Part shown: piece after piece, positions 1 through 49,389 of the stretch
How positions within the stretch are numbered: the stretch's first letter is position 1
Layout of the letters: each line of letters begins with the position of its first letter
Source of the DNA: a virus
Lineage: Duplodnaviria; Heunggongvirae; Uroviricota; Caudoviricetes
Virus record (IMG/VR): IMGVR_UViG_2851966386_000003
Span: 1-49,389 of that record
Reading direction: 5' to 3' (one strand)
DNA: 49,389 nt
Position numbers and translations under genes: made by a program
The notes under the pieces: generated by a model
What the model was told of the DNA's origin: nothing
Database searches by the model: none
What the model saw: the letters and a program-made list of their open reading frames with translations, nothing else

Positions 1-1188
1 TTGCTTACCGACACAAAATTAAGAAAAGCTCTTGGCAAAAAGAGAGACCAGATCGAGGTCATATCGGACGCTCATGGTCTGAATGTCCGGTTGTCTACTT
101 CCGGCAGTATAACATTCTTTTACCGCTACAGATGGAACGGGAAAGCCGCTCAGCTAACGATTGGCGATTATCCCACCACCTCCTTATCTCAAGCTCGCGA
201 ACGTAGACAGCAGTTCAGGGCGTGGTTGACAGAAGGACTCGATCCGAGACGGCAAACAGTTCTGGAGAAACAGAAAAAAGTCGAAGCGCTCACCGTTAAA
301 GAGGCTTTCGATTACTGGGAAAAGTATTACTGCATCCCTGAAGGTCTTGTGAAAATCAAGGTTAACCGACGGGACTTCAATAACCATATAGCGCCTGTGC
401 TGGGGAACATGATTGTTGATCAGACCACTAAAGCGCACTGGCTTAACCTTTTTGATGGCATGGGGCGAAGAGTTGTCACTGGTCAGATGCTTGGGCTGAT
501 GCAGCGTACGTTCCGTTTTTGCTCCAATCGAGGGGTAATTAATGTGAACCCAATTGAGAGCCTTAGGCGCTCTGACGTAGGTCTCACAGCATCCGTAAAA
601 GATCGCAGATTGAGTGATGAGGAAATCAAAACAGTTTGGAATATCCTTCCTGAATTGAAGTACAGACAACAGCTGATAATGAAGTTTCTCATCATGACTG
701 GCTGCCGGAGTACAGAGATCAGGACAGCAAGATGGGAGTGGTTCGATTTCCATGAGCAAACGTGGACCATTCCGGCAAGCGATTATAAAACCGGGAAATC
801 GGTCAGAAGGGCACTTCCCGAGGCAGTAGTAAGAATGATGTTAGCAGAGAAGGAAACGTCAGTTTCAAAACACGTTGTGACGCTGTCACGCTACAGAGGG
901 CCAGAAGATGACAGACCGCCACTACAACCAAACGTCGCTCTGTTTTCTGCTCAGATTATAGCTAAAACAGGCATGAAACCTTGGTCTCTCCATGACCTCA
1001 GGCGAACAGTGGCGACACGCCTTTCTGAATTAGGTGCGCCGCCACATGTTGTGGAAAAACTGCTTGGCCATCATATGGCAGGTGTCATGGCACGTTATAA
1101 CCTGCATGATTATCTGGATGATCAGCGTCACTGGCTTGCTGTTTGGCAGGATCACCTTGAGAAGCTGGTTGGTCAGCCTCTGGTTTGA
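1..1188 (+). CDS. int: Tyrosine integrase, P4-like family (start at or just beyond window edge)
   Basis: ORF 1..1188; C-terminal tyrosine-recombinase motifs (HDLRRT...LLGHH...ARYNLHDY) and N-terminal P4-int-like region; ORF opens with TTG at position 1 so true start uncertain. Confidence 0.85.
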   Translation: MLTDTKLRKALGKKRDQIEVISDAHGLNVRLSTSGSITFFYRYRWNGKAAQLTIGDYPTTSLSQARERRQQFRAWLTEGLDPRRQTVLEKQKKVEALTVKEAFDYWEKYYCIPEGLVKIKVNRRDFNNHIAPVLGNMIVDQTTKAHWLNLFDGMGRRVVTGQMLGLMQRTFRFCSNRGVINVNPIESLRRSDVGLTASVKDRRLSDEEIKTVWNILPELKYRQQLIMKFLIMTGCRSTEIRTARWEWFDFHEQTWTIPASDYKTGKSVRRALPEAVVRMMLAEKETSVSKHVVTLSRYRGPEDDRPPLQPNVALFSAQIIAKTGMKPWSLHDLRRTVATRLSELGAPPHVVEKLLGHHMAGVMARYNLHDYLDDQRHWLAVWQDHLEKLVGQPLV

Positions 1189-1399
1189 TCCCCACGTTAT
1201 CTTCCCAGGCCAACAAGTCTGAAAGTCTCCACCTTTTAGGGCTGCCATTTATTTTAGGCTGCGGGAATGGCTGAGCAAAGTACGAGGGCATCCGGGATGG
1301 GGTGCTCCAGAAATAAAGTGTGCTGCGCGATATTTTGTATCTGGACAGAACGTCATCGGTTATCAAAATTTCATCTGATTTATGAGATGTATTAGTCAT
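1085..1399 (-). CDS. AlpA/Xis-like DNA-binding protein (putative excisionase/regulator)
   Basis: 104-aa ORF with AlpA-type signature (ISRSTLYFW...KRWRLSDLLAWE); convergent 3' overlap with int. Confidence 0.6.
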   Translation of the reverse strand: MTNTSHKSDEILITDDVLSRYKISRSTLYFWSTPSRMPSYFAQPFPQPKINGSPKRWRLSDLLAWEDNVGIKPEADQPASQGDPAKQQASDADHPDNHAGYNVP

Positions 1400-1408
1400 A
1401 AAAACCCC

Positions 1409-1648
1409 TTAGTTACATTGTCCAGGCAGATGGTGTAGCCGGCGCGCGCAGCTCATGGCTGTGGCCACATAGCTACTTTTTCTGTTAACAACTTCTACAG
1501 TGATCTTTGAGCCTTGAACCACCACCGTATAAGTTCTCTTCGTTTTCTGTCGCCCGTAAGCTCCATAAAGCTCAATGTGTTTTGCCAGCGCGGCATCGCA
1601 CGCCTGGCGGCCCAGAGGGGAGTGTCTGCTTCGGTTAATCAATCGCAT
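1409..1648 (-). CDS. Hypothetical small protein (79 aa)
   Basis: ORF 1409..1654; second Met at 1648 is preceded by AAGGA at ~6 nt spacing; sits between alpA-like and recT. Confidence 0.35.
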   Translation of the reverse strand: MRLINRSRHSPLGRQACDAALAKHIELYGAYGRQKTKRTYTVVVQGSKITVEVVNRKSSYVATAMSCARRLHHLPGQCN

Positions 1649-1688
1649 ATACATTCCTTTATCGGGAGAGTTTCCTCTCCCGATCTGG

Positions 1689-2804
1689 TTAGCCCACGTA
1701 TTCCGGTTTCATGTCGTCCAGGGTGATGCGGAACTGGTCATAAAGTTCATCACCGAGGTGGCGTTTCGCGCCGTTGAGAATGCCTTCAGCTTTAGCAAAC
1801 AGTTCGACGGCTTCCCGTTCTCCGGGATTAGGTAGAGAGTTGATCGCGGCCTCAACTTTGTTTCTGGCGTCAACCATGAAATAACGCTGCACGGCTTTAC
1901 CTTTCAGCTCGGTGAAGAGAACAGTGCCCAGCACAGCTTTCTCTTTATCCAGATCCGCCCTGATGGCTTTTGCTGCATCGACCGATTCGGCGCGCTCAAT
2001 GCGGTCACGGAAATCATCTGCCAGGGAATCAATATTGAGAGCTGAATCCTGCGCGCTTGTGGTGATGTCTGTTCCGCTGGTGATCTCTGCCACAGACATT
2101 CTTTGCGCCGGCGTCGGGTTTATTTCTCGCTCGGTCCTTTGTTCAACCTCATCCGGGCTGTAAACACCCAGGATGACTTCCGGGCAATACAGCCGCGCCC
2201 AGTATTTGACGCCCAGATAAGCGATTTGCTGTTTCGGGTTAGAAACCCACAAAGGAGAATTACGTGTGACGACTCCAGAGAGATAAAGTGGCTCCCCCCA
2301 GGTGATTTCCGATTCACCGCGCAGAATCGCGCCGACCTGGACGAATAACCCGATTTCGTCCTCATCTGTCCAGCCTCGTACACGCTCGGTGACATTGTAT
2401 TTCCCGTTTTTGCCGTGCTTTTCCCGGGTGACCTCTTGAGTCCTGGTGCAGCGCTCCCAGTCGCCTCCGTAACGATAGTGAAAGCGGCCATGAATGGCGC
2501 TTGAGCTGGCGATTACCGCATTGACCAATTGGGCTTCATACCCAAGCACACCGTTTACCAGATGCGTTTTTTGCGCTACTGCGTAGGGATTCATGCCCCA
2601 TTGCATTGCCTGCATAACGATCGCCATGCAATCGGCTGGTTTACCCGCGAGGTGTGCAGGTACCGTCACCTGAGAATCTGCCATCAGGTTTGCAAATGCC
2701 GTTAGCTGGCCGAGCGCCTGCACGTTGAAGATGGCGTTACTGGCAGAAATGGTATTTGGAGCCTGTTGCTCAGTGGTAACAATATTGGTGTTTTCCATCG
2801 TCAT
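1689..2804 (-). CDS. recT: RecT/Bet-family single-strand annealing protein
   Basis: 371-aa ORF; central region resembles RecT/Bet SSAPs; immediately downstream of recE-like gene; AAGGGG SD upstream, alternative start at 2798. Confidence 0.8.
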   Translation of the reverse strand: MTMENTNIVTTEQQAPNTISASNAIFNVQALGQLTAFANLMADSQVTVPAHLAGKPADCMAIVMQAMQWGMNPYAVAQKTHLVNGVLGYEAQLVNAVIASSSAIHGRFHYRYGGDWERCTRTQEVTREKHGKNGKYNVTERVRGWTDEDEIGLFVQVGAILRGESEITWGEPLYLSGVVTRNSPLWVSNPKQQIAYLGVKYWARLYCPEVILGVYSPDEVEQRTEREINPTPAQRMSVAEITSGTDITTSAQDSALNIDSLADDFRDRIERAESVDAAKAIRADLDKEKAVLGTVLFTELKGKAVQRYFMVDARNKVEAAINSLPNPGEREAVELFAKAEGILNGAKRHLGDELYDQFRITLDDMKPEYVG

Positions 2805-2810
2805 ATCCCC

Positions 2811-5800
2811 TTATGCCTGTACGCGCAGCGCTTCGAGACGGCGCATATCAAAATCGTTAAGTTCTTCGGTGTAGTCTTCGGTAATCGGCGCCGGCCATTC
2901 GCCAGTGTCAAAACCGTTCGCGATGGCACGCATTGCTTTGCGATATTCCAGCATGCCGAGTTCCAGCAGTTCTTCGGATGCCTCGATGATGGCGATCCAG
3001 TGGTAGTTCTCGTCTTTGTTGACGAATATCCAGAAGAACTGGTCAAGGGCTGCGGTTTCGCAGTACATAGCCGCGCTCAGGTGGTAATCGCGCTCGATGA
3101 TTTCCCGGTGCAATTTGGCGCGCAGGCCTTCCTGCTTGATGTTCCACATGCTGATGGTTTTAAGGTCCGCACCGATGCGCAGGCCGCCCATGTCAATCTC
3201 AAGGTCAGGACGCACACGAACTTCCAGCCCGGTTTCCTCATCAATGCCGAAATAGCTCACCTCGACGGCACGGCTCGGGTGCGTCAACAACTTGCCGGCG
3301 GTCGGGTGGTTCAACAGTGCTTTCTGAATGGCAAGTGCCGTAGCCAGCTGCTGGCGGGTTACCAGCACTTTTCCTTCAGGGTTTTCGCGCCATGCATCCA
3401 GCAACTCATCGGCAAACACGGCATCCGGTTTAACCGATTTCACGGCCTGAATCAGATCCGCCTTAGTACCTGATACTTTCAGCGGCTGCGCCTTCTGTGC
3501 ATCCTGCGCAACCATGTCAGGATTAATAAGTGCCAGCTGTTCCAGTAAGGCATCGCGGCTACCGCTGGTTTTCACCTGGGCGGGCATGGTCGCGTTGTAT
3601 TCCTTGATGCATGCCTTCATAGCGGTGGCAGTTTGCTTCTGTCCGTCTTCAATGCGCTGGAACTCAGCAGGTAAAGACATATAACCTTGGCCGGTTTCTT
3701 CAACTGATGTACCCAAAGGAACCTGGGCGGGCAGGGTCGCGTTGTATTCCTCCAGGAATCTCTTGATGTCATCTGCGCTGAGCAAAACCGGAAGCCCGTT
3801 GTTGTACTCGTCGATAAACGCACGGATCGTCGCAGTCGTGGTGAATGCGCCTTCCGGGATTTCGGGCTCGATGCTGAATTCTTTTTCCAGTTGATCAGGT
3901 TGCAGCGCCAGTGCATGCACTAGATTTCCCATATCCAGAACAGGGGAGCGTACCTTCTGGATGGTCTTGGATACGTGGCGCGCCTCGAAATACATCAGCG
4001 ATACCCGGGCATCTTTAACCATCGTGGAGCTGATGCCGTTAGCGGCGTGGTAGACCTCATTTGGCACGCCTTCATATCGACCAGGCTCGAAATACTCCGG
4101 CCATGCTGGCGCTGCATGTTCAGCCTCTTCCTCTACATCGCTATGAGCACTCTCGGAAACCTGGCTTTTCAGCACTTCGGCGGTAAGATCCGGGCAGCGT
4201 TCAGCCAGTATTTTGCTCATGTTCACGGCAGTTGTTTGCGCAGGAGGCTCATCAGCGCCTTTGCCTGCTGATACCGCATTATCATTTTCGTCTTCGACCG
4301 GCTGAGCCGTTTCCATCTGCACATCGCTGGTGGTTTCCCCGGAATTAGCTGGATGTAATTTTTCTTCTGCAGCGCGCTGGCGCGCCTGGTCCACGATAGA
4401 AAGTGCTGGTGCTGGTGCTGGTGCTGGTGCTGGTGCTGGCTGGCTATCCATCAGACCATCAATCGAAAAAACACCATTGCCCATGTTTGAAACTTCAGGC
4501 TGTTTGGGCTTGGTCAGGTCTTCGGTTATCCACTTCGGATCCGTGGGGTCACTGATACCTTCGACATATTCACCACGTTCGGCGGCCAGAACCTGATTAG
4601 CGTCAGGACGTTTCTTTTGAGCTTCTTTCACCAGTTCGGTGCCAATTACCTGAAAGTCAGTTGGGATAGTTTCCAGGTCAGGTACACCTTCATCTCCATC
4701 GATAGCCTTTTTCACAGCGTCCAGAGTGACGGCGGCAGATGAAACATGACCAGCTTTCTCAAGCGTCTCAGCAGAAGGGGCGTCATGCTTATGCTCGGTC
4801 AGGTTCGCATTGATATAGGTCTGCAGACTTACCGGGAAATGATGAATATCGCTGGTGGCGCCACGAATAAGGGCAAAAATGGCGGCGCGGGAATAATCCA
4901 GGATGCCTGCAACCTTGCGCAGCGCTGCAGACCATTCCTTGAACGGACTTTCTTTCTTCTGGACGATCTCTTTGGCCCGGCGGTGAATTGATGCCGGGAA
5001 ATTGTAGATATCGAAATCCATTGGCATTGTGGCCAGGGCTATTTCTACATCGAGCGTATCAAGGGTATGGGTGTAGTCAGGGTTGCGATCGGTTTTATTA
5101 CTGCCGCCAGCATTCGTAACTGCATCGGTTTTCATAACTGAAGAAATGTAGTTACCGGCAGCCCATTCCCTGGTGAGAATGCCGCGGTCGATCGCGTTCG
5201 TGGCGAACCACAACTTTGCAAACTGAATACGTTTGCCGAGCTCATGCCGTTTCCCTTCCGGGAAGACTTTTTTATTGGCGCTGGTGAATTTCCAGAGCGC
5301 CGGCATATCGTATTTTTTGATTTCATGGACATTCTCGGCGGCCAGAATCAGGTCCTGAACGGCTGCGTTATCAGTGTCCATTTCAAGAACTGACAGCTCC
5401 TGCCGGTGAGGCATGCTGATATGATAAACGTGGCGTTCTTCGGCCATATACTGCGCCAGCAGCTGGGTGCGAAAGGGGAGTTCTGCCACGTTAAAAAGCG
5501 CGCTTGAATCGTTCTGGTATTCATCGCTACCGAAAGTTTCCACGGTCTCACCTTGTGCCGCGTCGACAGTGGTATAGGCATCAACCGGCTCGCCAGTAAC
5601 GGCCCCAGAGGTTACTCCGGCATCATCGTGATGAACATCAGCAGGCGCCTGTCCTGGCTTCAAAGTCCAGGTGCGGCCATCGTCGCCGAGCTGGTAGCGT
5701 TCGCACCATGAGTAATCGAGAACACCCTCCGCCGGCAGGTCGTTGAATACCGGGAAATCGGTGCGAATAGGTTTTTGATAGTCTTTGCCGCGGCCTGTTT

Positions 5801-5930
5801 CGATCCCAGCGTCTTCCAGATCGACGTCGAGCTGCAGTAGGGCGCGAGCTTCTGATTTATTAGTGCGCCAGATTACGGCATCAGCTTTACCCGATTTTTG
5901 AGTCGCTTTTATCAGATAAAAATATTCCAT
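2811..5930 (-). CDS. recE: RecE-like exodeoxyribonuclease VIII
   Basis: ORF 2811..5996; N-terminal region aligns by eye with E. coli RecE (FPVFNDLPAEGVLDYSWCERYQL...WTLKPGQAP); start moved to ATG 5930 preceded by AGAGG SD. Confidence 0.8.
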   Translation of the reverse strand: MEYFYLIKATQKSGKADAVIWRTNKSEARALLQLDVDLEDAGIETGRGKDYQKPIRTDFPVFNDLPAEGVLDYSWCERYQLGDDGRTWTLKPGQAPADVHHDDAGVTSGAVTGEPVDAYTTVDAAQGETVETFGSDEYQNDSSALFNVAELPFRTQLLAQYMAEERHVYHISMPHRQELSVLEMDTDNAAVQDLILAAENVHEIKKYDMPALWKFTSANKKVFPEGKRHELGKRIQFAKLWFATNAIDRGILTREWAAGNYISSVMKTDAVTNAGGSNKTDRNPDYTHTLDTLDVEIALATMPMDFDIYNFPASIHRRAKEIVQKKESPFKEWSAALRKVAGILDYSRAAIFALIRGATSDIHHFPVSLQTYINANLTEHKHDAPSAETLEKAGHVSSAAVTLDAVKKAIDGDEGVPDLETIPTDFQVIGTELVKEAQKKRPDANQVLAAERGEYVEGISDPTDPKWITEDLTKPKQPEVSNMGNGVFSIDGLMDSQPAPAPAPAPAPALSIVDQARQRAAEEKLHPANSGETTSDVQMETAQPVEDENDNAVSAGKGADEPPAQTTAVNMSKILAERCPDLTAEVLKSQVSESAHSDVEEEAEHAAPAWPEYFEPGRYEGVPNEVYHAANGISSTMVKDARVSLMYFEARHVSKTIQKVRSPVLDMGNLVHALALQPDQLEKEFSIEPEIPEGAFTTTATIRAFIDEYNNGLPVLLSADDIKRFLEEYNATLPAQVPLGTSVEETGQGYMSLPAEFQRIEDGQKQTATAMKACIKEYNATMPAQVKTSGSRDALLEQLALINPDMVAQDAQKAQPLKVSGTKADLIQAVKSVKPDAVFADELLDAWRENPEGKVLVTRQQLATALAIQKALLNHPTAGKLLTHPSRAVEVSYFGIDEETGLEVRVRPDLEIDMGGLRIGADLKTISMWNIKQEGLRAKLHREIIERDYHLSAAMYCETAALDQFFWIFVNKDENYHWIAIIEASEELLELGMLEYRKAMRAIANGFDTGEWPAPITEDYTEELNDFDMRRLEALRVQA
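4405..4440. repeat. (GCTGGT)x6 tandem hexanucleotide repeat inside recE, encoding (PA)n linker on minus strand
   Basis: gctggtgctggtgctggtgctggtgctggtgctggc read directly; minus-strand translation PAPAPAPAPAPA. Confidence 0.9.
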
Positions 5931-6067
5931 GTGATAGCCTCTATTTTGGATGTAAAATCCCCAGGGCCATTGGTAGCGCCCATTCAGGGTGGTCATTGGT
6001 TTTGGTAATTTCCGGTGTAACTTTGGTCGGTGGCACCGGACGTACAGCCCGCTTCGGCGGGTTTACG

Positions 6068-6223
6068 TTAGCCCTCGTGAGCCATCTGGTCGTGAGAAGC
6101 GCAACGTTCAGAGCAATACTCTTTTTCTTTCCGTGCGAGCTGGTTCCCCTGGAGGTACAACAGGGTGCTTACCACTGGTTTTCCCTCAATTGCTTTGCGG
6201 CAATAACCGCATTTCTTCTGCAT
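6068..6223 (-). CDS. Small Cys4 zinc-ribbon-like protein (51 aa), below ORF-track cutoff
   Basis: Manual minus-strand translation MQKKCGYCRKAIEGKPVVSTLLYLQGNQLARKEKEYCSERCASHDQMAHEG; CxxC...CxxxC pattern; weak SD. Confidence 0.35.
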   Translation of the reverse strand: MQKKCGYCRKAIEGKPVVSTLLYLQGNQLARKEKEYCSERCASHDQMAHEG

Positions 6224-6231
6224 TCTTCCGC

Positions 6232-6444
6232 CTACATTTGCACCGTGAACCCGGCCGGATGCTCGTCAAGTACACCTTTCAGCGGATAACATTCAGCTTT
6301 CACGTGTTGCTCTTCTGCAGCTGCCTTGCAGTCATTCTCAGTGTCGTAAACGCCGAGCAGGACATCCTGATTACCGCCCGTCAGCATGCTGACGGTGAGA
6401 ACCAGGGCGAATAGGCTTCCAGTCATAAAGTACCTGTTAACCAT
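6232..6444 (-). CDS. Small secreted/exported protein (signal-peptide-like N-terminus)
   Basis: 70-aa ORF; hydrophobic N-terminus MTGSLFALVLTVSMLTGG followed by polar region with two Cys; start ambiguous (6444 or 6426). Confidence 0.35.
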   Translation of the reverse strand: MVNRYFMTGSLFALVLTVSMLTGGNQDVLLGVYDTENDCKAAAEEQHVKAECYPLKGVLDEHPAGFTVQM

Positions 6445-6565
6445 TCGTAGGTTGCTGATTCAATGACTACTTCCTGATTGTCAGCGTCACATGGAGTTTC
6501 TTCTCCCTGAACCTCATAAATACAAAGCAGGTCTATGACCTGCACATCCCTATATTTTTTAACCA

Positions 6566-6661
6566 TTAGAGAATCTCCCACAGTGCGCTGAAGAGCGCGA
6601 TCCAGATGAAGAGCCCAATAACTGCCGAAATGACCATGGCTCTGATGCCTTGTTTGCTCAT
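6566..6661 (-). CDS. Small hydrophobic membrane peptide (31 aa)
   Basis: Internal Met of ORF 6566..6748 preceded by AGAGG SD at 6 nt; product MSKQGIRAMVISAVIGLFIWIALFSALWEIL is a single TM helix. Confidence 0.3.
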   Translation of the reverse strand: MSKQGIRAMVISAVIGLFIWIALFSALWEIL

Positions 6662-6849
6662 TTCAACCTCTGCCTTGTCGCCGGCCAGCGGAACGTTTAC
6701 CACCTGACAACAATGCGTTTGTTGTCGATGTGATAAATGATGCAACATAAAGTTTCGGTTGTAAAGGTGAGTATGAAAGTATTTATTTCGCTAACGGGCA
6801 AAAAAAATGGCACCGCAAAGGTGCCATTGGTTGGAGGGGGTTACGTTTT

Positions 6850-7263
6850 CTATTTTTTTTGATTGTTTATGAGGTCGTAGACGTCGTTCTTAAGCAACTC
6901 GATATCGTGCAGGACACCTTTGGTGTGAAGGATAAGACGCAACTTTTCGGACTCAGGAAGTTGGTTAAAGAGCGAGAGTATCATTAGCTCCTTTTCGTCC
7001 AGGTCACGATTTGATGATAACGTCTGATCAGGCTTATCATCAGTTTCATCTGAGGGAAGAAAGAACCAGTGCTCTGGTTTTCCTGTTGCTGCAGCAAGTC
7101 GCTTTAACCTCTCACCACTCGCAACACTTTTCCCTTTAGCCCAATTTTGCACAGCAGTGTGCGAGAGCATGACCTTCTTGGCTAGATCGGATTTATTCCA
7201 GCCATTTTCAGTCATGACTTGTTGAATTCTTTTGGCAAAAACTGGGTAAGTGATCTCATTCAT
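6850..7263 (-). CDS. XRE-family HTH repressor (CI-like, no peptidase domain)
   Basis: 137-aa ORF with HTH (SDLAKKVMLSHTAVQNWAKGK); divergent from Cro-like gene. Confidence 0.7.
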   Translation of the reverse strand: MNEITYPVFAKRIQQVMTENGWNKSDLAKKVMLSHTAVQNWAKGKSVASGERLKRLAAATGKPEHWFFLPSDETDDKPDQTLSSNRDLDEKELMILSLFNQLPESEKLRLILHTKGVLHDIELLKNDVYDLINNQKK

Positions 7264-7374
7264 AAGTGCATTTTACAACCTAAGGTTTCACTCAGCACTA
7301 AAACAATTTCTTTCATTTGTTGAAACATAAACTTTCGTCGTATATGCTTCTCTCCATCAAACCAAGGAGAGCAC
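7264..7374. promoter_or_regulatory. Divergent promoter/operator region of the immunity switch
   Basis: 111-bp intergenic region between divergent repressor and cro-like genes; palindrome TTTCAtttgtTGAAA at 7311-7325; candidate -35 TTGAAA / -10 TATATG; AAGGAGA SD before ATG 7375. Confidence 0.5.
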
Positions 7375-7605
7375 ATGAACAAAGAGACGCAACAAAAAAT
7401 CAGTAAGGCAGCATCTCGTGCCTGTATCGGAAAGCACTTTGGCATCAGCGGTCAGGCTGTTGGTAAGTGGATTTACGAGAATGGAGTGCCTCAAAAACGC
7501 ATCGTCCCACTATGCCGTTTTCTTAACTGGGAAGTAACGCCTCATGAAATTGATCCTGAGGCGTACCCAAACCCAACTGACGGCCTGCCGAAACGGGAAG
7601 GCTGA
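7375..7605 (+). CDS. Cro/YdaS-like HTH regulator
   Basis: 76-aa ORF with HTH (GISGQAVGKWIYENGVPQKR); divergent from repressor. Confidence 0.6.
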   Translation: MNKETQQKISKAASRACIGKHFGISGQAVGKWIYENGVPQKRIVPLCRFLNWEVTPHEIDPEAYPNPTDGLPKREG

Positions 7606-7607
7606 CT

Positions 7608-8144
7608 ATGCAAACACTTTCCTTTCAACAAAATACCGGAATCACCACCGGCGCACTGATAAAGCGAAATCAGCTGAGAGAGTCAGATCACGACGCTATT
7701 CGCTCTGCTGTTCGCGCCTGGGCAGCAGCTGAAGGGCAGGATGTTGTCTCGGCATACATCATCGATGAGTGGCGACAGCAGGGCGGCGAGGAGATCGCGT
7801 TTCCTGATGATATCAGCCGTGCCCGCCAGAAGCTTTTTCGCTACCTGGACAACCCTGCCGACTCTGAGCGCTATCGCGAGTACGTTCGCCTTCTTACCCC
7901 GGCAATCATGGCCGTTCTTCCACTGGAGTTCCGACATCGTCTTATGCCTCAGGACGATATTTTGTCGCGCCTGTCTTCGGCCATGAAGGAATGCGCAGAA
8001 GCAAAGCAAGCGGTGATGCTGAACGCGCCAGAGCACCAGAAACTGAAGGAGGTGAGCGAGGGAATAGCGTCGCTTTTCAGGCTAATGCCTGAGCAGACAG
8101 GAGCGCTGATGACGATCGTGAGCTCAATGCTCGGCGTGATGTAA
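7608..8144 (+). CDS. CII-like/YdaT-like regulatory protein (putative)
   Basis: 178-aa ORF tightly coupled downstream of cro-like gene; assignment by position and loose resemblance only. Confidence 0.4.
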   Translation: MQTLSFQQNTGITTGALIKRNQLRESDHDAIRSAVRAWAAAEGQDVVSAYIIDEWRQQGGEEIAFPDDISRARQKLFRYLDNPADSERYREYVRLLTPAIMAVLPLEFRHRLMPQDDILSRLSSAMKECAEAKQAVMLNAPEHQKLKEVSEGIASLFRLMPEQTGALMTIVSSMLGVM

Positions 8145-8155
8145 GCGGGGTATCC

Positions 8156-8416
8156 ATGAATCACATCGAATTTATTGAGAAGAACGTCCGCGAGGAACTT
8201 CTTCGCCAGGGCTTCACGCAAGCAGTGGCTCAGGGGGGGGCATACCAGGCGGTCGGTATGTACAAGCGGATGTCACAGGCAAGCCGAAAAGGGGGAATGT
8301 TTGACGATGTTATGCGACACGCAAAGTTATGGGCAGAGAAGCAGACCAGCGCAGCTGAACGCCGGGAAGCAAAGCGTAAAGTGCGAAAGGGCGGCGACCA
8401 GGCTGGGTTGTTCTGA
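8156..8416 (+). CDS. Hypothetical phage protein
   Basis: 86-aa ORF between regulatory genes and replication protein O. Confidence 0.4.
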   Translation: MNHIEFIEKNVREELLRQGFTQAVAQGGAYQAVGMYKRMSQASRKGGMFDDVMRHAKLWAEKQTSAAERREAKRKVRKGGDQAGLF

Positions 8417-8490
8417 AAGGGTGAAGACTGTTGTGCGCCAACACAGCCAGTCTTCGGGTGAATTAATTGGGTCAATTCACGGGATGAAGT

Positions 8491-9408
8491 ATGTCAAATA
8501 CCGCTGAAGTTATCAATTTTCCAATCAAAACCGAACTAACGGGAGGTCGCATGGCCGACCTGTCCAACGGCTATACCAGAATCGCCAATGAGATACAGAA
8601 ACTCAAACCGAGGCTGCGCATGTCCGGGCGCGAGTGGCAGTGTCTTGAGGCTGTTATCTGGCTTACCTACGGATGGAACAAAAAACAGGATCGGGTGACG
8701 AATACCGTGATTTCTGAGTTAACCGGCTTGAGTGATTCTCATGTTTCAGATGCGATAAAGCTACTCGCGGCACGGGGAATTATTTTTAGTCACAAGCATG
8801 GTGTGATGAAAACTGTCGGTATAAATACTGAGCTATCCGCCTGGATTTTGGACAAACCGAAAACGGGAAAACTCTTCCCGAAAACGGGAATTTCCTTCCC
8901 GGAATCGGGAAAAACCTTCCCGGAAACGGTAGACACCCAAGACTATAACAAAAACAATATTAAAAGATCTTCGTCTCGGAATTCTGAAGAATCCCGAAAC
9001 AAGGAAACATTGAAGTTTCTCTCTCGTCATCCAGAAGCGGTCGATGGGATTTATACCCCTGCAGGAAAATCCTGGGGAACAGCTGACGACCTCAAAGCCG
9101 CGCGATGGATTTTCGATAAAACCCTCACCGTGAATGCCTCCCTCTCAGAGCCGAACTGGGTTGAATGGGCAAATACCATCCGTCTGATGCGCATGCAGGA
9201 CAAACGCAGCCATTACGAAATTTGCGAATTGTTCAAGTGGGCCAACGAAGACAGCTTCTGGCAGAACAACATTCTGAGCCCCACCAGCCTGCGGAAACAG
9301 TGGGATCAGCTCACGACTAAACGCCTGCGCAACCATGGTCCATCCAGAAGCGCATCAGGCGCCAGTGCGCTGGACAACACAGACTGGATCAACGGGGTAC
9401 TCGAATGA
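8491..9408 (+). CDS. O: Replication initiator protein O (lambda O-like)
   Basis: N-terminus parallels lambda O (NTAEVINF...LTYGWNK...DRVT); iteron array embedded mid-gene. Confidence 0.85.
   Translation: MSNTAEVINFPIKTELTGGRMADLSNGYTRIANEIQKLKPRLRMSGREWQCLEAVIWLTYGWNKKQDRVTNTVISELTGLSDSHVSDAIKLLAARGIIFSHKHGVMKTVGINTELSAWILDKPKTGKLFPKTGISFPESGKTFPETVDTQDYNKNNIKRSSSRNSEESRNKETLKFLSRHPEAVDGIYTPAGKSWGTADDLKAARWIFDKTLTVNASLSEPNWVEWANTIRLMRMQDKRSHYEICELFKWANEDSFWQNNILSPTSLRKQWDQLTTKRLRNHGPSRSASGASALDNTDWINGVLE
8857..8975. repeat. Iteron array plus AT-rich tract inside O gene (putative phage origin)
   Basis: Repeated cccgaaaacgggaa-like units at 8857-8929 followed by AT-rich stretch caagactataacaaaaacaatattaaaag; same layout as lambda ori inside O. 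Confidence 0.6.
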
Positions 9409-10148
9409 AATCTATCGCAGAAAGCATGCACAACTTCGACCGTGAAAACTTCCAGCGAGTGGCTGCCGGGCTTCCGGAAATGCAGGACGAGCAGGCATTA
9501 AAGCGCCAGGCGGCCAAGACTGCGGAGATCTTCAACGAGCTGTTCCGCCAGCTGCTTGCCGTATTCCCGGTGCTGGCCAACAAATCTGTGGAAGACCTCA
9601 ACGAGATGCGTCGCCAGTGGTTGTTGGCGTTCAAAGAGAACGGGATCACCACAGTTGAGCAGGTTAACGCAGGGATGCGGGTTGCGCGCAAACAGGAAAA
9701 ACCATTCATGCCATCACCGGGACAGTTCGTCGCCTGGTGTCGTTCTGAGGAGGCGGTAACTGTAGGCCTGCCAGATGCGAGTGAGCTGGTTGAAATGGTT
9801 TACCAGTATTGCCGGACTCGCGGCCAGTATCCAGACGCTGAGTCGTACCCATGGCCTGAGCACAAAATCGAACCGTTAACGCTGAAACACAAAGCCTGCT
9901 ACTGGATGGTTACTGGCTTGTACGCAGACATGCGCGCAAACGGCCTCAGCGACACTGAGTTGCGACGTAAGGCGCAGGATGAGCTGCTGCGTATGGTTCG
10001 TCGCTTGAATGCCGGGGAAGTGATTCCCGAGCCGGTTAAGCAGATCCCAAAGCTTGGCGGACGTCCGCTTAGTAACGAGCAGGGCTTAAACAGAATCGCT
10101 GAAATCCGCGCGAAATTCGGTTTAGGCAGAGGGCGGAAACATGGCTAG
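9405..10148 (+). CDS. P: Replication protein P (helicase loader, lambda P-like)
   Basis: Long stretches match lambda P by eye (ITTVEQVNAGMRVAR...PSPGQFVAWCR...YPDAESYPW...GEVIPEPVKQ). Confidence 0.85.
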   Translation: MKSIAESMHNFDRENFQRVAAGLPEMQDEQALKRQAAKTAEIFNELFRQLLAVFPVLANKSVEDLNEMRRQWLLAFKENGITTVEQVNAGMRVARKQEKPFMPSPGQFVAWCRSEEAVTVGLPDASELVEMVYQYCRTRGQYPDAESYPWPEHKIEPLTLKHKACYWMVTGLYADMRANGLSDTELRRKAQDELLRMVRRLNAGEVIPEPVKQIPKLGGRPLSNEQGLNRIAEIRAKFGLGRGRKHG

Positions 10149-10476
10149 AGCATTATCAGCAGTTGAGCGCAGAGAGTACGTCCGCGCAGTGATTCGGATC
10201 ACCAGGCATCAGGGGCGCCTTACGACCACCGAGGCAATGAAAAAACTGGGGCTGAGCCGCGCTACTGTCCAGCGGTATTTTTCCGAAGCAGAAGCGACTG
10301 GCGAGGTTGTCCGGCATGGTCGTCTGGGGCTGTTCTGCGATCAGAGGGCCGTCATCGACTTTGACATGAAGCGTTTTGGCCTGGTGCCGAAAGTTGCTGT
10401 TGGGATGAATTACAGCCTGCTTGGCAGTCCTGTTTTTCAGCGAGTTTTAGATGTTCAGGAGGCTATTCATGGCTAA
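10141..10476 (+). CDS. Hypothetical protein (Ren-like position)
   Basis: 111-aa ORF overlapping end of P; position equivalent to lambda ren. Confidence 0.4.
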   Translation: MARALSAVERREYVRAVIRITRHQGRLTTTEAMKKLGLSRATVQRYFSEAEATGEVVRHGRLGLFCDQRAVIDFDMKRFGLVPKVAVGMNYSLLGSPVFQRVLDVQEAIHG

Positions 10477-11254
10477 GAATTCAATCGATGTATACGGTGC
10501 CAGCGGCAAAACAAATGTGCTCAATTTCGAGCCTGAAAACCTGCACCTTGTCACCGATAAGACCCACCCACTTTACGATGAGCGTGTACACCTGCCGATC
10601 GAGGAAGGAATGGTACTGAACATTGCGGAGCTGGGGGTACTGGAGCCAATCATCGTCTGGAAAGACCCTGAAACGGGGCTCACCTGCGTAGTTGTTGGCC
10701 GTCAGCGCGTTAAGCATACCCTGGAGGCAAATAAACTCCGTCTGAAAGAAGGCAAAGACCGACTGCTTGTTCCCGGAGTCGTTAAGCGCGGATCAGCAAA
10801 TCAGATGGCTAAATACATGGTCAGCGAAAACGAAATTCGCAGACCCGATACGCCGCTTGGCCGGGCTAAAAAAATGTCAGATGCCCTCGACCGCGGGCTC
10901 GATGAGGACGACATTGCGGTGTTGTTTGGCTGCAGCGTTCAGACAGTTCGAGCAACGCTCTCCCTCCTCGATGCTACTCAGGCCGTCAGGGAAGCGGTGG
11001 AGGCTGGCACAGTCACCGTTACCCAGGCGCGTCAGCTGGCATCGCTTAAACCCGAAGAGCAGCGGGCAAAAGTGGCAGAAATCAAGCTGGCGACAGCTGG
11101 CGCAACCGGCCATGAAAAAGCCCGGCGTCAGCGTCAGATCCTCGGTGATGCAAAGCCTCGCCTGAAAACCCGCAAAGAAATCACAAAAGCTCTGGAATCT
11201 GCCGAGGGTGAGTATGCGAGCGCACTCCGTTGGGTGCTCGGGGAGGCTGTATGA
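10469..11254 (+). CDS. ParB-like nuclease domain protein
   Basis: ParB N-terminal-domain-like region (IVWKDPETGLTCVVVGRQR) and HTH-like segment; AGGAGG SD 6 nt before ATG 10469. Confidence 0.55.
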   Translation: MAKNSIDVYGASGKTNVLNFEPENLHLVTDKTHPLYDERVHLPIEEGMVLNIAELGVLEPIIVWKDPETGLTCVVVGRQRVKHTLEANKLRLKEGKDRLLVPGVVKRGSANQMAKYMVSENEIRRPDTPLGRAKKMSDALDRGLDEDDIAVLFGCSVQTVRATLSLLDATQAVREAVEAGTVTVTQARQLASLKPEEQRAKVAEIKLATAGATGHEKARRQRQILGDAKPRLKTRKEITKALESAEGEYASALRWVLGEAV

Positions 11255-11454
11255 CAATCGTAAAAACCCATATCGGCACCGTGATCACCAAAGACGGTCC
11301 GAAGGTAAAAAAACTGCACCAGACAGAGCGGATGTGGGTCGTCGGCAAAAACGAGTTTTACAACAAAGAAACCGGGCGCCGTCACTTTGCAGAAAATACG
11401 CGCCGCCGGCTGCTGCTCGACACCATCAAGCCTATTGAGGTGAAGCATGTTTAA
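11251..11454 (+). CDS. Hypothetical phage protein
   Basis: ATGA overlap with upstream stop (translational coupling). Confidence 0.45.
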   Translation: MTIVKTHIGTVITKDGPKVKKLHQTERMWVVGKNEFYNKETGRRHFAENTRRRLLLDTIKPIEVKHV

Positions 11455-11683
11455 ACAGAACGAAAAGGCTATTTCACAGATTGCGGAATATATCCCGCGC
11501 GCCTGCCGGGGTATGCAGCTGCAGGAAGCGAAAGCGCGTCTGGAGAAAAAAATCGCGCTCTATACCGATGACGGCTGTGATGTTGCCGTTCTTAACGCGG
11601 CGTTTGCATCAGCTCTTAACAGTCATACGCGGGAGTCTTTTTTTTCGTGCATTTATGCGCAGCTGCGCGAGGGGGCCAGATGA
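11447..11683 (+). CDS. Hypothetical phage protein
   Basis: 78-aa ORF, start overlaps previous stop. Confidence 0.45.
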   Translation: MFKQNEKAISQIAEYIPRACRGMQLQEAKARLEKKIALYTDDGCDVAVLNAAFASALNSHTRESFFSCIYAQLREGAR

Positions 11684-12347
11684 CAATCACATAACATGCA
11701 CTAAACGAGCTCATTCAGTCGCTTGAGTCGGCTGGTTAGCTGTCGCAATGGGCTGATATGCAGTTCTTGCTGTGGGACGCCCAGCGCCGGGCTGGTATCA
11801 CTGATGATCAAGATTACCCAAGCGATGATCGATGAGCTCGCGGTAAACAAGCAGCACTCATTGCCGGAGCCGAAAGATGGAGAGCCAATACTGCATTTGA
11901 AATAATAGCTACCTTTACTTTTAAAATTACACATTTAATGGTTGTATCTTTTTGCAGCAAGTAGTTAAATCAGTTTATCCCCGCGAGAGATTCGAAAAGG
12001 AGGGCCCAATTTTGTCCGAGTTTTTGTATTCCCCCGCATGCCGCTGCAGAGCACTACATCTGAGCGTCTGACCAGGGGATGAACCAAGATTGGATAGTGA
12101 GAAGAAAGTGGCGCGTAAGGCTGAGCTGAGCGTGCCGGCTGACCCGGATGGGGAGCAGCTTTCGCCGATGTCGTAGTGGACGTCGGTCAATGCATGAAAA
12201 GCTGAGAGGTCAGACAACCAACTTGCCAGAGGAGCATCTCCTGCGTGATGCTTGAGAGCTAACCGAAAGCAATGCGAAAAAGCATAAACTCGGCCTGCCA
12301 ATCGTCCTTATTATCCGCCTGATAGCAGTTTGTGACTGGGAGTGGAT

Positions 12348-12629
12348 ATGTTAGTAGATTATCTTTTGATTGGACTTAAGCGTCATGGAGAGATAAAACA
12401 AGTCAAGCATAAGGCTGGAGATATGCTTGAGTCGTCACTGGCTTTTTATCCTGCAAATAATTACAACCTTGAGCAGCCAAATTGCGTTTATGATGTTAAG
12501 GTAATTCACCACCGAGGGCATCGTTATGCTATTGCTATTGCATGCGATGTAAATGCTTCAGAAATTAATTCCTTGGTTGAATCCACAAAAATGAACCCCA
12601 TCCCCGATGGTGTAATCGGGGAAATCTGA
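12348..12629 (+). CDS. Hypothetical protein, AT-rich cargo gene
   Basis: ORF 12342..12629; ATG 12348 preceded by GGGAGTGG; composition visibly more AT-rich than flanking phage genes. Confidence 0.45.
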   Translation: MLVDYLLIGLKRHGEIKQVKHKAGDMLESSLAFYPANNYNLEQPNCVYDVKVIHHRGHRYAIAIACDVNASEINSLVESTKMNPIPDGVIGEI

Positions 12630-12806
12630 TGTTGGAATCAAAGGAGTTTGTCATAGATTGATGGAATGAATGTGGACGTACTTACATCATCTAGACCTGA
12701 TATAAGAGATGGTTTAGGCTGTGATAAACTCTAATGCGAACAAACGATCTAGTTACCCTGCGTTACATCACTATGGCCTGCCTGATCGAAAAAATAAGGA
12801 GGGGGT

Positions 12807-13295
12807 GTGTCAAATTTTCTTTCTTTTATTGGGGTGCTTGTATCAATAGCTAGCTGTTATTATGCATACAAAGCATTCACATCTGCTAAAGAAATATCCT
12901 TTCCGGAAAAAAAGCCTCGTGAAAATATGTGTGTTATTAGATTTTTCTCGAAAGAAGCTAAGGAATTTGAAGGTTTTATAAACAAAAATAAACATAAAAA
13001 AGTGTATTTGAATATTGAGTTTGAAGGAAGTGAATTTGAAATCAATGAGGATGGTGATTCCCGCTGGTTGGTTGTCTGGACTGATACCTTTCAGGAAGTC
13101 CCTAAAGGTGAAAAGCTTGACACTTCAAACTGTAACGGGTATCAATTGACTATCATTCCTCATGAGGATGGGTTTGGTAATTTTCACTGGTTTCGTGGAG
13201 CTTATCAACTATCGGGGCATTTCTATATTGATGGATATAGTGGGCCTTATCAGGGTCTAATGAGTGCTGTTATCTCTGCTGCCAAAACCATATAA
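12807..13295 (+). CDS. Membrane-anchored hypothetical protein, AT-rich cargo gene
   Basis: 162-aa ORF, GTG start 5 nt after AGGAGG; N-terminal TM helix (FLSFIGVLVSIASCYYAY). Confidence 0.5.
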   Translation: MSNFLSFIGVLVSIASCYYAYKAFTSAKEISFPEKKPRENMCVIRFFSKEAKEFEGFINKNKHKKVYLNIEFEGSEFEINEDGDSRWLVVWTDTFQEVPKGEKLDTSNCNGYQLTIIPHEDGFGNFHWFRGAYQLSGHFYIDGYSGPYQGLMSAVISAAKTI

Positions 13296-13380
13296 GCAGT
13301 TTTGATTTTTTTTCATCATTCATAATCAGTACGTCAGCCTGAACAACTAACATTTTTTATCCAGCGCCAAGTGAGGACAC

Positions 13381-13608
13381 ATGGCGCACAAAGTAAAAAA
13401 ACACTCGGATTATAGATTTGTATGCAATAACCCTTCTGATCGTGATGATTGTTCAGGTTGTTGTAGTGAATGCAGTATTTTCTGCGTGGGGCTTGGGCTT
13501 CTACGGCTATCTGATGAAGTCCTGACGATTTTCGCGGGATGCTCAATGCCTCATATCTGTGGTCTTGTTTACTGCGTTATCCAATCTGTTTTCCTGGCAA
13601 AAAAATAA
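13381..13608 (+). CDS. Small Cys-rich hydrophobic protein
   Basis: 75-aa ORF with GAGGA SD; followed by hairpin terminator. Confidence 0.3.
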   Translation: MAHKVKKHSDYRFVCNNPSDRDDCSGCCSECSIFCVGLGLLRLSDEVLTIFAGCSMPHICGLVYCVIQSVFLAKK

Positions 13609-13637
13609 AAGCCTTCTCTGCGGAGAGGGCTTTTTTA
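13607..13637 (+). terminator. Rho-independent terminator
   Basis: gccttctc tgcg gagagggc stem-loop followed by tttttt. Confidence 0.6.
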
Positions 13638-13696
13638 TAGTTGATTAAAATGAAAATCTACGCGGATCGGGGTTCTCACGGCGGTACATAATTGAC

Positions 13697-13834
13697 ATGT
13701 ATTTCTGCAGTGTGAAGTGCGCTAAAGACAAGCAGGTTGCGCGTTGTGGTAATGCGGTTCCTCCGCCTTTTGCTGAGGCGCTGGTGAGTGCTAATTTTCC
13801 GGAGATGTGCCTGAAAAAAGACATTGCAGCATGA
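13697..13834 (+). CDS. Small Cys-containing ORF (45 aa) between two terminators
   Basis: Manual translation MYFCSVKCAKDKQVARCGNAVPPPFAEALVSANFPEMCLKKDIAA; stop abuts terminator; no clear SD. Confidence 0.25.
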   Translation: MYFCSVKCAKDKQVARCGNAVPPPFAEALVSANFPEMCLKKDIAA

Positions 13835-13835
13835 T

Positions 13836-13862
13836 AAAACCCGCTTCGGCGGGTTTTTTATT
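13836..13862 (+). terminator. Rho-independent terminator
   Basis: aaacccgc ttcg gcgggttt followed by T-run. Confidence 0.65.
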
Positions 13863-13943
13863 ATGGAAAAACATCAATCTAAACATAAGCATGGTGTTGG
13901 CAAAAAGTGCTGCAGAGGGGTTGAACATTTCATGCAACCGGTA

Positions 13944-13963
13944 TACTGTTTATTTATACAGTA
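13944..13963. promoter_or_regulatory. LexA box (SOS operator) upstream of dinI homologue
   Basis: TACTGTTTATTTATACAGTA = CTGT-N8-ACAG palindrome, 20 bp upstream of dinI-like ATG. Confidence 0.65.
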
Positions 13964-13982
13964 TCTGTGTGAGGTGCTAACC

Positions 13983-14216
13983 ATGAAAGTTGAAGTCACA
14001 ATTGATAAACATAAAAAACTCCCTGATGGTGCCATACCTGCGCTTGAGCAAGAATTGTTGCGCCGCTTGTCCCAGTCTTATGATGACTGCAAATTAACCA
14101 TTCGATGCACAAGCAACGATGGCCTTAGCGTTTTGGGCGGCGCTGATGGCGATAAAAAGCGCGTTGAGCAAATTCTGCAAGAGACATGGGAAAGCGCAGA
14201 CGACTGGTTTTATTAG
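13983..14216 (+). CDS. dinI: DinI-family protein
   Basis: 77-aa product matches E. coli DinI along its length (MKVEVTIDK...LPDGAIPALEQELLRR...EQILQETWESADDWF); GAGGTG SD; real start is internal Met of ORF 13824..14216. Confidence 0.8.
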   Translation: MKVEVTIDKHKKLPDGAIPALEQELLRRLSQSYDDCKLTIRCTSNDGLSVLGGADGDKKRVEQILQETWESADDWFY

Positions 14217-14291
14217 TTTAATTGTGATGGTGGCGGCTCTTATCCCAGAGCATCGCATTCGCGTTTCCCTTGATGCTGCTACCCGTTTTTT

Positions 14292-14546
14292 ATGAGTGCG
14301 TCTGTATGTCGCTCAGGGGGTAATGTGACAGATGGTATTGACCCAAATCAGCAGGGGAATGTGTGGGCCACCATTACGGACGGATCCGGACATGTGTTGT
14401 GCTCATTCCGATTAGCTTTGAATGACCGAATCCTTTTATCGAATATTAATAGTGAAGTATCGGTTAGGAAAATTGCTAAAGATGAACACCTCTGGACAAG
14501 AAAATCATTAGTGGAGGTTATTAAGGAAATGAGCTCTAAAAATTGA
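14292..14546 (+). CDS. Hypothetical protein (weak call)
   Basis: 84-aa ORF without convincing SD. Confidence 0.2.
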   Translation: MSASVCRSGGNVTDGIDPNQQGNVWATITDGSGHVLCSFRLALNDRILLSNINSEVSVRKIAKDEHLWTRKSLVEVIKEMSSKN

Positions 14547-14629
14547 CTCATAACAGCTAGCTACATCATACTTGTAGTGCTGGTCTGAACAACCAGCCAC
14601 CTGACAGTAATGCGCCACCGGAGAACGTG

Positions 14630-15226
14630 ATGGCGCAGCTTCACTTAATAAAACAATCTCAAGGTATCCTGATCCCCGCGACGCCGGAGACCAGTGATTT
14701 TCTGCAATCAAAATGCAAGCTCGGATCCGTTCTGGAAGCCGATTATAAGCTTGTCCGCAATCCGGCGTTTCACCGCCGTTACTTTGCTTTACTCAATCTC
14801 GGCTTTGAATATTGGGAACCTACCGGCGGGGCGATTTCGTCTAACGAGCGCAGGCTTATCACAGGTTACGCCAAATACCTTGCTGCATATGGCGGGAGTG
14901 AATCGGCGTTGCTTGATGCCGCCGGGCAATATCTCGACCGGATAGCTGAGAAGCGATCCGGCTATATCAGTATTTGCAAATCCTTCGATGCTTACCGGGC
15001 GTGGGTCATCGTTGAAGCCGGCCACTATGACGCCATACAGCTACCGGACGGCACGCTGAAAAAACACCCTCGCAGCATTTCTTTTGCAAGCATGGACGAA
15101 TGCGAGTTCCAAGAACTGTACAAAGCATCGCTGGATGTTCTCTGGCGGTGGATCCTCTCTCGTTCATTCAACAGCCTGCAGGAAGCTGAGAACGCCGCCA
15201 ACCAGCTTTTAAGCTTCGCGGGGTGA
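14630..15226 (+). CDS. Nin-region phage protein of unknown function
   Basis: ORF 14627..15226; ATG 14630 after GGAGAA SD; nin-region position. Confidence 0.5.
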   Translation: MAQLHLIKQSQGILIPATPETSDFLQSKCKLGSVLEADYKLVRNPAFHRRYFALLNLGFEYWEPTGGAISSNERRLITGYAKYLAAYGGSESALLDAAGQYLDRIAEKRSGYISICKSFDAYRAWVIVEAGHYDAIQLPDGTLKKHPRSISFASMDECEFQELYKASLDVLWRWILSRSFNSLQEAENAANQLLSFAG

Positions 15227-15432
15227 TGCCGATGAAACACTCATGGTTTCACCATCTCGAATGCACAACGCAGCAGGCCGACGAATTGGTAGCGAGATAT
15301 CGTCAGCGGGGCGTAAAGGTCGAACGAAGCTTAAACCCTGACTTTATGACATGGACCGTCAGCGTGCAGCTGGTGGAGGACACAAATCCGCCTCGGCCAG
15401 ATTCTCGCTGGCGTAACAGGATGTGGGAGTGA
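15223..15432 (+). CDS. Hypothetical phage protein
   Basis: 69-aa ORF overlapping previous stop; start ambiguous (15223/15226/15232). Confidence 0.4.
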   Translation: MMPMKHSWFHHLECTTQQADELVARYRQRGVKVERSLNPDFMTWTVSVQLVEDTNPPRPDSRWRNRMWE

Positions 15433-15434
15433 GT

Positions 15435-15731
15435 ATGGCGAATCTTCGCAAAGCGGCCCGAGGCCGCGAATGCACAGTACGTATTCCTGGGTACTGCAAT
15501 GGCAATCCCGAAACCAGTGTGCTGGCGCATTACCGTCTGGCGGGAACGTGCGGCACAGGATGCAAGCCTGACGATACTCAGGGCGCTATTGCCTGCAGTG
15601 CTTGCCACGATCTCATTGATGGCAGAAAGAGAACCACCGATTACACCCGCGACGAACTGCGCCTGATGCATGCCGAAGGCGTGCTCAGAACTTTGGCTAT
15701 ATGGAAACAAGAGGGGTTACTGAAAGCATGA
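15435..15731 (+). CDS. YbcO-like Cys-rich putative nuclease
   Basis: Product resembles, from memory, DLP12 YbcO family (ANLRKAARGRECTVRIPGYCNGNPETSVLAH...ACSACHDLIDG); directly upstream of Q-like gene. Confidence 0.55.
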   Translation: MANLRKAARGRECTVRIPGYCNGNPETSVLAHYRLAGTCGTGCKPDDTQGAIACSACHDLIDGRKRTTDYTRDELRLMHAEGVLRTLAIWKQEGLLKA

Positions 15732-16543
15732 AACTCGAAGCATCCTTAAAACATTTCAGCCCTCAGGGTATGCACATCAGCGACGATGTGAGAAGCACAT
15801 CACCTGATCGCCTCAACGGTACGGATGTTATGGCTGGTATTGGGGTGACAAGCAGCAGGGCAAGGTTCGGACTGGCAGCGTTCTTTGGAAAGACTGGCAT
15901 CAGCAAGACTGATGAGCAGTTGGCCGTCCAGGCGCTAGCACGGTATGCGATTGAAACCGCACCGAAGAACGTACGCAAAACCGCGGGTAAAGAGCTGGGG
16001 CACTGCTGCCTGATTTTGGCGAAGTTTGCTTTTGCGGAGTATTCCCGTTCAGCTGAAACAACGGGAGCCTGCAGGGTATGTAATGGCACCGGACAGATTG
16101 AAACCACTACCACAGAACGCAAAGTTTCTAATCCGTGGGGCAAAGCACCATATTGGGCTAAAAAATCTCGTGCTGTCTGTCCTTCCGACTGGGATAAGTG
16201 GACTGAAGTCACAGCCGCCTTCAGCGCTAAGTGTGAAGCCTGTGACGGTAAGGGGAAAATAAATGCTCGCTGTCGCTGTGGTGGTTCTGGCCGGGTTCTG
16301 GACCGCAAAGCGACAAAAGAGCAGGGAGCACCAGTATATAAAATCTGTGAACGCTGTTCGGGGAATGGCTTTTCAACGATGCCGTCTACTGCTGCTTATA
16401 AAGCGATTCTGACGCTTATCCCAGACCTGCACATCAGAACATGGACACGCAACTGGAAACCTTTCTGCGATGCGCTGGTGGACCTGTGCTGGAAGGAAGA
16501 GGAGAGGGCAGATAAAGAGTTTCAACGAGCAACAGCTGATTGA
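15728..16543 (+). CDS. Putative late antiterminator Q, with four CxxCxGxG zinc-finger repeats
   Basis: Position upstream of pR'/tR'-like elements and lysis genes; repeats CRVCNGTGQ, CEACDGKGK, CRCGGSGR, CERCSGNGF; ATGA-coupled start. Confidence 0.55.
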   Translation: MKLEASLKHFSPQGMHISDDVRSTSPDRLNGTDVMAGIGVTSSRARFGLAAFFGKTGISKTDEQLAVQALARYAIETAPKNVRKTAGKELGHCCLILAKFAFAEYSRSAETTGACRVCNGTGQIETTTTERKVSNPWGKAPYWAKKSRAVCPSDWDKWTEVTAAFSAKCEACDGKGKINARCRCGGSGRVLDRKATKEQGAPVYKICERCSGNGFSTMPSTAAYKAILTLIPDLHIRTWTRNWKPFCDALVDLCWKEEERADKEFQRATAD

Positions 16544-16583
16544 GTAAATGGGCACATTATTTTGCATTTTAAGCGCACAATGC

Positions 16584-16613
16584 TTGATTTTGTCCGAAGT
16601 TGTCGTGTATATT
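16584..16613 (+). promoter_or_regulatory. Candidate late promoter (pR'-like)
   Basis: TTGATT -N18- TATATT just downstream of Q-like gene and ~45 nt upstream of a terminator. Confidence 0.45.
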
Positions 16614-16654
16614 TTAAATCGTGGAATAAAACGCCTGAACGAAAACATTCATAT

Positions 16655-16688
16655 AAACCCTGCTACTGCAGGGTTTTGTGTTTTTGAA
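16655..16688 (+). terminator. Rho-independent terminator (tR'-like)
   Basis: aaaccctgc tact gcagggttt followed by tgtgttttt. Confidence 0.65.
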
Positions 16689-16795
16689 AACAAATGCCTG
16701 AAATCGGTTATAAAGTGTGATCTGAATCAAAATGCCATGCGTCAAACTTAAGGAATATTAAGGAACTGTAAATATTCTTTATAAGTGATGGTCTT

Positions 16796-17422
16796 ATGGC
16801 GTTAAAAGATATTTTTGTGCGAACCGAACCTCACAGACGGCATTATGGTGTTGCATTGTTTATCGGGCTTATTTCTGGGGTGGTTTCAGCATTTGTTAAA
16901 TGGGGTGCAGAAGTACCATTACCACCGCGTAGTCCTGTCGATATGTTTACCAGTGCCTGTGGACCAGAGTCATTAATTCGAGCTGCCGGGCAGATTGATT
17001 GTTCCAGAAACTTCCTTAACCCTCCTTATATTTTTCTGCGTGATTGGTTAGGGCTGGCCGATCCAAATGCGGCTGTCTATACCTTTGCCGGACATGTGTT
17101 TAACTGGGTAGGTGTAACGCATATCATATTCTCCATCGTGTTTGCGGTTGGGTATTGTGTAGTTGCCGAGGTGTTTCCAAAAATCAAGCTGTGGCAGGGT
17201 TTACTTGCAGGTGCACTCGCACAACTGTTTGTCCATATGATTTCGTTTCCGCTTATGGGCCTAACCCCACCGTTGATTGAGCTTCCATGGTATGAAAACG
17301 TTTCTGAAATATTTGGTCACCTGGTGTGGTTCTGGTCAATTGAGATAATTCGCCGGGATCTGAGAAACAGAATTACGCACGAACCGGATGCTGAAGTTTC
17401 TCTGAATTCAGCATTCAGATAA
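16796..17422 (+). CDS. yagU: YagU-family inner membrane protein (DUF1440)
   Basis: 208-aa product near-identical over long stretches to E. coli YagU (from memory). Confidence 0.85.
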
Positions 17423-17440
17423 TCTAAGCTGCGAAGTCTG

Positions 17441-17468
17441 AAACCCGCATAAAATGCGGGTTTTTTAT
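17441..17468 (+). terminator. Rho-independent terminator after yagU
   Basis: aaacccgcat aaa atgcggg followed by ttttttat. Confidence 0.7.
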
Positions 17469-17548
17469 GCCTGTGATTAGTCGCTCTTCGATAGCAATGT
17501 ATGCAGAGTGTATTGACGCTAGCTATGTTTACAGCATAACGTATTGAT

Positions 17549-17657
17549 GTGGTGAATCCCCCTATGCGGAGGGGCGACCAGTCAGTTACAGAAACCTGTA
17601 AATGCAGCGCGGCCATGCCGACTGGGGCATGCTCACCGGGAGGCACCCGGCACCACA
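17549..17657 (+). repeat. Copy 1 of ~108-nt structured repeat element (candidate ncRNA or recombination site)
   Basis: gtggtgaatccccctatgcggaggggcgaccagtc...gactggggca...ccgggaggcacccggcaccaca; shares conserved 5' and 3' arms with copy at 20245..20351. Confidence 0.6.
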
Positions 17658-17816
17658 CTGCCACATAACATATTTAAGATTTATGGAAGGTTTACTTCTG
17701 CGGTTGCCCTTCTATGTTTATAGAACGTAACGGCAAAAGTGAATGCTTCCTGGTAAATCGGTAGCTCGGACTATTAGGAGTGGCTTCGTTTCGTTACTAC
17801 CTAGAATGCCTACTTT

Positions 17817-17844
17817 CTGCCCGCCTTCAGGCGGGCTTTTTTAC
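17817..17844 (+). terminator. Rho-independent terminator
   Basis: gcccgcc ttca ggcgggc followed by tttttt. Confidence 0.7.
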
Positions 17845-18020
17845 GCCATCAATAGGGCGCTTCAAGAGAAAAGGTAAATATCAGTTGAAGGCTGCGCTTT
17901 GCGTGGCCTTTCTTATTTCAGGCTCACAGAAATCATCATCGATACAGCGCGTTGTTAAATCAGCCCGATGGGCCTGACCCCTTTATTCACACAGCACCCC
18001 GTTAACCCGGAGGTGAACCT

Positions 18021-18332
18021 ATGGCAAAGCATATGCAAGACAAAGAGAGCATGGCCGGAATCACCTGGCTGGCTCTGCTGATCATTGCTGGTTGGGGCGG
18101 CCTTGTCCGATTCCTGATGGATGTGAAGCAGGGCAAAGCAAAATGGAGCTGGATAAATGCCTTTGCGCAGATAGTGGTCTCTGCTTTCACTGGCGTCATT
18201 GGTGGGCTAATCAGCATTGAAAGTGGGCTGAGTATTTACATGATACTGGCCACTGCCGGTGTCAGTGGTGCTATGGGATCCGTAGCGCTTACGTATTTCT
18301 GGGAACGAATTACCGGAGTGAAAGCACAATGA
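18021..18332 (+). CDS. Holin
   Basis: 103-aa product with TM segments and charged C-terminus, possible dual start (MAKHM); GGAGGTG SD; directly upstream of endolysin with ATGA overlap. Confidence 0.7.
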   Translation: MAKHMQDKESMAGITWLALLIIAGWGGLVRFLMDVKQGKAKWSWINAFAQIVVSAFTGVIGGLISIESGLSIYMILATAGVSGAMGSVALTYFWERITGVKAQ

Positions 18333-18868
18333 CAGCAGACCAGATTATTGAAGGCATCCTGGGAAAAGAAGGTGGGTATGTCGATCACCCTTCTGACAAA
18401 GGCGGACCAACCCGCTGGGGCATCACGCAGACCACAGCTCGAGCACATGGTTACACCGGTGATATGAGAAACCTGCCCAGGGAAACAGCAAAGCAAATTC
18501 TGCTCAGCGATTACTGGACCGGCCCCCGATTCGATCAGGTGGCAAGTTTATCTACGTTACTGGCAGATGAGCTTTGCGACACTGGTGTGAACATGGGGCC
18601 AAATATTGCCAGTAAGTTTTTCCAGCGCTGGCTCACTGCCCTTAACATGCGCGGGAAGTTGTATCCCGATCTGATCCCGGATGGAGCCATTGGCCCCCGA
18701 ACCATCACCGCGCTTAAGGGATATCTTTCTGCCCGCGGGAAAGAGGGGGAACAGGTTCTGTTGCGTGCGCTGAACTGCAGCCAGGGTGCCAGATACCTCG
18801 AACTGGCGGAGGGCCGCGAAGCCAACGAGGATTTTCTCTACGGCTGGGTTAAGGAGCGTGTCCTGTGA
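18329..18868 (+). CDS. Endolysin, GH108 N-acetylmuramidase with peptidoglycan-binding domain
   Basis: N-terminal GH108 signature (EGGYVDHPSDKGGPTRWGIT). Confidence 0.85.
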   Translation: MTADQIIEGILGKEGGYVDHPSDKGGPTRWGITQTTARAHGYTGDMRNLPRETAKQILLSDYWTGPRFDQVASLSTLLADELCDTGVNMGPNIASKFFQRWLTALNMRGKLYPDLIPDGAIGPRTITALKGYLSARGKEGEQVLLRALNCSQGARYLELAEGREANEDFLYGWVKERVL

Positions 18869-19212
18869 AGATGATCATTTTCGCTTTGCTCGTGCTGGTG
18901 GCTGTGCTCGTTCTGTTACTGCTGCGCAAATATACCCGGCTGGAGTTCGTTGCCCATGCCAGCCTGCTGCTGAAAACGTGGTCTGTAAAGCTGGGGGCTA
19001 TCGGTGCGCTGGTTGGCATGTGGGTGCAGTCGTTCCCGGATGCTGCGCTGCACGCCTGGGCGATGCTGCCGCCGGACATTAAAAACATTTTGCCTTCAAA
19101 CATCGTGGCACTGATTAGCCCTGCGCTGGTGGTGCTGGCGGTGCTTTCGCAATACGTACGCCAGCCAGCATTGAAAGCTAAGGCCGACAAACTGAAGGAG
19201 CCGCAGCAATGA
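18865..19212 (+). CDS. Lysis-associated membrane protein (possible antiholin/LysA-like)
   Basis: 115-aa product with two hydrophobic helices; lies between endolysin and spanins. Confidence 0.45.
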   Translation: MKMIIFALLVLVAVLVLLLLRKYTRLEFVAHASLLLKTWSVKLGAIGALVGMWVQSFPDAALHAWAMLPPDIKNILPSNIVALISPALVVLAVLSQYVRQPALKAKADKLKEPQQ

Positions 19213-19484
19213 GCTTAGAAATTATTGCTGGTCTGGTGGTCGTCATCCTGGGCGCTATCGCTGGCGCGTTCGGCATAGGTCATGCTCGCGGGACCAGTAA
19301 GGCGGAAGCCAAAGCCGAGCAGCAGCGTACCGAAGAGAACGCCACCGCTACCATCGCTGCGGCAGAACGTAAGGCGGAAGTTGTGAAAGGGGCCAGTGAT
19401 GTACAGGAAGACGTTAAGCGTATGGGCGATGACGATGTTGATCGCGAGCTGCGCGAAAAGTTTACCCGCCCCGGTAGTCGTTGA
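19209..19484 (+). CDS. i-spanin (Rz-like)
   Basis: N-terminal TM helix then charged, coiled-coil-like region; contains overlapping out-of-frame lipoprotein ORF. Confidence 0.55.
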   Translation: MSLEIIAGLVVVILGAIAGAFGIGHARGTSKAEAKAEQQRTEENATATIAAAERKAEVVKGASDVQEDVKRMGDDDVDRELREKFTRPGSR

Positions 19485-19620
19485 TATGGCCTGCGGCTGG
19501 GTGAGGGTCATCTACCTGACCGACCACGATATAGACGCGCTGGATATGCAGACCAAGCGTGACATCCTGGCGCACAACAAAGCAGTGCAGGCCAACTGTC
19601 CGAGCATTACCCTTAAATAA
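19396..19620 (+). CDS. o-spanin (Rz1-like lipoprotein)
   Basis: Out-of-frame ORF overlapping 3' end of i-spanin; lipobox LIASC after short signal peptide. Confidence 0.55.
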   Translation: MMYRKTLSVWAMTMLIASCAKSLPAPVVVDMACGWVRVIYLTDHDIDALDMQTKRDILAHNKAVQANCPSITLK

Positions 19621-19824
19621 GGGGAAATGCTCCAGTAAAACAGCGCGAATGCCAAACGTGCAGCGGTTATTAGCGGCGATGATGTGACAGGAACTCAAGG
19701 GCACGGGCGCAGAGCACTGCGAGAGTGTGGTTGTGTAATCAGGTCATGGATCTTGTGTATAGACGTTCTCTGCGACACCAGGGTGACTTAGGCCTTCTTA
19801 CTGGAAGGCGGTAGTTAGAAAGCA

Positions 19825-19853
19825 GGGGTAGTGCCGGTTGACTACCCCTTTTG
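19825..19853 (+). terminator. Rho-independent terminator after lysis cassette
   Basis: ggggtag tgccggttga ctacccc followed by ttttgtg. Confidence 0.65.
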
Positions 19854-19871
19854 TGCAGAATTGGGTAAAAG

Positions 19872-19991
19872 TTAATACCTTTTTTTAAAAGTATTTTTAT
19901 ATTTCTTCGTTTCTCGCAAGTATGAAACCAGTGAACCCACTGCAACTAAAAGAAGAACTACAGCTAACGCTATCATCAGTATGGTTGTCAT
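19872..19991 (-). CDS. Small hydrophobic protein (39 aa), below ORF-track cutoff; type I toxin-like architecture
   Basis: Manual minus-strand translation MTTILMIALAVVLLLVAVGSLVSYLRETKKYKNTFKKRY; AGGAGGG SD 9 nt upstream; one TM helix plus basic tail. Confidence 0.4.
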   Translation of the reverse strand: MTTILMIALAVVLLLVAVGSLVSYLRETKKYKNTFKKRY

Positions 19992-20244
19992 GTGAGTTAA
20001 CCCTCCTAGGGACCATGGATATTATGGTTCGCATGAGGGGTAGTGTGGGATTTAAGTGAGAAAATTCCTAACTGGAATTTTTTCTTAATTTGAAACCTGA
20101 TATGAAACTTTATTGTTGGTTTTGTAATGATTCAATATGAAATGATTAATTATTGTCTGCCAGGATATACAGTTTTCCGAAAGAGGTGTTTTTACTGGTT
20201 ACATCGGATTGACTATGCACTTATCGCATAGCTAATGTAGATGC

Positions 20245-20351
20245 GTGGTGAATCCCCCTGTGCGGTGGGGCGACCAGCCAGGTTTTCTCTTTGAGCACAC
20301 ACGCAGGTCTGTTGGCTGGGGCAGACTTACCGGGAGGCACCCGGCACCACA
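20245..20351 (+). repeat. Copy 2 of ~108-nt structured repeat element
   Basis: gtggtgaatccccctgtgcggtggggcgaccagcc...ggctggggca...ccgggaggcacccggcaccaca; possible hairpin terminator at 20371-20397. Confidence 0.6.
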
Positions 20352-20544
20352 ACATACTGCATAACCCCATAAAGGCCTTCCATTACGGTAGGCCTTTTCT
20401 CTTCTGGTTGTATCTAATACTGTGGGCAGGTCAGCTGGCTTATGCAGGACAGATTATTTTTTCTTATTGAATGCCGCTTCTGGTGTGCTTATATTCTACC
20501 TAAAAATGGGTAGGTGTGTTGTGATTAGAAAATGCTATGCAAGA

Positions 20545-20904
20545 ATGTCTGACCCAGCATCAAATGACAAGCTGACACTGGAAATGCTTGTAACTGACGG
20601 TGGGCGTAAGATTTTTATCTGGGATTTTGATAAAGGGGTGGCAATTTTCTCTGAGGGTATAACAGGTAAGCAGTCTAAATACATAGTGCAAGGTGAAAAG
20701 CATGCAGGGCATATCAATCTTATCAGAGATAATACGATTGAGCGCACTATTTATGGGGTTAAGGAGCTCACCTGTGGAAATGGTGATTCCGGTAAATCCT
20801 CTCCTGTGTTTTGCTCATTGTGCGAGGGGCAGATACTCATAATCGAATGCCAAAAGGCTTTTATAAGAAAACCATTAAGGCTTGATGAACTCACCTTTGA
20901 ATAG
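20545..20904 (+). CDS. Hypothetical protein, AT-rich moron (start uncertain)
   Basis: ORF 20422..20904; weak SD; AT-rich. Confidence 0.3.
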   Translation: MSDPASNDKLTLEMLVTDGGRKIFIWDFDKGVAIFSEGITGKQSKYIVQGEKHAGHINLIRDNTIERTIYGVKELTCGNGDSGKSSPVFCSLCEGQILIIECQKAFIRKPLRLDELTFE

Positions 20905-21500
20905 AACTACTTACGATACATTCCTCATATGTTCGAAGGATATAACATCTCTCAGGTATCCTGCTTCTGGATGCCGGGAATGTGTACCGCTGGTGGGCTG
21001 GATTCTTGGAGCCTTTGCCCAGCAGTTTCAGGTGATAAAAAACCCCGTGGAGTAAATCCGACAAATTGACGGGGCGCTGCAGAGGCAGCCAATGTCGGAG
21101 TTTAGTCAGATTTCGAGGTGTTTTTCTACTGGTTTGAGAAAAAATGGATGGTCTGACACTACAGGAATTGGCTCATCCCTGAGCTCACGGGTAGAACAGT
21201 AGACTTTGTCATGGCAGAGCAAAGTCATAAGTAAGTGTAGAATGTGTTTCTGATTTAACAAGCGTAGCGAGTGTATGCTTCATGGATTGTACGTCTGTAA
21301 CTTTCATAATATTTCTGCCATTTCAAAATTAAGATACTAGGTAAAACCTTAGGGAATTTAGAGGGTAAGAGAAGCTGTGAACAAAAAAATCTCCTCGCGA
21401 AGCAATGTTTTTCACTTTAACGAAATATATTGTTTGCAATGTGGGTTTTTTAGTTCATCATGTATGCTACATTGAGTTCTTATAAAATGAGCTGCTAATT

Positions 21501-21707
21501 ATGACTGAGTGCAAACTTCCACAACTTCCAGAGTATTATCGATATGGTACTGAACAAATTAACAAGTTGCCTGGGAGTGGGGATGTTTTTCCTCCTGCGG
21601 GTAGTATAATAAAGTCAGTAAGTTTAAATGAAGGTGTATTTGTTTGTGTTCCGGTGCAGCGTTATATACACGGGTTGAATATTTGGGTTGTAGTTGAATC
21701 TTCTTGA
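21501..21707 (+). CDS. Hypothetical small protein (weak)
   Basis: 68-aa ORF in AT-rich region; weak SD. Confidence 0.25.
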   Translation: MTECKLPQLPEYYRYGTEQINKLPGSGDVFPPAGSIIKSVSLNEGVFVCVPVQRYIHGLNIWVVVESS

Positions 21708-21829
21708 TAATGATTTTTGTTTGGTAAAAGTGATTTTTCGTTGGTTTGGTGGTTTCTATTTATTATAAATTCGCTGTTGGAATTTAAAATTAGCATCATT
21801 GCAATGCTTTCAAACACCGTAGAAGGATT

Positions 21830-22024
21830 ATGATGCTAGTGCAAAATAATATTTATAATAATTCAGAGTCATATGCTATTCTTTTGTTTAGTATGTGGCC
21901 TGTCCTTATTGTACTTCTTGTCGTGATATCTTGCGCCTTTTACGGTGTATTGATGCATAAAACTGCAATTTGTTGTTTTCTGTCAGCTATGTTCCTTGGT
22001 GTCGCAGGCTGGTTTTATGGATGA
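21830..22024 (+). CDS. Small membrane protein
   Basis: 64-aa ORF with two hydrophobic helices; AAGGA SD. Confidence 0.3.
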   Translation: MMLVQNNIYNNSESYAILLFSMWPVLIVLLVVISCAFYGVLMHKTAICCFLSAMFLGVAGWFYG

Positions 22025-22178
22025 TCACCATTAGCTCTAATATGAGTCACTTTTTAGTATAAAGTCAGGGTGTCATTACTTTACCTGGCTTGTAGCGTTG
22101 GTTCCCTAAAGTTTGACGATAAAAGGCCCTGTTAATACAGGGCCTTTCTGTATGTATTATTTATCAAAGAGGTAAGAC

Positions 22179-22424
22179 ATGTCAGAGATCACCGCATCTG
22201 AGCAAATCCGCCTGGATATTATCAAGAAAGTGAATTACGACACTGCAGCGGCGAAGTTAGCCATTGACTGGGTAGGCGACAGCTATCTGAAGTCTGAGCT
22301 ATTCGCTGACTCTTTCGATCGTGTTTTCACGGAAAGTGAGATTGTCTCGAAGACCCGTAAGGCAATCCAGGAAGCGACCGAAGCGCTGGCGCTGTTTGAT
22401 ACTGCCGCTGAGCAGGTCAGCTAA
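22179..22424 (+). CDS. Hypothetical protein
   Basis: 81-aa ORF with AAGAGG SD ~6 nt upstream. Confidence 0.45.
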   Translation: MSEITASEQIRLDIIKKVNYDTAAAKLAIDWVGDSYLKSELFADSFDRVFTESEIVSKTRKAIQEATEALALFDTAAEQVS

Positions 22425-22749
22425 GGCATTACAGCAGGCGTTCATAGAGTGCCTGTGATAATGACCATCAGACAAATCGTCTGAGCTGACAGTTCAATCA
22501 ATCACCAATTACCAGTTACACGGGGTAACTGACATCATTGTCTGTTTATCCCGGTGAATTTTGAAATACTTACTACTCTCATAACGTCTCTGCCTGCCAA
22601 CACCAGAACGGCAGAGGTCAGTTAGCCGTATAGATGAACCTCTCCCGGGTGGCTCCTGAGAGATTCTTTATACGCTAGCTGGTAGTAACTAAAGGCCGCA
22701 TATTTTTGCGGCCTTTTTCATCATTTGTAAAATGAAAGCCCTCAGGCGA

Positions 22750-22878
22750 TTAACGATGCTCAGGACCATGGAAGTGATCTCCACCATGTCCGCCTCCATG
22801 GGGACCAGGGGGAAGGATACATCCTGAAAGTGACAGCGCACCACAGATCACAAAAACAGCAAGCATAATTCTTTTCAT
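22750..22878 (-). CDS. Small lipoprotein with His/Gly-rich mature region (42 aa), below ORF-track cutoff
   Basis: Manual translation MKRIMLAVFVICGALSLSGCILPPGPHGGGHGGDHFHGPEHR; lipobox LSGC; weak SD. Confidence 0.4.
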   Translation of the reverse strand: MKRIMLAVFVICGALSLSGCILPPGPHGGGHGGDHFHGPEHR

Positions 22879-22982
22879 AATAACTACTGAACTAAAGAGC
22901 CTTAATTCCAAAACATAAAAGTGAATATTTTATGGAGAATCAGTAATTCCTTTTTCTCCCTCACGTTAAAGAGGAATAATCC

Positions 22983-23978
22983 ATGGCAAAACCGGACTGG
23001 GGCGAGCTTCAGCAACGGTTCCTGTCCAATCATGCCGCAACCGGCGTATCACCGAAGGATTGGTGTGAAGCGCAGGGACTGAATTACGCTACTGCCCGCC
23101 GATACATCAAGAAACCCACTGCGCAAAAACCTGCGCAGAAGAAATTGCGCACTGCGCAAAAGGAAAAGTGCGCAGAAGAGCTGGTGGATGATGATGGCCT
23201 CACCGATCAACAACGTTTATTTGTCGCGGAATACCTGAAGGACAACAACGCCACGCAGGCCGCCATTCGAGCCGGGTATAGCAAGAAGACTGCTGAACAA
23301 ATTGGCTATCAGCTGCTTCAGAAAACTTCAGTTGCGCAGGCTATTGCGCAGCAGCAGAAAGCATCCATTGTGCGCACGCTCGGCAGCGCTGATGAAGTGC
23401 TTGAGCAGATGTGGCGCCTGGCCACCTTCGATGCCAACCAGCTATCACAGTATCGCCGCGGGAGTTGTCGTTACTGCTGGGGCTTTGGTCATCAGTATCA
23501 ATGGCGTGACGCTGTTGAGTATGAAGAGAAGCGGCTCGAAGCGCTTGAGCGAAAACGTCGCGAGCCCGTCGATGTTGGCGGCTACGGTTACGACCACACC
23601 AGCGCACCTAACCCGGAATGCCCCCGCTGCAATGGCGATGGCATAGGACAGCCTTTCTTCGCCGATACGCGCAAGCTGGCGCCTGATGCTGCGCTTGCCT
23701 ATTCCGGCGTGAAGCTCGGAAAGAACGGTGTGGAGATAACCGCCATCAGCCGTGAGCGCATGTACGAGGCGGTGATGAAACGTCTCGGCCTGGCTGATAG
23801 TGAGTTCGCCCAGCGACTGCAGCAGATAGAAATTGAGCGCCGGCAGCTGGAGATCGACAAACTTCGCAAAGAACTGGCCACTGACCCGGAGGATGACGAA
23901 CCAACGCCAGTTGCAATCAATATCAACGTAGTCGATGCGCGAGTGAGGGAAGAGGATGGCGATAGCTCCGACGCTTAA
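22983..23978 (+). CDS. Terminase small subunit with Cys-rich C-terminal extension
   Basis: Terminase-small signature (LTDQQRLFVAEYLKDNNATQAAIRAGYS) followed by CxxC motifs; upstream of terminase large subunit. Confidence 0.75.
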   Translation: MAKPDWGELQQRFLSNHAATGVSPKDWCEAQGLNYATARRYIKKPTAQKPAQKKLRTAQKEKCAEELVDDDGLTDQQRLFVAEYLKDNNATQAAIRAGYSKKTAEQIGYQLLQKTSVAQAIAQQQKASIVRTLGSADEVLEQMWRLATFDANQLSQYRRGSCRYCWGFGHQYQWRDAVEYEEKRLEALERKRREPVDVGGYGYDHTSAPNPECPRCNGDGIGQPFFADTRKLAPDAALAYSGVKLGKNGVEITAISRERMYEAVMKRLGLADSEFAQRLQQIEIERRQLEIDKLRKELATDPEDDEPTPVAININVVDARVREEDGDSSDA

Positions 23979-25263
23979 CGTTCCCCAGGCTCGTTTTCTG
24001 GCTATGCAGCAGAAGTTCAAAGCCTATGTAGCTGGTTTTGGATCCGGTAAGACATGGGTTGGCTGCGGTGGAATATGCAAAGGGTTCTGGGAGTTCCCCA
24101 AAATAAACCAGGGCTACTTTGCCCCGACCTATCCTCAGATCCGCGATATTTTCTACCCCACGGTGGACGAAGTTGCTCACGACTGGGGACTGAAAGTCAA
24201 AATCGTCGAGAGCAACAAAGAGGTCCATTTCTATAGCGGCCGCCAGTACCGCGGCACGACAATTTGTCGGTCGATGGAAAAGCCAGACACGATAGTCGGC
24301 TTTAAAATCGGCAATGCGCTGGTGGATGAACTCGACGTTCTGAAAGCGGATAAGGCGCGTCAGGCGTGGCGAAAAATAATCGCGCGTATGCGTTATAAGG
24401 TTGATGGTCTGCGTAATGGCATTGACGTGACTACCACACCTGAAGGATTTAAGTTCGTCTATAACCAGTTTGTTAAGGCTGTGAGGGAAAAGCCTGAACT
24501 GAGGTCGATGTATGGTCTGGTTCAGGCTTCGACATTCGACAACGAAAAGAACCTACCGGATGACTATATTCCTTCGCTCCTGGCGAGTTACCCGCCGGAA
24601 TTGATCAAGGCATATCTGAACGGCCAGTTTACTAACCTGACCAGCGGCACCATTTATCATCAGTTCGACAGAGTGCTGAATAATTCCAGTGAGGAAGAGC
24701 AGCCAGGTGAAGCGCTGTATATCGGGATGGATTTCAACGTCGGGAAGATGGCCGGGATCGTCCATGTATTGCGGCTCGGCTTACCACACGCGGTAACAGA
24801 GATTATCAACGCTTACGATACGCCCGACATGATACGCATCATCAAGGAACGTTTCTGGCTGTATGCCGACGGTGACTACCGCAAGGTCCGCGAGATTTAT
24901 ATTTACCCGGATGCCTCTGGTGATTCCAGGAAGTCAAACAACGCCAGCAAAACAGATATTGAGCAGCTCCGGCAGGCCGGATTTAACGTCATCGTTGATG
25001 ATGCTAACCCGCCGGTAAAGGACCGCATTAACTCCATGAACGCCATGTTCTGCAATGGTAATGGCGATCGCCGGTACAAGGTGAATGTGGCCCGTTGCCC
25101 GGTCTATGCCGACTGCCTGGAACAACAGGTGTGGGATAAAAACGGCGAGCCGGATAAAAAGAGCGATAACGATCACCCCAACGATGGCGCCGGTTACTTC
25201 ATTGTGAAGCAATTCCCAATCGTTCGACCTGCATTCTCTATTTCACTGGACACGACATTCTGA
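23956..25263 (+). CDS. Terminase large subunit
   Basis: Walker A-like GFGSGKTW near N-terminus; position. Confidence 0.85.
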   Translation: MAIAPTLNVPQARFLAMQQKFKAYVAGFGSGKTWVGCGGICKGFWEFPKINQGYFAPTYPQIRDIFYPTVDEVAHDWGLKVKIVESNKEVHFYSGRQYRGTTICRSMEKPDTIVGFKIGNALVDELDVLKADKARQAWRKIIARMRYKVDGLRNGIDVTTTPEGFKFVYNQFVKAVREKPELRSMYGLVQASTFDNEKNLPDDYIPSLLASYPPELIKAYLNGQFTNLTSGTIYHQFDRVLNNSSEEEQPGEALYIGMDFNVGKMAGIVHVLRLGLPHAVTEIINAYDTPDMIRIIKERFWLYADGDYRKVREIYIYPDASGDSRKSNNASKTDIEQLRQAGFNVIVDDANPPVKDRINSMNAMFCNGNGDRRYKVNVARCPVYADCLEQQVWDKNGEPDKKSDNDHPNDGAGYFIVKQFPIVRPAFSISLDTTF

Positions 25264-26663
25264 TGGCCAATAACGATATTACTTACGTTCGCCCTGAGGT
25301 CAGGGCGGCAATGCCCGTGTGGAAAAAAATTCGTGACGTGTGCAAAGGGGCTGATGCTGTAAAGGCCGCCGGGAATGAATACCTCCCTTTTCTGGATCCG
25401 TCCGATAAGTCTGCACGCAATAAAAAGCGCAATGCTGATTACATTCAGCGCGCCGTTTTCTACGCGATAACGGGCAATACAAAGGTGGGTTTATTGGGGC
25501 TGGCATTCAGAAAAGACCCGACCATGACCGCGCCGGATAAACTGAATTATCTTCGTGATAACGCCGATGGTGCTGGTGCCAGCATTTATCAGCAGTCCCA
25601 GCAGGTGACAGAAAATATTCTGGAGGCCGCGCGCGAGGGGCTTTATACGGATTATGCAGCTGAGACCGACGAGGCGATCATCCTTCGTTATCAGGCGGAA
25701 AGCATCATTAACTGGCGCACCAAACGCATCAATGGACGTGATCAACTGGTGCTGGTGGTTTTACGCGAATGGATGGAAAAGGAAGATGGTTTTGCGTACG
25801 AGGATGAAATCCAGTATCGCGAACTGGCCCTGGAGGGCGGCAAGTTTATCTGCAGGGTGTGGCGAAAGTCGGCCGAAGCAGGGTCTTTTTCCGTCGATTC
25901 TGAGTATCATCCTAAGCCAAAAGGTGAGGATTTCTGGGATGAGATCCCCTTTACCTTCGTTGGCGCACAAAATAACGATCCCAGCATCGACGAGTCGCCT
26001 TTAGCCGCCCTTGTTGAAATTAACCTTGGCCATTATCGTAATTCGGCAGATTACGAAGACAGCGTATTTTTCTGCGGTCAGGTGCAGCCGGTGATTTCCG
26101 GACTTGATACTGCATGGCGTGACTGGCTGCAGGATAAGGGAATTCGTGTCGGTTCTCGTTCTCCTTTCCTGCTGCCGAAGGAGGGGAGTTTTACGTATGC
26201 TCAGGCGCAACCAAACACCCTGGCTAAAGAGGCGATGGACAGTAAGCGTGATTATTCTGTTCAGCTTGGCGCCCGGCTTATCGAGCAGAACGGCGCGGTT
26301 AAAACCGCCACGCAATCCAGCGGCGAGCAAACCGCATCAACATCGGTGCTCGGCATTTGCGTTTCCAATGTCTCGGAGGCCTATACGCTGGCGCTCGGCT
26401 GGTGCGCCAGATATCTCGGCATAAAAGGCGAGGAATACCGTTACAGCATCAATCAGGAGTTTATCGCCAAAGTCGCTGAATCCGGCATGGTAACGGCAAT
26501 CGTCAATGCCTGGCAGTCCGGTGCGATCCGCGACACGGATATGGTCAGAGCTCTGCAGAGGCTTGACCTGATAGATCCCGCTGATGACCCTGAAACTGTC
26601 ATTGACGCTATTCGTAACGGCGCGCCTAACCTGATTGGTGGCAATAATGGCAACAGCGAATGA
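25263..26663 (+). CDS. Portal protein (putative)
   Basis: 466-aa ORF directly after terminase large subunit; assigned by position and size. Confidence 0.6.
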   Translation: MANNDITYVRPEVRAAMPVWKKIRDVCKGADAVKAAGNEYLPFLDPSDKSARNKKRNADYIQRAVFYAITGNTKVGLLGLAFRKDPTMTAPDKLNYLRDNADGAGASIYQQSQQVTENILEAAREGLYTDYAAETDEAIILRYQAESIINWRTKRINGRDQLVLVVLREWMEKEDGFAYEDEIQYRELALEGGKFICRVWRKSAEAGSFSVDSEYHPKPKGEDFWDEIPFTFVGAQNNDPSIDESPLAALVEINLGHYRNSADYEDSVFFCGQVQPVISGLDTAWRDWLQDKGIRVGSRSPFLLPKEGSFTYAQAQPNTLAKEAMDSKRDYSVQLGARLIEQNGAVKTATQSSGEQTASTSVLGICVSNVSEAYTLALGWCARYLGIKGEEYRYSINQEFIAKVAESGMVTAIVNAWQSGAIRDTDMVRALQRLDLIDPADDPETVIDAIRNGAPNLIGGNNGNSE

Positions 26664-27759
26664 CAAACTGCAGGATGAATCCGTAGCCCACGCTATATGG
26701 GTGAGTCGCTACAGTACCGGCGTTGCCAACAGGATGATAAAAGTCCTGAATGACAGCGACGCCGAACTTACCGCCAGGCTGCTGGTGGCTATTGATACGC
26801 TGGACGCTGAGAGTTTTACCGTTTCTCGGCTGGAAGCGTTACTGGTAAGCGTCAGGGCGATAAACAAGGATGCGATTCAGTCGATGTATGCAGCTCTTAC
26901 TGCCGAGTTGCAGGAACTGGCGAAGCACGAAGCCACTTTTCAGATGAGCCTCTTCCAGTTTGCTATTCCCGACGATGTTCTTGCTCTTCATCCGCTGGTG
27001 GGCATCTCCCCGGATGCGGTTTATGCCGCGGCGATGGGGCGTCCATTCCAGGGACGTTTGCTGAGTGAATGGGCCAGCAACCTCGAAGCTGATCGGATGG
27101 CGCGGATATCCAATACGGTGCGGCAGGGATTCCTGCTGGGCGATACGCAGGAGCAAATCGCAAAAAAGGTCCGTGGCCATGCTAATCGTGGTTACCAGGA
27201 TGGTGCGCTGCAGATGAGCCGGGCCAATGCGGCCAGCATAGCGAAAACGGCAGTAGGGCATCTTGCATCAACAGCAAGACAAAGCTTTGCGTCGGCGAAC
27301 GACGACATTCTGAAGGGTAAGCAGTGGTTATCCACTTTGGATAACCGGACATCAAAGGATTGTCGGATCCGCGACCGTCTCAAGTACACGCTGGATAATA
27401 AACCGATAGGGCACAAGGTGCCTTATTTGCAGGGGCCTGGGAAAATCCACTTTTGCTGTCGGAGCACTGAAACTTACATCCTGAAATCGTCCGAGGAGTT
27501 GGGTATCAAAGTCGGCGAAATCAAGGATAGCTCGCGCGCCAGCATGGATGGACAGGTTCCGGCTGATACGAATTACCAGGACTGGTTCTCCCGGCAGTCG
27601 TTCACGCGACAAGCTGAGATTGTCGGAGAAACGCGCGCCAGGCTGATTCGTGATGGCGGCATGTCTCCCGATGAGTTCTACAACGACAGGGGCGAGTGGC
27701 TGACGCTGGACCAGTTGCGCTCAAAGGATGAGCAGGCATTCAGAAACGCCAGGCTTTAA
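26647..27759 (+). CDS. Head morphogenesis protein (Mu F / SPP1 gp7-like)
   Basis: Position after portal; ATG 26647 chosen within ORF 26635..27759. Confidence 0.65.
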   Translation: MATANDKLQDESVAHAIWVSRYSTGVANRMIKVLNDSDAELTARLLVAIDTLDAESFTVSRLEALLVSVRAINKDAIQSMYAALTAELQELAKHEATFQMSLFQFAIPDDVLALHPLVGISPDAVYAAAMGRPFQGRLLSEWASNLEADRMARISNTVRQGFLLGDTQEQIAKKVRGHANRGYQDGALQMSRANAASIAKTAVGHLASTARQSFASANDDILKGKQWLSTLDNRTSKDCRIRDRLKYTLDNKPIGHKVPYLQGPGKIHFCCRSTETYILKSSEELGIKVGEIKDSSRASMDGQVPADTNYQDWFSRQSFTRQAEIVGETRARLIRDGGMSPDEFYNDRGEWLTLDQLRSKDEQAFRNARL

Positions 27760-27778
27760 CTAACATATCTTATTCAAT

Positions 27779-27806
27779 CAGGCTGCCTTCGGGCGGCCTT
27801 TTTTAT
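27779..27806 (+). terminator. Rho-independent terminator
   Basis: ggctgcc ttcg ggcggcc followed by ttttttatt. Confidence 0.65.
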
Positions 27807-27843
27807 TGGGCCAGGCCCACAGTAACTATCCCAAGGGGACAAC

Positions 27844-28629
27844 ATGCTTATTCGTAACATGCTCATTAAATATTATTCGGCAGCTGGTGGTGAAGGTGGT
27901 GATGGCGGTGGCTCCGGTAGTGGTGCGCCCGAGATTACGCCGGAAATCCAAAAGCTGATCGATGAGCAGGTCAGTGCTCAGGTTTCAGGCCTGAAAAATA
28001 AAAATAGTGAGTTACTCGGTAAGCTCAAAGAGTCCACTGAGTCGCTTAAGCGTTTTGAAGGTATCGATCCTGACGCGGTGAAAACTATTCTCCAGCGTTT
28101 CTCTGATGATGAAGAGGCGCAACTGATCGCCGCCGGGAAAATTGACGAGGTACTGGATAAACGCACTGAGCGGCTACGTGCTGATGTTGATAAGCAAATC
28201 AAAGCCGCTAATGAACGCGCTGAAAAGGCGGAAGCGTTCTCCAACAAATTCCGTGATCGTGTCCTGGGTGATGCTATCCGCAGCGCAGCGCTTAAGGCTG
28301 GCGCGCTGCCAGAAGCATCCGACGATCTGATTCTTCGTGCTAAAGGCACATTCCAGCTCAACGACGAAGGCGAGGCCGTAGCAGTTGATGCAAATGGCGA
28401 TGTTCTGTTCGGTAAAGACGGCAAAACTCCGCTCACCCCGGTTGAGTGGGCTGAATCCCTGAAAGAGACGGCCCCGCACCTGTTCCCGCGCGCCGAAGGC
28501 TCCGGGGCTGGTGGTCATAAACCCGGTGGTGGTGGCGGTAGTCTGAAACGTTCAGAAATGAGCTCAAGCGACAAAGCGGACTACATCCGCAAACATGGCC
28601 AGCAGGCCTATCTCAAATTGCCTAAGTAA
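27844..28629 (+). CDS. Scaffolding protein (putative)
   Basis: Gly-rich ends, charged coiled-coil-like middle; immediately upstream of major capsid gene. Confidence 0.55.
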   Translation: MLIRNMLIKYYSAAGGEGGDGGGSGSGAPEITPEIQKLIDEQVSAQVSGLKNKNSELLGKLKESTESLKRFEGIDPDAVKTILQRFSDDEEAQLIAAGKIDEVLDKRTERLRADVDKQIKAANERAEKAEAFSNKFRDRVLGDAIRSAALKAGALPEASDDLILRAKGTFQLNDEGEAVAVDANGDVLFGKDGKTPLTPVEWAESLKETAPHLFPRAEGSGAGGHKPGGGGGSLKRSEMSSSDKADYIRKHGQQAYLKLPK

Positions 28630-28639
28630 GGACTAATCA

Positions 28640-29593
28640 ATGTCTACGACCGTAAACAACGACCTGATTATCTATGATGACCTCGCGCAGACTGCGTTTC
28701 TTGAGCGTCGCCAGGATAATCTGGAAGTCTTCAACGCCGCTTCAAACGGCGCAATCATTCTCGACAACGAACTGATCGAGGGTGATTTTCGCAAGCGCAC
28801 CTTTTATAAAGTTGGTGGCTCTATCGAATCGCGCGACGTTAACTCCACCGACACGGTAACGAGTAAAAAAATCGGTGCCGGCGAATCTGTCAGCGTCAAG
28901 GCACCATGGAAATACGGCCCGTATGAAACCACTGAGGAGGCGTTTAAACGTCGGGGTCGCGACGTTAGCGAATTCTCCGAGGTGATCGGCGTCGACGTCG
29001 CTGATGCGACGCTTGAAGGTTATATCAAGTATGCCCTTCAGGGACTGGTTGCAGCCATTGGCGCAAATGCTGACATGACGGTATCCGCGGATATTGCCAC
29101 TGATGGTAAGAAAACGCTGACCCGTGGCCTGCGTAAATACGGCGATAAATTTAACCGTGTTGCGCTGTTCGTTATGCATTCCACGACCTATTTCGACATT
29201 GTTGATCAGGCTATCGACAACAAAATTTACGAAGAAGCTGGCGTGGTGGTTTATGGCGGACAGCCAGGCACGCTGGGTAAACCGGTGCTGGTAACTGACA
29301 CCATGCCGGTTGACGCGATTCTTGGTCTGGTGGCTGGTGCGGTATCCGTAACAGAATCACAGGCTCCGGGCTTCCGTTCCTACGATATCAACAACCAGGA
29401 AAACCTTGCCATTGGTTATCGCGCAGAGGGTACGGTTAACGTTGAACTGCTGGGTTACAGCTGGGATGAAACGAAGGGCGCTAACCCTGACCTGACCAAA
29501 ATCGGCACTGGCGCGAACTGGAAGAAACATTTCACTAGTAACAAATCCACTGCAGGCGTACTGATTAAGCTGGAAGCCCCTGCGGGGGAGTAA
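28640..29593 (+). CDS. Major capsid protein (putative)
   Basis: 317-aa ORF after scaffold-like gene. Confidence 0.65.
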   Translation: MSTTVNNDLIIYDDLAQTAFLERRQDNLEVFNAASNGAIILDNELIEGDFRKRTFYKVGGSIESRDVNSTDTVTSKKIGAGESVSVKAPWKYGPYETTEEAFKRRGRDVSEFSEVIGVDVADATLEGYIKYALQGLVAAIGANADMTVSADIATDGKKTLTRGLRKYGDKFNRVALFVMHSTTYFDIVDQAIDNKIYEEAGVVVYGGQPGTLGKPVLVTDTMPVDAILGLVAGAVSVTESQAPGFRSYDINNQENLAIGYRAEGTVNVELLGYSWDETKGANPDLTKIGTGANWKKHFTSNKSTAGVLIKLEAPAGE

Positions 29594-29601
29594 CCCTGTC
29601 A

Positions 29602-29874
29602 GTGGATAAAACTTCCGCAACTGCTGACAGTACCGACGCGGTGACCGTTTCGCTCAAGTACACCAGAAATGGTGCCGGAGTCTCCGGGGCAGCTGTGGCG
29701 TGGACGTCTACTGGCGGCACGCTAAGTGCTTCGACGTCACAGACAGGGTCTGCTGGTGGCTCGACCGTGAAACTCACCTCTGATACGGCCGGCTCCTTCA
29801 CGGTGACGGCTACCGTTGACGGCGTGGTGAAAACAACTGAAGCGATCGCGTTCACTGCTCCAGCGGATGGTTAA
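29602..29874 (+). CDS. Ig-like domain protein (head decoration, or capsid extension via -1 frame)
   Basis: Thr/Ser-rich beta-strand pattern typical of Ig-like domains; GTG start 11 nt after GGGGGAG; open frame extends upstream to 29569 in -1 frame relative to capsid. Confidence 0.45.
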   Translation: MDKTSATADSTDAVTVSLKYTRNGAGVSGAAVAWTSTGGTLSASTSQTGSAGGSTVKLTSDTAGSFTVTATVDGVVKTTEAIAFTAPADG

Positions 29875-29914
29875 CTGACGGGGCGAAAGCCCCGTTTCTT
29901 TTGGTGAGGATCCG

Positions 29915-30310
29915 ATGACCGTTTATATAACAATCCAGGACGTTGACGGGTTGCTGGGGGATACCTGGGCTGCTGCTGACAAAAAGGGTAAAGCCGTGCT
30001 ACAGGCAAATACCTGGATGACGGCGCTGAACCTTCAGGATATCGAGCAGGAGGATATCCCCGAAGAAGTTAAGCAGGCCGGAGCGTTTATCGCTTCCGTA
30101 GCCGCTGCAGGCAATCTGTATCAGCAAAAAACAGATTCCGGCGTGGTGACGAGCAAAAGCGTTGAGGCCGATGATGTGAAGGTTTCCCGCACTTTTGCCG
30201 AGCTCTCAACCACCAGCACTGAATTACTCGATCCTGATTTGCAGCTGGCGCTGGATATGCTCAAACCGTGGATGATTAACCCTTTCCAGACGTTCTTTGT
30301 GAGGGCGTGA
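29915..30310 (+). CDS. Head-tail connector/adaptor protein (putative)
   Basis: Position between capsid and tail genes. Confidence 0.4.
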   Translation: MTVYITIQDVDGLLGDTWAAADKKGKAVLQANTWMTALNLQDIEQEDIPEEVKQAGAFIASVAAAGNLYQQKTDSGVVTSKSVEADDVKVSRTFAELSTTSTELLDPDLQLALDMLKPWMINPFQTFFVRA

Positions 30311-30311
30311 T

Positions 30312-30695
30312 ATGGGAATTCGTGACGAGCTACAAACCGAAGTTGCCGCGGCGTTCGATACCGACCTGCAGGATGCCGTTAAGGATTTCACTGGGTCATA
30401 CACCGTTCGGGGTGCCTGGGATCCGGTGACGGAAACCGGCACTGAAACGCAGGTGACTTACTCGGGGCGTGGAGTGCTGGCGCGCTATAAACTGCGCCGT
30501 ATCGATGGCGTTAACATTCTGCATGGTGATGTGAAGCTAACCGCCCTGGTTAACGAGGTGACTGATAAGCCGGCCGTCGGGCATATCATCACCGCACCGG
30601 ATCCGATTACGGGTGAGCTTCAGCGCTACGAGGTCATCACTGCCGCTGCTGATTCTGCCGGTGCTGCGTACTCCATCCAGTTACGGAGGGCATGA
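30312..30695 (+). CDS. Head closure / neck protein (putative)
   Basis: Position; coupled to flanking genes. Confidence 0.4.
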   Translation: MGIRDELQTEVAAAFDTDLQDAVKDFTGSYTVRGAWDPVTETGTETQVTYSGRGVLARYKLRRIDGVNILHGDVKLTALVNEVTDKPAVGHIITAPDPITGELQRYEVITAAADSAGAAYSIQLRRA

Positions 30696-30696
30696 T

Positions 30697-31248
30697 ATGG
30701 CAAAGGGTTGGAATATTGATCCGTCAGCATTCGCCGGGCTGGTGGCCGACGATGTGAGGTTAAGTCAACGAACGATCGCCACAGAGCTGCTGAATGAAAT
30801 TGTTCAACGGTCGCCGGTAGGAAACCCGGAGCTGTGGGCCATCAACGCGACCGCGGTTCAATACAACAAAGCTGTTGGGGAATGGAACGAATCTCTTTAT
30901 GCCGATCCTGCTAACCTGACCAAAACCGGAAGGCTCAGGAAGAAAGTCCGTGTTAATGACAGCATGGATATCAGGCAGCCGGCTGAGTATCGCGCAGGAA
31001 CCTTCAGGGCATCGCATTTTGTTAGCATCGGCGAACCCGATCACTCCGTCCCGACCGAACCGGATCCCCGCGGGACAATGACGTTTCTTAATGGCAAAAA
31101 TATCATTGACCAGGCGCCAGCCTACTCGGTGATTTACATCCAGTCGAATCTGCCTTACTCCGTGCCCCTGGAGAATGGTCACTCAACGCAGGCGCCGACA
31201 GGCGTCTATGCCGTCTCGTTTAATGGTGTGATTCAGGCCTACAAATGA
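30697..31248 (+). CDS. Neck / tail completion protein (putative)
   Basis: Internal ATG 30697 six nt after GGAGGG, coupled to previous stop. Confidence 0.45.
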   Translation: MAKGWNIDPSAFAGLVADDVRLSQRTIATELLNEIVQRSPVGNPELWAINATAVQYNKAVGEWNESLYADPANLTKTGRLRKKVRVNDSMDIRQPAEYRAGTFRASHFVSIGEPDHSVPTEPDPRGTMTFLNGKNIIDQAPAYSVIYIQSNLPYSVPLENGHSTQAPTGVYAVSFNGVIQAYK

Positions 31249-31637
31249 CCTTCACAGAAATCAGAAACGCTGTCATTTCCCGAATGGCGGCACAGACCGC
31301 TATTGCCTCTGATGCGGTGGATTATCCCAATGGTCCGGTATTTGATCCCAGTAACCGCGATATCTGGGCCCGCCTCACCAACATTGCAGGACAGGCTGGC
31401 GCAACCGAGATCGGGGACGGGCCGGTCGTCCACAGGACGGGCTTACTCATCATTCAGCTGTTTGTACCGGTCGGTTCCGGGACGTTGCTTATCTCCCGAA
31501 CGGCCGATCAGCTAACGGAGCTATTCGAGTTTAAGGACGACGGGAAGCTGAGTTATTTCGCCGTTTCTGCTGTGCCGGCAGGTGAGACCGATGGCTGGTT
31601 ACAGCTCAATCTTCAAATTCCTTATCGCGCTCTGTAG
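31245..31637 (+). CDS. Tail terminator / tail completion protein (putative)
   Basis: Position directly upstream of major tail gene; ATGA overlap. Confidence 0.45.
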   Translation: MTFTEIRNAVISRMAAQTAIASDAVDYPNGPVFDPSNRDIWARLTNIAGQAGATEIGDGPVVHRTGLLIIQLFVPVGSGTLLISRTADQLTELFEFKDDGKLSYFAVSAVPAGETDGWLQLNLQIPYRAL

Positions 31638-31660
31638 CGCACAAAAAACAGGAGGCTCCT

Positions 31661-32833
31661 GTGAGCTCAGGTGCAAAAGTAGTAGCCGCGTTTATTCGTG
31701 AGACAACGCCAGGTATCACGCCAACAGCAGGGGCGTGGAACCTGCTGCGGCGTTCTTCATTTGGTCTGAAACCAACGCAGAACACCAACGACAATGACGA
31801 AATCGCGGGTGACCGCATGGCGCAGGGTGTTTCACGCGGCACAGTGGATGTCGGGGGTGATGTCGGCACGCGGTTTCGCTGGAATCAGCATGACGATTTT
31901 CTTGCCAGCTGTTTCGGCGCCGAATGGGTAAATAACGTGCTGACGATGGGTAATGGTCGTATTACGTTCTCCGTGGCGACCTTTGCCAGTGATGTGGGGA
32001 TCGCCCAGATTGCCCGCGGTTGCCAGGTTGGTACCTTCCAGATGGAAATCCCGGCCGATGGTGATATCACTGCAACCATTACGTTTGCAGGGCTGGACTG
32101 GGAGACGAAGGGGGACGATACCAGCTATTTCACCACGCCGGTTGATTTGGCGGGGGAGCTGCGTTACTCCTTCAAGGAGGTCACGAATATCCGGCTGAAT
32201 GGTGTTGATGGCGGGACAGGTTTCTGCGTCGACACTTTTAACATCCAGTTCAACAACAATATGCAGACTCAGCGCTGCATCGGTACCGGTTCGGCGTTCG
32301 CCGGCGCAAACATTCCGACAACCTTTACCCCGTCAGGTCAAATCACGCTGTCATGGTCAAAGGCTGCATGGGAGGTTTACAAAAAAACGTTCACCGGCGA
32401 AACGGTGCCGTTTAGCTTCACCCTGGAGAATGCTGAAGGCGCCTATACCTTCGATTTCCCGGAAGTGCAGATCTCCGGCGACTGGCCGGATGCGGGGAGC
32501 ACTGACATTGTTCAGGTTCAGCTGGATATCACCGCGGCCAATACTCCGCCAACTATCACCCGCGTCCCCAAAGTGCCGGCGACGGCAATCAGTGTTGCGC
32601 CAGCCACTTCAACTGGAGCAGTGGGATCTACTGTGACGTTAACCGCCACGCTTACGCCAGCTGATTCAACTGATACCGTCCAGTGGACGTCATCGGATCC
32701 GACTATCGCCAGCGTGGTTTCTACCGGGCAGAAAACAGCGAAAGCCACACGTAACGCAGCCGGCACTGCAACAATCACCGGTAAGGCCCGCACCTTTACG
32801 GCAACGTCTGAAATCACCGTTACCGCGCCTTAA
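31661..32833 (+). CDS. Major tail (tube) protein with C-terminal Ig-like domain
   Basis: 390-aa product; C-terminal ~90 aa Thr/Ala/Ser-rich Ig-like region; followed by chaperone G/GT. Confidence 0.7.
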   Translation: MSSGAKVVAAFIRETTPGITPTAGAWNLLRRSSFGLKPTQNTNDNDEIAGDRMAQGVSRGTVDVGGDVGTRFRWNQHDDFLASCFGAEWVNNVLTMGNGRITFSVATFASDVGIAQIARGCQVGTFQMEIPADGDITATITFAGLDWETKGDDTSYFTTPVDLAGELRYSFKEVTNIRLNGVDGGTGFCVDTFNIQFNNNMQTQRCIGTGSAFAGANIPTTFTPSGQITLSWSKAAWEVYKKTFTGETVPFSFTLENAEGAYTFDFPEVQISGDWPDAGSTDIVQVQLDITAANTPPTITRVPKVPATAISVAPATSTGAVGSTVTLTATLTPADSTDTVQWTSSDPTIASVVSTGQKTAKATRNAAGTATITGKARTFTATSEITVTAP

Positions 32834-32886
32834 TTTACCTGGCCCGTTCTGCAGTCATCGCGGATCGGGCTTTTTTGGGAGTCTTT

Positions 32887-33369
32887 ATGCTGATTATTTC
32901 TTCTCAAATTGATTTGAACGGAGAACGCTGGTTTTTCCCTTACAAAAAGCCGGCAGGCAGTAAAAAGAAATTCACGCCGGAAGACGAGGCGCTATTTAAA
33001 CTCCGTCTGCTGGTGGCCAGTAGCGAGAATCCGCAATACCGCTCACGCAATGCGCTGGTGCGGCGCCATATCGACAAAATGGACGCGAGCTACCAGGTCG
33101 GTACGGATGCTTTCGATCTCGCCAGTGTGGGAGAGATTGACTCGGTTGATGATCTTCTCATCGACAATTGCGCGCGCTTTCTTCTGAGAGACTGGGAAGG
33201 CGTGGGGGAGCTGGTGGATGGTACGGAGACGGCGGTAACTTACACGCCGGAGCGTGGTGTTGCGTTACTGAAGCAAAACCCCTCTCTGTACTGGCTTATT
33301 CTGGCTGAGGCGGCGGACATTGCTCAGGGTAAGGAGCAGCAGACTCAGGAAACCGTAAAAAAGCCATAG
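32887..33369 (+). CDS. Tail assembly chaperone (gpG-like)
   Basis: Position between major tail and tape measure; ends at slippery AAAAAAG; GGGAG SD. Confidence 0.65.
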   Translation: MLIISSQIDLNGERWFFPYKKPAGSKKKFTPEDEALFKLRLLVASSENPQYRSRNALVRRHIDKMDASYQVGTDAFDLASVGEIDSVDDLLIDNCARFLLRDWEGVGELVDGTETAVTYTPERGVALLKQNPSLYWLILAEAADIAQGKEQQTQETVKKP

Positions 33370-33704
33370 AGGCCCAAAAGTGGCTAAAGGAATTCGCCGG
33401 CGAGCAGGGCGAGAAAGCAAAGTGGCGCAGGGAGAAACTAAATCTCTCGCCCATTCCGGAGCCTGAAATCGATGCAGTCACTGGGGAGATCCTCAACGCT
33501 TACGCCATGATATCGCGCGGCAGGAAATATGCTGGCATGGCCGGAGTGCCGCTCCCTCTATCCCTGAACGATATCGAGCTTTACCTGGCATCGCGCACCA
33601 TCCTGATCGACCGCATTGAGTTTGACGCAGCGATACTGGCCCTCGATGATGCCTGGAGGGATGAGTGGGCCGAAGAGCAGAAAAGACAGGCGAAAGTGAA
33701 GTAG
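33363..33704 (+). CDS. -1 frame extension of tail assembly chaperone (T portion of G-T fusion)
   Basis: Slippery heptamer A-AAA-AAG at 33357-33363; -1 frame open without stop from 33363 to 33704. Confidence 0.6.
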   Translation, partial: AIEAQKWLKEFAGEQGEKAKWRREKLNLSPIPEPEIDAVTGEILNAYAMISRGRKYAGMAGVPLPLSLNDIELYLASRTILIDRIEFDAAILALDDAWRDEWAEEQKRQAKVK

Positions 33705-33771
33705 TCATATCATTGTCTCCATCTATTCCTGTGCTAACCTGTGTGCAAATGTTAATGATGGGGATGGGGAT

Positions 33772-34134
33772 GTGGAACCGCTTTTAGGTTTTATGCTTTT
33801 TGGGCTAGCAGTTATTGTTGTAGCAGTTATTGCTGCAAAACGAAATGGGATAGGTATTGCGTTCCTTTACCTTATTGGTATGTGCGCTATAGGCTTCGGC
33901 TTGGTCGTTTTAGCATCAAATATCACAAATGGAAACGGCGTTATCGCTGGTTTTACTGCATTTATTGCGCCGATTCTTGGTCTTCTTATTGTCTTATCAT
34001 CGTCTACATCTGAACGCCGAGCAGTGCTTAATGGTGAGTCTGGTGAGTATAAAAAATGTCCTTTCTGCGCCGAGCCTATCCGCAAAGAGGCCATTAAATG
34101 TAAACACTGTGGAAGTGATATTGAACAGACCTGA
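33772..34134 (+). CDS. Membrane protein with C-terminal zinc-ribbon (moron)
   Basis: Three hydrophobic helices then CPFCAEPI...CKHCGSD; own terminator; start uncertain (GTG 33772 or ATG 33793). Confidence 0.5.
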   Translation: MEPLLGFMLFGLAVIVVAVIAAKRNGIGIAFLYLIGMCAIGFGLVVLASNITNGNGVIAGFTAFIAPILGLLIVLSSSTSERRAVLNGESGEYKKCPFCAEPIRKEAIKCKHCGSDIEQT

Positions 34135-34189
34135 GTATTACCAGTGAACCCGTTTCGATAATATAACTTTCAAGATATTGTATTCGTAA

Positions 34190-34217
34190 AAAAACCTCGC
34201 TACGGCGGGGTTTTTTA
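34190..34217 (+). terminator. Rho-independent terminator
   Basis: cctcgc tacg gcgggg followed by ttttttatt. Confidence 0.6.
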
Positions 34218-34235
34218 TTGCCCGGAGATAGCTAA

Positions 34236-37115
34236 ATGACAGAACAAACCTCCCGCCTGGCCATTGTGATTGATAGCTCCGGGGCAGAAAAGCAGGCTGA
34301 CAATCTCGCAACTGCACTGGTAAAAATGACGCAGGCAGGCGAACGTGCTGTTACCAGTGCAGGGAAAGTGACAAAAGCTACTGATGAAGAAAAACAGTCT
34401 CTTTCTGAACTCTTAGATCGAATTGACCCGGTAAACGCAGCTCTGAATAAACTGGATAAACAACAGCAAGATCTTGCGAAATTCAAATCAAAGGGGATGG
34501 TAGATATCGATACATTCGATCTTTATTCAAAGAAAATCGAGGAAACACGAAACAGGCTAACTGGATTTCGCGACGACCTTGGCAAAACCGGACAATCTGC
34601 CGCACAGACTGCCTTTGCCATGCGCATGATCCCAGCGCAGATGACTGACATTATTGTCGGCTTATCTACGGGGCAGTCGCCGTTTATGGTGCTTATGCAG
34701 CAGGGCGGGCAGTTGAAAGATATGTTCGGCGGTATTGGCCCCGCGATTAAAGGTGTTGGCGGGTATGTGCTGGGGTTGATTAATCCTGTCACTCTGGCTG
34801 CCGCGGCTGTCGGTGTTCTTGGGCTGGCCTATTACAAAGGCTCTCAGGAGCAAGGCGAGTTCTATAAGTCATTGACCCTTAACGGTAATCTGGTTGGTAA
34901 AACCACCGGGCAACTAGCAGATATGGCCGCTCGGGTTTCAGTAGTTGCCAACTCAACTACTGGCGTGACCGCAGCCACACTTAACCAGATAGTTTCATCC
35001 GGGAAAGTGGCTGCAGAGTCATTGGAACGAGTAACAACTGCCGTGGTTGAAATCAGTGAAGCCACAGGCATCGCCACTGAAAAGCTGGTGGGTGATTTCA
35101 ACGACATTGCTGCTGACCCGGTTGCGGCCATTACAAAACTTAACGACCAGTACCACTTTCTGACACTGGCAACCTACAACCAGATTAAAGCACTGCAGGA
35201 TGAAGGTAATCAGCAGGATGCTGCACGGGTGGCTACTGATGCTTACGCCAATGCCATGCAGCAGCGTGCGAACGATATTCATCAGAATTTGGGGATTCTT
35301 GAACGTGCTTGGGACTCGCTTGCTAAAACGGCTAAAGGAGCATGGGATGCCATGCTTGATATAGGTCGCGAGCAAACCGGCACCGAGCGGATCTCTCAAA
35401 TTCGTAAGGAATTAGATTGGATAGATAAGGCTGCAGGCGGGAAGCTATTTTTTGGTGGAAGAAAGGCTGAGCTCGAAGATGAGCTAAATAATCTGCAATC
35501 TCAAATCACAACAGAAGGCGTTTTAACTGAAATAATCAGTAGTCATGACAAAGCTGAACAGCAAAGAATTAAAACGCAGCAGGAAGCAGATCGCGTTAAC
35601 CAGCAATATCTGAGCAATGCGGATAAGCGCAATAAAGCCATTAAGCAGCAAAGCGAGTTCCTGAAGGCAGGCGCAATTACTGCAGAGCAATATTCAAAAA
35701 ATGTTTCTCGTATTAACGAGATGTACAAAGATCCGAAACCACCCAAGACGCCAAAGAGTAAAGCATATACCGAGGACGCAGCAACCCGGCTGCTTGATCA
35801 GATAAACCAGCAGACTGCTGCTATGCAGTCCCAGCTGGATGCCAGTGACAAGCTTAACAGCTCGACACAGGCGCGGATTAAGTTCGAACAGCAAATTGCT
35901 GACCTCAAGTCTAAAACGCAGCTCACCGCTGACCAGAAGTCGATCCTTTCCCGTTCAGATGAAATCCTCCAGGCATATAAGCAGCAGGAGGCACTGCAAA
36001 ATTCCGTAAAAACCCTGGACGATTACCGCAAGATGCAGGAACAGGTAAAGACGAAAGATAAGCGGACCAACGATCTGCTTAAAACCCGTCTTGAACTGCT
36101 GGAGAAGGCCAAAGCAACCGGGCAACTTAAACCCGGTGAATATGCAAAAACGCGGGCAGATATTTATCAAAACACCGATATGCAACTGCCCTCGACGGTT
36201 CGTAATGTTGTAGGAAACCTGACACCCACAGGAGGGCGACTCTCTGGAACTTTTGAGGGGATGCAGGGGCAAATCAACGAATATGATCAGGCTCAGCAAG
36301 AGCTCCAGCGCTGGCTGGCAGCTCAGGAGGAAGCTTATGCGAAGGCCGGTGAAATAACTGCCGAGGGTGAGGCCAGAATGACCTCTATTCGTCAACGTGC
36401 GGCGGATGCAAATCAGGTCATAGAGGCTCAGAAAAACACCATCATATCTGCGGCCACGCAGTCCTTGTTTGATAGCACCGCCGAAATCATGCGAACGGGG
36501 TTTGGTGAGCAATCGGCAATCTACAAGGTCGCTTTTGCTGCGAGCAAGGCATTCGCTATCGCGGACTCGATGGTGAAAATCCAGCAGGCTATAGCAAGCG
36601 GTGCAGTAAGCGCGCCTTATCCGGCCAACATCATCGCTATGGCCTCAATCGCTGCGCAGACTGCCAGTATCGTCTCAAATATCCAGGCTGTTTCAGGAGT
36701 TGGCTTCGCCTCCGGCGGTTACACCGGCCCCGGTGGTAAGTATCAGCCCGCGGGTATTGTTCACAAAGGTGAGTACGTCTTCGACCAGGCTTCAACGAAC
36801 CGGATCGGCGTGTCTCAGCTTGAGGCACTTCGAAATGGCCAACCGCTTGATGCAACTCTGGGGCGTACAGGGTTTGGTACTGGTGTTCAGAACGTTAACA
36901 GCGATAACCGTAGGCAAACAACTGTACACGCGCCGATTAATCAGGAGTTTCATCTCCAGGGTATTACTCCGGAGCAGTTGAGCGCTACACTCAATCAGAA
37001 TAATCGACTGCTTTCCAGGCAGTTAAAAGGTGAACTCACAAAGGAGGTTACCATGCCACAAGGGGCTTTTGGTAACGCTCTAAAAGGAAACTATACACGA
37101 CACGGTCCTAGGTAA
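34236..37115 (+). CDS. Tail tape measure protein
   Basis: 959-aa coiled-coil-rich product in canonical position after G/GT. Confidence 0.85.
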   Translation: MTEQTSRLAIVIDSSGAEKQADNLATALVKMTQAGERAVTSAGKVTKATDEEKQSLSELLDRIDPVNAALNKLDKQQQDLAKFKSKGMVDIDTFDLYSKKIEETRNRLTGFRDDLGKTGQSAAQTAFAMRMIPAQMTDIIVGLSTGQSPFMVLMQQGGQLKDMFGGIGPAIKGVGGYVLGLINPVTLAAAAVGVLGLAYYKGSQEQGEFYKSLTLNGNLVGKTTGQLADMAARVSVVANSTTGVTAATLNQIVSSGKVAAESLERVTTAVVEISEATGIATEKLVGDFNDIAADPVAAITKLNDQYHFLTLATYNQIKALQDEGNQQDAARVATDAYANAMQQRANDIHQNLGILERAWDSLAKTAKGAWDAMLDIGREQTGTERISQIRKELDWIDKAAGGKLFFGGRKAELEDELNNLQSQITTEGVLTEIISSHDKAEQQRIKTQQEADRVNQQYLSNADKRNKAIKQQSEFLKAGAITAEQYSKNVSRINEMYKDPKPPKTPKSKAYTEDAATRLLDQINQQTAAMQSQLDASDKLNSSTQARIKFEQQIADLKSKTQLTADQKSILSRSDEILQAYKQQEALQNSVKTLDDYRKMQEQVKTKDKRTNDLLKTRLELLEKAKATGQLKPGEYAKTRADIYQNTDMQLPSTVRNVVGNLTPTGGRLSGTFEGMQGQINEYDQAQQELQRWLAAQEEAYAKAGEITAEGEARMTSIRQRAADANQVIEAQKNTIISAATQSLFDSTAEIMRTGFGEQSAIYKVAFAASKAFAIADSMVKIQQAIASGAVSAPYPANIIAMASIAAQTASIVSNIQAVSGVGFASGGYTGPGGKYQPAGIVHKGEYVFDQASTNRIGVSQLEALRNGQPLDATLGRTGFGTGVQNVNSDNRRQTTVHAPINQEFHLQGITPEQLSATLNQNNRLLSRQLKGELTKEVTMPQGAFGNALKGNYTRHGPR

Positions 37116-37198
37116 GCTAAACTGCATTAGCTGAGACTTGATTAGGTAGGTAAGTCTAACAATCTGAGTAGGTGCAAGAAAACACAAGGATCTTATTA

Positions 37199-37534
37199 AT
37201 GGAAGCGTTGTTAACATTTACATTTAAAGACTTTATAGCTTTTATGATTCCTCTTTTTATTGGCGGACTTATCTTCAATAGGAGACGTAAACGTAAGGAG
37301 GTCCGAGTGAAGTTTTCATTTCTTTGGCTTGTTTTGATAGTCGGTGGAATTCTTGAAATATGCGATGATATCTACACAACTTATTCCTATAGGCATAATC
37401 ACTTATATAATAATGATACGCTTACAACCGTGTTTAACTATGATTTTGCAAAAATTGTTTTTTGTGGGGTTTTGATTTTTGTTTCTATTGCGCTTCTTCT
37501 TCAGGAGTTGCTTTTAAATAAGCAGTCACATTGA
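37199..37534 (+). CDS. AT-rich small membrane protein (moron)
   Basis: ATG 37199 eight nt after AAGGA; three hydrophobic helices; followed by ~310-bp AT-rich non-coding tract. Confidence 0.45.
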   Translation: MEALLTFTFKDFIAFMIPLFIGGLIFNRRRKRKEVRVKFSFLWLVLIVGGILEICDDIYTTYSYRHNHLYNNDTLTTVFNYDFAKIVFCGVLIFVSIALLLQELLLNKQSH

Positions 37535-37848
37535 CGAATATTGCCTGTCGGCACATTGCCCTTTTTTATTTTGATATGGGGCTGTGCCGAAACAATGTAA
37601 GCTCAAATTAAAGTCAATAAAATTAGTGTATTGATAATGCTGTGTTTTTGATTTCTTTTAGCTCTTGAGATGAGTTGATAAATATATCGCCTTGTGTGTT
37701 TGTGTCGGTTTAAAAAGATTTTTATCTTCGTTAATCTGAACCAAAAAAATCAGAGTTTTCTTCGATTCCATAGTGCTTTATTCTGAAATGAATACCCTCC
37801 TGAGGTTAATGGTGAAATTTTATTCGAGATACTTTACCGGGAGACTGC

Positions 37849-38322
37849 ATGACTGATATCTACTACCCACATGACAGCCTCCCTATGCCATTACAGGAAG
37901 GATACGGATTTCAGCCTGTAAGCCCGTTAAAACGAACCCAGTTAACCACCGGTCGCGCGAGGCAAAGGCGAGCTTTTACGTCCACGCCGACGCAGGCCAG
38001 CATCACCTGGTTTATGGAAACCGATGCGCAGGGCCTGGCGTTTGAGTCCTGGTTCCGTGATGCGTTATCTGACGGGGCTGCATGGTTCATGATGAAGTTG
38101 CAGACGCCGTCAGGCATTAAGTTTTACAAATGCCGCTTCACAGATATTTATCAGGGACCGGTGCTAGTGCCCCCGATTTACTGGAAGTACACGGCGACGC
38201 TTGAATTATGGGAACGCCCCCTTGCTCCTGCCCCATGGGGTAATTACCCGGAATGGATCGTCGGCAGCTCACTGCTGGATATTGCGCTGAATAAGGAGTG
38301 GCCAAAGCATGACGCAGATTAA
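37849..38322 (+). CDS. Minor tail protein (gpM-like)
   Basis: Position after tape measure; loose motif resemblance to lambda M. Confidence 0.5.
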   Translation: MTDIYYPHDSLPMPLQEGYGFQPVSPLKRTQLTTGRARQRRAFTSTPTQASITWFMETDAQGLAFESWFRDALSDGAAWFMMKLQTPSGIKFYKCRFTDIYQGPVLVPPIYWKYTATLELWERPLAPAPWGNYPEWIVGSSLLDIALNKEWPKHDAD

Positions 38323-38791
38323 ACGCCTCTACGCCAGCAGCGGGCCGGAGGTGATCATTGAGACGCTGCAGATCACCATTGGCTCTGATGTTCACTACCT
38401 TTGCCAGGGTTACGACAACATCACGGCGACGACGGAGAACGGCGATACCGTAACGTTTTCAGCCTGTGCGATAGACATTGCGCTGCCGGCACGCAATGCG
38501 GACGGCACGCAGGACCTCAAATTTGCCTTGTGCAATATCGATGGTGTTGTGTCCACGGCGATCCGCAATGCGCTGGCTAACCGTCTGTCTGCATTTCTGA
38601 CGTACCGGCGTTATATCTCCACGGATTTAGCGGCCCCTGCGGAAGTGCCGTATACGCTGAAAATCAAGTCGGGCTCCTGGACGGCGACAGAGGTGCAGAT
38701 CACTGCGGGCTACATGCATATCCTCGATACCGCCTGGCCGCGATACCGCTACACGCTCCCTGTATTCCCCGGACTGCGTTATATCAGCTAA
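38309..38791 (+). CDS. Minor tail protein (gpL-like)
   Basis: Position. Confidence 0.5.
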   Translation: MTQIKRLYASSGPEVIIETLQITIGSDVHYLCQGYDNITATTENGDTVTFSACAIDIALPARNADGTQDLKFALCNIDGVVSTAIRNALANRLSAFLTYRRYISTDLAAPAEVPYTLKIKSGSWTATEVQITAGYMHILDTAWPRYRYTLPVFPGLRYIS

Positions 38792-38800
38792 GGAATCCCA

Positions 38801-39181
38801 ATGTTTAACCCTGATAAATACCGTTCAGTCACCTGGCTGAAGGGCGGGCGCGTATACCCGCAACTCGACTGTTTCGGCATTGTGAACGAGATACGCCGCG
38901 ATCTGAATTTACCCGTCTGGCCCGATTTTGCAGGGGTAACCAAAGACGACGGCGGCCTCGACCGGGAAGCACGCCGGATGATGCTTACCCTTGAGCGCTG
39001 CGAACCCTGCGAAGGGGCCGGGGTGGCCTGTTATTCCGGGTCGACTGTCACCCACGTAGGGATCGTGGTCAGTATCGATGGTCTGTTGCATGTGGCGGAA
39101 TGCAACCCAGGCACGAACGTCACCTTTCTGCCGTTGCCGCGATTTAAGCGGCGCTTTGTTCGCGTGGAGTTCTGGCAATGA
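38801..39181 (+). CDS. NlpC/P60-like tail-associated peptidase (gpK-like)
   Basis: Conserved Cys (LDCFGIV) and His (VTHVGIV) spaced as in NlpC/P60 peptidases; position before tip gene. Confidence 0.5.
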   Translation: MFNPDKYRSVTWLKGGRVYPQLDCFGIVNEIRRDLNLPVWPDFAGVTKDDGGLDREARRMMLTLERCEPCEGAGVACYSGSTVTHVGIVVSIDGLLHVAECNPGTNVTFLPLPRFKRRFVRVEFWQ

Positions 39182-42100
39182 CCATTCGTTTTTATCCTTC
39201 CCGGCTTCCCGGAGAACCACTTGAAACGCATGAGCATGGTGTTACGAGCATTCGCAGCTGGCTGGTTACCAATGTCGAAAACTATACCGACCGGGATGTC
39301 CCACCGCTGACCGTTGAGGTTGAGGGTAAGTCAATTCCGCCAGGTGAGTGGGCCACCTGCGTGATTCGCCCTGATAGTGATGTCAGGCTTTATCCGGTTC
39401 CATTCGGGCTGGAGGCCGCCACAATCGCGTGGATCGGTATCGGTATCTCCGTTGCCGCTGCAGCCTATTCGCTTGTTTTGATGAGCACCATTGATACGGG
39501 CGGCTATACCTCATCCACAGGGCGGAGTCTCGACCTGAACCCGGCGCGGGCCAACACCGCAAAACTCGGTGATGCCATTCGTGAGGTGTTTGGCCGGGTG
39601 CGTATCTACCCAGATTATGTGGTGCAGCCGGTTACCCGGTTTGATGCCGCCGATCCTACGAAAATGCGCGTCCAGATGCTGCTATGCCTAGGTGTCGGTG
39701 ATCTGATTTATACCAATGGCGATATCCGGGTAGGCAGCACTCCTGCATCGACGCTGCCGGGTTTCAGCAGCATCCATTACCCGCCAGGAGCGGACGTTTC
39801 CGGTGATGAGCGCAGTGAAAACTGGGTCAACAGTACGGAGGTCGGAGGGACATCATCCGGTACCGGACTGGATATGGCCCAGACGTCGCCGGACGCAGAC
39901 GACATTATCGCAGACAGCATGACCGTCTCCGGATCGAGCGTGACGTTTACCGGGCTGGATACGGATGATGATGACGATAATGACGAGAACGATAACGCGC
40001 TGCCGCCCAGCTGGGTCGCTGGCGCCGTGGTCGAACTGAAAGCCCCGGCGAACTACCAGATCACCACGGCGGCCGGATACAGTGTTATCGCCAGCCCGCT
40101 GCTGACGGAGATCGCGCCGGTAGTAGGTATGCCGGTAACGCTGGGGTTTAACTCAGTCGATTACGATCTGTTTATCGCGTCATATACTCCTGGTCAGGCT
40201 GCAGTGCCCGGCGCCGGGGGGAGTGCGGCAAAACTCCAGGCCAGTGCGGCCCCGACCACCTACGATTTTTCGACCAACTCCAGCTCGTTCACGATCACCT
40301 GGCAGGGGATTACCTACCCGGTGTCGCTGGTGGCTAACTATGTCTCGATGTCGGGACTGCTGGCGGCCATCACCGAGGGACTCACCGGCTCCGGCCTGGT
40401 TGCGCAGGACAACGGCGGCACCGTACTGATAACCGAGGCGGCCAGTCCGTTCGTTGGTGGGGCGATCACGTCCTCTTCACTGCCTGCAGCTGTTTTCGGT
40501 GATGCCCCGGTTTACACCTCCGGCACGGCATCAACCGGCGGCAGCCCGGCGGTAACGGCGAATGTGACACTCGCCTATAACTCTGCCACGGGAACGGCCT
40601 TTTCCGGCATGCCGGAGGGGGTGCAACGGCTTTCACTTGCTCACCGCGGGAATGAGTACCGGATTGTGTCAGCTGACGGTACAACGGCGACGGTGGCGCG
40701 CCTGGTTTCCGGTGCCGTTGATGAGACATGGCCGGGATTCACAGCCAGGACGATGATCGACTATGAGGCTACTGGTCTTAACGACACGCTGAGCTGGCTG
40801 GGGCCGTTCCTGGTTTGCCCTGAAAATGAGACCGTGGATATGTTCGAGGTGAATTTCTCCTTCCCGAACGGCATCTGTGGCTTTGACAGCAAGGGGAAAA
40901 AGCGGCTTCGGCATGTTGAGTGGGAGATTCAGTATCGCGTCTACGGTTCCGGATCGGGGTGGGTGAGTCACCAGGGAGAGTATGCGCTTAAAAACGTCAA
41001 CGGGCTGGGATTCACTGAGCGGATCACCCTCAGCTCTCCGGGACTGGTAGAGGTTCGCTGTCGCCGGCGCAATGAGCAGGGCTCAAACAACGCCAGGGAT
41101 TCGATGTACTGGCAGGCACTGCGCGGGCGACTGCTGACACGACCTTCATCCTATCCCGGCGTGTCGCTGATGGCGGTGACCGTCGAGACGGGCGGGAAGC
41201 TGGCGGCGCAGTCGGACCGTCGCGTTAACGTTGTGGCCACGCGCGCCTATGACTCAGGAGCGGCCAGAACCATTTCGGGGGCGCTGCTGCATGTCGGGAA
41301 CTCGCTGGGGCTGGAGATGGATGTCGACACCATCAACGCGCTGGAGTCTGCGTACTGGACGCCACGGGGAGAGTATTTCGACTTTGCTACCGGCGACAGT
41401 ATCTCAGCGCTGGAAATGCTGCAGAAGATAGCCAATGCCGGCAAGTCCCGCTTCCTGTTAAGTGATGGCCTGGCGACGGTCAACCGTGAGGGGATTAAGC
41501 CCTGGACTGGCGTGATTACTCCGCATGAGATGGTGGAGGAGCTGCAGAGCGGATTTACCGTACCGTCCGACGATGATTTTGATGGTGTCGACGTGACGTA
41601 CATCAACGGCGTCACCTGGGCAGAGGAGACCGTCAAATGCCGGACGCCTGATAATCCCACGCCGGTGAAAAGCGAGAACTACAGACTCGATGGGGTACTG
41701 AATCAGGATCACGCCTACCAGATCGGCATGCGTCGCCTGATGAAATACCTGCAGCAGCGGGTGACGTTCCAGACCACTACCGAGCTGGACGCGCTGTGCT
41801 ACAACACGGGCGATCGCATCGTGCTCACGGATGATATCCCGGGCAACAACACGATTTCCTGTCTGGTGGAGGCGATGACAACGGCTGGTGGCGTGACAAC
41901 GTTCACCGTTACGGAGCCGCTGGACTGGTCTTTCGAAAATCCCCGAGCGCTGATCCGCTATCAGGATGGCTCGGCATCCGGGCTGATGGTGGCGAGCAGG
42001 GTGGGTGATTTTCAGCTGTCAGTCCCGCACCTGAGCGAGTTTGATGACCCGATGAAGGTTGACCTGTCGTCGGCAACCATCGAGCCGATCCGCCTGGTGT

Positions 42101-42246
42101 TCTGCGGCTCAACGCGCCACGTCTACGACGCCATTGTAGAGGAGATCGCTCCGCAGTCAGACGGAACCTGTCAGGTCACCGCTAAAGAATACCTCGAATC
42201 GTTCTACCAGTACGACGACGCCACATACCCCGGCGACGTCGCGTAA
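39178..42246 (+). CDS. Tail tip / host-specificity protein (gpJ-like) with gpI-like N-terminal region
   Basis: 1022-aa product; N-terminal ~150 aa has a TM-like segment (AATIAWIGIGISVAAAAYSLVLM); last gene before fibre segment. Confidence 0.65.
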   Translation: MTIRFYPSRLPGEPLETHEHGVTSIRSWLVTNVENYTDRDVPPLTVEVEGKSIPPGEWATCVIRPDSDVRLYPVPFGLEAATIAWIGIGISVAAAAYSLVLMSTIDTGGYTSSTGRSLDLNPARANTAKLGDAIREVFGRVRIYPDYVVQPVTRFDAADPTKMRVQMLLCLGVGDLIYTNGDIRVGSTPASTLPGFSSIHYPPGADVSGDERSENWVNSTEVGGTSSGTGLDMAQTSPDADDIIADSMTVSGSSVTFTGLDTDDDDDNDENDNALPPSWVAGAVVELKAPANYQITTAAGYSVIASPLLTEIAPVVGMPVTLGFNSVDYDLFIASYTPGQAAVPGAGGSAAKLQASAAPTTYDFSTNSSSFTITWQGITYPVSLVANYVSMSGLLAAITEGLTGSGLVAQDNGGTVLITEAASPFVGGAITSSSLPAAVFGDAPVYTSGTASTGGSPAVTANVTLAYNSATGTAFSGMPEGVQRLSLAHRGNEYRIVSADGTTATVARLVSGAVDETWPGFTARTMIDYEATGLNDTLSWLGPFLVCPENETVDMFEVNFSFPNGICGFDSKGKKRLRHVEWEIQYRVYGSGSGWVSHQGEYALKNVNGLGFTERITLSSPGLVEVRCRRRNEQGSNNARDSMYWQALRGRLLTRPSSYPGVSLMAVTVETGGKLAAQSDRRVNVVATRAYDSGAARTISGALLHVGNSLGLEMDVDTINALESAYWTPRGEYFDFATGDSISALEMLQKIANAGKSRFLLSDGLATVNREGIKPWTGVITPHEMVEELQSGFTVPSDDDFDGVDVTYINGVTWAEETVKCRTPDNPTPVKSENYRLDGVLNQDHAYQIGMRRLMKYLQQRVTFQTTTELDALCYNTGDRIVLTDDIPGNNTISCLVEAMTTAGGVTTFTVTEPLDWSFENPRALIRYQDGSASGLMVASRVGDFQLSVPHLSEFDDPMKVDLSSATIEPIRLVFCGSTRHVYDAIVEEIAPQSDGTCQVTAKEYLESFYQYDDATYPGDVA

Positions 42247-42275
42247 TACCCCATAACAACCCCTAATTAACTCTT

Positions 42276-42301
42276 TTCGCTCAAACCCTCGTTTGGGCGA
42301 A
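42276..42301. promoter_or_regulatory. Candidate invertase recombination site (left), 26-bp imperfect palindrome
   Basis: TTCGCTCAAACC-CT-CGTTTGGGCGAA; inverted copy at 47771-47796; within ~58-bp inverted repeat 42271-42329. Confidence 0.6.
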
Positions 42302-42323
42302 GCCTCTTTTTGGAGCAAAAAAC

Positions 42324-44075
42324 ATGGCCTTTAACCCGGAGCTGGGGAGCACGTCTCCCGCTGTGTTGCTCGATAACGCCGAGCGTCTGGATAAGCTGGT
42401 CAATGGGCCCGAGCTGACTGAGCCGGATCGCGCTGGCGTTGAGCTGGATACCTGGCGCGGAATGATGGCGAAAAATGATCAGGTTACTGAAGACGCCCGC
42501 AAAAGTATTACTGCGCTGGGATTACCCTATTCGACATTATCGGAAGCACAGGCAGCCGTGAACAACGGTCAGATACCGGTGGACTCAGTTTGCTATGTCC
42601 GCAGCACTGACGACGCAGTAGCAATTGAGTATTTAAACGAAGCCGGAACACTGGTACCCACCGGGAATGTGTTGCCCTCAGAAGAAACCATCGACAAAAA
42701 ACTCAATCAGCGACTCGTCCCGGGTCAATACCTGTCGACATGGTTTCCTGTTTTTTTCGATCGAAACAGAAATGTTTACGCGTGGTTTGATGGTGGACGT
42801 TGGGACGTTGCTGATTTTGGCGCTAATGCACGAACAATCATTGAATCAGTACCTAACGCCTGGGCACAAAAATTTCTCCCCCAGGGAGACTACTCTCCAA
42901 ATTACTTTCCGTTTGTTCACGACAGAAATGGAAATGTTTATGCATGGTTCCATAACGGTATGTATGACGGTTATGGATTTGGGCCAAATATTGAAAAATA
43001 TATCTTAAATCTTGTCGGTGGGGCTTCTGCACAATCAGACAGTTCATTTATTGAAGGAGACCAGTATAAGTTCAACTTTAAAAAAGGTCGTGTTTTCAGT
43101 GGGCAGGCAGCGAGTGTTAACACTGCATTTTTTGGTGACTCATGGAACGAAAAAAACACGATCCCACAATCATTAATTAATGTTCTGGGAGGAATGTTTA
43201 AAGACCCGGCCTGGATAAGTTGCTCTAACCGCGCTGATGGTGTCATGGCTGGCATATCGCCTGTCGTTGCAACAAACTTTACGAAATATGATGGAGGGAG
43301 TAATAACACGAACCCGCCACCGTATGGATGCGGACCTGATGGGAATGGGTATTACAATAACAATACTGTTGGGTCTCTGGCCTGGACCGGTATTACAGCA
43401 ACCGACCTTTCAGTTTTCTATTATGATGGTTCCGGTTCGTTTACCATCACAATTGATGGCGGCACACCTGTAACAGTCAATGGTGCGAACACCGGAGCAG
43501 CTAAAAAGCACGATATCAGTGGGCTATCCGCAACAGCCCATAGCGTAACGATTCAGAGCCTGGGAAGTGGGGTTGTATCCATTTTGGGGATGTATGGAAA
43601 GAACAGCGCTGTGCGTTCCGGCGTAACGGTTTCAAGGATGGGGAATGGCGGGGCTATAGGAAGTGATTTCTTTAATTTTTCTGAGTGGATCAAACCTGTT
43701 GCACAGTATCTCGATATTGATTTGTTGTTCGTCATCCTTGGTACAAACGATTTCAGGTTAAGCAAGGGGACGACGCAATATAGAAATGGACTGGTGGAAA
43801 TAATTACAAAGTTTCGGGAAGCTACGCCCGGCATCTGTATTTGCCTGGTGTCACCGGGTCACTGTAATGCAACTGGTACTCCAGCTCTGTCAGAGTACGA
43901 TGCTGTCATGCGTGAACTGGCTGTTGAGTATAACGTCAACTTCATTAGTGGATATCAGCTATTCCCGAAAACGTACGATAACAGCAATGGGGCCTGGGAG
44001 GATGGTTTGCACCTGAGCTCTCTTGGCGCATATATATTGACAAATAAAATCAAAAAAGAATTTTTTCAGGAGTAA
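42324..44075 (+). CDS. Tail fibre/spike protein 1 with C-terminal SGNH/GDSL hydrolase domain
   Basis: N-terminal ~110 aa paralogous to fibre 2; SGNH blocks FFGDSW, ILGTNDF, DGLHLS. Confidence 0.7.
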   Translation: MAFNPELGSTSPAVLLDNAERLDKLVNGPELTEPDRAGVELDTWRGMMAKNDQVTEDARKSITALGLPYSTLSEAQAAVNNGQIPVDSVCYVRSTDDAVAIEYLNEAGTLVPTGNVLPSEETIDKKLNQRLVPGQYLSTWFPVFFDRNRNVYAWFDGGRWDVADFGANARTIIESVPNAWAQKFLPQGDYSPNYFPFVHDRNGNVYAWFHNGMYDGYGFGPNIEKYILNLVGGASAQSDSSFIEGDQYKFNFKKGRVFSGQAASVNTAFFGDSWNEKNTIPQSLINVLGGMFKDPAWISCSNRADGVMAGISPVVATNFTKYDGGSNNTNPPPYGCGPDGNGYYNNNTVGSLAWTGITATDLSVFYYDGSGSFTITIDGGTPVTVNGANTGAAKKHDISGLSATAHSVTIQSLGSGVVSILGMYGKNSAVRSGVTVSRMGNGGAIGSDFFNFSEWIKPVAQYLDIDLLFVILGTNDFRLSKGTTQYRNGLVEIITKFREATPGICICLVSPGHCNATGTPALSEYDAVMRELAVEYNVNFISGYQLFPKTYDNSNGAWEDGLHLSSLGAYILTNKIKKEFFQE

Positions 44076-44077
44076 TT

Positions 44078-44836
44078 ATGCCTATTACAGCCATTTTACT
44101 TGATATGAACGGTCCCGTCATACCGGGGATGAAAACCCTTGATGACTTTACTATTTCAAACTGGTTCATCGGGCTCCCGGATGTCAGTGCAACACCGTTC
44201 GCTGGTTATTATTTTGGAGAGCCAGCGCCTGATATCACTTATAACTCCTATAACAAAAACGCTCCGGCCGTCATCAATGGTTCTCTGAATAATGCTGACG
44301 GTTATATCTCTGTTAACAATACTGACTTTCTGGATACAAGTCAGAAAGCACCTCTGACGCTGACAATCTGTGGTGTGGCTAAACGGAATGCCGGCGGGGC
44401 CTCGCTGAATGCCCATATGATCGCAGATTTTTCAGGAAGCGGTTCAGCAGCGAGTGGCTTCTCAATTGGCTTCACGAACGGGACCGGGAATCTCTTTTGT
44501 GTAGGCCAGAATAACGGTCAGTCCTCCGCAGGGTATGCCTATGCAGCATTCCCGGCATCAATTGCCGTAGGTGATCTGTTCGCGTTTGCTGCCTCGATAA
44601 CCCAGGGGACAGTAACCATTGATATTTACAACCCGCAGACCGGGGCACTGATATCATCATCAGCCGCTTTCCCTGGTACCCGAGTGGCCGGGACAAATAA
44701 CGTCCTGCTGGGGAGGAAAACTGATAATAACAACGAAACAACGACCAAGTATATCAAGTCGGTTTTGTTGATGGAGGGCGTGCTTACTTCAGCAGAGAAG
44801 GTTTCTGTTTCGCAGTTCTTATTGTCGATGGAATAA
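44078..44836 (+). CDS. Fibre-associated protein co-transcribed with fibre 1
   Basis: 252-aa ORF 2 nt after fibre 1 stop; AGGAG SD. Confidence 0.45.
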   Translation: MPITAILLDMNGPVIPGMKTLDDFTISNWFIGLPDVSATPFAGYYFGEPAPDITYNSYNKNAPAVINGSLNNADGYISVNNTDFLDTSQKAPLTLTICGVAKRNAGGASLNAHMIADFSGSGSAASGFSIGFTNGTGNLFCVGQNNGQSSAGYAYAAFPASIAVGDLFAFAASITQGTVTIDIYNPQTGALISSSAAFPGTRVAGTNNVLLGRKTDNNNETTTKYIKSVLLMEGVLTSAEKVSVSQFLLSME

Positions 44837-44875
44837 AAAATCCCCTGAGATAAAACACTCAGGGGATTTATTTCA
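44837..44875. terminator. Bidirectional terminator between convergent fibre operons
   Basis: tcccctgag ataaaaca ctcagggga flanked by A-run upstream and T-run downstream. Confidence 0.65.
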
Positions 44876-44880
44876 TGACA

Positions 44881-45201
44881 TCATTGAAGTATACATTTTT
44901 CTCGTACAGAGCTCTTTATGGTGATTTGTTGAGAAAATTCTGGCATTTCCATAATCTGTATTTCAGCCTGCTCTGCCCATGATTTTGATGATGAGGTATC
45001 CAGCGAAATAGGGTAATCACCTACGATGACCTTTGCATTGTCATCATAACGCACTGACAATGTTGCTTTTACCTGACCAGTGTCATCCTGACGGACGCTT
45101 TCAACTGCATAAATTAAATCTATTTCAACATCCTTGTCGCAGAGATATCCACCGAGATAATGAATCTGGACTGTTTTTAATACTGACAATTTAAATGACA
45201 T
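44881..45201 (-). CDS. Fibre-associated protein co-transcribed with fibre 2
   Basis: 106-aa ORF starting 10 nt after fibre 2 stop; AAGGAA SD. Confidence 0.45.
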   Translation of the reverse strand: MSFKLSVLKTVQIHYLGGYLCDKDVEIDLIYAVESVRQDDTGQVKATLSVRYDDNAKVIVGDYPISLDTSSSKSWAEQAEIQIMEMPEFSQQITIKSSVREKCILQ

Positions 45202-45210
45202 AATGATTCC

Positions 45211-47748
45211 TTACGCAGGTAAGTAGTATTTTTCGCCGTAAATAAGCTTGCACAGACTGAATGCCGCTGCATCTGCGCCAGCCTTGTAACTGACGGTATA
45301 GCCGAGGTCATTCGGGTGGTTGAAATTAGGTGAGTTGAAAAGGGCTGACCATCCGTGTACCTCCACTCCCTGTTTGAACCAGGGGATTTCAGCTTCCAGT
45401 ACAAATGCGGATTTCTTCCGTGCTGTGGCTCGCGCCATGCTGTTATAGAGGCCAAACCGCACATCACCAACAACTTCAATACCACTCCCTGACCAGTCGG
45501 ACTCCACAAATGACCGTGACGGCGGCGGATCGAGTACTTCCTCAATAATGCTGTCCAGATTAATTTGCTGAATAGTGGTATTGATCAGGTCAGAGACCGG
45601 AATATTTTCTGCCACAGTAATAGTGTTACGATCAGCAGAAATGCCGGTAATTGTGTAGTCGCCTGCATTGCTGCCACCGACCCGAAGGATATGGCCTGGA
45701 CGGAGAATCTGGCCGCCCCAGCTGGTCGCTGCATTTCCTGTATCATATGAGAAAGCAGTACTAGAGATAGTATTACTGGCTGAATCAAACGTGAAGTTGC
45801 CCGTAACATTGAAAGTCCTCACAGGCCAGACAACGTTAAGGTTTCCCAGGGTAATGTTTTTGACGGTATTATGTTCAACATTGTTATGCGGCGTGGTACA
45901 AACAATCACGATCGCACCTTTTGCCGTGCACATATCAATAATGTTCTCAAGCTCTGCCTGCTGACGAGGGAAGGTCCTTCCACGATTAAAGTTCCCCACC
46001 GGAGCATCATTCATCCCCCCTACAATCAGAACGAAATCAGGCCAGTCGTCAGGGTTTTCACTGGTGAAATACGGTGAGTTTTGTAGCTGTGCTGGAAACT
46101 GCTGTAATGCCTGGCCAATTACGCACTGATTGTCGTCGATAAACTCAAATTCCCCATACGGTGATAAATATTTTTTCATCGCCTCAATAAATAGCGTATT
46201 CGGCGCAAAAGGCGCCCCCGGAACCCCGCCACCTGTTGAGCCTGCAGCTAATCCTACCGACGAACCCGTTGAAGTAAAAATAAGCCGTTTTTTTGTGACT
46301 GTTCTTACGCCATTACTAAACGAAATTTTACCAAATGGCGAAGTGTCGGCCGCTGTACCATCACCAATGAGTTTTTTGCGCAATTTAATATAGGGGTCAG
46401 TGACAGCACCCTGCAGAGTGGTGACATCGCTTTTGAGGTTCAGAATGTCTGTGGTCGGATCGCCTGAGAGCAAAAGTTTGAAATTGTTAACGGGAGAACC
46501 ACGATACTGAACCGTAACAGGTTTCGCTGCCTGCAGTTCGCCGCCCGTAAGCGCTGTGTTCGCCCCCTTCAGCAGATTGCGCGTTACCGAATTTCCGTAC
46601 AGGTCAGTTATAACAAGCGTCGTTGCGCCGGTATTAGCCACCACGGGTTCAAATGTTATCTGAGTACCGTCACCAAGCAGCCCGGGTATGGTTACGGACA
46701 CAGCGTTAGGGCTTGAGGAGTCACTTGTTACCGTCCCTTTGGTATACGCATTGAGAACCCGTGCCCTGTCACCTGGGTAGGTCAGCAAACGAAAATCACT
46801 GGCGGCCGCATTATACATGAGCAGATACGGGTATCCTGAGACAAGGTCTCCGACAGCCAGAGCAGTACCGCCAGCCTGTTTAATCGTACGTGCCGTCCAA
46901 CCGTTCAGCGACAGCGTCGGTGTTCTCGTGGTATTGGTTGCGCTGGGTGTAAAAACAAACGCGCGACCAGTGACCAGAACCTGTGATGATGTGGTGTTGG
47001 CAGTGTTTCCTGTATACGCGTCCGATGTCATTGTTACTGCCGAAACAATCGCAACGGAGTTCAACTCAACATTCAGCAGGCGTGCATTCAGCTCTGCCGC
47101 CACTGGGCCGGATGCGACAAGGACGAAATTGTTGGCGGTTCCTGTGCGGAACTCCATCAGTACCGGTTGATTCAGCAAAAGCTCATTACCAGCGAGCGCT
47201 GCGAAATTTTGTTTCTGGATTGCGCGAGTAACGGTATTCCCCTTCGCGTCTGTCACGGTCACACTGACCGCGCCGGTATTCAGGATGGGGGAAAGGAAAT
47301 AAATAAGACTGCTATCAACCAGCAGACCGGGAATAGTGATAGCGATAGTATTTGCCGCATTGCTGCTGACTGCCGTTGCAGCCTGATAGCCAGTTGGTAA
47401 CGCAGACAGCATTTTTCTCCCAGTGGCAACCAGCATACCGCCAACATTCATATACTCAATAGCCAGATATGCGTCATCAGGGCTACGCACATAGGTGCTG
47501 CTGCCTTCTGGAATATTCGCGATATCCGCCTGCGCCGCCGCCAGCGTCTGATACTGCTTACTGAGCGGGATCAGGTTCTGCCTGACCTCATCGTTTTTCG
47601 CCATCATCTGGCGCCAGGTATCGAGCGGTTCACCGCCGCGGTCGTTAACCGTACCTGCCGGACCGTTAACCAGCTCGTCAGCGCGCTTGACGTTATCCAG
47701 GAAAATTTCAGGCGTCGTCGTTCCCAAAGGCGGGTTAAGTTCGGCCAT
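45211..47748 (-). CDS. Tail fibre/spike protein 2 (alternative fibre)
   Basis: N-terminal ~110 aa paralogous to fibre 1 (MAELNPPLGTTTPEIFLDNVKRADELVNGP... vs MAFNPELGSTSPAVLLDNAERLDKLVNGP...); unrelated C-terminus; 5' UTR is inverted copy of fibre 1 5' UTR. Confidence 0.65.
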   Translation of the reverse strand: MAELNPPLGTTTPEIFLDNVKRADELVNGPAGTVNDRGGEPLDTWRQMMAKNDEVRQNLIPLSKQYQTLAAAQADIANIPEGSSTYVRSPDDAYLAIEYMNVGGMLVATGRKMLSALPTGYQAATAVSSNAANTIAITIPGLLVDSSLIYFLSPILNTGAVSVTVTDAKGNTVTRAIQKQNFAALAGNELLLNQPVLMEFRTGTANNFVLVASGPVAAELNARLLNVELNSVAIVSAVTMTSDAYTGNTANTTSSQVLVTGRAFVFTPSATNTTRTPTLSLNGWTARTIKQAGGTALAVGDLVSGYPYLLMYNAAASDFRLLTYPGDRARVLNAYTKGTVTSDSSSPNAVSVTIPGLLGDGTQITFEPVVANTGATTLVITDLYGNSVTRNLLKGANTALTGGELQAAKPVTVQYRGSPVNNFKLLLSGDPTTDILNLKSDVTTLQGAVTDPYIKLRKKLIGDGTAADTSPFGKISFSNGVRTVTKKRLIFTSTGSSVGLAAGSTGGGVPGAPFAPNTLFIEAMKKYLSPYGEFEFIDDNQCVIGQALQQFPAQLQNSPYFTSENPDDWPDFVLIVGGMNDAPVGNFNRGRTFPRQQAELENIIDMCTAKGAIVIVCTTPHNNVEHNTVKNITLGNLNVVWPVRTFNVTGNFTFDSASNTISSTAFSYDTGNAATSWGGQILRPGHILRVGGSNAGDYTITGISADRNTITVAENIPVSDLINTTIQQINLDSIIEEVLDPPPSRSFVESDWSGSGIEVVGDVRFGLYNSMARATARKKSAFVLEAEIPWFKQGVEVHGWSALFNSPNFNHPNDLGYTVSYKAGADAAAFSLCKLIYGEKYYLPA

Positions 47749-47770
47749 GTTTTTTGCTCCAAAAAGAGGC

Positions 47771-47796
47771 TTCGCGCAAACGAGGGTTTGAGCGAA
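47771..47796. promoter_or_regulatory. Candidate invertase recombination site (right), inverted copy
   Basis: ttcgcgcaaacg-ag-ggtttgagcgaa, reverse complement of left site with one substitution. Confidence 0.6.
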
Positions 47797-47839
47797 AGAG
47801 CGGAGCTTTTTACAATCAGTTATTTCAAGGAGTTAGATA

Positions 47840-48409
47840 GTGCTGATTGGCTATGCGAGGGTATCAACCGGGGATCAAAACCTCGACTTACAGAAAAATG
47901 CGCTGATCCGCGCAGAATGTGAGCTGGTTTTTGAGGATATGGCCAGCGGGAAAAATGCCCAGCGGCCAGGGTTAAAGCGCGCCTTACGCAGGCTTAAGCC
48001 CGGCGATGTGCTGGTGGTCTGGAAACTTGACCGACTGGGCCGAAGCGTGCGTGACCTGATTACACTCGTGTCGGAGCTGCAGGCGCGCGGGGTGAATTTC
48101 CGCAGCCTGACTGACAGCATCGACACCTCGACGCCTGCGGGACGTTTCTTCTTCCACGTCATGAGCGCCCTGGCGGAAATGGAAAGAGAGCTGATTGTCG
48201 AGCGTACACGAGCGGGTTTAGCCGCAGCGAGGGAGCAGGGGAGAGTCGGCGGCCGCCGCCGGGTAATGACTGAAGTAGTGGTGGAGCGGTGCCGCAGAAT
48301 GCTGGAGAACGGCGCTACCCGGCACCAGATCGCAGATGTGATAGGGGTGGGAGTGAAGACGATTTACAAATATTTGCCAGTACAATACAGCGATAAAAAA
48401 TCCCCTTGA
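47840..48409 (+). CDS. Serine DNA invertase (Gin/Hin/Pin/Cin family)
   Basis: Product aligns with Gin from memory (MLIGYARVSTGDQN...LVVWKLDRLGRS...FRSLTDSIDTSTPAGRFFFHVMSALAEMERELIVERT); C-terminal HTH. Confidence 0.85.
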   Translation: MLIGYARVSTGDQNLDLQKNALIRAECELVFEDMASGKNAQRPGLKRALRRLKPGDVLVVWKLDRLGRSVRDLITLVSELQARGVNFRSLTDSIDTSTPAGRFFFHVMSALAEMERELIVERTRAGLAAAREQGRVGGRRRVMTEVVVERCRRMLENGATRHQIADVIGVGVKTIYKYLPVQYSDKKSP

Positions 48410-48427
48410 GCAGGCACACTCAAGGGG
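48402..48427. terminator. Hairpin terminator-like element; T-run is on minus-strand side
   Basis: ccccttgag caggcaca ctcaagggg with aaaaaa upstream on plus strand. Confidence 0.45.
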
Positions 48428-48633
48428 AAAATACTACATAACATCATTGCTGTGTGCGTCTTCGCACACGCCTATCTTCTAAGAAGGCGCCCAAAGCTTC
48501 CAGATATTTCTGGTCTGAGTTGTTACATCATGGAGGAGGTGCCGATGTGATAGGTTAAGAGCGAAGACGGTCTGTAAGTACCTTCCGAAGTAGAGGAACA
48601 AGGATCATGAATTTGAGTCTATACCATCCCAAT

Positions 48634-48843
48634 TCATACATTCTTTGTAATTCTATGAAATATTGAGCAGAGTATTCTGTTCGAAATGAACCATATGGAA
48701 TAGCCAAAGGCTAAAATGCCCAGCGTAAAAACAACAATCAGCAAGTCCGTCTGTGACATCTTATATCCATTTGCAGTAGCAGGTTTTGAGAAAAGATAGT
48801 TCAAAGCTGGCACATAGACAACATAATCACTAAGTGAAACCAA
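48634..48843 (-). CDS. Small membrane protein (weak call)
   Basis: 69-aa ORF in AT-rich region between prophage end and umuD; hydrophobic core. Confidence 0.25.
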   Translation of the reverse strand: MVSLSDYVVYVPALNYLFSKPATANGYKMSQTDLLIVVFTLGILAFGYSIWFISNRILCSIFHRITKNV

Positions 48844-48930
48844 TATAAGGGGCTCAAAGGTGACTGGTTCCCCCCTCTGTGTTCCTGATTGATAGTTAAA
48901 ACCTCTATTGATCAGATTAGCGAATAAAAC

Positions 48931-48950
48931 TACTGTATATAAAAACAGTA
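48931..48950. promoter_or_regulatory. LexA box of umuD
   Basis: TACTGTATATAAAAACAGTA (CTGT-N8-ACAG), identical as I recall to the E. coli umuDC operator, 20 bp before umuD ATG. Confidence 0.8.
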
Positions 48951-48969
48951 TTTTGTGAGCGAGTTTATT

Positions 48970-49389
48970 ATGCAGTTCTACACGCCCGTTGAGTTACGCC
49001 AGATCATGCTGCTCCCGTTGTACAGTGACCTTGTGCAGTGCGGCTTTCCTAGTCCAGCGCAGGATTATGTTGAGCAACGTATTGATCTGAACGAGTTGCT
49101 CGTTAACCACCCAAGTGCGACGTATTTTGTCAAAGCCGCCGGCGACAGCATGAAAGACGCAGGCATAGGGGAAGGTGATCTTCTGGTCGTGGATAGCTCA
49201 AGAACAGCAGTTCATGGCGATATCGTTATTGCTGCTGTGGATGGGGAATTCACCGTTAAGAAGCTGCAGCTGCATCCGCGGGTTCAGCTTAACCCAATGA
49301 ACCCTGCATATTCGCCAATAGTCGTCGGTAGTGAGGACACTCTCGACGTGTTCGGGGTGGTTACGTACATCATTAAATCAGCTGGCTAA
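48970..49389 (+). CDS. umuD: UmuD (error-prone polymerase V subunit, LexA-like S24 peptidase)
   Basis: Product matches E. coli UmuD ([27 protein letters not shown]...[13 protein letters not shown]...[19 protein letters not shown]); start is internal ATG of ORF 48955..49389. Confidence 0.85.

Follow-up and report, generated by a model that had tools for sequence, protein, structure and literature searches.

Overlapping reading frames in the tail region of a phage genome may reflect two products made from one start by ribosomal frameshifting, and the locus described here raises the question of whether this is so for a gene, G, that ends in GTA AAA AAG CCA TAG and overlaps an open frame, T, lying one base back. 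The locus is part of a stretch of viral DNA of 49,389 nucleotides (Caudoviricetes), which is termed the window below. A reading made from the sequence alone had taken it for a canonical -1 programmed frameshift site of a G/GT tail assembly chaperone, and this is supported by where the gene lies and what it encodes, by the relation of the frames, by the slippery motif and by conservation among relatives. With high confidence, the site can be regarded as one at which ribosomes undergo a programmed -1 frameshift, and the gene as that of a tail assembly chaperone in a temperate siphovirus of the Klebsiella type.

The ending of G and the heptamer A-AAA-AAG lie exactly where the sequence-only reading had placed them. 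Read in frame from the ATG at 32887, positions 33340-33369 are CAG ACT CAG GAA ACC GTA AAA AAG CCA TAG, the last five codons beginning at 33355 (GTA), 33358 (AAA), 33361 (AAG), 33364 (CCA) and 33367 (TAG). The claimed 342 nt of open -1 frame were also found, as 113 sense codons and a TAG from 33363 to 33704. Upstream, this frame is closed by a TAA at 33330-33332, and it is then open from 33333 to the TAG at 33702-33704. The overlap, within which a shift is possible, measures 37 nt and contains exactly one X XXY YYZ heptamer. Conceptual translation across the shift gives a protein, GT, of 159 + 113 = 272 aa with the junction ...ETVKK/AIEAQKW..., and production of this fusion is predicted. In the window, 48 codons without a possible start codon follow the heptamer in the -1 frame, the first ATG, GTG or TTG being found at 33507. 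The T extension is, on this reading of the frames, reachable by the shift only. The coordinates of the features are collected in the table.

Table. Features of the G/T locus and of the neighbouring head and tail genes in the window.
Feature	Coordinates	Strand	Basis or remarks
Major head protein gene	28640-29593		
Head-tail adaptor, head closure, tail completion and tail terminator genes	between major head and tail tube genes		PHROGs
Tail tube (major tail) protein gene, 390 aa, directly 5' of G	31661..32833	+	Pfam Phage_tube_2 (E 1.2e-33) and Big_2 (Ig domain); phrog_290 (E 3.5e-133)
Ribosome-binding site GGGAG, 5 nt 5' of the G start codon	32877..32881	+	direct sequence reading
Gene G, tail assembly chaperone, 160 aa, product of standard decoding	32887..33369	+	160 codons
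Slippery heptamer A AAA AAG, in the X XXY YYZ phase of G	33357..33363	+	sequence and relatives
T extension, 113 codons and TAG, -1 frame	33363..33704	+	translation
ATG-initiated ORF, 65 aa; a separate hypothetical protein in close GenBank relatives	33507..33704	+	phrog_1189
Tape measure protein gene, 959 aa	34236..37115	+	Pfam TMP_2 (E 3.3e-76) and TMP_4; phrog_24 (E 4.8e-243)

The heptamer by itself is not enriched, since AAAAAAG occurs 16 times on the two strands of the window against 10.9 +/- 3.1 expected from shuffles. An open frame of 113 codons is uncommon, appearing in 177 of 20,000 composition shuffles (0.9%) and in 0.67% of the -1 frames drawn from within long ORFs. Ordinary gene overlaps also give long -1 ORFs after gene ends, however, so that length alone proves little. 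The XXXYYYZ sites of the window were therefore filtered for a zero frame with at least 80 open codons upstream and a stop within 40 codons, and for a -1 frame continuing for at least 60 codons further. Seven of 510 sites passed, and in only three of the seven does the -1 frame open just 5' of the heptamer. Two of these, CCCCCCC at 8239 and TTTAAAT at 45195, both on the minus strand, have a similar topology and were rejected, being antisense to real genes or nested in an 845-aa gene; with these two spurious, the site at 33357 is unique in the window. What makes the site non-random is the combination of its features, together with an arrangement that is completely conserved in relatives.

The identity of G points in the same direction. 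It matches phrog_313, annotated as 'Tail assembly chaperone', with an E-value of 7e-39 over profile positions 21-149 of 258, and is related by homology or by fold to recognised tail assembly chaperones. When the conceptual fusion is used in place of G, the match grows to positions 21-253 and the score rises from 134.9 to 150.2 bits, from which it follows that phrog_313 already holds G-T fusions whose C-terminal half is homologous to this T. Neither G nor GT matched a Pfam-A family (E <= 0.01) or an NCBIfam family, and a search of the fusion against the sequences of solved structures (PDB) returned nothing meaningful. A precomputed assignment to PF27119.1 is listed for homologues in a large database; this model is not in the Pfam set searched here. 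By sequence, the protein is assigned to phrog_313 and not to the lambda gpG or gpT families.

The surroundings are those expected of a siphovirus. The nearest relatives of the window are temperate Klebsiella pneumoniae phages and prophages; its best megablast match, ST16-OXA48phi5.1, is 96.5% identical over 84% of a query spanning 31600-34300. Genes follow one another in the typical order of head, connectors, terminator, tail tube, G, T, an inserted small gene, tape measure and minor tail proteins; a relative of the tail tube gene is named 'tail protein' in MK416013. The G/T pair is thus placed between the tail tube and tape measure genes, and the tape measure protein is the presumed client of G and GT. 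It does not lie directly 5' of the tape measure gene, as the inserted gene (33772-34134) separates T from it.

Relatives of the locus provide further evidence. From genome and viral contig collections 200 related loci were gathered, which comprise 143 different G..T DNA sequences, the most divergent about 40% identical in G. A first scan of viral contigs had returned relatives at 96-99% identity only, and divergent queries were required for diversity; the window protein was used together with three divergent homologues (P0117, P0096 and P0070). In all 200 loci the frame of T is -1 with respect to G. An in-phase slippery heptamer stands at the homologous codon in every one of the 143 distinct sequences, as A AAA AAG in 133 and as G GGA AAG in ten. 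The stop codon of G, on the other hand, is variable, lying 0, 1, 7 or 25 codons after the heptamer (1 or 7 in most of the family). As the stop moves while heptamer and frame stay constant, it is the slippery site and the -1 frame that selection maintains, and not the end of G. A swap between two known shifty heptamers, with the neighbouring codons unchanged, is what selection for slipperiness leaves as its comparative signature.

The frames could also have been separated by an accident, a single G-T gene having been split by a one-nucleotide indel in a homopolymer, through mutation or sequencing error. Homopolymer runs are error-prone, and two database proteins, P0002 and P0070, are contiguous G-T fusions. 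The two-frame arrangement recurs, however, throughout the collected loci, which come from independent genomes and metagenomes. P0070, a Providencia protein, has the very junction predicted here (...TIKK/VIEAQKW...), but the loci found with it as query (L188, 100% identical in the best segment) read ATA AAA AAG TCA TAG with T in the -1 frame, so that P0070 looks like a conceptual frameshift product rather than the translation of an uninterrupted ORF. P0002, for its part, is an internal deletion variant in which the frames are joined 5' of the heptamer. A broken gene is consequently the least credible of the explanations considered, with next to no probability.

A second way in which G and T could be joined is slippage of the RNA polymerase, which by adding one A in the A6 run would generate a sub-population of mRNA with G and T in frame. 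There are six consecutive A residues at the site, and one extra A would lead to the same fusion protein. Examples of such slippage exist in phages and bacteria (PMC5009743). The run in the window is short, however, and in ten enterobacterial relatives and in the Acinetobacter relatives the heptamer is G GGA AAG, with runs of three only. Efficient transcriptional slippage normally requires runs of about 8-9 or more identical bases. As G GGA AAG is unable to support polymerase slippage and is a proven ribosomal site, transcriptional slippage is very improbable as the source of the fusion, and a ribosomal shift is preferred.

It might equally be supposed that no fusion is made, and that G and a separate 65-aa protein initiated at the ATG at 33507 are independent genes, with the heptamer a coincidence. 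Indeed, MK416013 and other records list two separate hypothetical proteins, and the T translation by itself matches phrog_1189, a family of 86 positions and unknown function that covers the T region only. The codon at 33507 is ATG in 105 of 143 distinct relatives; this methionine is thus not conserved, and the first possible start in the T frame of relatives lies anywhere between 9 and 82 codons beyond the heptamer, or is missing altogether, which argues against independent initiation. The sole Shine-Dalgarno (SD)-like run 5' of the ATG, GGGGAG at 33483-33488, is about 18 nt away. Retention of the heptamer, or its exchange for another slippery one, would moreover be unexpected of a coincidence.

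The 48 codons that precede the ATG also weigh against two genes. In a codon alignment of 139 T regions, entropies at codon positions 1, 2 and 3 of the -1 frame are 0.31, 0.26 and 0.96 from the heptamer (33363) to 33506, and 0.46, 0.40 and 1.12 from 33507 to the stop, so that on either side of 33507 the third position is about three times as variable as the first and second. Conservation of residues begins at the junction itself, with the pattern KK..EAQ.WL.EF.GE.G.KA.W.RE.L.LP..PEP. This coding signature, together with conservation from the junction onwards, indicates that the 48 start-less codons are protein-coding and can be reached only from G by a -1 shift. Independent genes are accordingly given very little credence, and the 65-aa ORF is most likely just the C-terminal part of the T extension.

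Several relatives depart from the common form of the locus. In L089-L095 and L103 the G frame continues for 25 codons past the heptamer, overlapping the start of T, and G acquires a basic C-terminal tail rich in Arg, Lys and Ser, e.g. SSKRRNGSRSSAARNRRKRAGAENS. Erwinia phage Gungnir39 (L202, OL944604), at 52% identity, has T in the -1 frame without a canonical heptamer; at about 1975-1992 it reads GTC GCA AAG TAA, with only A AAG left, right before the stop. This resembles the hexanucleotide shift sites of the CGA AAG type. The T region of Gungnir39 is annotated as two small hypothetical ORFs. In P0002 (E. coli, 240 aa), compared with L205, the internal deletion fuses G and T in frame at ...LAEA/GYDKKAIAAQRW...; judging from the sequence, a prophage carrying it would make a GT-like fusion only and no free G. 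P0002 probably stems from a defective prophage or from an error of assembly.

The locus can be compared with G/GT of phage lambda (Levin et al. 1993; Xu et al. 2004, 2013, 2014, as reviewed in PMC5009743), in which the two products are made at a molar ratio of about 30:1 (PMC5009743). The two share a pair of overlapping ORFs between the major tail and tape measure genes, a second ORF in the -1 frame without a start of its own near the overlap, and a slippery site that consists of the heptamer alone, close to where G ends. They differ in that the window protein has no Pfam match, and so no detectable similarity to gpG or gpT, in that the tube protein of the window belongs to the Phage_tube_2 family and carries an Ig domain, and in that an extra gene stands between T and the tape measure gene, a departure from the textbook layout. 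The lambda-like slip that had been proposed is supported, with a refinement as to the motif. The heptamer of the window is A AAA AAG, the motif of dnaX and of IS elements, and not lambda's own G GGA AAG; the latter is nevertheless present at the same codon in some relatives, which strengthens the G/GT reading. Both heptamers are among the most shift-prone in E. coli (PMC5009743).

Closer counterparts are found among other phages. YdaY-type proteins of E. coli siphoviruses and prophages, such as that of Escherichia phage vB_EcoS-666R9, are about 65% identical, and their loci have the ending ATA AAA AAG CCA TAG and a T frame at -1; unlike the locus as interpreted here, they are annotated just as 'putative protein YdaY' and a hypothetical protein. 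YdaY is presumably linked to the Rac prophage. In Acinetobacter phage vB_AbaS_TRS1 (NC_031098), TRS1_18/TRS1_19 include a protein homologous to the T part (about 30-34% identity), likewise located after the major tail gene, and the record gives the frameshift product as a joined CDS in two pieces; related Acinetobacter phages (about 30% identity) match the G part too. These relatives, vB_AbaS_TRS1 included, belong to another host clade and differ in having G GGA AAG about 27 codons 5' of the G stop. The HK97 tail assembly chaperone (PDB 2ob9) gives a weak match, with 7% sequence identity, and has 104 aa against the 160 of G in the window.

The dnaX gene of E. coli, which encodes gamma and tau, offers a comparison for the slippery site itself. 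Its heptamer is decoded by the same lysine tRNA as that of the window, and in dnaX an SD-like stimulator about 10 nt upstream and a strong downstream hairpin bring shifting to roughly 50%. The heptamers are identical, A AAA AAG (PMC5009743). The window differs in lacking a conserved hairpin. A downstream hairpin or pseudoknot was sought by folding 33330-33460 as a single sequence, which proved no better than shuffles (z 0.21), and by a consensus fold of 20 diverse relatives, which gave -2.47 kcal/mol with 0 compensatory pairs and no covariation. AAGGAG at 33331-33336 was considered as an SD-like stimulator and rejected, as it lies 20 nt 5' of the heptamer and is not conserved, reading AAAGAG or AAACAG in relatives. 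By these sequence comparisons, the site is a tail chaperone frameshift of the lambda G/GT class with the dnaX heptamer and without the dnaX stimulators.

A mechanism can be outlined on this basis, in which we infer the occurrence and efficiency of the shift and the roles of G and T. Most ribosomes would read G to its TAG and release the 160-aa chaperone. In a minority, the lysine tRNA or tRNAs on AAA AAG (33358-33363) would slip one base back, most likely in tandem, and re-pair with A AAA AA; the 113 codons from GCC (33363) up to the stop that ends at 33704 would then be decoded in the new frame, giving the 272-aa GT. On the lambda model, the tape measure protein may be coated by G and by the G part of GT, the T part may recruit the tail tube protein, and neither chaperone would be kept in the finished virion. 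As no conserved stimulatory RNA element was detected, low-efficiency shifting on the heptamer alone, as in lambda G/GT, is most likely; the GT:G ratio is probably low, a few per cent, and governed by the heptamer alone. The failure to find a stimulatory hairpin also means that the efficiency is not predictable.

The locus is an ordinary but real G/GT frameshift, involving neither new biology nor a new mechanism, and it matters chiefly for annotation. In the records of the closest Klebsiella phages and prophages, and in those of the 'YdaY' relatives from E. coli, G and a shortened T appear as hypothetical proteins, where the correct annotation would be a tail assembly chaperone and a 272-aa product of ribosomal slippage; GenBank records with two hypothetical proteins represent an annotation gap and not a discovery. 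It is conceivable, though improbable, that the family forms a natural series of G:GT ratio variants, an idea drawn from the occurrence of A AAA AAG, G GGA AAG or, in Gungnir39, C GCA AAG before TAA, of G tails of different lengths (0, 1, 7 or 25 codons) and of at least one lineage, P0002, whose deletion would leave the fusion only. Were the GT:G ratios measurably different, with all variants assembling tails, the strict ratio requirement of lambda would not be general.

Some features of the neighbourhood merit description. The inserted gene at 33772-34134 (plus strand, 120 aa) encodes a DUF2545-like membrane part and a C-terminal zinc ribbon, with Pfam matches at E-values of 4.5e-7 and 9e-7 and a match to phrog_31852 at 1e-65. 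GC content at the gene and its flanks (33705-34235) is 41-44%, compared with about 55-57% in neighbouring tail genes. Close relatives diverge at this gene, and megablast matches break into two pieces there. It looks like a moron in an unusual position; an effect of this membrane/zinc-ribbon gene on tape measure expression or tail assembly is a lesser possibility.

Between the stop codon of the tube gene (32833) and the start of G (32887), a terminator-like hairpin is located at 32838-32879 on the plus strand. It consists of an interrupted GC-rich stem followed by UUUUUU, and has a folding energy of -20 kcal/mol (z -2.66 against shuffles); the consensus scan did not pick it up. With the hairpin in this place, G, T and the tape measure gene may be transcribed less than the tube gene.

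On the 3' side of the tape measure gene lies a 120-aa ORF (37172-37534) that matches phrog_16178, of unknown function, and is followed by about 315 nt containing no plus-strand ORF of at least 40 aa before the next tail gene at 37849. In MK416013 (L001) and other GenBank relatives of the region 29900-31640, the connector genes are evidently misnamed, with spurious entries such as 'protein singed', 'glutamate 5-kinase' and 'electron transfer flavoprotein subunit beta'; according to PHROGs, the corresponding genes of the window are those for the head-tail adaptor, head closure, tail completion and tail terminator proteins.

Follow-up and report, generated by a model that had tools for sequence, protein, structure and literature searches.

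What is a small membrane protein with a C-terminal zinc ribbon doing between the tail assembly chaperone gene and the tape measure protein (TMP) gene of a phage? The locus lies in a stretch of 49,389 nucleotides (IMG/VR virus record IMGVR_UViG_2851966386_000003, positions 1 to 49,389), which was analysed in its whole length and is here called the window. An earlier reading, made from the sequence only, had taken the gene to be a moron and not a tail structural gene. The moron formed by gene 15 of phage HK97, and its product gp15, are reportedly the subject of work by Juhala in 2000 and Cumby in 2012. In the following, the gene of interest is called the cargo gene and the gap that it occupies the slot.

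Gene 15 of HK97 was the first element to be named a moron, and the traits of morons in HK97 and HK022 are extra DNA between genes that are adjacent in relatives, a deviant base composition, a promoter and a terminator of their own, and expression from the repressed prophage (PMC3594210).

The window and the tail genes around the slot

The sequence of the window is that of a complete temperate phage, with an integrase gene (1-1188), a RecE-like gene and a lysis cassette (18021-19212). Its structural module resembles those of Klebsiella prophages and one E. coli prophage. The genes of the lysis cassette and the tail features that flank the slot are:

18021-18332, LydA-type holin
18329-18868, GH108 endolysin
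18865-19212, DUF7940 protein
31661-32833, tail tube gene, 5' neighbour of the chaperone gene
32875-33369, + strand, tail assembly chaperone G, between the tail tube gene and the TMP gene (listed ORF from TTG 32875)
33357-33363, + strand, slippery heptamer A_AAA_AAG, read from the sequence
33363-33704, + strand, T-like extension of the chaperone in the -1 frame, stop TAG at 33702-33704
34236-37115, + strand, tape measure protein, 959 aa, ATG at 34236

The annotated homologues of chaperone G are 160 aa long, and Pfam family PF27119 (Phage_YdaY) is found in a homologue. The -1 frame opens just upstream of the slippery site and stays open as far as 33704, and a -1 frameshift at the heptamer would yield a GT fusion. 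The TMP matches PF06791 (TMP_2, E=3.3e-76) and PF24622. With the slippery-site G gene upstream and the PF06791 gene downstream, the cargo gene is located between chaperone and tape measure, as the sequence-only reading had it.

The cargo gene and its product

33772-34134, + strand, cargo gene with a GTG start, 120 aa, DUF2545 three-helix domain and C-terminal zinc ribbon, predicted inner-membrane protein
33781-34017, + strand, DUF2545 (YfdY-like) membrane domain, aa 4-82, PF10810, three TM helices
34048-34122, + strand, zinc ribbon, aa 93-117 (KKCPFCAEPIRKEAIKCKHCGSD), PF13248, predicted to be cytoplasmic

The ORF is a real gene under purifying selection. A protein database search gave 472 homologues at E<=1e-3, and compared with homologues of 55-80% identity pN was 0.11-0.29 per site as against a pS of 0.64-0.85, with dN/dS around 0.1 where it was calculable. 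Purifying selection and the number of homologues together reject the possibility of a spurious ORF. The GTG start at 33772 is well supported, since the N-terminus MEPxxGF is common to the homologues, which start with ATG or GTG at the aligned codon, preceded by a Shine-Dalgarno-like GGGGAT or GGAG. The composition of the gene is foreign relative to its neighbours, with a GC content of 0.42 and a GC3 of 0.31 as compared to 0.53-0.56 and 0.59-0.68 in the tube, G and T genes.

The homologues belong to Klebsiella, Citrobacter, Raoultella, Serratia, Yersinia, Photorhabdus, Xenorhabdus, Providencia, Proteus and Hafnia, and in addition to Burkholderiales, among them Acidovorax, Hydrogenophaga, Rhodoferax and Burkholderia. 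With an exhaustive profile search, we obtained some 60 full-length clusters at 50% identity and about 13,000 proteins that match in the ribbon only, and there are also versions without a zinc ribbon.

The PF10810 match scores 30.4 bits, above the gathering threshold (cut-off 27.8), and covers model positions 2-80 of 80, so that the whole model of E. coli YfdY and its relatives is matched by the three-helix domain; many of the homologues carry the NCBI name 'DUF2545 family protein'. The three hydrophobic helices that had been noticed earlier were found at aa 4-22, 27-48 and 57-76, both as hydropathy peaks and as helices in an AF2 model. Outside the C-terminal tail, which holds 8 K/R, such residues occur only in loop 1 (K23 and R24), and by the positive-inside rule the protein is therefore predicted to lie in the inner membrane with its N-terminus out and its C-terminus in, the tail and the ribbon on the cytoplasmic side. 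The AF2 model, built on 67 homologues, has a mean pLDDT of 90.5, and in it a small beta knuckle comes after the helices. The knuckles of the ribbon are C96-P-F-C99 and C110-K-H-C113, and the earlier interpretation of this CPFC...CKHC tail as a zinc ribbon is borne out by a match to Zn_ribbon_3 (PF13248) of 28.6 bits (cut-off 27) and by the four cysteines, which are invariant in the 67 homologues. The residues of the ribbon that are invariant in these sequences are K95, C96, C99, A100, E101, R104, E106, A107, K109, C110, H112 and C113. The DUF2545 match stops at residue 82, before the ribbon, so the most conserved part of the protein is outside the YfdY-like region.

A homology and structure search had been proposed together with the sequence-only reading. 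It gave DUF2545, Zn_ribbon_3 and the 472 homologues, but no significant structural match and no match to a defence model. A Foldseek search of the model against PDB and BFVD had no match at E<=0.001. The only resemblance to zinc ribbons in that search concerned the last 25 residues, which superpose on generic small ribbons at about 1 Å with non-significant E-values. A sequence profile search of PDB gave nothing below E=0.2, the defence models of PADLOC-DB 2.0 had no match at E<=0.01, and NCBIfam yielded sub-threshold noise only. In PHROGs the protein matches only families without an assigned function (phrog_31852), and a literature search on zinc ribbons with exclusion or tape measure, and on DUF2545, found nothing on the cargo family.

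A slot with exchangeable cargo

We fetched 80 IMG/VR loci with a chaperone at least 96% identical to that of the window, 71 of which allowed the slot to be delimited. The slot has a length of 518-2564 nt, shows 22 architectures with at least 20 ORF clusters, and is not empty in any of the 71. Since even the shortest slot is 518 nt, the site is a replaceable cargo site rather than one of simple presence or absence of an insertion. The DUF2545-ribbon gene itself occurs in 7 of the 71 phages; conservation in all relatives, part of the observation that the sequence-only reading had named as speaking against a moron, was not what the comparison of synteny showed. Other zinc-ribbon membrane proteins occupy 43 slots, among them a 143-aa protein in 33 and a third type with a PLDc_N-like two-helix anchor in 10, and 21 slots are without any ribbon protein. 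Wherever a census slot contains a ribbon protein, its gene directly precedes that of the TMP. Further cargo consists of three lipoprotein families, secreted proteins, a Doc-like toxin and an IS; the co-cargo is mostly envelope-targeted, with lipoproteins and secreted proteins. Among the closest GenBank relatives, the contents of the slot are:

ST16-OXA48phi5.1 (Klebsiella), 132-aa exported protein, unrelated
Klebsiella phage 5 LV-2017, 117-aa exported protein, unrelated
ST846phi9.2 and ST974phi18.2, 118-aa lipoprotein and 143-aa TM-TM-ribbon-TM protein
E. coli strain 167, the same 120-aa gene as in the window

The left breakpoint coincides with the start codon of the cargo gene, and a megablast match to phage 5 LV-2017 stops at window position 33774. 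The right boundary of the variability is a conserved terminator.

The ribbons of the 143-aa TM-TM-ZnR-TM type (phrog_8032) and of the PLDc_N-like 2TM-ZnR type are nearly identical, KCP(F/Y)CAE.I..EA.KCKHCGSD, and both proteins have the same position as the window cargo, last before the TMP terminator. Their anchors differ and are apparently unrelated, and it is the ribbon alone that aligns with the window protein. Some of these proteins have an additional C-terminal TM helix or a soluble domain.

Signals on both sides of the cargo gene

33705-33771, + strand, conserved 67-nt leader (predicted promoter and Shine-Dalgarno GGGGATGGGGA), common to unrelated cargo ORFs in the alignment
33713-33740, + strand, predicted sigma-70 promoter of the cargo gene, -35 TTGTCT at 33713-33718, 16-nt spacer and extended -10
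34188-34217, + strand, intrinsic terminator with A7, stem CCTCGC/GCGGGG, loop TACG and T6A
34220-34238, + strand, conserved TMP translation-initiation region (GCCCGGAGA...ATG), with invariant CxGGAG columns in the alignment

The extended -10 of the putative promoter is made up of TG at 33732-33733 and TAACCT at 33735-33740 (TGcTAACCT, 33732-33740). When 10 upstream regions from different contexts were aligned, including those of Serratia copies that follow the TMP and have otherwise unrelated flanks, the T, G, T, A and T of TGnTAnnnT were invariant, and most regions also had a TTG-type -35 located 16-17 nt 5' of the -10. In 24 of 44 distinct upstream sequences, the end of the motif is located 24-38 nt 5' of the start codon; 21 of these are within the scored bin of 25-45 nt and three more are at -24. 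In 1000 trials with shuffled sequences, the same bin contained 1.1 on average and 5 at most, though common descent inflates the observed number in part. The motif is present in Klebsiella-type, Serratia and high-GC contexts, and it persists where the surrounding bases have diverged. By consensus the promoter is weak, with three of six matches in the -10 and four of six in the -35, and the low number in the -10 is the reason why a generic promoter and terminator scan did not list it. Homologues that stand behind a lipoprotein gene (loci L112 and L125) are located directly 3' of a hairpin and do not have an extended -10. Taken together, there is good comparative evidence for a predicted extended -10 promoter upstream of the cargo gene, which is not the same as proof of expression.

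On the other side of the gene, the A7 run of the terminator (34188-34194) is followed by CCTCGC (34195-34200), which pairs with GCGGGG (34205-34210), and by T6 (34211-34216). The T-run ends 20 nt before the TMP ATG at 34236, which places the hairpin (34195-34216) just before the TMP start, as had been observed from the sequence. In near-identical copies the local hairpin has about -12.8 kcal/mol. The fold of the whole 106-nt intergenic region is unremarkable (z=-0.95), and it is the local hairpin alone that stands out. The generic scan did not list this terminator either, and pairing between the A-run and the T-run, which uses up the tail, is the probable reason.

After every type of cargo, the order of a hairpin, TTTTTTAT(T)GCCCGGAGA and the TMP start is kept. 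The stems found at this position are CCTCGC/GCGGGG, CCCGC/GCGGG, GACCGCC/GGCGGTT, CCCGGC/GCCGGG and GCCCCGC/GCGGGGC; each of the alternative stems is self-complementary, with -9 to -15 kcal/mol, and they range from Klebsiella phages of 50% GC to phages of 62% GC whose copy of the cargo protein is 38-47% identical. The loop lengths differ between phages, and the MAFFT alignment is not in structural register there. Since the terminator is kept whatever the cargo is, it belongs to the slot and the 5' region of the TMP gene and not to the cargo ORF alone. Of the earlier claim that the gene has its own terminator, the hairpin and the T-run stand, whereas the ownership extends to the slot, as they are common to all cargo types.

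Homologues in other places and the linkage to the tape measure gene

About 40 of 52 full-length viral copies are located 42-140 nt 5' of a TMP of the TMP_2 type, down to 38% identity. The copies of Serratia aquatilis and S. fonticola are instead found 59-73 nt 3' of a lambda-type TMP, the former near a HigBA-like pair, and in one viral contig (L124) the copy is just 5' of a lambda-type TMP. Zinc-ribbon proteins with other membrane anchors are also encoded just before TMPs. A Burkholderia homologue adjoins an integrase, and an Acidovorax homologue is found among ordinary chromosomal genes, in a non-phage context. The cargo family adjoins TMP genes far more often than a random moron would, which suggests a function related to the TMP. 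It could also be that the adjacency merely reflects an intergenic site that tolerates insertions.

Comparison with HK97 gene 15 and with SNIPE

The layout in HK97 is the same as in the window: gp13 and gp14 with a -1 frameshift, gene 15, which is annotated as 'moron product', a terminator, and the TMP gp16. The HK97 terminator is ACCCGC...GCGGGT followed by T8, and in both phages the terminator comes about 12-20 nt before the TMP start. Gene 15 and the window cargo are both atypical in composition. The protein gp15 is expressed from the prophage, inserts into the inner membrane and keeps the genomes of HK97 and HK75 from entering the cell; its specificity maps to the tail, and it resembles the chromosomal protein YebO (PMC3594210). 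Just as gp15 is related to YebO, the window cargo is related to YfdY/DUF2545, both of them small membrane proteins encoded in enterobacterial chromosomes.

The two proteins themselves are different. With 62 aa, gp15 has one TM helix and no zinc ribbon, as compared to 120 aa, three TM helices and a Cys4 ribbon in the window protein. Homology between them was considered and rejected: BLASTP gave no alignment, and the cargo protein has no match to YebO (PF13974), which gp15 has. Prophage expression and exclusion have been demonstrated for gp15, whereas for the window protein both are, like its topology, what we infer, and exclusion above all.

Another system that may be relevant is SNIPE, a nuclease with an N-out/C-in anchor in the inner membrane that cuts phage DNA as it is injected, and whose cytoplasmic part engages the tape-measure complex where injection takes place (PMC13190303). 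SNIPE is large, with DUF4041 and a GIY-YIG nuclease, and the window protein has neither a nuclease domain nor homology to it, which makes SNIPE a conceptual analogue only. That SNIPE can engage the TMP complex from the cytoplasmic side makes a similar geometry plausible for the window protein.

Possible function of the cargo gene

We find it very probable that the cargo gene is a moron, as the sequence-only reading proposed. It is present in only 7 of the 71 census phages, its GC3 is 0.31, it has homologues in other places, and a conserved extended -10 motif precedes it and a terminator follows. As a kind of element it is ordinary, a moron at the archetypal moron site with an uncharacterised cargo family. 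What this analysis adds to the first reading is that the site is a cassette slot with conserved arms, that membrane-anchored ribbon proteins dominate it, and that the linkage to the TMP is recurrent.

In the best-supported reading, the cargo gene forms a transcription unit of its own within the late tail operon, in the gap between the G/GT chaperone and the TMP that corresponds to the gene 15 slot of HK97. While the prophage is repressed, the 120-aa gene would be transcribed from the weak sigma-70 promoter with the extended -10 (33713-33740), and the terminator at 34188-34217 would halt the cargo transcript before the TMP gene, which implies that late transcription would have to read through it. 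The product would be placed in the inner membrane with its three helices, N-out/C-in, with the Cys4 ribbon facing the cytoplasm, and may interfere with the tape-measure/inner-membrane channel when related siphophages bring in their DNA, in the way of HK97 gp15. Exclusion at DNA entry is favoured because the slot is the same as that of gp15, the co-cargo is dominated by envelope proteins, and the TMP adjacency recurs. The adjacency is found in at least two unrelated types of tail modules, which fits a selected linkage of an exclusion factor with the gene that determines sensitivity. The joint reading, a horizontally acquired moron cassette that is expressed in the lysogen and acts by exclusion at DNA entry, is to us evenly balanced between probable and improbable. 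Superinfection exclusion as the function of the cargo, an argument by analogy, we put forward tentatively, as a possibility somewhat short of an even chance. Against the joint reading stand the negative results with PADLOC models, HK97 gp15 and structural relatives, and a promoter that is weak and that some homologues do not have. The chromosomal homologues of the Acidovorax kind and the kinship with YfdY point to a housekeeping membrane role and count against exclusion.

Such a role would be in line with a moron that serves the fitness of the host, where a small YfdY-like membrane protein alters the envelope physiology of the lysogen, for example stress tolerance, biofilm or permeability, and does not exclude any phage. 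The match to DUF2545/YfdY is full-length and above the Pfam cut-off, overexpression of E. coli yfdY was recovered in a screen for HOCl tolerance and the gene has been tied to biofilm (PMC8228696), and the non-phage homologues in Acidovorax, the approximately 60 full-length clusters at 50% identity and the versions without a ribbon all speak for it. This explanation leaves the TMP adjacency in at least two unrelated types of tail modules unaccounted for, and also why the ribbon, which YfdY does not have, is the most conserved part of the protein; furthermore, the YfdY phenotypes come from overexpression screens only. We regard it as unlikely, with a serious minority chance of being right. A lower likelihood is given to a late accessory protein that is made together with the tail operon, and either prevents the progeny from injecting again into lysing cells and debris ('anti-Kronos') or helps the phage's own TMP or DNA at the membrane. 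Exclusion systems that protect the progeny are a concept cited in PMC13622650, the cargo gene lies within the late operon and has the same orientation, its positional linkage to the TMP is strong across 38-98% identity, and some architectures have no recognisable promoter of their own. The absence of the gene from 64 of the 71 nearest relatives means that it is not needed for tail function, and the terminator directly after it and the conserved extended -10 before it fit autonomous expression, which together with its foreign composition makes a late accessory role improbable.

The predicted topology also brings a holin or antiholin-like modulator of lysis to mind, with three TM helices, N-out/C-in, a charged cytoplasmic C-terminus and a size like that of class I holins, and in Foldseek the membrane bundle was weakly and non-significantly similar to holins, LydA among them (TM-score about 0.4-0.46, E about 2-3). 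It is very unlikely that this is the function, as the window has a canonical lysis cassette elsewhere (18021-19212), no holin family was matched in Pfam or PHROGs, chromosomal homologues exist, and an invariant Cys4 ribbon is no feature of holins; with the phage's own lysis cassette present, we rejected an identity as holin. A structural or assembly component of the tail would explain why the gene is found inside the tail module directly 5' of the TMP, in a position kept in many phages. This is the least probable of the alternatives, hardly credible to us, since unrelated genes take the place of the cargo gene in most of the near-identical tail modules, an integral membrane topology is implausible for a part of a siphophage tail, the GC3 is foreign, and a promoter-like motif and a terminator flank the gene.

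Significance

Going beyond the single gene, one may speculate that membrane-anchored zinc-ribbon proteins are a widespread and so far unrecognised class of TMP-directed exclusion proteins, with at least three interchangeable anchors sharing KCPFCAE..R.EA.KCKHCGS, and that the promoter leader and the module of terminator and TMP ribosome-binding site serve as homology arms for cassette swaps beside the target gene. We consider this generalisation doubtful. If exclusion by the window protein is false, the gene would be one more uncharacterised moron. If it is true, phage resistance would commonly depend on the cargo protein and its ribbon relatives in clinical lysogens, those of Klebsiella, Citrobacter and Serratia among them, and this would matter when phages are selected for therapy. 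With its conserved promoter and terminator arms and more than 20 alternative cargoes, the slot offers a clean natural system in which to study how cargo is exchanged within a tail operon, and a phage phenotype would be the first functional handle on a ribbon motif that is widespread in bacteria.

Cargo between the chaperone and tape-measure genes

Lipoprotein genes are common as co-cargo immediately 5' of the tape-measure gene, among the compared loci L002 (2991-3347) and L255 (2602-2982) as well as L174-L253 of the slot census, which covers the chaperone-to-tape-measure interval in IMG/VR loci with a chaperone at least 96% identical. Several lipoprotein families occupy this position:

118-aa lipoprotein
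110-aa lipoprotein
227-aa lipoprotein
BamE-like lipoprotein (in an E. coli prophage)

They are candidate Llp/Cor-type lipoproteins, which would act in receptor masking or in exclusion. In two loci, L112 and L125, the lipoprotein gene is followed by a gene for the membrane zinc-ribbon protein, and a hairpin with T5 is situated just ~20 nt before the start of the latter (~60 nt upstream of position 6001). The extended -10 motif was not found upstream of the ribbon-protein gene in these two loci, where it is preceded by the lipoprotein gene.

Toxin-like and mobile genes were also observed. Some census slots in which clusters 10 and 3 occur together, such as L175 and L249, encode a 161-aa protein with the Fic/Doc-like motif HPFANANKRT, adjoined by an ORF of 153-160 aa on the opposite strand, and one slot holds an IS transposase. 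In the Serratia locus L006 a HigB/HigA-like pair adjoins the homologue of the ribbon protein.

The ribbon proteins themselves vary in domain make-up, as seen in P0033, P0041, P0046 and a 208-aa ribbon protein in the census. Versions of ~200 aa have an extra soluble C-terminal domain of ~80 residues after the ribbon. Ribbon proteins whose membrane anchor is of another type have a similar extension, which suggests domain shuffling around the zinc ribbon.

Other regions of the window

Directly after the tape-measure stop lies a second low-GC island (37116-37848, GC 0.30-0.37), with a membrane ORF inside it:

37172-37534, 120-aa membrane ORF; phrog_16178, weak Acyl_transf_3 match

Many relatives have this island and the E. 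coli 167 prophage is without it; the island probably represents a further moron, located across the tape-measure gene from the first. Low-GC stretches (GC 0.35-0.43) were also seen in the early region (12600-13800) and between the lysis cassette and the terminase (19800-22200), and it is possible that these are additional cargo regions. Three further genes were recorded:

7608-8144, YdaT_toxin-domain protein, early region
16796-17422, DUF1440 membrane protein, just 5' of the holin
45211-47748, minus strand, 845-aa ORF near the right end; weak GDSL lipase/acylhydrolase match

Expression signals around the tape-measure gene

The end of the chaperone gene has the following elements:

33357-33363, canonical A_AAA_AAG -1 slippery site
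33363-33704, open -1 frame of ~113 codons

Together they indicate that the chaperone gene uses programmed frameshifting of the G/GT type. The T part appears as a separate small ORF in the database annotations of relatives.

At the other end of the interval, a hairpin, TTTTTTAT(T)GCCCGGAGA and the tape-measure start form a module (window 34188-34238; L001-L005, L113-L142 and L257) that is kept in phages from ~50% to 62% GC. The sequence of the hairpin stems differs among the phages while their self-complementarity is kept, and a closely similar hairpin is present in HK97. Beyond termination, the module may serve other purposes, for instance in setting the level or the translation of the tape-measure mRNA.

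Follow-up and report, generated by a model that had tools for sequence, protein, structure and literature searches.

A two-layered cargo slot in the tail operon of Klebsiella prophages carries an AT-rich gene for a small membrane protein, a possible superinfection-exclusion determinant

Introduction

T4 Imm is a phage-encoded inner-membrane protein that blocks genome entry without touching the outer-membrane receptor. The immunity proteins of E1-type pore-forming colicins also reside in the inner membrane; they are about 110 aa long, span the membrane with three helices and are encoded on mobile elements. The class I holins have three transmembrane helices in an N-out/C-in arrangement. P22 SieA is described, in those parts of the literature drawn upon here, as a prophage inner-membrane exclusion protein that blocks genome entry and leaves the outer-membrane receptor untouched (PMC10883804, PMC3594210). 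The HK97 gp15 protein is encoded by a superinfection-exclusion moron beside the tape-measure gene and blocks genome injection, and its proposed mechanism is the same interference at the injection step that is envisaged below for ORF111 (PMC3594210). The lambda lom and bor genes and the cor genes of phi80 and N15 are morons among late or tail genes, with deviant composition, variable presence and a benefit to the lysogen (PMC3594210).

The gene compared with these systems here, ORF111, lies between the tape-measure gene (TMP) and the first distal-tail gene of a Klebsiella prophage. The window analysed is the whole 49,389-nucleotide stretch of IMG/VR record IMGVR_UViG_2851966386_000003, and all coordinates refer to it.

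Results

An AT-rich gene under purifying selection

The features of the locus are as follows.

36954-37115, plus strand: 3′ end of TMP, last 54 codons, allele C1, inherited as one block with the cargo
37112-37121, no strand: 10-nt direct repeat, copy 1, GTAAGCTAAA, overlapping the TMP stop codon
37116-37198, plus strand: ORF111 leader, including the left end of a cassette of about 485 bp
37199-37534, plus strand: ORF111, 111 aa, ATG at 37199 and stop codon at 37532-37534
37548-37590, no strand: stem-loop with arms CGGCACA / TGTGCCG and a T-run in the loop, between ORF111 and the minus-strand remnant
37597-37606, no strand: 10-nt direct repeat, copy 2, GTAAGCTCAA, at the right edge of the ORF111 cassette, spaced 485 nt from copy 1
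37597-37793, minus strand: pseudogene of a gene of about 75 aa, with its start changed from ATG to ATT (37793-37791), frameshifts, a 14-nt deletion and stop codons
37800-37824, no strand: invariant 25-mer CTGAGGTTAAYGGTGAAATTTTATT, 25 nt upstream of the next tail gene
37849-38322, plus strand: gene for a 157-aa protein assigned to phrog_384 'virion structural protein'; it is the first of the distal-tail genes and bounds the variable block on the right

An earlier note, made from the sequence alone, had described a 111-aa, three-helix hydrophobic ORF with an AAGGA SD sequence and had called it markedly AT-rich. The coordinates, the SD sequence (37186-37190, 8 nt 5′ of the ATG) and three Kyte-Doolittle peaks at approximately residues 12-26, 39-55 and 83-106 bear out this description, and a composition check agrees with it, as GC is 0.330 (GC3 0.31) in ORF111 and 0.344 in the adjoining tract at 37535-37848, compared with 0.50 in TMP, 0.53-0.56 (GC3 0.60-0.70) in the downstream tail genes and 0.505 in the whole window. 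The interval 37199-37848 is among the lowest 0.34% of the window's 650-bp stretches by GC (z = -3.07), and the window-wide minimum for stretches of that length begins at 37175-37186. Of 5000 shuffled versions of 37116-37848, 15 contained an ATG-initiated ORF that reached 111 codons or more, and dN/dS across nine homologues is 0.10-0.28. Purifying selection acts on ORF111, which is a real protein. The dS of the cassette that carries it is 0.59, compared with 1.5-2.2 for the genes on either side, a difference that calls for a composition-aware model before it is read as an age. Its family has a GC content of 0.30-0.36 in every context, while that of the host loci is 0.47-0.57.

Upstream of ORF111, neither a consensus scan nor a PWM scan identified a convincing sigma-70 promoter site, and the best plus-strand promoter-like sites lie inside or after the gene and are unremarkable for AT-rich DNA. 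A search of 36900-38000 against Rfam returned nothing at E <= 1. The stem-loop at 37548-37590 (-27.6 kcal/mol, z = -3.5) is retained in 20 of 20 sequence variants among relatives, and its arms are also conserved at L014, a chromosomal homologue locus that can be aligned with the window from about 37122/37159 and whose homology ends at 37608; at this locus the gene is accompanied by the hairpin and by roughly 80 bp of the sequence before it. The stem-loop may correspond to the 3′ end of a transcript, but it is not a clear or canonical terminator, as covariation is not clear and no U-tract comes after the stem. The 10-nt repeat flanking the cassette is suggestive but may be due to chance, as its conservation does not extend to Raoultella or K. 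aerogenes.

A variable cargo slot between TMP and the distal-tail genes

Compared with insert-less phages, the variable block comprises 36954-37848, with homology ending at 36953/36954 and restarting exactly at the ATG at 37849. Among 80 close IMG/VR relatives, ORF111 is intact in 33 full-length loci (97-100% identity) and absent in 44, in which TMP abuts the next gene, and in more distant relatives the gap from TMP to the next gene is 0-21 nt. The slot can hold different cargo, as one relative carries four genes there, including a YafO toxin and an SmpA/OmlA lipoprotein, and others carry an opposite-strand 75-aa gene. The gene at 37849-38322 has its own SD sequence (GGGAG, 37839-37843) and overlaps the gene at 38309-38791 by 14 nt, followed by a 9-nt gap and then a 4-nt overlap; this downstream coupling confirms the earlier suggestion that ORF111 interrupts a tightly coupled tail operon. 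In this family of lambdoid prophages from Klebsiella, Raoultella and Citrobacter, which have a D3-like tail module, the region that separates TMP from the distal-tail genes serves as a cargo slot. A second low-GC membrane-protein ORF, at 33772-34134, interrupts the operon upstream of TMP.

The block also includes the end of TMP, and insert-less phages have a different tail of equal length (C2, 54-55 codons). Linkage in the IMG/VR set is complete, with C1 in 33 of 33 loci with ORF111 and C2 in 44 of 44 loci without it, and can be explained by physical adjacency alone.

The extra DNA at ORF111 thus lies between genes that are adjacent in relatives, is variably present and differs from its neighbours in base composition, as expected of a moron in the sense of Juhala and Hendrix (PMC3594210). 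A moron in that sense would also have a promoter and a terminator of its own and be expressed from the repressed prophage. That ORF111 is acquired accessory cargo, an ordinary kind of moron in a Klebsiella prophage, is strongly supported, because its presence varies among near-identical prophages, its composition is foreign, its family also occurs on plasmids and at unrelated chromosomal loci, and other cargo is found in the same slot. The earlier proposal of acquired cargo is upheld on these grounds, and the converse, universal conservation at this position with a structural role in virions, fails on the 44 relatives without ORF111 and on a decayed K. aerogenes prophage that keeps ORF111 after loss of TMP.

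Two layers of cargo

The 314-bp tract at 37535-37848 contains no intact ORF of at least 40 aa and includes the remnant of an opposite-strand gene of about 75 aa, which is intact in the same place in prophages L119 and L147 and in those of K. pasteurii (L200) and C. koseri (L198). The Raoultella copy of the pseudogene matches the intact proteins (tblastn, E = 2e-14). When the intact 75-aa proteins were compared directly with the spacer of the window by tblastn, no significant match resulted, and the pseudogene is recognized in the window because of nucleotide collinearity with the Raoultella pseudogene, alignment to the intact genes and two recognizable peptide segments, IHFRIKHYGIEE in the window aligned with MDFRTKHDGTEG and DIFINSSQELKEIKNTALSIH aligned with DRFIDSRAELNTEIKKNALEFL. 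Relatives with intact ORF111 carry a 97-bp deletion (37650-37746) or an IS5-family insertion (at about 37658-37661) in this tract. The small ORFs in 37535-37848, including a 53-aa 'hypothetical protein' in the near-identical record MK416022, are not conserved, their frames breaking between near-identical relatives.

The 25-mer at 37800-37824 occurs once in the window and does not vary among the lineages of K. pneumoniae, Raoultella and K. aerogenes. L119 and L147 carry it immediately 5′ of the SD sequence and ATG of the intact minus-strand gene; it is the leader or promoter-proximal region of that gene. The 25-mer stays conserved although its minus-strand gene has decayed.

The window locus is thus made up of two cargo layers, an older minus-strand gene of about 75 aa that is now a pseudogene and a newer AT-rich cassette of about 485 bp (about 37122-37606), inserted between the TMP stop codon and the 3′ end of the older gene and containing ORF111 and the 3′ stem-loop. 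The earlier note had described about 310 bp of AT-rich non-coding sequence and had regarded it as the regulatory region of the acquired gene. The first of these points stands insofar as no intact ORF was found, but the tract is a decayed gene with its leader and not a featureless spacer. The second is not borne out as stated, given this origin of the tract, the deletion and the IS insertion that relatives tolerate in it, the lack of a convincing promoter and a hairpin without a U-tract.

A small family on prophages, plasmids and chromosomes

A profile search of 1.84 billion cluster representatives returned 13 matches to the ORF111 family, with no annotated relative among them, and no member was found in 5,426 complete E. 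coli genomes. An intact copy is present on conjugative MOBH plasmids of 279-401 kb, and further copies occupy unrelated chromosomal loci in Rahnella, Cedecea and others, where the homologues adjoin housekeeping genes such as those for a dcp-like peptidase and a ptsG-like PTS EIICB. More distant members adjoin a RES toxin with an HI1420-downstream antitoxin-like gene, HicAB, a Mrr-type restriction enzyme, and lipoproteins with TolA_C and TonB_C domains, and no neighbour or operon partner recurs consistently across the examined loci. In a K. aerogenes prophage remnant ORF111 is intact, TMP is reduced to a fragment of about 100 aa and the next tail genes are partly deleted; the K. aerogenes protein is indexed on 362 contigs. 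This remnant also has the nuclease-colicin immunity genes Colicin_immun and Colicin_Pyocin. The ORF111 family is very small and restricted to Enterobacterales, and it moves among prophages, conjugative plasmids and chromosomes.

From hydropathy and charge distribution, ORF111 is predicted to be an inner-membrane protein with three transmembrane helices in the N-out/C-in topology that also characterizes class I holins. Loop 1 contains eight K/R residues, its RRRKRK stretch being predicted to be cytoplasmic, and the net acidic, invariant loop 2 (residues 58-82, IYTTYSYRHNHLYNNDTLTTVFNYD) is predicted to be periplasmic. This loop, IYTTYSYRHNxLYNND..TT.FNYD, is the hallmark of the family, with conservation concentrated in the extramembrane segment and not in the helices. 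An AlphaFold2 model from a 10-sequence alignment has three helices at low confidence (pLDDT 57.6).

The full-length match in PHROGs is phrog_16178, annotated as of unknown function. Searches of Pfam and NCBIfam gave nothing above threshold and only transmembrane-protein noise, the PADLOC-DB 2.0 defence models gave 0 families at E <= 10, a profile search of the PDB gave no usable family, and literature searches found no paper on the protein. Homology to HK97 gp15/YebO was also rejected (BLASTP E = 12; no YebO Pfam match at E <= 0.1).

Discussion

The position, composition and predicted topology of ORF111 are considered here in terms of a function in the lysogen. The protein would insert into the inner membrane N-out/C-in and present its invariant Tyr/Asn/His-rich loop to the periplasm. 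It would be made in the lysogen and benefit the host rather than the virion, lysogen expression being assumed because there is no recognizable promoter upstream and no canonical terminator. The most likely benefit would be superinfection exclusion at the genome-injection step, where ORF111 could interfere with the inner-membrane channel formed by the tape-measure and tail-tip proteins of an incoming phage or could mask a host inner-membrane factor that these proteins need. The family is a plausible candidate for preventing other phages from infecting the cell. Against this, searches with PADLOC, Pfam, NCBIfam and BLASTP against gp15 gave no homology to a known exclusion, immunity or defence protein. 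Taken as a whole, the combination of composite cargo with a lysogen-expressed inner-membrane exclusion protein is put forward tentatively, with a likelihood somewhat short of even. It is doubtful that ORF111 founds a new family of inner-membrane proteins, borne on phages, conjugative plasmids and chromosomal islets, that block injection via the invariant periplasmic loop, with the C1/C2 linkage reflecting a matching of excluder to TMP type instead of adjacency.

A different benefit to the lysogen would follow if ORF111 were a lysogenic-conversion or accessory membrane protein, a small inner-membrane protein that modulates some transporter, sensor or envelope process conserved among hosts, is comparable in principle to SgrT and AcrZ and is carried on mobile elements as help to the host under stress. 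The invariance of the periplasmic loop from Klebsiella to Rahnella and Cedecea and across phage, plasmid and chromosome fits a conserved host partner and does not point specifically to phages, and both the stand-alone chromosomal copies beside housekeeping genes and the copy retained in the dead K. aerogenes prophage agree with such a role. However, neighbours and operon partners are inconsistent across loci, and a distribution as extremely patchy as this (13 representatives in 1.84 billion; 0 of 5,426 complete E. coli genomes) would be expected of conflict genes more than of physiological modulators. A host modulator appears unlikely. An orphan immunity protein directed at a bacteriocin of the membrane-targeting, pore-forming kind would agree with the size, helix number, AT-richness and mobility of ORF111 and with the presence of Colicin_immun and Colicin_Pyocin in the K. 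aerogenes remnant. This is improbable in view of the lack of a Pfam match to colicin or microcin immunity families, the lack of a bacteriocin gene near any examined locus, and the placement of conservation in an extramembrane loop and not in the helices. The same low probability is assigned to a membrane-damaging effector, an abortive-infection or addiction-type toxin whose repressors could include H-NS or antisense transcripts that start in the adjacent minus-strand promoter region. A small hydrophobic protein at an AT-rich locus, distant relatives beside toxin-antitoxin genes (RES with the HI1420-downstream antitoxin-like gene; HicAB) and a conserved 25-mer that outlasts its dead gene are compatible with this idea. 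Yet type I systems consist of a single-transmembrane toxin of less than about 60 aa and an overlapping or adjacent antisense RNA, whereas ORF111 has 111 aa and three helices, Rfam gave no match, the adjacent gene is a pseudogene and no partner gene is present, the neighbouring tract tolerates the 97-bp deletion and the IS insertion with ORF111 intact, and stand-alone chromosomal and plasmid copies are common.

The orientation of ORF111 with the late operon, in which it would be read through under Q antitermination, and its class I holin-type topology raise a further alternative, a lytic-cycle factor that acts in holin- or antiholin-like timing or blocks injection of progeny genomes into lysing cells. 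A role of this kind is very improbable, as most close relatives lack ORF111 and were deposited as phages, the gene persists in a tail-less prophage remnant, on plasmids and in chromosomes, its C-terminus is short and weakly charged, it has no holin match in Pfam or PHROGs, and it does not lie in a lysis cassette. In the near-identical MK416022 the holin-lysozyme cassette is separate, being annotated about 19 kb upstream, and a Q antiterminator is also encoded, which indicates that late-operon cargo is tolerable and that no holin is missing. The reading of ORF111 as a meaningless fragment of a larger decayed gene, such as an Acyl_transf_3 O-acetyltransferase, is effectively refuted. It derives from a weak Pfam match (PF01757, E = 1.6e-4) that spans profile positions 187-264 only and scores 21.3 bits, under the gathering cut-off of 31, where membership calls for a score at or above that cut-off and a polytopic protein at least about 330 aa long. 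The acyltransferase identity was rejected because the match is sub-threshold and the family is stand-alone and constant in length, at 100-113 aa across all lineages, including those in which identity falls to about 30-50%; in addition, dN/dS is 0.10-0.28 and the flanks are part of another gene, on the opposite strand.

If the exclusion explanation is correct, ORF111 would add a new determinant of defence. Among prophages of K. pneumoniae it is common, occurring in about 40% of this prophage type, and its frequency there together with its carriage on large conjugative plasmids would make it relevant to host-range prediction for Klebsiella phage therapy. The C1/C2 dimorphism of TMP provides a ready-made natural experiment on TMP-specific exclusion. 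Whatever the function, the locus is a clean case of layered cargo turnover at one tail-operon slot, seen in four states: empty, with the opposite-strand 75-aa gene, with ORF111 and the dead 75-aa gene, and with the four-gene cargo. It also serves as a caution that 'AT-rich non-coding regulatory DNA' beside a moron may be a decayed earlier moron.

Among the known systems, the E1-type colicin immunity proteins resemble ORF111 in size and helix number and differ in that ORF111 has no match to their family and no bacteriocin gene nearby and that its conserved part is a loop instead of the helices. The lom, bor and cor genes are similar as cargo among late or tail genes with deviant composition and variable presence, but they encode outer-membrane proteins or lipoproteins, whereas ORF111 is a predicted polytopic inner-membrane protein. 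P22 SieA and T4 Imm share no homology with ORF111 (Pfam, PHROGs, PADLOC) and differ from it in genomic position, and the common mechanism would be a putative one on the side of ORF111. The closest analogue, although non-homologous, is HK97 gp15. That protein has 62 aa and one transmembrane helix and is encoded upstream of TMP, whereas ORF111 has 111 aa and three helices and is encoded downstream. Both are small inner-membrane proteins encoded by AT-rich genes (GC 0.33-0.34, with flanks of about 0.55) in the tail operon beside the tape-measure gene, both genes are followed by a hairpin and missing from related phages, and both have homologues outside prophages in enterobacterial chromosomes (PMC3594210).

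ORF111 within the tail operon

ORF111, which belongs to an uncharacterised family, is a genuine moron with clear limits. Its carrier is a Klebsiella prophage, a temperate siphovirus of lambdoid type; the phage MK416022, 97% identical, encodes a CII protein and a Q antiterminator, has its integrase next to sapC, and carries holin and lysozyme in a cassette of their own. The tail genes form a module of the Pseudomonas D3/PAJU2 type and are listed below together with the features of the insert.

Tail module gene 1, tape-measure gene (TMP), TMP_2/TMP_4
37112-37121 and 37597-37606, 10-nt direct repeat GTAAGCT[A/C]AA coinciding with the cassette edges
37186-37190 (+), Shine-Dalgarno sequence AAGGA of ORF111, spacer to the ATG 8 nt
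37199-37534 (+), ORF111, ATG start, 111 codons
37548-37590, stem-loop in the downstream part of the cassette, -27.6 kcal/mol, z = -3.5
Tail module gene 2, 37849-38322 (+), 157-aa protein, phrog_384
Tail module gene 3, DUF1833 minor tail protein
Tail module gene 4, 126-aa minor tail protein
Tail module gene 5, J-like protein

Hydropathy analysis gives ORF111 three hydrophobic segments (residues ~12-26, 39-55 and 83-106), the first two joined by an RRRKRK-rich loop and the last two by a net acidic loop of 28 residues; by the positive-inside rule the predicted orientation is N-out/C-in, which would place the family's invariant loop in the periplasm. The GC content is 0.330 in ORF111 (GC3 0.31) and 0.344 in the next 314 bp, compared with 0.50 in TMP, 0.53-0.56 in the downstream tail genes (GC3 0.60-0.70) and 0.505 in the whole window, whose lowest-GC 650-bp stretch begins at 37175-37186 (z = -3.07 for 37199-37848). 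When the AT-rich interval was shuffled 5000 times, 15 of the shuffles gave an ORF of this length. The tail genes downstream overlap or almost abut. Hydropathy, composition, shuffles and gene spacing thus confirm what the earlier note had observed, an AT-rich, three-helix 111-aa ORF with a Shine-Dalgarno sequence interrupting a coupled tail operon. No convincing sigma-70 promoter was found upstream of ORF111, and an Rfam search of the region gave no match. Several GenBank records (MK416022, MK416013, MK448237, MK448234) carry misleading names for the tail genes, with the 126-aa minor tail protein called 'nitrite transporter', the J-like protein 'kinase' and the 157-aa protein 'alkanesulfonate ABC transporter permease'; other morphogenesis-region genes appear as 'glutamate 5-kinase' and 'electron transfer flavoprotein'.

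Presence of ORF111 and the two tape-measure tails

Three GenBank phage records carry ORF111 and three others, otherwise 91-96% identical, lack it and have a TMP stop that overlaps with the ATG following it. In comparison with the insert-less phages, homology ends at 36953/36954, 54 codons ahead of the TMP stop, and restarts exactly at 37849, the ATG of the 157-aa gene; their TMP ends in a C-terminal tail (C2) of the same length as the window's (C1) and unalignable with it. In an IMG/VR sample of 80 loci whose 157-aa protein shares at least 96% identity with that of the window, 44 combine C2, no ORF111 and a tight junction, 33 full-length loci combine C1 with intact ORF111 (97-100% identity), and the linkage of C1 to ORF111 is complete. 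Adjacency explains this linkage adequately, and as C1 and C2 are unalignable, recombination cannot split tail from cargo. In more distant relatives (ST13-OXA48phi12.4, KpF5, vB_VIPKPNMC05 and many Pseudomonas phages), TMP overlaps the gene that follows or leaves a gap of 0-21 nt, and tight coupling is therefore ancestral. The earlier note's inference of acquired cargo was right, given presence and absence among close relatives, sharp boundaries and deviant GC content. The two 54-55-aa tails (window 36954-37115) sit on otherwise 90-96% identical TMPs and accompany the same tail-tip protein (96-99% identical), and divergent C1-like tails (59-67%) are found with other cargo.

A decayed opposite-strand gene downstream of ORF111

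The earlier note had taken the tract after ORF111 for the gene's own regulatory region, which was not borne out: it is a decayed opposite-strand 75-aa gene (37597-37793, -), in which a deletion and an insertion sequence are tolerated. In alignment with the Raoultella and K. aerogenes lineages, the DNA at 37520-37870 is collinear and evolves faster, and the 25-mer CTGAGGTTAAYGGTGAAATTTTATT at 37800-37824 is invariant in ORF111-bearing lineages. Searching IMG/VR with this motif returned 85 loci, two of which (L119 and L147) combine the motif with the 157-aa gene and a C1-like TMP tail and lack ORF111; their gap of 320-345 bp holds an intact 75-76-aa gene on the opposite strand, with its Shine-Dalgarno sequence and ATG adjoining the motif and a GC-rich hairpin between its stop and the TMP stop. 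Prophages of K. pasteurii, Raoultella and C. koseri show the same arrangement. The ORF111-bearing Raoultella locus still matches the 75-aa proteins (tblastn E = 2e-14) but reads ATA in place of the ATG and contains a frameshift and stop codons. The window copy has decayed further (start ATT at 37793-37791, frameshifts, a 14-nt deletion and stops) and is still alignable, with two recognisable peptide stretches, IHFRIKHYGIEE versus MDFRTKHDGTEG and DIFINSSQELKEIKNTALSIH versus DRFIDSRAELNTEIKKNALEFL. Relatives tolerate a 97-bp deletion (37650-37746) in this tract, and one (L037 2615-3810, IMGVR_UViG_2663763079_000006) carries an IS5-family element with a 326-aa transposase at the equivalent of window ~37658-37661, which puts ORF111 ~1.5 kb from the downstream tail genes. 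An intact 75-aa gene and ORF111 do not occur together at any locus, and the 75-aa protein falls into no Pfam or PHROG family. A 23-nt core of the 25-mer is exact in L119 and L147, where it flanks the intact gene, and the motif is thus conserved even where the 75-aa gene is dead; it could be a residual antisense promoter (the minus strand has TAAAAT) or a translation/standby element for the next tail gene.

The cassette is delimited by a chromosomal homologue (L014) that shares DNA with the window from ~37122/37159 to 37608, comprising ORF111, ~80 bp upstream and ~74 bp downstream. Each of the 20 sequence variants seen has kept the stem-loop, and L014 conserves the arms; as no U-tract follows the stem, a terminator role is no more than plausible. 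The direct repeat at the edges may be due to chance, as other lineages do not conserve it. On the most economical history, the slot would have been empty at first, the 75-aa gene would have entered a lineage with the C1 tail, and the ORF111 cassette would then have inserted between the TMP stop and the 3' end of that gene, which subsequently decayed. Between K. pneumoniae and Raoultella prophages, ORF111 has a dS of 0.59 and the spacer is ~70% identical, compared with a dS of 1.5-2.2 or saturation in the flanking tail genes. The cassette (37199-37848 against L010 6001-6663) thus appears younger than its flanks, reflecting either more recent exchange or an estimate lowered by AT-biased composition.

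The ORF111 family and its contexts

ORF111 is a real gene, and its uncharacterised family is tiny and mobile. Searched against 5.8 billion protein clusters, it gave 44 relatives, among them those of K. pneumoniae and K. variicola (95-100% identical), K. aerogenes (109 aa, 76%, 362 contigs), Raoultella (76%) and metagenomic and assembly contigs without assigned taxon (P0031, P0033, P0036 and P0037; 61-68%). An exhaustive profile search of 1.84 billion representatives gave only 13 family proteins, a one-genome-per-species scan added three Rahnella species and Cedecea (50-52%), and complete E. coli genomes yielded none. Length ranges from 100 to 113 aa in the family, and every member has the invariant loop IYTTYSYRHNxLYNND..TT.FNYD, of which the most distant still have IY.PYSY.HN.LY; pairwise dN/dS is 0.10-0.28, and gene GC is 0.30-0.36 at every site in host loci of 0.47-0.57. 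The candidate reading of ORF111 as an acyltransferase fragment was rejected (dN/dS 0.10-0.28).

A Raoultella prophage, ~75% identical throughout, has the homologue in the same slot, and a K. aerogenes prophage remnant keeps ORF111 intact beside a TMP reduced to a ~100-aa C-terminal fragment, with the next genes partly deleted. In Klebsiella, Raoultella and Enterobacter, large conjugative plasmids of the MOBH type carry an intact 111-aa copy, which is absent from PLSDB's gene table. Unrelated chromosomal sites adjoin a dcp-like peptidase, a ptsG-like gene, HlyD/ABC exporters or an MFS transporter, and accessory islets contain a RES toxin, HicAB, an Mrr-type nuclease and two lipoproteins with TolA_C and TonB_C domains. 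This spread over prophage, dead remnant, plasmid and chromosome argues that ORF111 serves the host or the mobile element, not the virion.

The K. aerogenes remnant (L006-L009) is a widespread cryptic prophage that has lost its head and tail genes and, besides ORF111, keeps colicin-immunity-type genes (Colicin_immun, Colicin_Pyocin), a DNA polymerase III theta homologue and a Wzy_C/pectate-lyase pair. Elsewhere (L106-L108 4024-4773), the two small lipoproteins, TolA C-terminal-like and TonB C-terminal-like, lie directly upstream of a distant ORF111 relative and share their islet with HicAB, an N6/N4 methyltransferase and the Mrr-type nuclease; they may be envelope-level decoys against colicins or phages.

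Other cargo in and around the tail operon

The bat-gut phage Flyfo siphovirus Tbat2_3, which has a C1-like TMP tail, holds four other genes in the same slot (L019 3304-5518), encoding a 190-aa hypothetical protein, a YafO toxin, a 118-aa hypothetical protein and an SmpA/OmlA lipoprotein, with two terminator-like hairpins ahead of the tail-tip gene. Three relatives have ~185 bp extra between the 157-aa and DUF1833 genes (L003 4084-4263, L004 3885-4064, L005 4815-4994), with a terminator-like hairpin and its T-run at the end (AAGGTCACCTTCGGGTGGCCTTTTTTATT); the window lacks this stretch, and the two genes overlap there (junction 38308-38320). Lower in the operon, a C. koseri-type prophage contig (L199 2423-2935) has a DUF4823 gene between the DUF1833 and 126-aa minor tail genes. 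Two more deep GC troughs in the window, 21247-21896 (0.334) and 12812-13461 (0.363), are likely additional cargo, the former flanked by small ORFs including one for a 64-aa hydrophobic protein at 21830-22024. A second low-GC (~0.40-0.46) membrane-protein ORF (33772-34134, +) lies directly upstream of TMP; its 120-aa product has about three hydrophobic helices, carries a CxxC...CxxC zinc ribbon at the C-terminus and is called 'membrane protein' or 'zinc ribbon domain-containing protein' in relatives. With ORF111 downstream, TMP therefore has membrane-protein cargo on both sides.

Function and comparison with HK97 gp15

ORF111 matched none of the defence models searched. Among the alternatives to superinfection exclusion, a membrane modulator with a role unrelated to phage ranks first and bacteriocin immunity second, followed by a toxin or abortive-infection role and, last, a role in the lytic cycle. 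Superinfection exclusion would be the single likeliest function, cargo framework included, a tentative assignment by analogy that we hold with somewhat less than even confidence. ORF111 is a testable candidate exclusion protein of Klebsiella, and its locus is a neat case of layered cargo turnover with nothing beyond established phage biology.

Exclusion is rated likeliest because of features resembling the HK97 moron gp15, with which ORF111 showed no homology. The HK97 protein becomes inserted into the inner membrane, imposes a tail-dependent block on genome injection and also has homologues in enterobacterial chromosomes (PMC3594210). Like gp15, ORF111 is a predicted inner-membrane protein of mobile elements that adjoins the tape-measure gene, and its retention in a dead prophage is a further likeness. 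The position of gp15 itself, upstream of TMP, is occupied in the window by the zinc-ribbon ORF at 33772-34134.

Follow-up and report, generated by a model that had tools for sequence, protein, structure and literature searches.

The window analyzed here, a 49,389-nt stretch of DNA, carries two complete tail fibre operons behind the tail-tip gene of a lambdoid Klebsiella prophage, and in all probability the locus is a working Gin-type site-specific inversion switch that alternates them. Inversion of the segment occurs in nature: in two prophage lineages represented in public Klebsiella assemblies, the flanks are identical and the segment is an exact reverse complement. The locus departs from the classical Mu/P1 host-range switch in that its crossover lies 5′ of the start codon, so that whole genes are exchanged. 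The features that make up the locus are listed in Table 1.

Table 1. Coordinates of the predicted elements of the inversion locus and of the late antiterminator in the window
Feature	Position	Strand	Remarks
Late antiterminator Q	15701..16543	+	Pfam Antiterm, E 2.6e-49
J-like tail-tip (central fibre) gene, 1022 aa	39178..42246	+	Final invariant late gene before the switch
Left arm of the 55-nt repeat	42275..42329	+	Site, 5-nt spacer, T run, GGAG RBS (42312-42315), ATGGCC
Left 26-bp recombination site, TTCGCTCAAACC CT CGTTTGGGCGAA	42276..42301	+	Central CT at 42288-42289; crossover maps inside
Fibre A, 583 aa	42324..44075	+	N-terminal anchor domain and SGNH/GDSL esterase domain; J-proximal in the window
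Fibre A partner, 252 aa	44078..44836	+	Predicted concanavalin-A-like lectin (jelly-roll) fold
Terminator hairpin between the convergent operons	44838..44869		12-pair stem, scored on the - strand
Fibre B partner, 106 aa	44881..45201	-	Starts 9 nt past the fibre B stop codon
Fibre B, 845 aa	45211..47748	-	Same N-terminal anchor domain, C-terminal part unrelated to A; invertase-proximal in the window
Right arm of the 55-nt inverted repeat	47743..47797	-	Repeat scan
Right 26-bp recombination site, TTCGCTCAAACC CT CGTTTGCGCGAA	47771..47796	-	Reading of the - strand; central dinucleotide at 47783-47784
Promoter-like TTGAGC-17-TACAAT 5′ of the invertase gene	47788..47816	+	9/12 match, consensus scan only
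Serine DNA invertase, Gin/Cin/Hin type, 189 aa	47840..48409	+	GTG start
Terminator hairpin at the invertase gene end	48401..48428		Hairpin scan

Two fibre operons open with the same 5′ module

A repeat scan of the window delimited an ungapped inverted repeat of 55 nt, complementary at 54 of 55 positions. Allowing one T indel extends it leftward to 42271 and rightward to 47800, as read from the sequence. The repeat reported in the first-pass annotation is therefore present, with its right arm (given as 47745-47802) misplaced by ∼2 nt. Each arm closes with ATGGCC, which opens one of the two convergent fibre open reading frames, and, as described there, encloses a 26-bp site with a central CT. 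These two sites, with the consensus TTCGCTCAAACC-CT-CGTTTG(G/C)GCGAA, lie in opposite orientation and consist of 12-bp half-sites imperfectly symmetric around a 2-bp core, which is CT in both when they are read in the same sense. The window contains exactly two copies of the site, versus 0.00 expected in 100 shuffles. In both operons it ends 22 nt 5′ of the fibre ATG, which is, by the definition of the open reading frames, the earliest start codon following an in-frame stop, and the J-like gene ends in a reading frame different from that of fibre A.

The J-like gene product matches the Pfam families FNIII-A_GpJ and Phage-tail_3, PHROG 469 (tail protein; E 7e-295), and PHROG 31 (central tail fiber J). 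Residues 1 to 118 of the two fibres downstream are 53% identical (E 1e-28), and the remainders are unrelated, in agreement with the paralogous N termini and unrelated C termini noted earlier; an alignment of N-terminal domains likewise indicated conservation of this anchor domain to about residue 119 and divergence thereafter. Sequence searches of solved structures with fibre A, fibre B, and the N-terminal domain profile returned nothing meaningful, and a structural model of the anchor domain matched chains of ∼55 residues in the tail structure of the siphophage Sf11. Fibre A belongs to Pfam Lipase_GDSL_2 (E 1.4e-12; 48.9 bits, cut-off 32.9) and to PHROG 14987, and displays the SGNH blocks GDS at about residues 271 to 273 and DGLH near the C terminus. 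The corresponding region of fibre B is only weakly SGNH-like, with 28.1 bits for the same Pfam family, below the cut-off; this protein matches the tail fiber PHROGs 9750 and 18703.

Each fibre gene is followed by a partner gene. The fibre A partner has no Pfam match, and its AlphaFold2 model (mean pLDDT, 87.4) retrieved from the PDB with Foldseek the carbohydrate-binding domain of AbnA (5hon; E 3e-7), along with legume lectins, CBA120 TSP2, and lectin-like domains of neurotoxin Hc. On the basis of this predicted fold, the protein is probably an accessory carbohydrate-binding subunit. The 106-aa partner of fibre B matches neither Pfam nor PHROG families, and accompanies fibre B at other loci (L072 and L095). 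The hairpin between the convergent operons, flanked by an A run on one side and a T run on the other, probably terminates transcription both ways, its function on the + strand being suggested by the flanking A run.

Proposed expression of the J-proximal operon

This layout suggests how orientation may determine which fibre is made. The operon reading away from the J-like gene would be transcribed as part of the Q-antiterminated late transcript, and the J-proximal fibre would be translated from the identical leader and docked at the same tail-tip position, while late transcription would run antisense to the other operon, which would be silent. Fibre B is accordingly presumed to be silent in the orientation of the window. 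Between the J-like gene and the fibre, the site hairpin and the T run behind it score as an intrinsic terminator, which could limit read-through from the former; a late transcript reading through this hairpin-forming site is plausible because the phage encodes Q. Inversion would then alter host specificity at the level of capsule or O-antigen.

A real inversion might instead have nothing to do with switching expression, if both operons were served by their own promoters or if the flip benefited the lysogen rather than virion host range, e.g., with the esterases acting in surface modification or in exclusion. We regard this as improbable. Weak promoter-like hexamers do occur within the segment, and inversions by PinQ/PinR in cryptic prophages of E. 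coli reportedly influence how other phages adsorb (PMC12529663; 10.1101/2025.03.28.646004). However, promoter-like matches (9) are no commoner than expected from shuffled sequence (8.3), and the promoter scan found nothing promoter-like 5′ of the distal fibre. Moreover, both fibres retain the same leader and anchor domain, and the terminator between the operons completes a layout that fits a single upstream promoter with alternative cargo.

An intact Gin homologue adjoins the right site

The invertase gene starts 43 nt outside the right site, consistently with the Gin/Hin-like invertase previously placed just beyond the right repeat. Its product combines Pfam Resolvase (E 1.6e-49) and HTH_7 domains, matches the Mu Gin structures 4m6f and 3uj3 with an E value of 6e-72 (versus 9e-34 for gamma-delta resolvase), and is 62% identical to Gin and 66% identical to Cin. 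In PDB entry 3uj3, alanine replaces the catalytic serine. Loss of this serine had been named in the first-pass annotation as a disproof of the switch; Ser9 of the invertase aligns with the Gin/Cin serine within the conserved RVST motif, and R7, K46, R47, and R50 are also conserved. When the sites were compared with gix (Mu record) and cix (P1 record), as had also been proposed, they proved to have in common with them the 12-2-12 layout, the AAAC/GTTT core, and the TT/AA ends. The invertase would thus bind both inverted sites, cut at the central CT/AG, and invert the 5,497 bp between them, i.e., fibre A (SGNH esterase) with its lectin-like partner, the hairpin terminator, and the convergent fibre B with its 106-aa partner, each operon keeping its site, RBS, and ATGGCC module.

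In Mu, P1, and Salmonella, the invertase gene contains in its 5′ part a Fis-bound recombinational enhancer that acts in cis, and by analogy inversion here may require Fis and an enhancer. We aligned the initial 270 nt of this gene with gin and cin and ran a crude scan for Fis-like 15-mers, which yielded candidates at nucleotides 71-85 and 107-121 of the gene and no convincing pair 48 bp apart. The invertase keeps K46, R47, and R50, basic residues of helix B that are specific to invertases and make contact with the enhancer (PMC3798978). The residues of the Hin DNA-binding domain that touch Fis (Q151, R154, and L155; PMC3798978) correspond to R, R, and M, the arginine alone being kept. The right site includes, in its outer half, the −35 hexamer of the candidate invertase promoter, an overlap by which the invertase may autoregulate its own expression. 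The hairpin at the end of the gene would also keep leftward transcripts out of the switch region.

Both orientations occur in public genomes, with exchange inside the sites

The prediction that inversion would place either fibre operon behind the J-like gene was borne out by public assemblies, in which the same proteins at the same chromosomal site appear in both arrangements. In the first lineage, the L006 segment is identical to that of the window (5497/5497), whereas L009, L012, L015, and L004 carry its reverse complement (5497/5497) between identical flanks (3000/3000 and 1500/1500). In the second, the segment of L010 is inverted relative to L013 and L011 (5499/5499), with flanks matching at 5000/5000 and 4999/5000 positions. 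These differences are clean conservative inversions that end at the centers of the 26-bp sites, with no base lost or gained. Sequence markers that distinguish the two sites mapped the exchange to site positions 5-20, around the central CT, i.e., with a resolution of 16 bp rather than 2 bp: position 21 and the spacer go with the fibre gene, whereas the flank and position 4 remain with the J-like gene or the invertase. Finally, assembly GCA_965183215.1 shows three of the four possible junctions, J-B and J-A on one contig and invertase-B, with an N at position 21, on another. The three junctions and the N at the marker base indicate that both orientations coexisted in the culture. The presence of both orientations in public genomes means that the switch is real.

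The same data bear on whether the invertase is responsible. RecA-dependent homologous recombination, acting on the 55-nt repeats and the diverged N-terminal coding repeat of ∼350 nt, could in principle invert the segment, the invertase being irrelevant or inactive. Rare homologous exchange is possible at these repeat lengths and does occur here, as indicated by a mosaic breakpoint between lineages within the N-terminal coding region. However, in both lineages the exchange lies within site positions 5-20 and never involves the 33 identical nucleotides past position 21, the adjoining gene encodes an intact Gin homologue with all catalytic residues, and the site and the invertase are found together across phages, which makes a RecA origin of the inversions very unlikely. 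That the two orientations are mere assembly artefacts is scarcely credible: short-read assemblies frequently break here, leaving many partial N-terminal fragments, and one contig has J flanks at both sides, but both reads and the usual final k-mer exceed the 55-nt repeat in length, the two orientations are represented among contigs of 1.4-4.9 Mb that have perfect flanks and come from different projects, and a misjoin would have lost the marker pattern. We therefore favor site-specific inversion by the invertase.

Comparison with known invertase switches

One of the closest systems is the G segment of Mu (and D108), which likewise has the gene for a homologous invertase with a GTG start immediately outside its right end, 26-bp inverted sites of 12-2-12 layout, and two convergent sets of fibre and partner genes; alternative host range is a further likeness, which for the Klebsiella locus is our inference. 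The main difference, already pointed out in the first-pass annotation and confirmed on the Mu and P1 records, concerns the crossover. Mu has its left gix 509 nt into gene S, so the constant N-terminal part (Sc) is fixed and only the C-terminal parts are exchanged in frame, whereas the N-terminal anchor domain is here duplicated inside the segment. Mu is also a myovirus, in contrast to this lambdoid siphovirus with a J-like tip, and the fibres here are predicted to be enzymatic (SGNH esterases, with fibre B below the Pfam cut-off). The predicted lectin-like partner replaces the U-type (Tfa-type) assembly chaperone of Mu, and the 106-aa partner has no family match.

P1 C/Cin, p15B Min, and the Pin systems of e14, Rac, and Qin share the invertase family, the site type, and the tail fibre cargo. 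A cix site of P1 lies inside its S gene, so that crossover takes place in the fibre coding sequence, unlike here. p15B has six sites and undergoes multiple inversions, whereas the window has only its single pair. In the Min and Pin systems, crossover also occurs within fibre coding sequence (PMC12529663, plus established knowledge). Salmonella Hin/hix resembles the present locus in recombinase family and site layout, and in that whole genes are switched with the coding sequence untouched. However, Hin inverts a promoter, together with its own gene, relative to fixed genes, whereas in the present locus operons without promoters are exchanged behind a fixed promoter side. The SusC/SusD-type inversions of Bacteroides also flip alternative gene sets behind one fixed expression signal, but those gene-swapping events depend on tyrosine recombinases (PMC9881135, plus established knowledge), an unrelated class, in another host and on genes other than phage fibres.

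The locus would thus add a third layout to textbook invertase switches, with a fixed promoter and exchangeable complete operons. Capsule-type specificity restricts Klebsiella phages, whose host range is determined by enzymatic receptor-binding proteins. As this locus indicates, a common family of temperate Klebsiella siphophages alternates two complete receptor-binding operons by Gin-type inversion. A single lysogen could release virions of two specificities, and host-range prediction from prophages must account for an orientation that short-read assemblies break or arbitrarily fix at this locus. An in-frame crossover is not required when whole genes are exchanged, so that any cassette would fit provided that it has the conserved leader and anchor domain, a natural plug-in slot that could serve the engineering of phage tropism. 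The literature searched contains no description of this Klebsiella switch, or of a Gin-type invertase swapping whole fibre genes, an absence that is not proof of novelty; the genome announcement of phage KPP5665-2 annotates a "DNA invertase" without discussing inversion.

The module is widespread among related phages

At least 120 IMG/VR stretches contain the site, next to the J-like gene or the invertase and with a fibre ATG downstream. These loci were retrieved with an exact 20-mer of the site, so that the conservation of positions 1-20 is partly an artefact. The RBS-ATG module follows 148 of 148 related sites, with the ATG at 20-23 nt in 147 and at 29 nt in the remaining one. The full layout, i.e., the J-like gene, two inverted sites, two anchor domains, and the invertase, was found at 19 IMG/VR loci, and phages KPP5665-2 and Kpn_R1 have the same architecture. 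On the one conserved N-terminal domain of ∼119 residues, there are at least 50 unrelated fibre C termini, including SGNH and SASA esterases, beta-helix domains of depolymerase-like type, one CotH-like domain, and many without known family. Among the relatives, some lack the repeat and contain just one site; the site alone is thus no proof of switching in every phage. In L021, L039, L045, L071, L118, and L133, which encode the invertase and have one recognizable site, no inverted repeat was found, and we treated them as single-cassette or degenerate versions.

A more speculative and rather doubtful extension is that the site-RBS-anchor module is a shared docking point through which complete receptor-binding operons move between different co-resident Klebsiella prophages, the site hairpin perhaps being, in addition, a terminator or attenuator passed only by Q-modified polymerase. 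Were this so, any invertase of the family would act on the near-identical sites of other prophages, and host-range cassettes would reassort site-specifically across phage lineages. Two face-to-face J-like genes in L116 were considered as a case of recombination between prophages and set aside, since a chimeric assembly explains them equally well. A Logan contig break after the ATG (L146) was also discarded as an inversion signal; it is uninformative, being expected from the repeat itself. Another Logan assembly breaks at site position 20 (L147), which is suggestive.

Inverted sites and 5′ modules of two convergent fibre operons

The window comprises a nearly complete lambdoid Klebsiella prophage, which encodes RecE/RecT, a repressor, O and P replication proteins, and lysis, terminase, capsid, and tail functions besides the genes of the switch (table). 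The longest inverted-repeat pair identified in the switch region by a repeat finder consists of two 55-nt arms with 98% complementarity. Each arm starts with a 26-bp imperfect palindrome (TTCGCTCAAACC CT CGTTTG(G/C)GCGAA), followed by a 5-nt spacer, a T run, GGAG, seven or eight nucleotides, and ATGGCC, whose ATG is the start codon of one of two convergent ORFs encoding fibres A and B. The 49-kb window contains exactly two copies of the 26-mer, against a chance expectation of none. Reading of both arms thus confirmed an inverted repeat that runs into the two fibre ATGs and contains a palindrome with a central CT, as proposed in the first-pass annotation; its repeat coordinates also held, except for those of the right arm, which were about 2 nt off. 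The window sites share a 12-2-12 layout, an AAAC/GTTT core, and TT/AA ends with gix (TTATCCAAAACC TC GGTTTACAGGAA, from the Mu record) and cix (TTCTCTTAAACC AA GGTTTAGGATTG, from the P1 record).

The paralogous N termini and dissimilar C termini reported earlier for the fibres were also evident, with 53% identity across the first 118 residues and no relationship beyond. Fibre A carries an SGNH/GDSL esterase domain (Pfam); the corresponding match in fibre B is weak and falls below the Pfam cut-off. The gene after fibre A encodes a 252-aa protein with no assigned family, modeled with a concanavalin-A-like lectin fold (AlphaFold2, pLDDT 87); the gene that follows fibre B (106 aa) is an orphan. 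Between the two operons lies a 12-pair hairpin that probably terminates transcription in both directions. The same 14-nt stretch, ATAAAAAATCCCCT, is present at the start of this hairpin and of the terminator hairpin after the invertase gene. A YdaT-toxin-like ORF beside the immunity region and the RecE (1061 aa)/RecT pair are ordinary lambdoid content and confirm that the prophage looks complete.

Coordinates of the switch and of prophage features in the window
Feature	Position	Strand	Product or length
Integrase	1-1188		
RecE/RecT pair	1689-5996		
YdaT-toxin-like ORF	7608-8144		
Antiterminator Q	15701-16543		
J-like tip protein	39178-42246	+	1022 aa
Left repeat arm	42275-42329		55 nt
Left site	42276-42301		26 bp
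Terminator-like site hairpin	42275-42311		11 pairs
Fibre A	42324-44075	+	583 aa
ATAAAAAATCCCCT, between operons	44833-44846		14 nt
Fibre B	45211-47748	-	845 aa
Right repeat arm	47743-47797		55 nt
Right site	47771-47796		26 bp
Invertase	47840-48409	+	189 aa
ATAAAAAATCCCCT, after invertase	48393-48406		14 nt
umuD/umuC	48955-49389		

Both orientations of the segment in natural prophages

An exact-sequence search of public data for both fibres retrieved Klebsiella assemblies carrying them in both arrangements at a single chromosomal position, characterized by umuDC followed by LysE, LysR, and BLUF-EAL genes. Within lineage 1, the 5,497 bp that separate the central dinucleotides are the same in locus L006 as in the window (5497/5497). 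Four loci from three other assemblies (L009, L012, L015, and L004) harbor the exact reverse complement (5497/5497) between flanks that are identical to the left (3000/3000) and, where the contig allows, to the right (1499-1500/1500). A second prophage lineage, encoding a 584-aa variant of fibre A, yielded the same pattern: L010 differs from L013 and L011 by an inverted segment (5499/5499) between conserved flanks (5000/5000 and 4999/5000, both sides). The search for both orientations, suggested previously for lysogen and induced-phage DNA, was run here on public assemblies and found them in two lineages; these natural variants place either fibre operon behind the J-like gene, as predicted.

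Small differences between the two sites served as markers of the exchange. Site position 21 (G with fibre A, C with fibre B) and the spacer always travel with the fibre gene. The flank remains with the J-like gene or with the invertase, and in lineage 2 the same holds for position 4, which is T only on the invertase side. This behavior places the exchange between site positions 5 and 20, a 16-bp stretch with the CT core at its centre and the region where serine invertases cut. General recombination across the 55-nt repeat might also invert the segment, but it would not keep the exchange within this interval. The initial observation is confirmed, and site-specific inversion is supported by the natural inversion variants.

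In assembly GCA_965183215.1, one contig leads from the J-like gene into fibre B and, past fibre A, ends in 127 nt made up of 101 nt of J flank plus the site. A separate 1,405-bp contig joins the invertase to fibre B, with an N exactly at marker position 21. J-B, J-A, and invertase-B, three of the four possible junctions, are therefore represented within one read set (L145:1-170 and L016:15400-15574), and both orientations seem to coexist within one culture; the N at the G/C marker is a footprint of this mixture.

A Gin-like invertase adjacent to the right site

The invertase ORF (GTG start) begins 43 nt outside the right site and encodes a serine recombinase with Resolvase and HTH_7 domains (Pfam). 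Its matches to Mu Gin structures (E 6e-72, versus 9e-34 for gamma-delta resolvase) and its identity to Gin (62%) and Cin (66%) bear out its earlier description as a Gin/Hin-like invertase. The nucleophilic Ser9 is kept, and so are the basic helix-B residues K46, R47, and R50, unique to Fis/enhancer-dependent invertases (McLean et al., PMC3798978). In this protein, however, only one of the three residues through which Hin contacts Fis is kept and the other two differ, and no Fis enhancer was located, which cuts against a simple picture. Upstream of the gene, the -35 hexamer of a promoter-like element (TTGAGC-17-TACAAT) lies inside the outer half of the right site; inversion thus leaves the element in place, and invertase, when bound, could occlude it.

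Distribution and diversity of the switch

Phages KPP5665-2 and Kpn_R1 exhibit the same layout and sites, and scanning of IMG/VR with a 20-mer taken from the site returned at least 120 stretches. Among the matches listed, the site always neighbors the 3′ end of the J-like gene or the 5′ end of the invertase gene, the RBS-ATG module lies downstream in 148/148, and the fibre ATG is located 20 to 23 nt past the site in 147/148 (29 nt in the other). The full set of J-like gene, two inverted sites, two putative anchor domains, and invertase was found at no fewer than 19 loci, with the sites spaced by 5.1 to 7.4 kb. The switch system is widespread in Klebsiella prophages.

At least 114 distinct fibres fell into at least 50 C-terminal clusters, including GDSL and SASA esterases, beta-helix or pectate-lyase-like and CotH-like types, and many others without a Pfam match. 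One fibre (L068:4442-6511) combines the N-terminal domain with a CotH kinase-like domain (Pfam E 6e-20), which is unusual in a phage receptor-binding protein. In all fibres, the N-terminal domain is kept to about residue 119 and divergence is abrupt thereafter. The best PDB matches of its model (pLDDT 84.5) were six short chains of the tail structure of siphophage Sf11 (E 0.013-0.08, 26-33% identity), which bears tailspikes on its tail tip via an adaptor (PMC12724387); these matches hint that the domain may serve as an anchor.

Some relatives have a single site and a single fibre together with a recombinase that is broken or divergent, and look like locked derivatives. Klebsiella phage ST846-OXA48phi9.2 (L001:3477-8079) is a locked, degenerate version of the switch: its only site precedes one fibre, which is followed by four genes on the same strand, and its Hin gene is in pieces. 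L021, L039, L045, and L133 likewise contain a single site and lack an inverted repeat. Most database homologues of the N-terminal domain (P0030-P0149) are "partial" proteins of 86 to 216 aa at Klebsiella contig ends, often misnamed "flagellar biosynthesis protein"; short-read assemblies are routinely broken by the switch locus.

Proposed expression and comparison with known switches

All late genes lie on the + strand downstream of Q. From this anatomy, we infer that late transcription would proceed across the J-like gene and the left site and along the proximal operon, stopping at the central terminator; the distal operon lies antisense to this transcript. Upon inversion, the other operon would gain the identical leader, and the fibre it encodes has a homologous putative anchor domain. 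A consensus scan of the region found no promoter-like element upstream of the distal operon, and promoter-like matches across the whole region were no commoner than in shuffled sequence. As RNA, the site forms a hairpin followed by a T run that scores as an intrinsic terminator between the J-like and fibre genes. This T run occurs in the commonest downstream variants among related phages, and the 5-nt spacer is variable. The hairpin cuts against simple read-through, for which Q may be needed.

The system operates in the manner of Mu G/Gin and P1 C/Cin, with recombinase and sites of the same family. However, in those switches the crossover occurs within the fibre gene, fusing a constant N-terminal part to alternative C-terminal parts; in the Mu record the boundary of G is found 509 nt inside gene S, and in the P1 record a cix site is located within gene S. 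Here, as anticipated, exchange takes place 5′ of the start codon, and the segment itself contains the "constant" part, relocated there as two diverged copies. In its logic, the switch is akin to Hin but inside out, with a fixed promoter and moving genes, and similar to the Bacteroides SusC/D gene-swapping inversions, which rely on unrelated recombinases. A literature search of incomplete coverage returned no account of the switch, which may be described elsewhere, and none of a phage fibre arranged in this way. The switch is of practical interest for host-range prediction and phage engineering.

Segment transfer and variable neighborhood

Between lineages 1 and 2, the J-like gene is 78 to 100% identical in patches and the invertase 80 to 93%, the divergence of both genes amounting to 10-20%, whereas the segment is 99 to 100% identical over 5.3 kb (L009 versus L010, locus coordinates 9953-15250). 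The left site marks the exact beginning of the near-identical block, which stops about 200 nt short of the right site; identity falls only in these last 200 nt, the N-terminal coding region of fibre A. Such conservation between diverged flanking genes indicates horizontal transfer of whole segments from one phage lineage to another, one of the breakpoints being at the site. Either the invertase or homologous recombination in the conserved module could have mediated this exchange. In L116 (3218-11800), the 3′ ends of two different J-like genes, with 55% and 97% identity to that of the window, face each other across one fibre segment without an invertase; this locus is either a chimeric contig or a product of recombination between sites in two prophages.

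In the window and in L004 (7093-8779), the invertase is followed by a umuD/umuC pair, which the ST846-OXA48phi9.2 record contains as well. Past umuC, relatives carry different cargo, namely, SIR2_2 with Ham1p-like and adenosine deaminase genes in L008 (18654-20979) and WYL and short-chain dehydrogenase genes in L010, L011, and L013. This variable region may be a defence or moron hotspot.

Follow-up and report, generated by a model that had tools for sequence, protein, structure and literature searches.

The tail fibre gene at positions 42324-44075 (plus strand) of the window, the 49,389-nucleotide stretch of DNA analysed as a whole here, probably encodes a receptor-binding fibre whose Ape1-type esterase head deacetylates capsule or O-antigen and which is carried within a segment flipped by a Gin-type invertase. 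The window covers almost all of a temperate siphovirus prophage of Klebsiella, and its nucleotide matches are almost all Klebsiella phages and Klebsiella records of a plasmid collection. The fibre, referred to as fibre 1, consists of 583 amino acids, its ORF beginning with ATG and the coordinates including the stop codon. It shares the invertible segment with a second fibre gene, fibre 2.

Catalytic motifs and conservation of fibre 1

A first-pass annotation, made from the sequence, had noticed three SGNH blocks in fibre 1, in the order expected for these hydrolases. All three are present and correctly ordered: FFGDSW (residues 269-274, nt 43128-43145), ILGTNDF (residues 471-477, nt 43734-43754), and DGLHLS (residues 560-565, nt 44001-44018), each on the plus strand. 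Missing from that list was block II, which is MGNGG at residues 439-443, between FFGDSW and ILGTNDF. A homologue search with fibre 1 returned 520 relatives, and the closest cluster (98% identity, 593 member sequences) bears the NCBI names ‘GDSL family lipase’ and ‘SGNH/GDSL hydrolase family protein’. Other database names attached to homologues, ‘flagellar biosynthesis protein’ and ‘kinase’, are misannotations.

Conservation was evaluated in an alignment of 39 relatives with 35-68% identity to fibre 1. Residues D272, S273, G440, N441, G473, N475, D476, and H563 are found in all of them (39/39), while D560 and G271 are each retained in 37/39. S273 and H563, the catalytic Ser and His whose presence the first-pass annotation had left to be checked, are thus among the invariant positions. 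Fibre 1 also matches Pfam PF13472 (Lipase_GDSL_2; E=1.4e-12, 48.9 bits against a cut-off of 32.9), over residues 458-569 only; the match is limited to the second half of the SGNH domain because an insertion splits the domain. A single-sequence phmmer search of fibre 1 against PDB sequences gave spurious antibody light-chain matches only, and a profile search was needed. Judged from sequence, the SGNH motif signal of fibre 1 is far beyond chance.

Domain architecture and predicted structure of fibre 1

Fibre 1 begins with a tail-attachment module (residues 1-120, 42324-42683, plus strand) recognised by its similarity to the N-terminus of fibre 2. Over their first ~118 residues the two fibres share 53% identity, and the module is common to many other Klebsiella phage fibres, which fits the tail-attachment role already suggested for this region. 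An hhalign comparison of the fibre 1 and fibre 2 families reached 99.9% probability over 115 columns only, those of the N-terminal anchor, and the two SGNH bodies are therefore without detectable sequence relatedness. The anchor is followed by a shaft (residues ~121-239, 42684-43040, plus strand) built of two ~55-residue repeats (YxxxxFPxxxDRNxNVYAWF...), with P142, D146, V151, and P152 conserved in one set of positions and P196, D200, and V205 in the other.

The remainder of the protein is an SGNH domain divided into two parts by an inserted domain, all encoded on the plus strand. The first part (residues 240-295, 43041-43208) holds the block I GDS with the nucleophile S273, while the second (residues 431-583 and the stop codon, 43614-44075) contributes G440 of block II, N475 of block III, and D560/H563 of block V, and is modelled with pLDDT 86-97. 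The insertion between them (residues ~296-430, 43209-43613) is a beta-sandwich resembling CBM6/CBM35 and is all-beta in the model. This carbohydrate-binding-module-like insertion of ~135 residues, which separates S273 from G440, had been absent from the first-pass annotation.

The structure of fibre 1 was predicted as a monomer with AlphaFold2 (AF2), using the 39-relative alignment. The model has pLDDT >90 across most of residues 240-583 and is poor in the shaft; low pLDDT in a monomer model would be expected if the shaft is trimeric. A strand (264-271) leads into a helix (273-276) that starts at S273, forming the nucleophile elbow, and the three-layer alpha/beta/alpha SGNH fold is present. 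Structure prediction, which had been recommended as a check, therefore finds the SGNH fold in the C-terminal part of the protein, and the proposed C-terminal SGNH/GDSL hydrolase is now backed by Pfam, by residue conservation, and by a confident model.

A Foldseek search of the PDB with the fibre 1 model placed Ape1 first (Campylobacter jejuni 8GLD and 8GKD; Neisseria meningitidis 4K3U), with E~1e-18 and TM 0.71-0.78. The next matches were CE2 esterases, sialate O-acetylesterases, and isolated CBM6 modules, with CE3 also among the top matches. The fibre 1 family profile finds Ape1 (4k3u) by sequence as well (E=6.5e-7), with the GDS, GxNG, GTN(D/E), and DxxH motifs aligned, and the two-domain superposition of fibre 1 on Ape1 extends over 318-325 residues. 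Ape1 is described in a preprint as bimodular, consisting of SGNH and CBM35 modules (bioRxiv 10.1101/2021.09.23.461501). As modelled, the head of fibre 1 has the Ape1-type two-domain design, with the CBM-like sandwich lying between SGNH blocks I and II. In a viral structure library, Klebsiella phage Sin4 and phages of Gordonia, Rhodococcus, and Arthrobacter also have tail proteins with this combination of SGNH and a CBM-like unit. A scan of genome contigs with the fibre 1 alignment retrieved 5 loci only, all distant. In lambdoid and P2-like prophages, homologues of fibre 1 take the position of the fibre gene.

Gene neighbourhood and partner ORFs

The prophage encodes an integrase (1-1188), RecT and exonuclease VIII-like genes, and a tape-measure gene (34236-37115). 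A small ORF at 37172-37534 was considered as an Acyl_transf_3 protein and rejected, the match being compositional (20.6 bits against a cut-off of 31) and the product a short hydrophobic protein. Directly upstream of fibre 1 lies the gene for a J-like tail tip or host-specificity protein of 1022 aa (39178-42246, plus strand; Pfam FNIII-A_GpJ and Phage-tail_3; PHROG 469 ‘tail protein’, E=7e-295), whose stop codon is separated by 77 nt from the start of fibre 1. The J-like transcript presumably continues into whichever fibre gene faces the J-like gene, although the palindrome of the crossover site between them itself scores as a terminator-like hairpin, which counts against expression by read-through.

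Each fibre gene is accompanied by a smaller ORF. The partner of fibre 1 (252 aa, 44078-44836, plus strand; PHROG 34046) gives a weak ConA-like lectin signal, scoring 14.8 bits only against Pfam Laminin_G_3. In prophages of P2-like myovirus and lambdoid type, some with an invertase and others lacking one, fibre 1 homologues are directly followed by homologues of this partner (40% and 26% identity), which makes the 252-aa ORF a member of the fibre module. Its candidate roles, as far as sequence suggests them, are those of an assembly factor or a distal lectin. Downstream of fibre 2, an ORF of 106 aa (44881-45201, minus strand; 91 aa in some relatives) is called at the same position in all eight public loci that carry fibre 2 (L001-L008, below) and has no family match in Pfam or PHROG.

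A Gin-type segment that exchanges complete fibre genes

The fibre genes are bounded by inverted repeats, of which the left (I1, 55 nt, 42275-42329) is 98% complementary to the right (47743-47797). Each repeat contains a 26-bp gix/hix-like crossover site, TTCGCTCAAACC CT CGTTTGGGCGAA, located at 42276-42301 and, as an inverted copy, at 47771-47796. The sites have a 12-2-12 palindrome-like form and fit the Gin/Hin consensus, TTC....AAACC NN GGTTT....GAA. Within each 55-nt repeat the gix-like site comes first, then a GGAG ribosome-binding site, and then the start codon (ATG for fibre 1), 22 nt downstream of the crossover site. Because the crossover site is upstream of the ribosome-binding site and ATG, complete ORFs are exchanged; both fibre genes lie complete in the 5.5-kb segment between the sites, each has a ribosome-binding site and a start codon of its own, and no constant 5′ gene part lies outside the segment. 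A Gin/Hin-family serine DNA invertase of 189 aa is encoded at 47840-48409 (plus strand; Pfam Resolvase, E=1.6e-49, and HTH_7; PHROG 125 ‘DNA invertase’) and matches the Gin structures 4m6f and 3uj3 over its full length (E~1e-71). The convergent cassettes are separated by a terminator-like hairpin with T-runs on both strands (inverted repeat I11, 44835-44872), which from its sequence is likely a bidirectional terminator.

The two fibres had been called switchable in the first-pass annotation, and both orientations do occur in near-identical public prophages. An exact-sequence look-up of fibre 2 yielded eight loci, L001-L008. L002 and L005 have flanks collinear with and 99.88-99.99% identical to the window, with the stretch 42271-47800 inverted; L006 is inverted too, and L004 and L007 share the orientation of the window, the flanks being collinear throughout. 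The inversion breakpoints in public genomes fall within the inverted repeats. L008, a contig of 5,480 bp, has its ends exactly at the repeats, a pattern typically seen when the reads contain both orientations. A K. pneumoniae ST14 prophage is reported to have acquired, in experimental evolution, a ~5-kb inversion of five ORFs beside an invertase (bioRxiv 10.64898/2025.12.17.694638).

Could the inversion instead be a frozen relic, with the two orientations reflecting ancient lineages and fibre 2 a dead copy? The rarity of the arrangement would agree with this, as the anchor domain is present twice in only 2 of the 62 phage records that carry it, and dual cassettes are a minority. Yet prophages with 99.96-99.99% identical DNA differ by the inversion alone, the invertase ORF is intact and full length relative to Gin, and both fibre ORFs are intact. 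The ends of the L008 contig and the invertase-adjacent inversion obtained in the laboratory also speak against a relic, which is accordingly regarded as improbable. A matching layout is found in phage KPP5665-2, where one of the alternatives is a 1220-aa ‘O-glycosyl hydrolase’ (a glycosyl-hydrolase spike). For an invertible pairing of two complete esterase fibres, no description was found in the literature searched.

Fibre 2 and the assayed esterases of Klebsiella prophages

Fibre 2 (845 aa, 45211-47748, minus strand) is convergent to fibre 1 and comprises an N-terminal anchor, a shaft of repeated beta-domains, and a predicted C-terminal SGNH esterase. In the orientation of the window it would be silent. 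Beyond its ~118 N-terminal residues it is unrelated to fibre 1 by sequence. The SGNH region (residues ~470-845, nt 45214-46341, minus strand) includes S497, G545, N580, and H811, with a ~100-residue insertion between blocks III and V. Only weak GxND-like hints had been credited to fibre 2 in the first-pass annotation, which underrated it. The protein itself scores below the PF13472 cut-off of 32.9 bits (28.1 bits for the whole protein, 30.7 for a C-terminal fragment). Residues 470-845, used as query in an exhaustive search, matched 151 cluster representatives, many of them in two stretches with query positions ~160-265 left out. Across 34 of those representatives (23-52% identity, from a 50%-identity representative library), G495, S497, N580, and H811 are invariant (34/34) and G545 is conserved in 28/34, and 22 of the 34 reach PF13472, with a best E of 7.6e-16. 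The initial fibre 2 family profile retrieved no SGNH structure from the PDB, and matches to the GDSL structures 5jd3, 2o14, 4jgg, and 1ivn came with the rebuilt profile. The full-length AF2 prediction, made on a shallow alignment of close relatives (76-94% identity), had a mean pLDDT of 39.9.

Fibre 2 closely resembles a database protein, P0219. Identity between them is 94.9% for residues 120-845 and 93.0% for the SGNH part, and the N-terminal anchors differ. Taken with the invariant SGNH residues and the PF13472 matches of its relatives, this similarity identifies fibre 2, at the level of sequence, as another SGNH esterase. The Asp three residues before the catalytic His is missing in fibre 2, where the residue is N808, and P0219 carries the same Asn. 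A nearly invariant acidic residue at position 785 of fibre 2 may substitute for this Asp.

Among the enzymatic receptor-binding proteins of Klebsiella prophages, SGNH fibres are the most frequent (Otwinowska et al., PLoS Biol 2026, PMC13123978). Two of them, 174_38-KL55 and 164_08-KL2, are active esterases on pNPA and have no depolymerase activity (PMC13123978), though pNPA activity in the literature does not pinpoint the natural substrate. The 839-aa protein 174_38-KL55 hydrolyses p-nitrophenyl acetate, is the GWAS predictor for capsule locus KL55, and matches 7C82_A in HHpred with 99.64% probability (PMC13123978). Its first 399 residues, printed in the supplement of that study, are those of P0219 with zero mismatches, which suggests that the two are the same protein over the full length. 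If 174_38-KL55 shares the Asn of P0219, activity would be independent of an Asp at that position. In 164_08-KL2, the fibre 2 anchor is joined to a SASA-type esterase body; the anchor and body combinations of fibre 2, P0219, and 164_08-KL2 therefore identify anchors and enzymatic bodies as shuffled modules. The two assayed enzymes belong to other SGNH subtypes than fibre 1, namely the fibre 2 type and the SASA type. GDSW occurs in none of the sequences printed, in part, in the supplement, and the study makes no mention of inversion or invertases (PMC13123978).

Proposed function and alternative interpretations

In the proposed mechanism, the first ~120 residues would dock fibre 1 to the tail tip beside the J-like protein, with the short repeat shaft next. 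The C-terminal 340 residues would then work as an SGNH esterase, with Ser273 as nucleophile, Gly440 and Asn475 forming the oxyanion hole, and the pair Asp560-His563. The CBM-like sandwich probably holds the polysaccharide chain above the active site, and the enzyme most likely strips O-acetyl groups from capsule or O-antigen. The virion would thereby bind and work through the polysaccharide without depolymerising it. As the segment is oriented in the window, it is fibre 1 with its 252-aa partner that faces the J gene and should be expressed; inversion would put fibre 2, a complete second esterase fibre, in that place. The first-pass suggestion that the SGNH head deacetylates surface polysaccharide is thus probable for fibre 1, given the Pfam match, the conservation, and the model. 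Its further suggestion that the fibres address different receptor chemistries does not fit, as both appear from sequence to be O-acetyl-esterases, with unrelated catalytic bodies; presumably they differ in the polysaccharide that they target.

Against a role on capsule stands the fact that the closest solved fold to the fibre 1 head acts on peptidoglycan. The SGNH domain might accordingly be an Ape1-like peptidoglycan O-acetylesterase that acts on the cell wall during DNA injection, the best PDB matches in both structure and sequence being two Ape1 enzymes. Identity to Ape1 is just 13-18%, however, and the domain lies at the distal end of a side fibre, where capsule and O-antigen come first. 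Nor is O-acetylation of peptidoglycan known from Klebsiella or E. coli. With related Klebsiella prophage SGNH fibres being statistically associated with capsule loci (PMC13123978), a cell-wall enzyme is highly improbable. The name ‘GDSL family lipase’ implies yet another activity, that of a lipase or phospholipase on outer-membrane lipids or lipid A acyl chains. This is considered very unlikely, as the CBM6/35-like insert and the top matches (Ape1, CE2/CE3, sialate O-acetylesterase) suggest carbohydrate substrates and the characterised phage SGNH fibres are polysaccharide deacetylases, such as gp63.1 of E. coli phage G7C, an O-antigen deacetylase as cited in PMC13123978.

Nor must an SGNH fold be active. 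The activity of prophage receptor-binding enzymes is not reliably predictable from sequence or structure, as shown for depolymerases (PMC13123978), and the domain could be a catalytically silent, lectin-like binding head. The conservation of Ser, Gly, Asn, and His in 39/39 relatives and of Asp in 37/39, at identities down to 35%, points instead to selection on catalysis and makes a silent head unlikely. The favoured interpretation of fibre 1 remains an active esterase that deacetylates capsule or O-antigen, in line with the activity demonstrated for G7C gp63.1 and suggested for Klebsiella prophage fibres.

Relation to known fibres and invertible systems

The polysaccharide esterase proposed here resembles the published Klebsiella prophage SGNH fibres (PMC13123978) in its host genus, in its receptor-binding role after the tail-tip gene, and in its modular N-terminal anchor, but its catalytic unit is of an Ape1-like subtype with an inserted CBM. 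Ape1 (4K3U, 8GLD) is a periplasmic housekeeping enzyme that acts on peptidoglycan, whereas the corresponding unit of fibre 1 forms the head of a phage fibre, with capsule or O-antigen as its most likely substrate. With G7C gp63.1 (PDB 4QNL) the core SGNH fold alone matches, and the domain arrangement differs. Furthermore, G7C is a virulent podovirus whose fibre gene, unlike fibre 1, is outside any invertible switch.

A Gin-like invertase, 26-bp inverted sites, and convergent alternative fibre genes are shared with the Gin/Cin/Hin/Pin segments of Mu, P1, p15B, and e14. In Mu and P1, the crossover occurs inside the fibre gene, joining a constant N-terminal part to alternative C-termini. In contrast, two entire genes change places in the segment described here, with just 53% identity between their N-termini, and its repeat includes the ribosome-binding site and ATG. 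Fibre 1 belongs to a well-described kind of protein, and an invertible pair of complete esterase fibres departs only slightly from the classical Gin/Cin systems.

Implications for Klebsiella phages

Capsule-modifying esterases, and not depolymerases, appear to be the main mode of host engagement by temperate Klebsiella phages. Knowledge of fibre subtypes can inform host-range prediction and the design of phage or enzyme tools, and a common subtype is represented here by the Ape1-like SGNH and CBM unit. In some prophages an invertase switch controls a pair of esterase fibres, and this switch should be considered in host-range prediction and in capsule-association studies because only one copy would be expressed at a time.

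A broader interpretation is offered tentatively, at slightly less than even confidence. Gin-type invertases in Klebsiella siphoviral prophages may swap whole receptor-binding cassettes, each with its own start codon, anchor, and partner gene, and both encoding in this case polysaccharide deacetylases of unrelated subtypes. The virions set free by a lysogen population would accordingly differ in specificity, being of two kinds, and the phage would hedge its bets between two types of O-acetylated capsule or O-antigen. If whole-cassette switching of this kind takes place, the silent copy would obscure the statistical association of SGNH fibres with capsule loci, and this could help explain why, in the 2026 GWAS, association with K loci varied most among SGNH clusters (PMC13123978).

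Small RNAs, low-GC DNA and accessory genes

The sRNA STnc100 (Rfam RF02076) occurs twice on the plus strand of the window, at 17518-17721 with 71.9 bits and at 20217-20405 with 81.5 bits; the family's gathering score is 47. From 20904 to 22983, upstream of the packaging genes, the DNA is low in GC (0.37-0.45) for about 2 kb. Hardly any ORF of at least 70 aa is found in this stretch, the sole exception encoding an 81-aa DUF2560 protein, and no tRNA was found.

A small ORF at 37172-37534 (+), which separates the tape-measure gene from the tail gene that comes next, encodes a strongly hydrophobic product of 111-120 aa. It sits within a low-GC island (37001-38000, GC 0.38), and its position is kept in six related loci (L001-L006). 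The ORF looks like a moron, and its product is possibly a membrane superinfection-exclusion protein. An Acyl_transf_3 identity was rejected, the match being weak and probably compositional.

At the prophage end, just beyond the Gin-like serine invertase gene, a UmuD-like S24 peptidase gene lies at 48955-49389 (+), in a region that extends beyond the window end. In related loci L001-L003 (14651-16337), a UmuD-like S24 peptidase is followed by a UmuC-like Y-family polymerase; the two make up a terminal cargo for error-prone repair. A DinI-like gene is located at 13824-14216.

The switchable fibre genes and their relatives

The left gix-like crossover palindrome, together with the T-run 3' of it (42275-42302), scores as an intrinsic-terminator-like hairpin, positioned between the stop of the J-like tail-tip gene and the fibre start. 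This hairpin could lower the level of read-through that reaches the fibre gene.

The shaft of the alternative fibre, fibre 2 (residues ~120-460; ~46369-47391, minus strand), consists of repeated beta-domains of ~90 residues with the motif ITIPGLL...NTGA... Just N-terminal of the SGNH domain, the family profile of fibre 2 has a match at E=5e-10 to a solved structure, the 'gp47 tail fiber' 9B45.

Klebsiella phage KPP5665-2 (L022, MF695815.1; 1910-8973) has the layout of the window, with J followed by an invertible pair and then an invertase. Its invertible pair sets a 1220-aa 'O-glycosyl hydrolase' against a 650-aa fibre with a 252-aa partner, and several of its products carry wrong names ('kinase' or 'flagellar biosynthesis protein'). 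In P2-like myovirus prophages (L014-L017, 7001-10584), the gpH fibre slot holds homologues of the SGNH-domain fibre, fibre 1 (52% identity), with a ~250-aa partner, and a Phage_tail_fib protein comes next. Both the esterase head and its partner pass between tail morphotypes.
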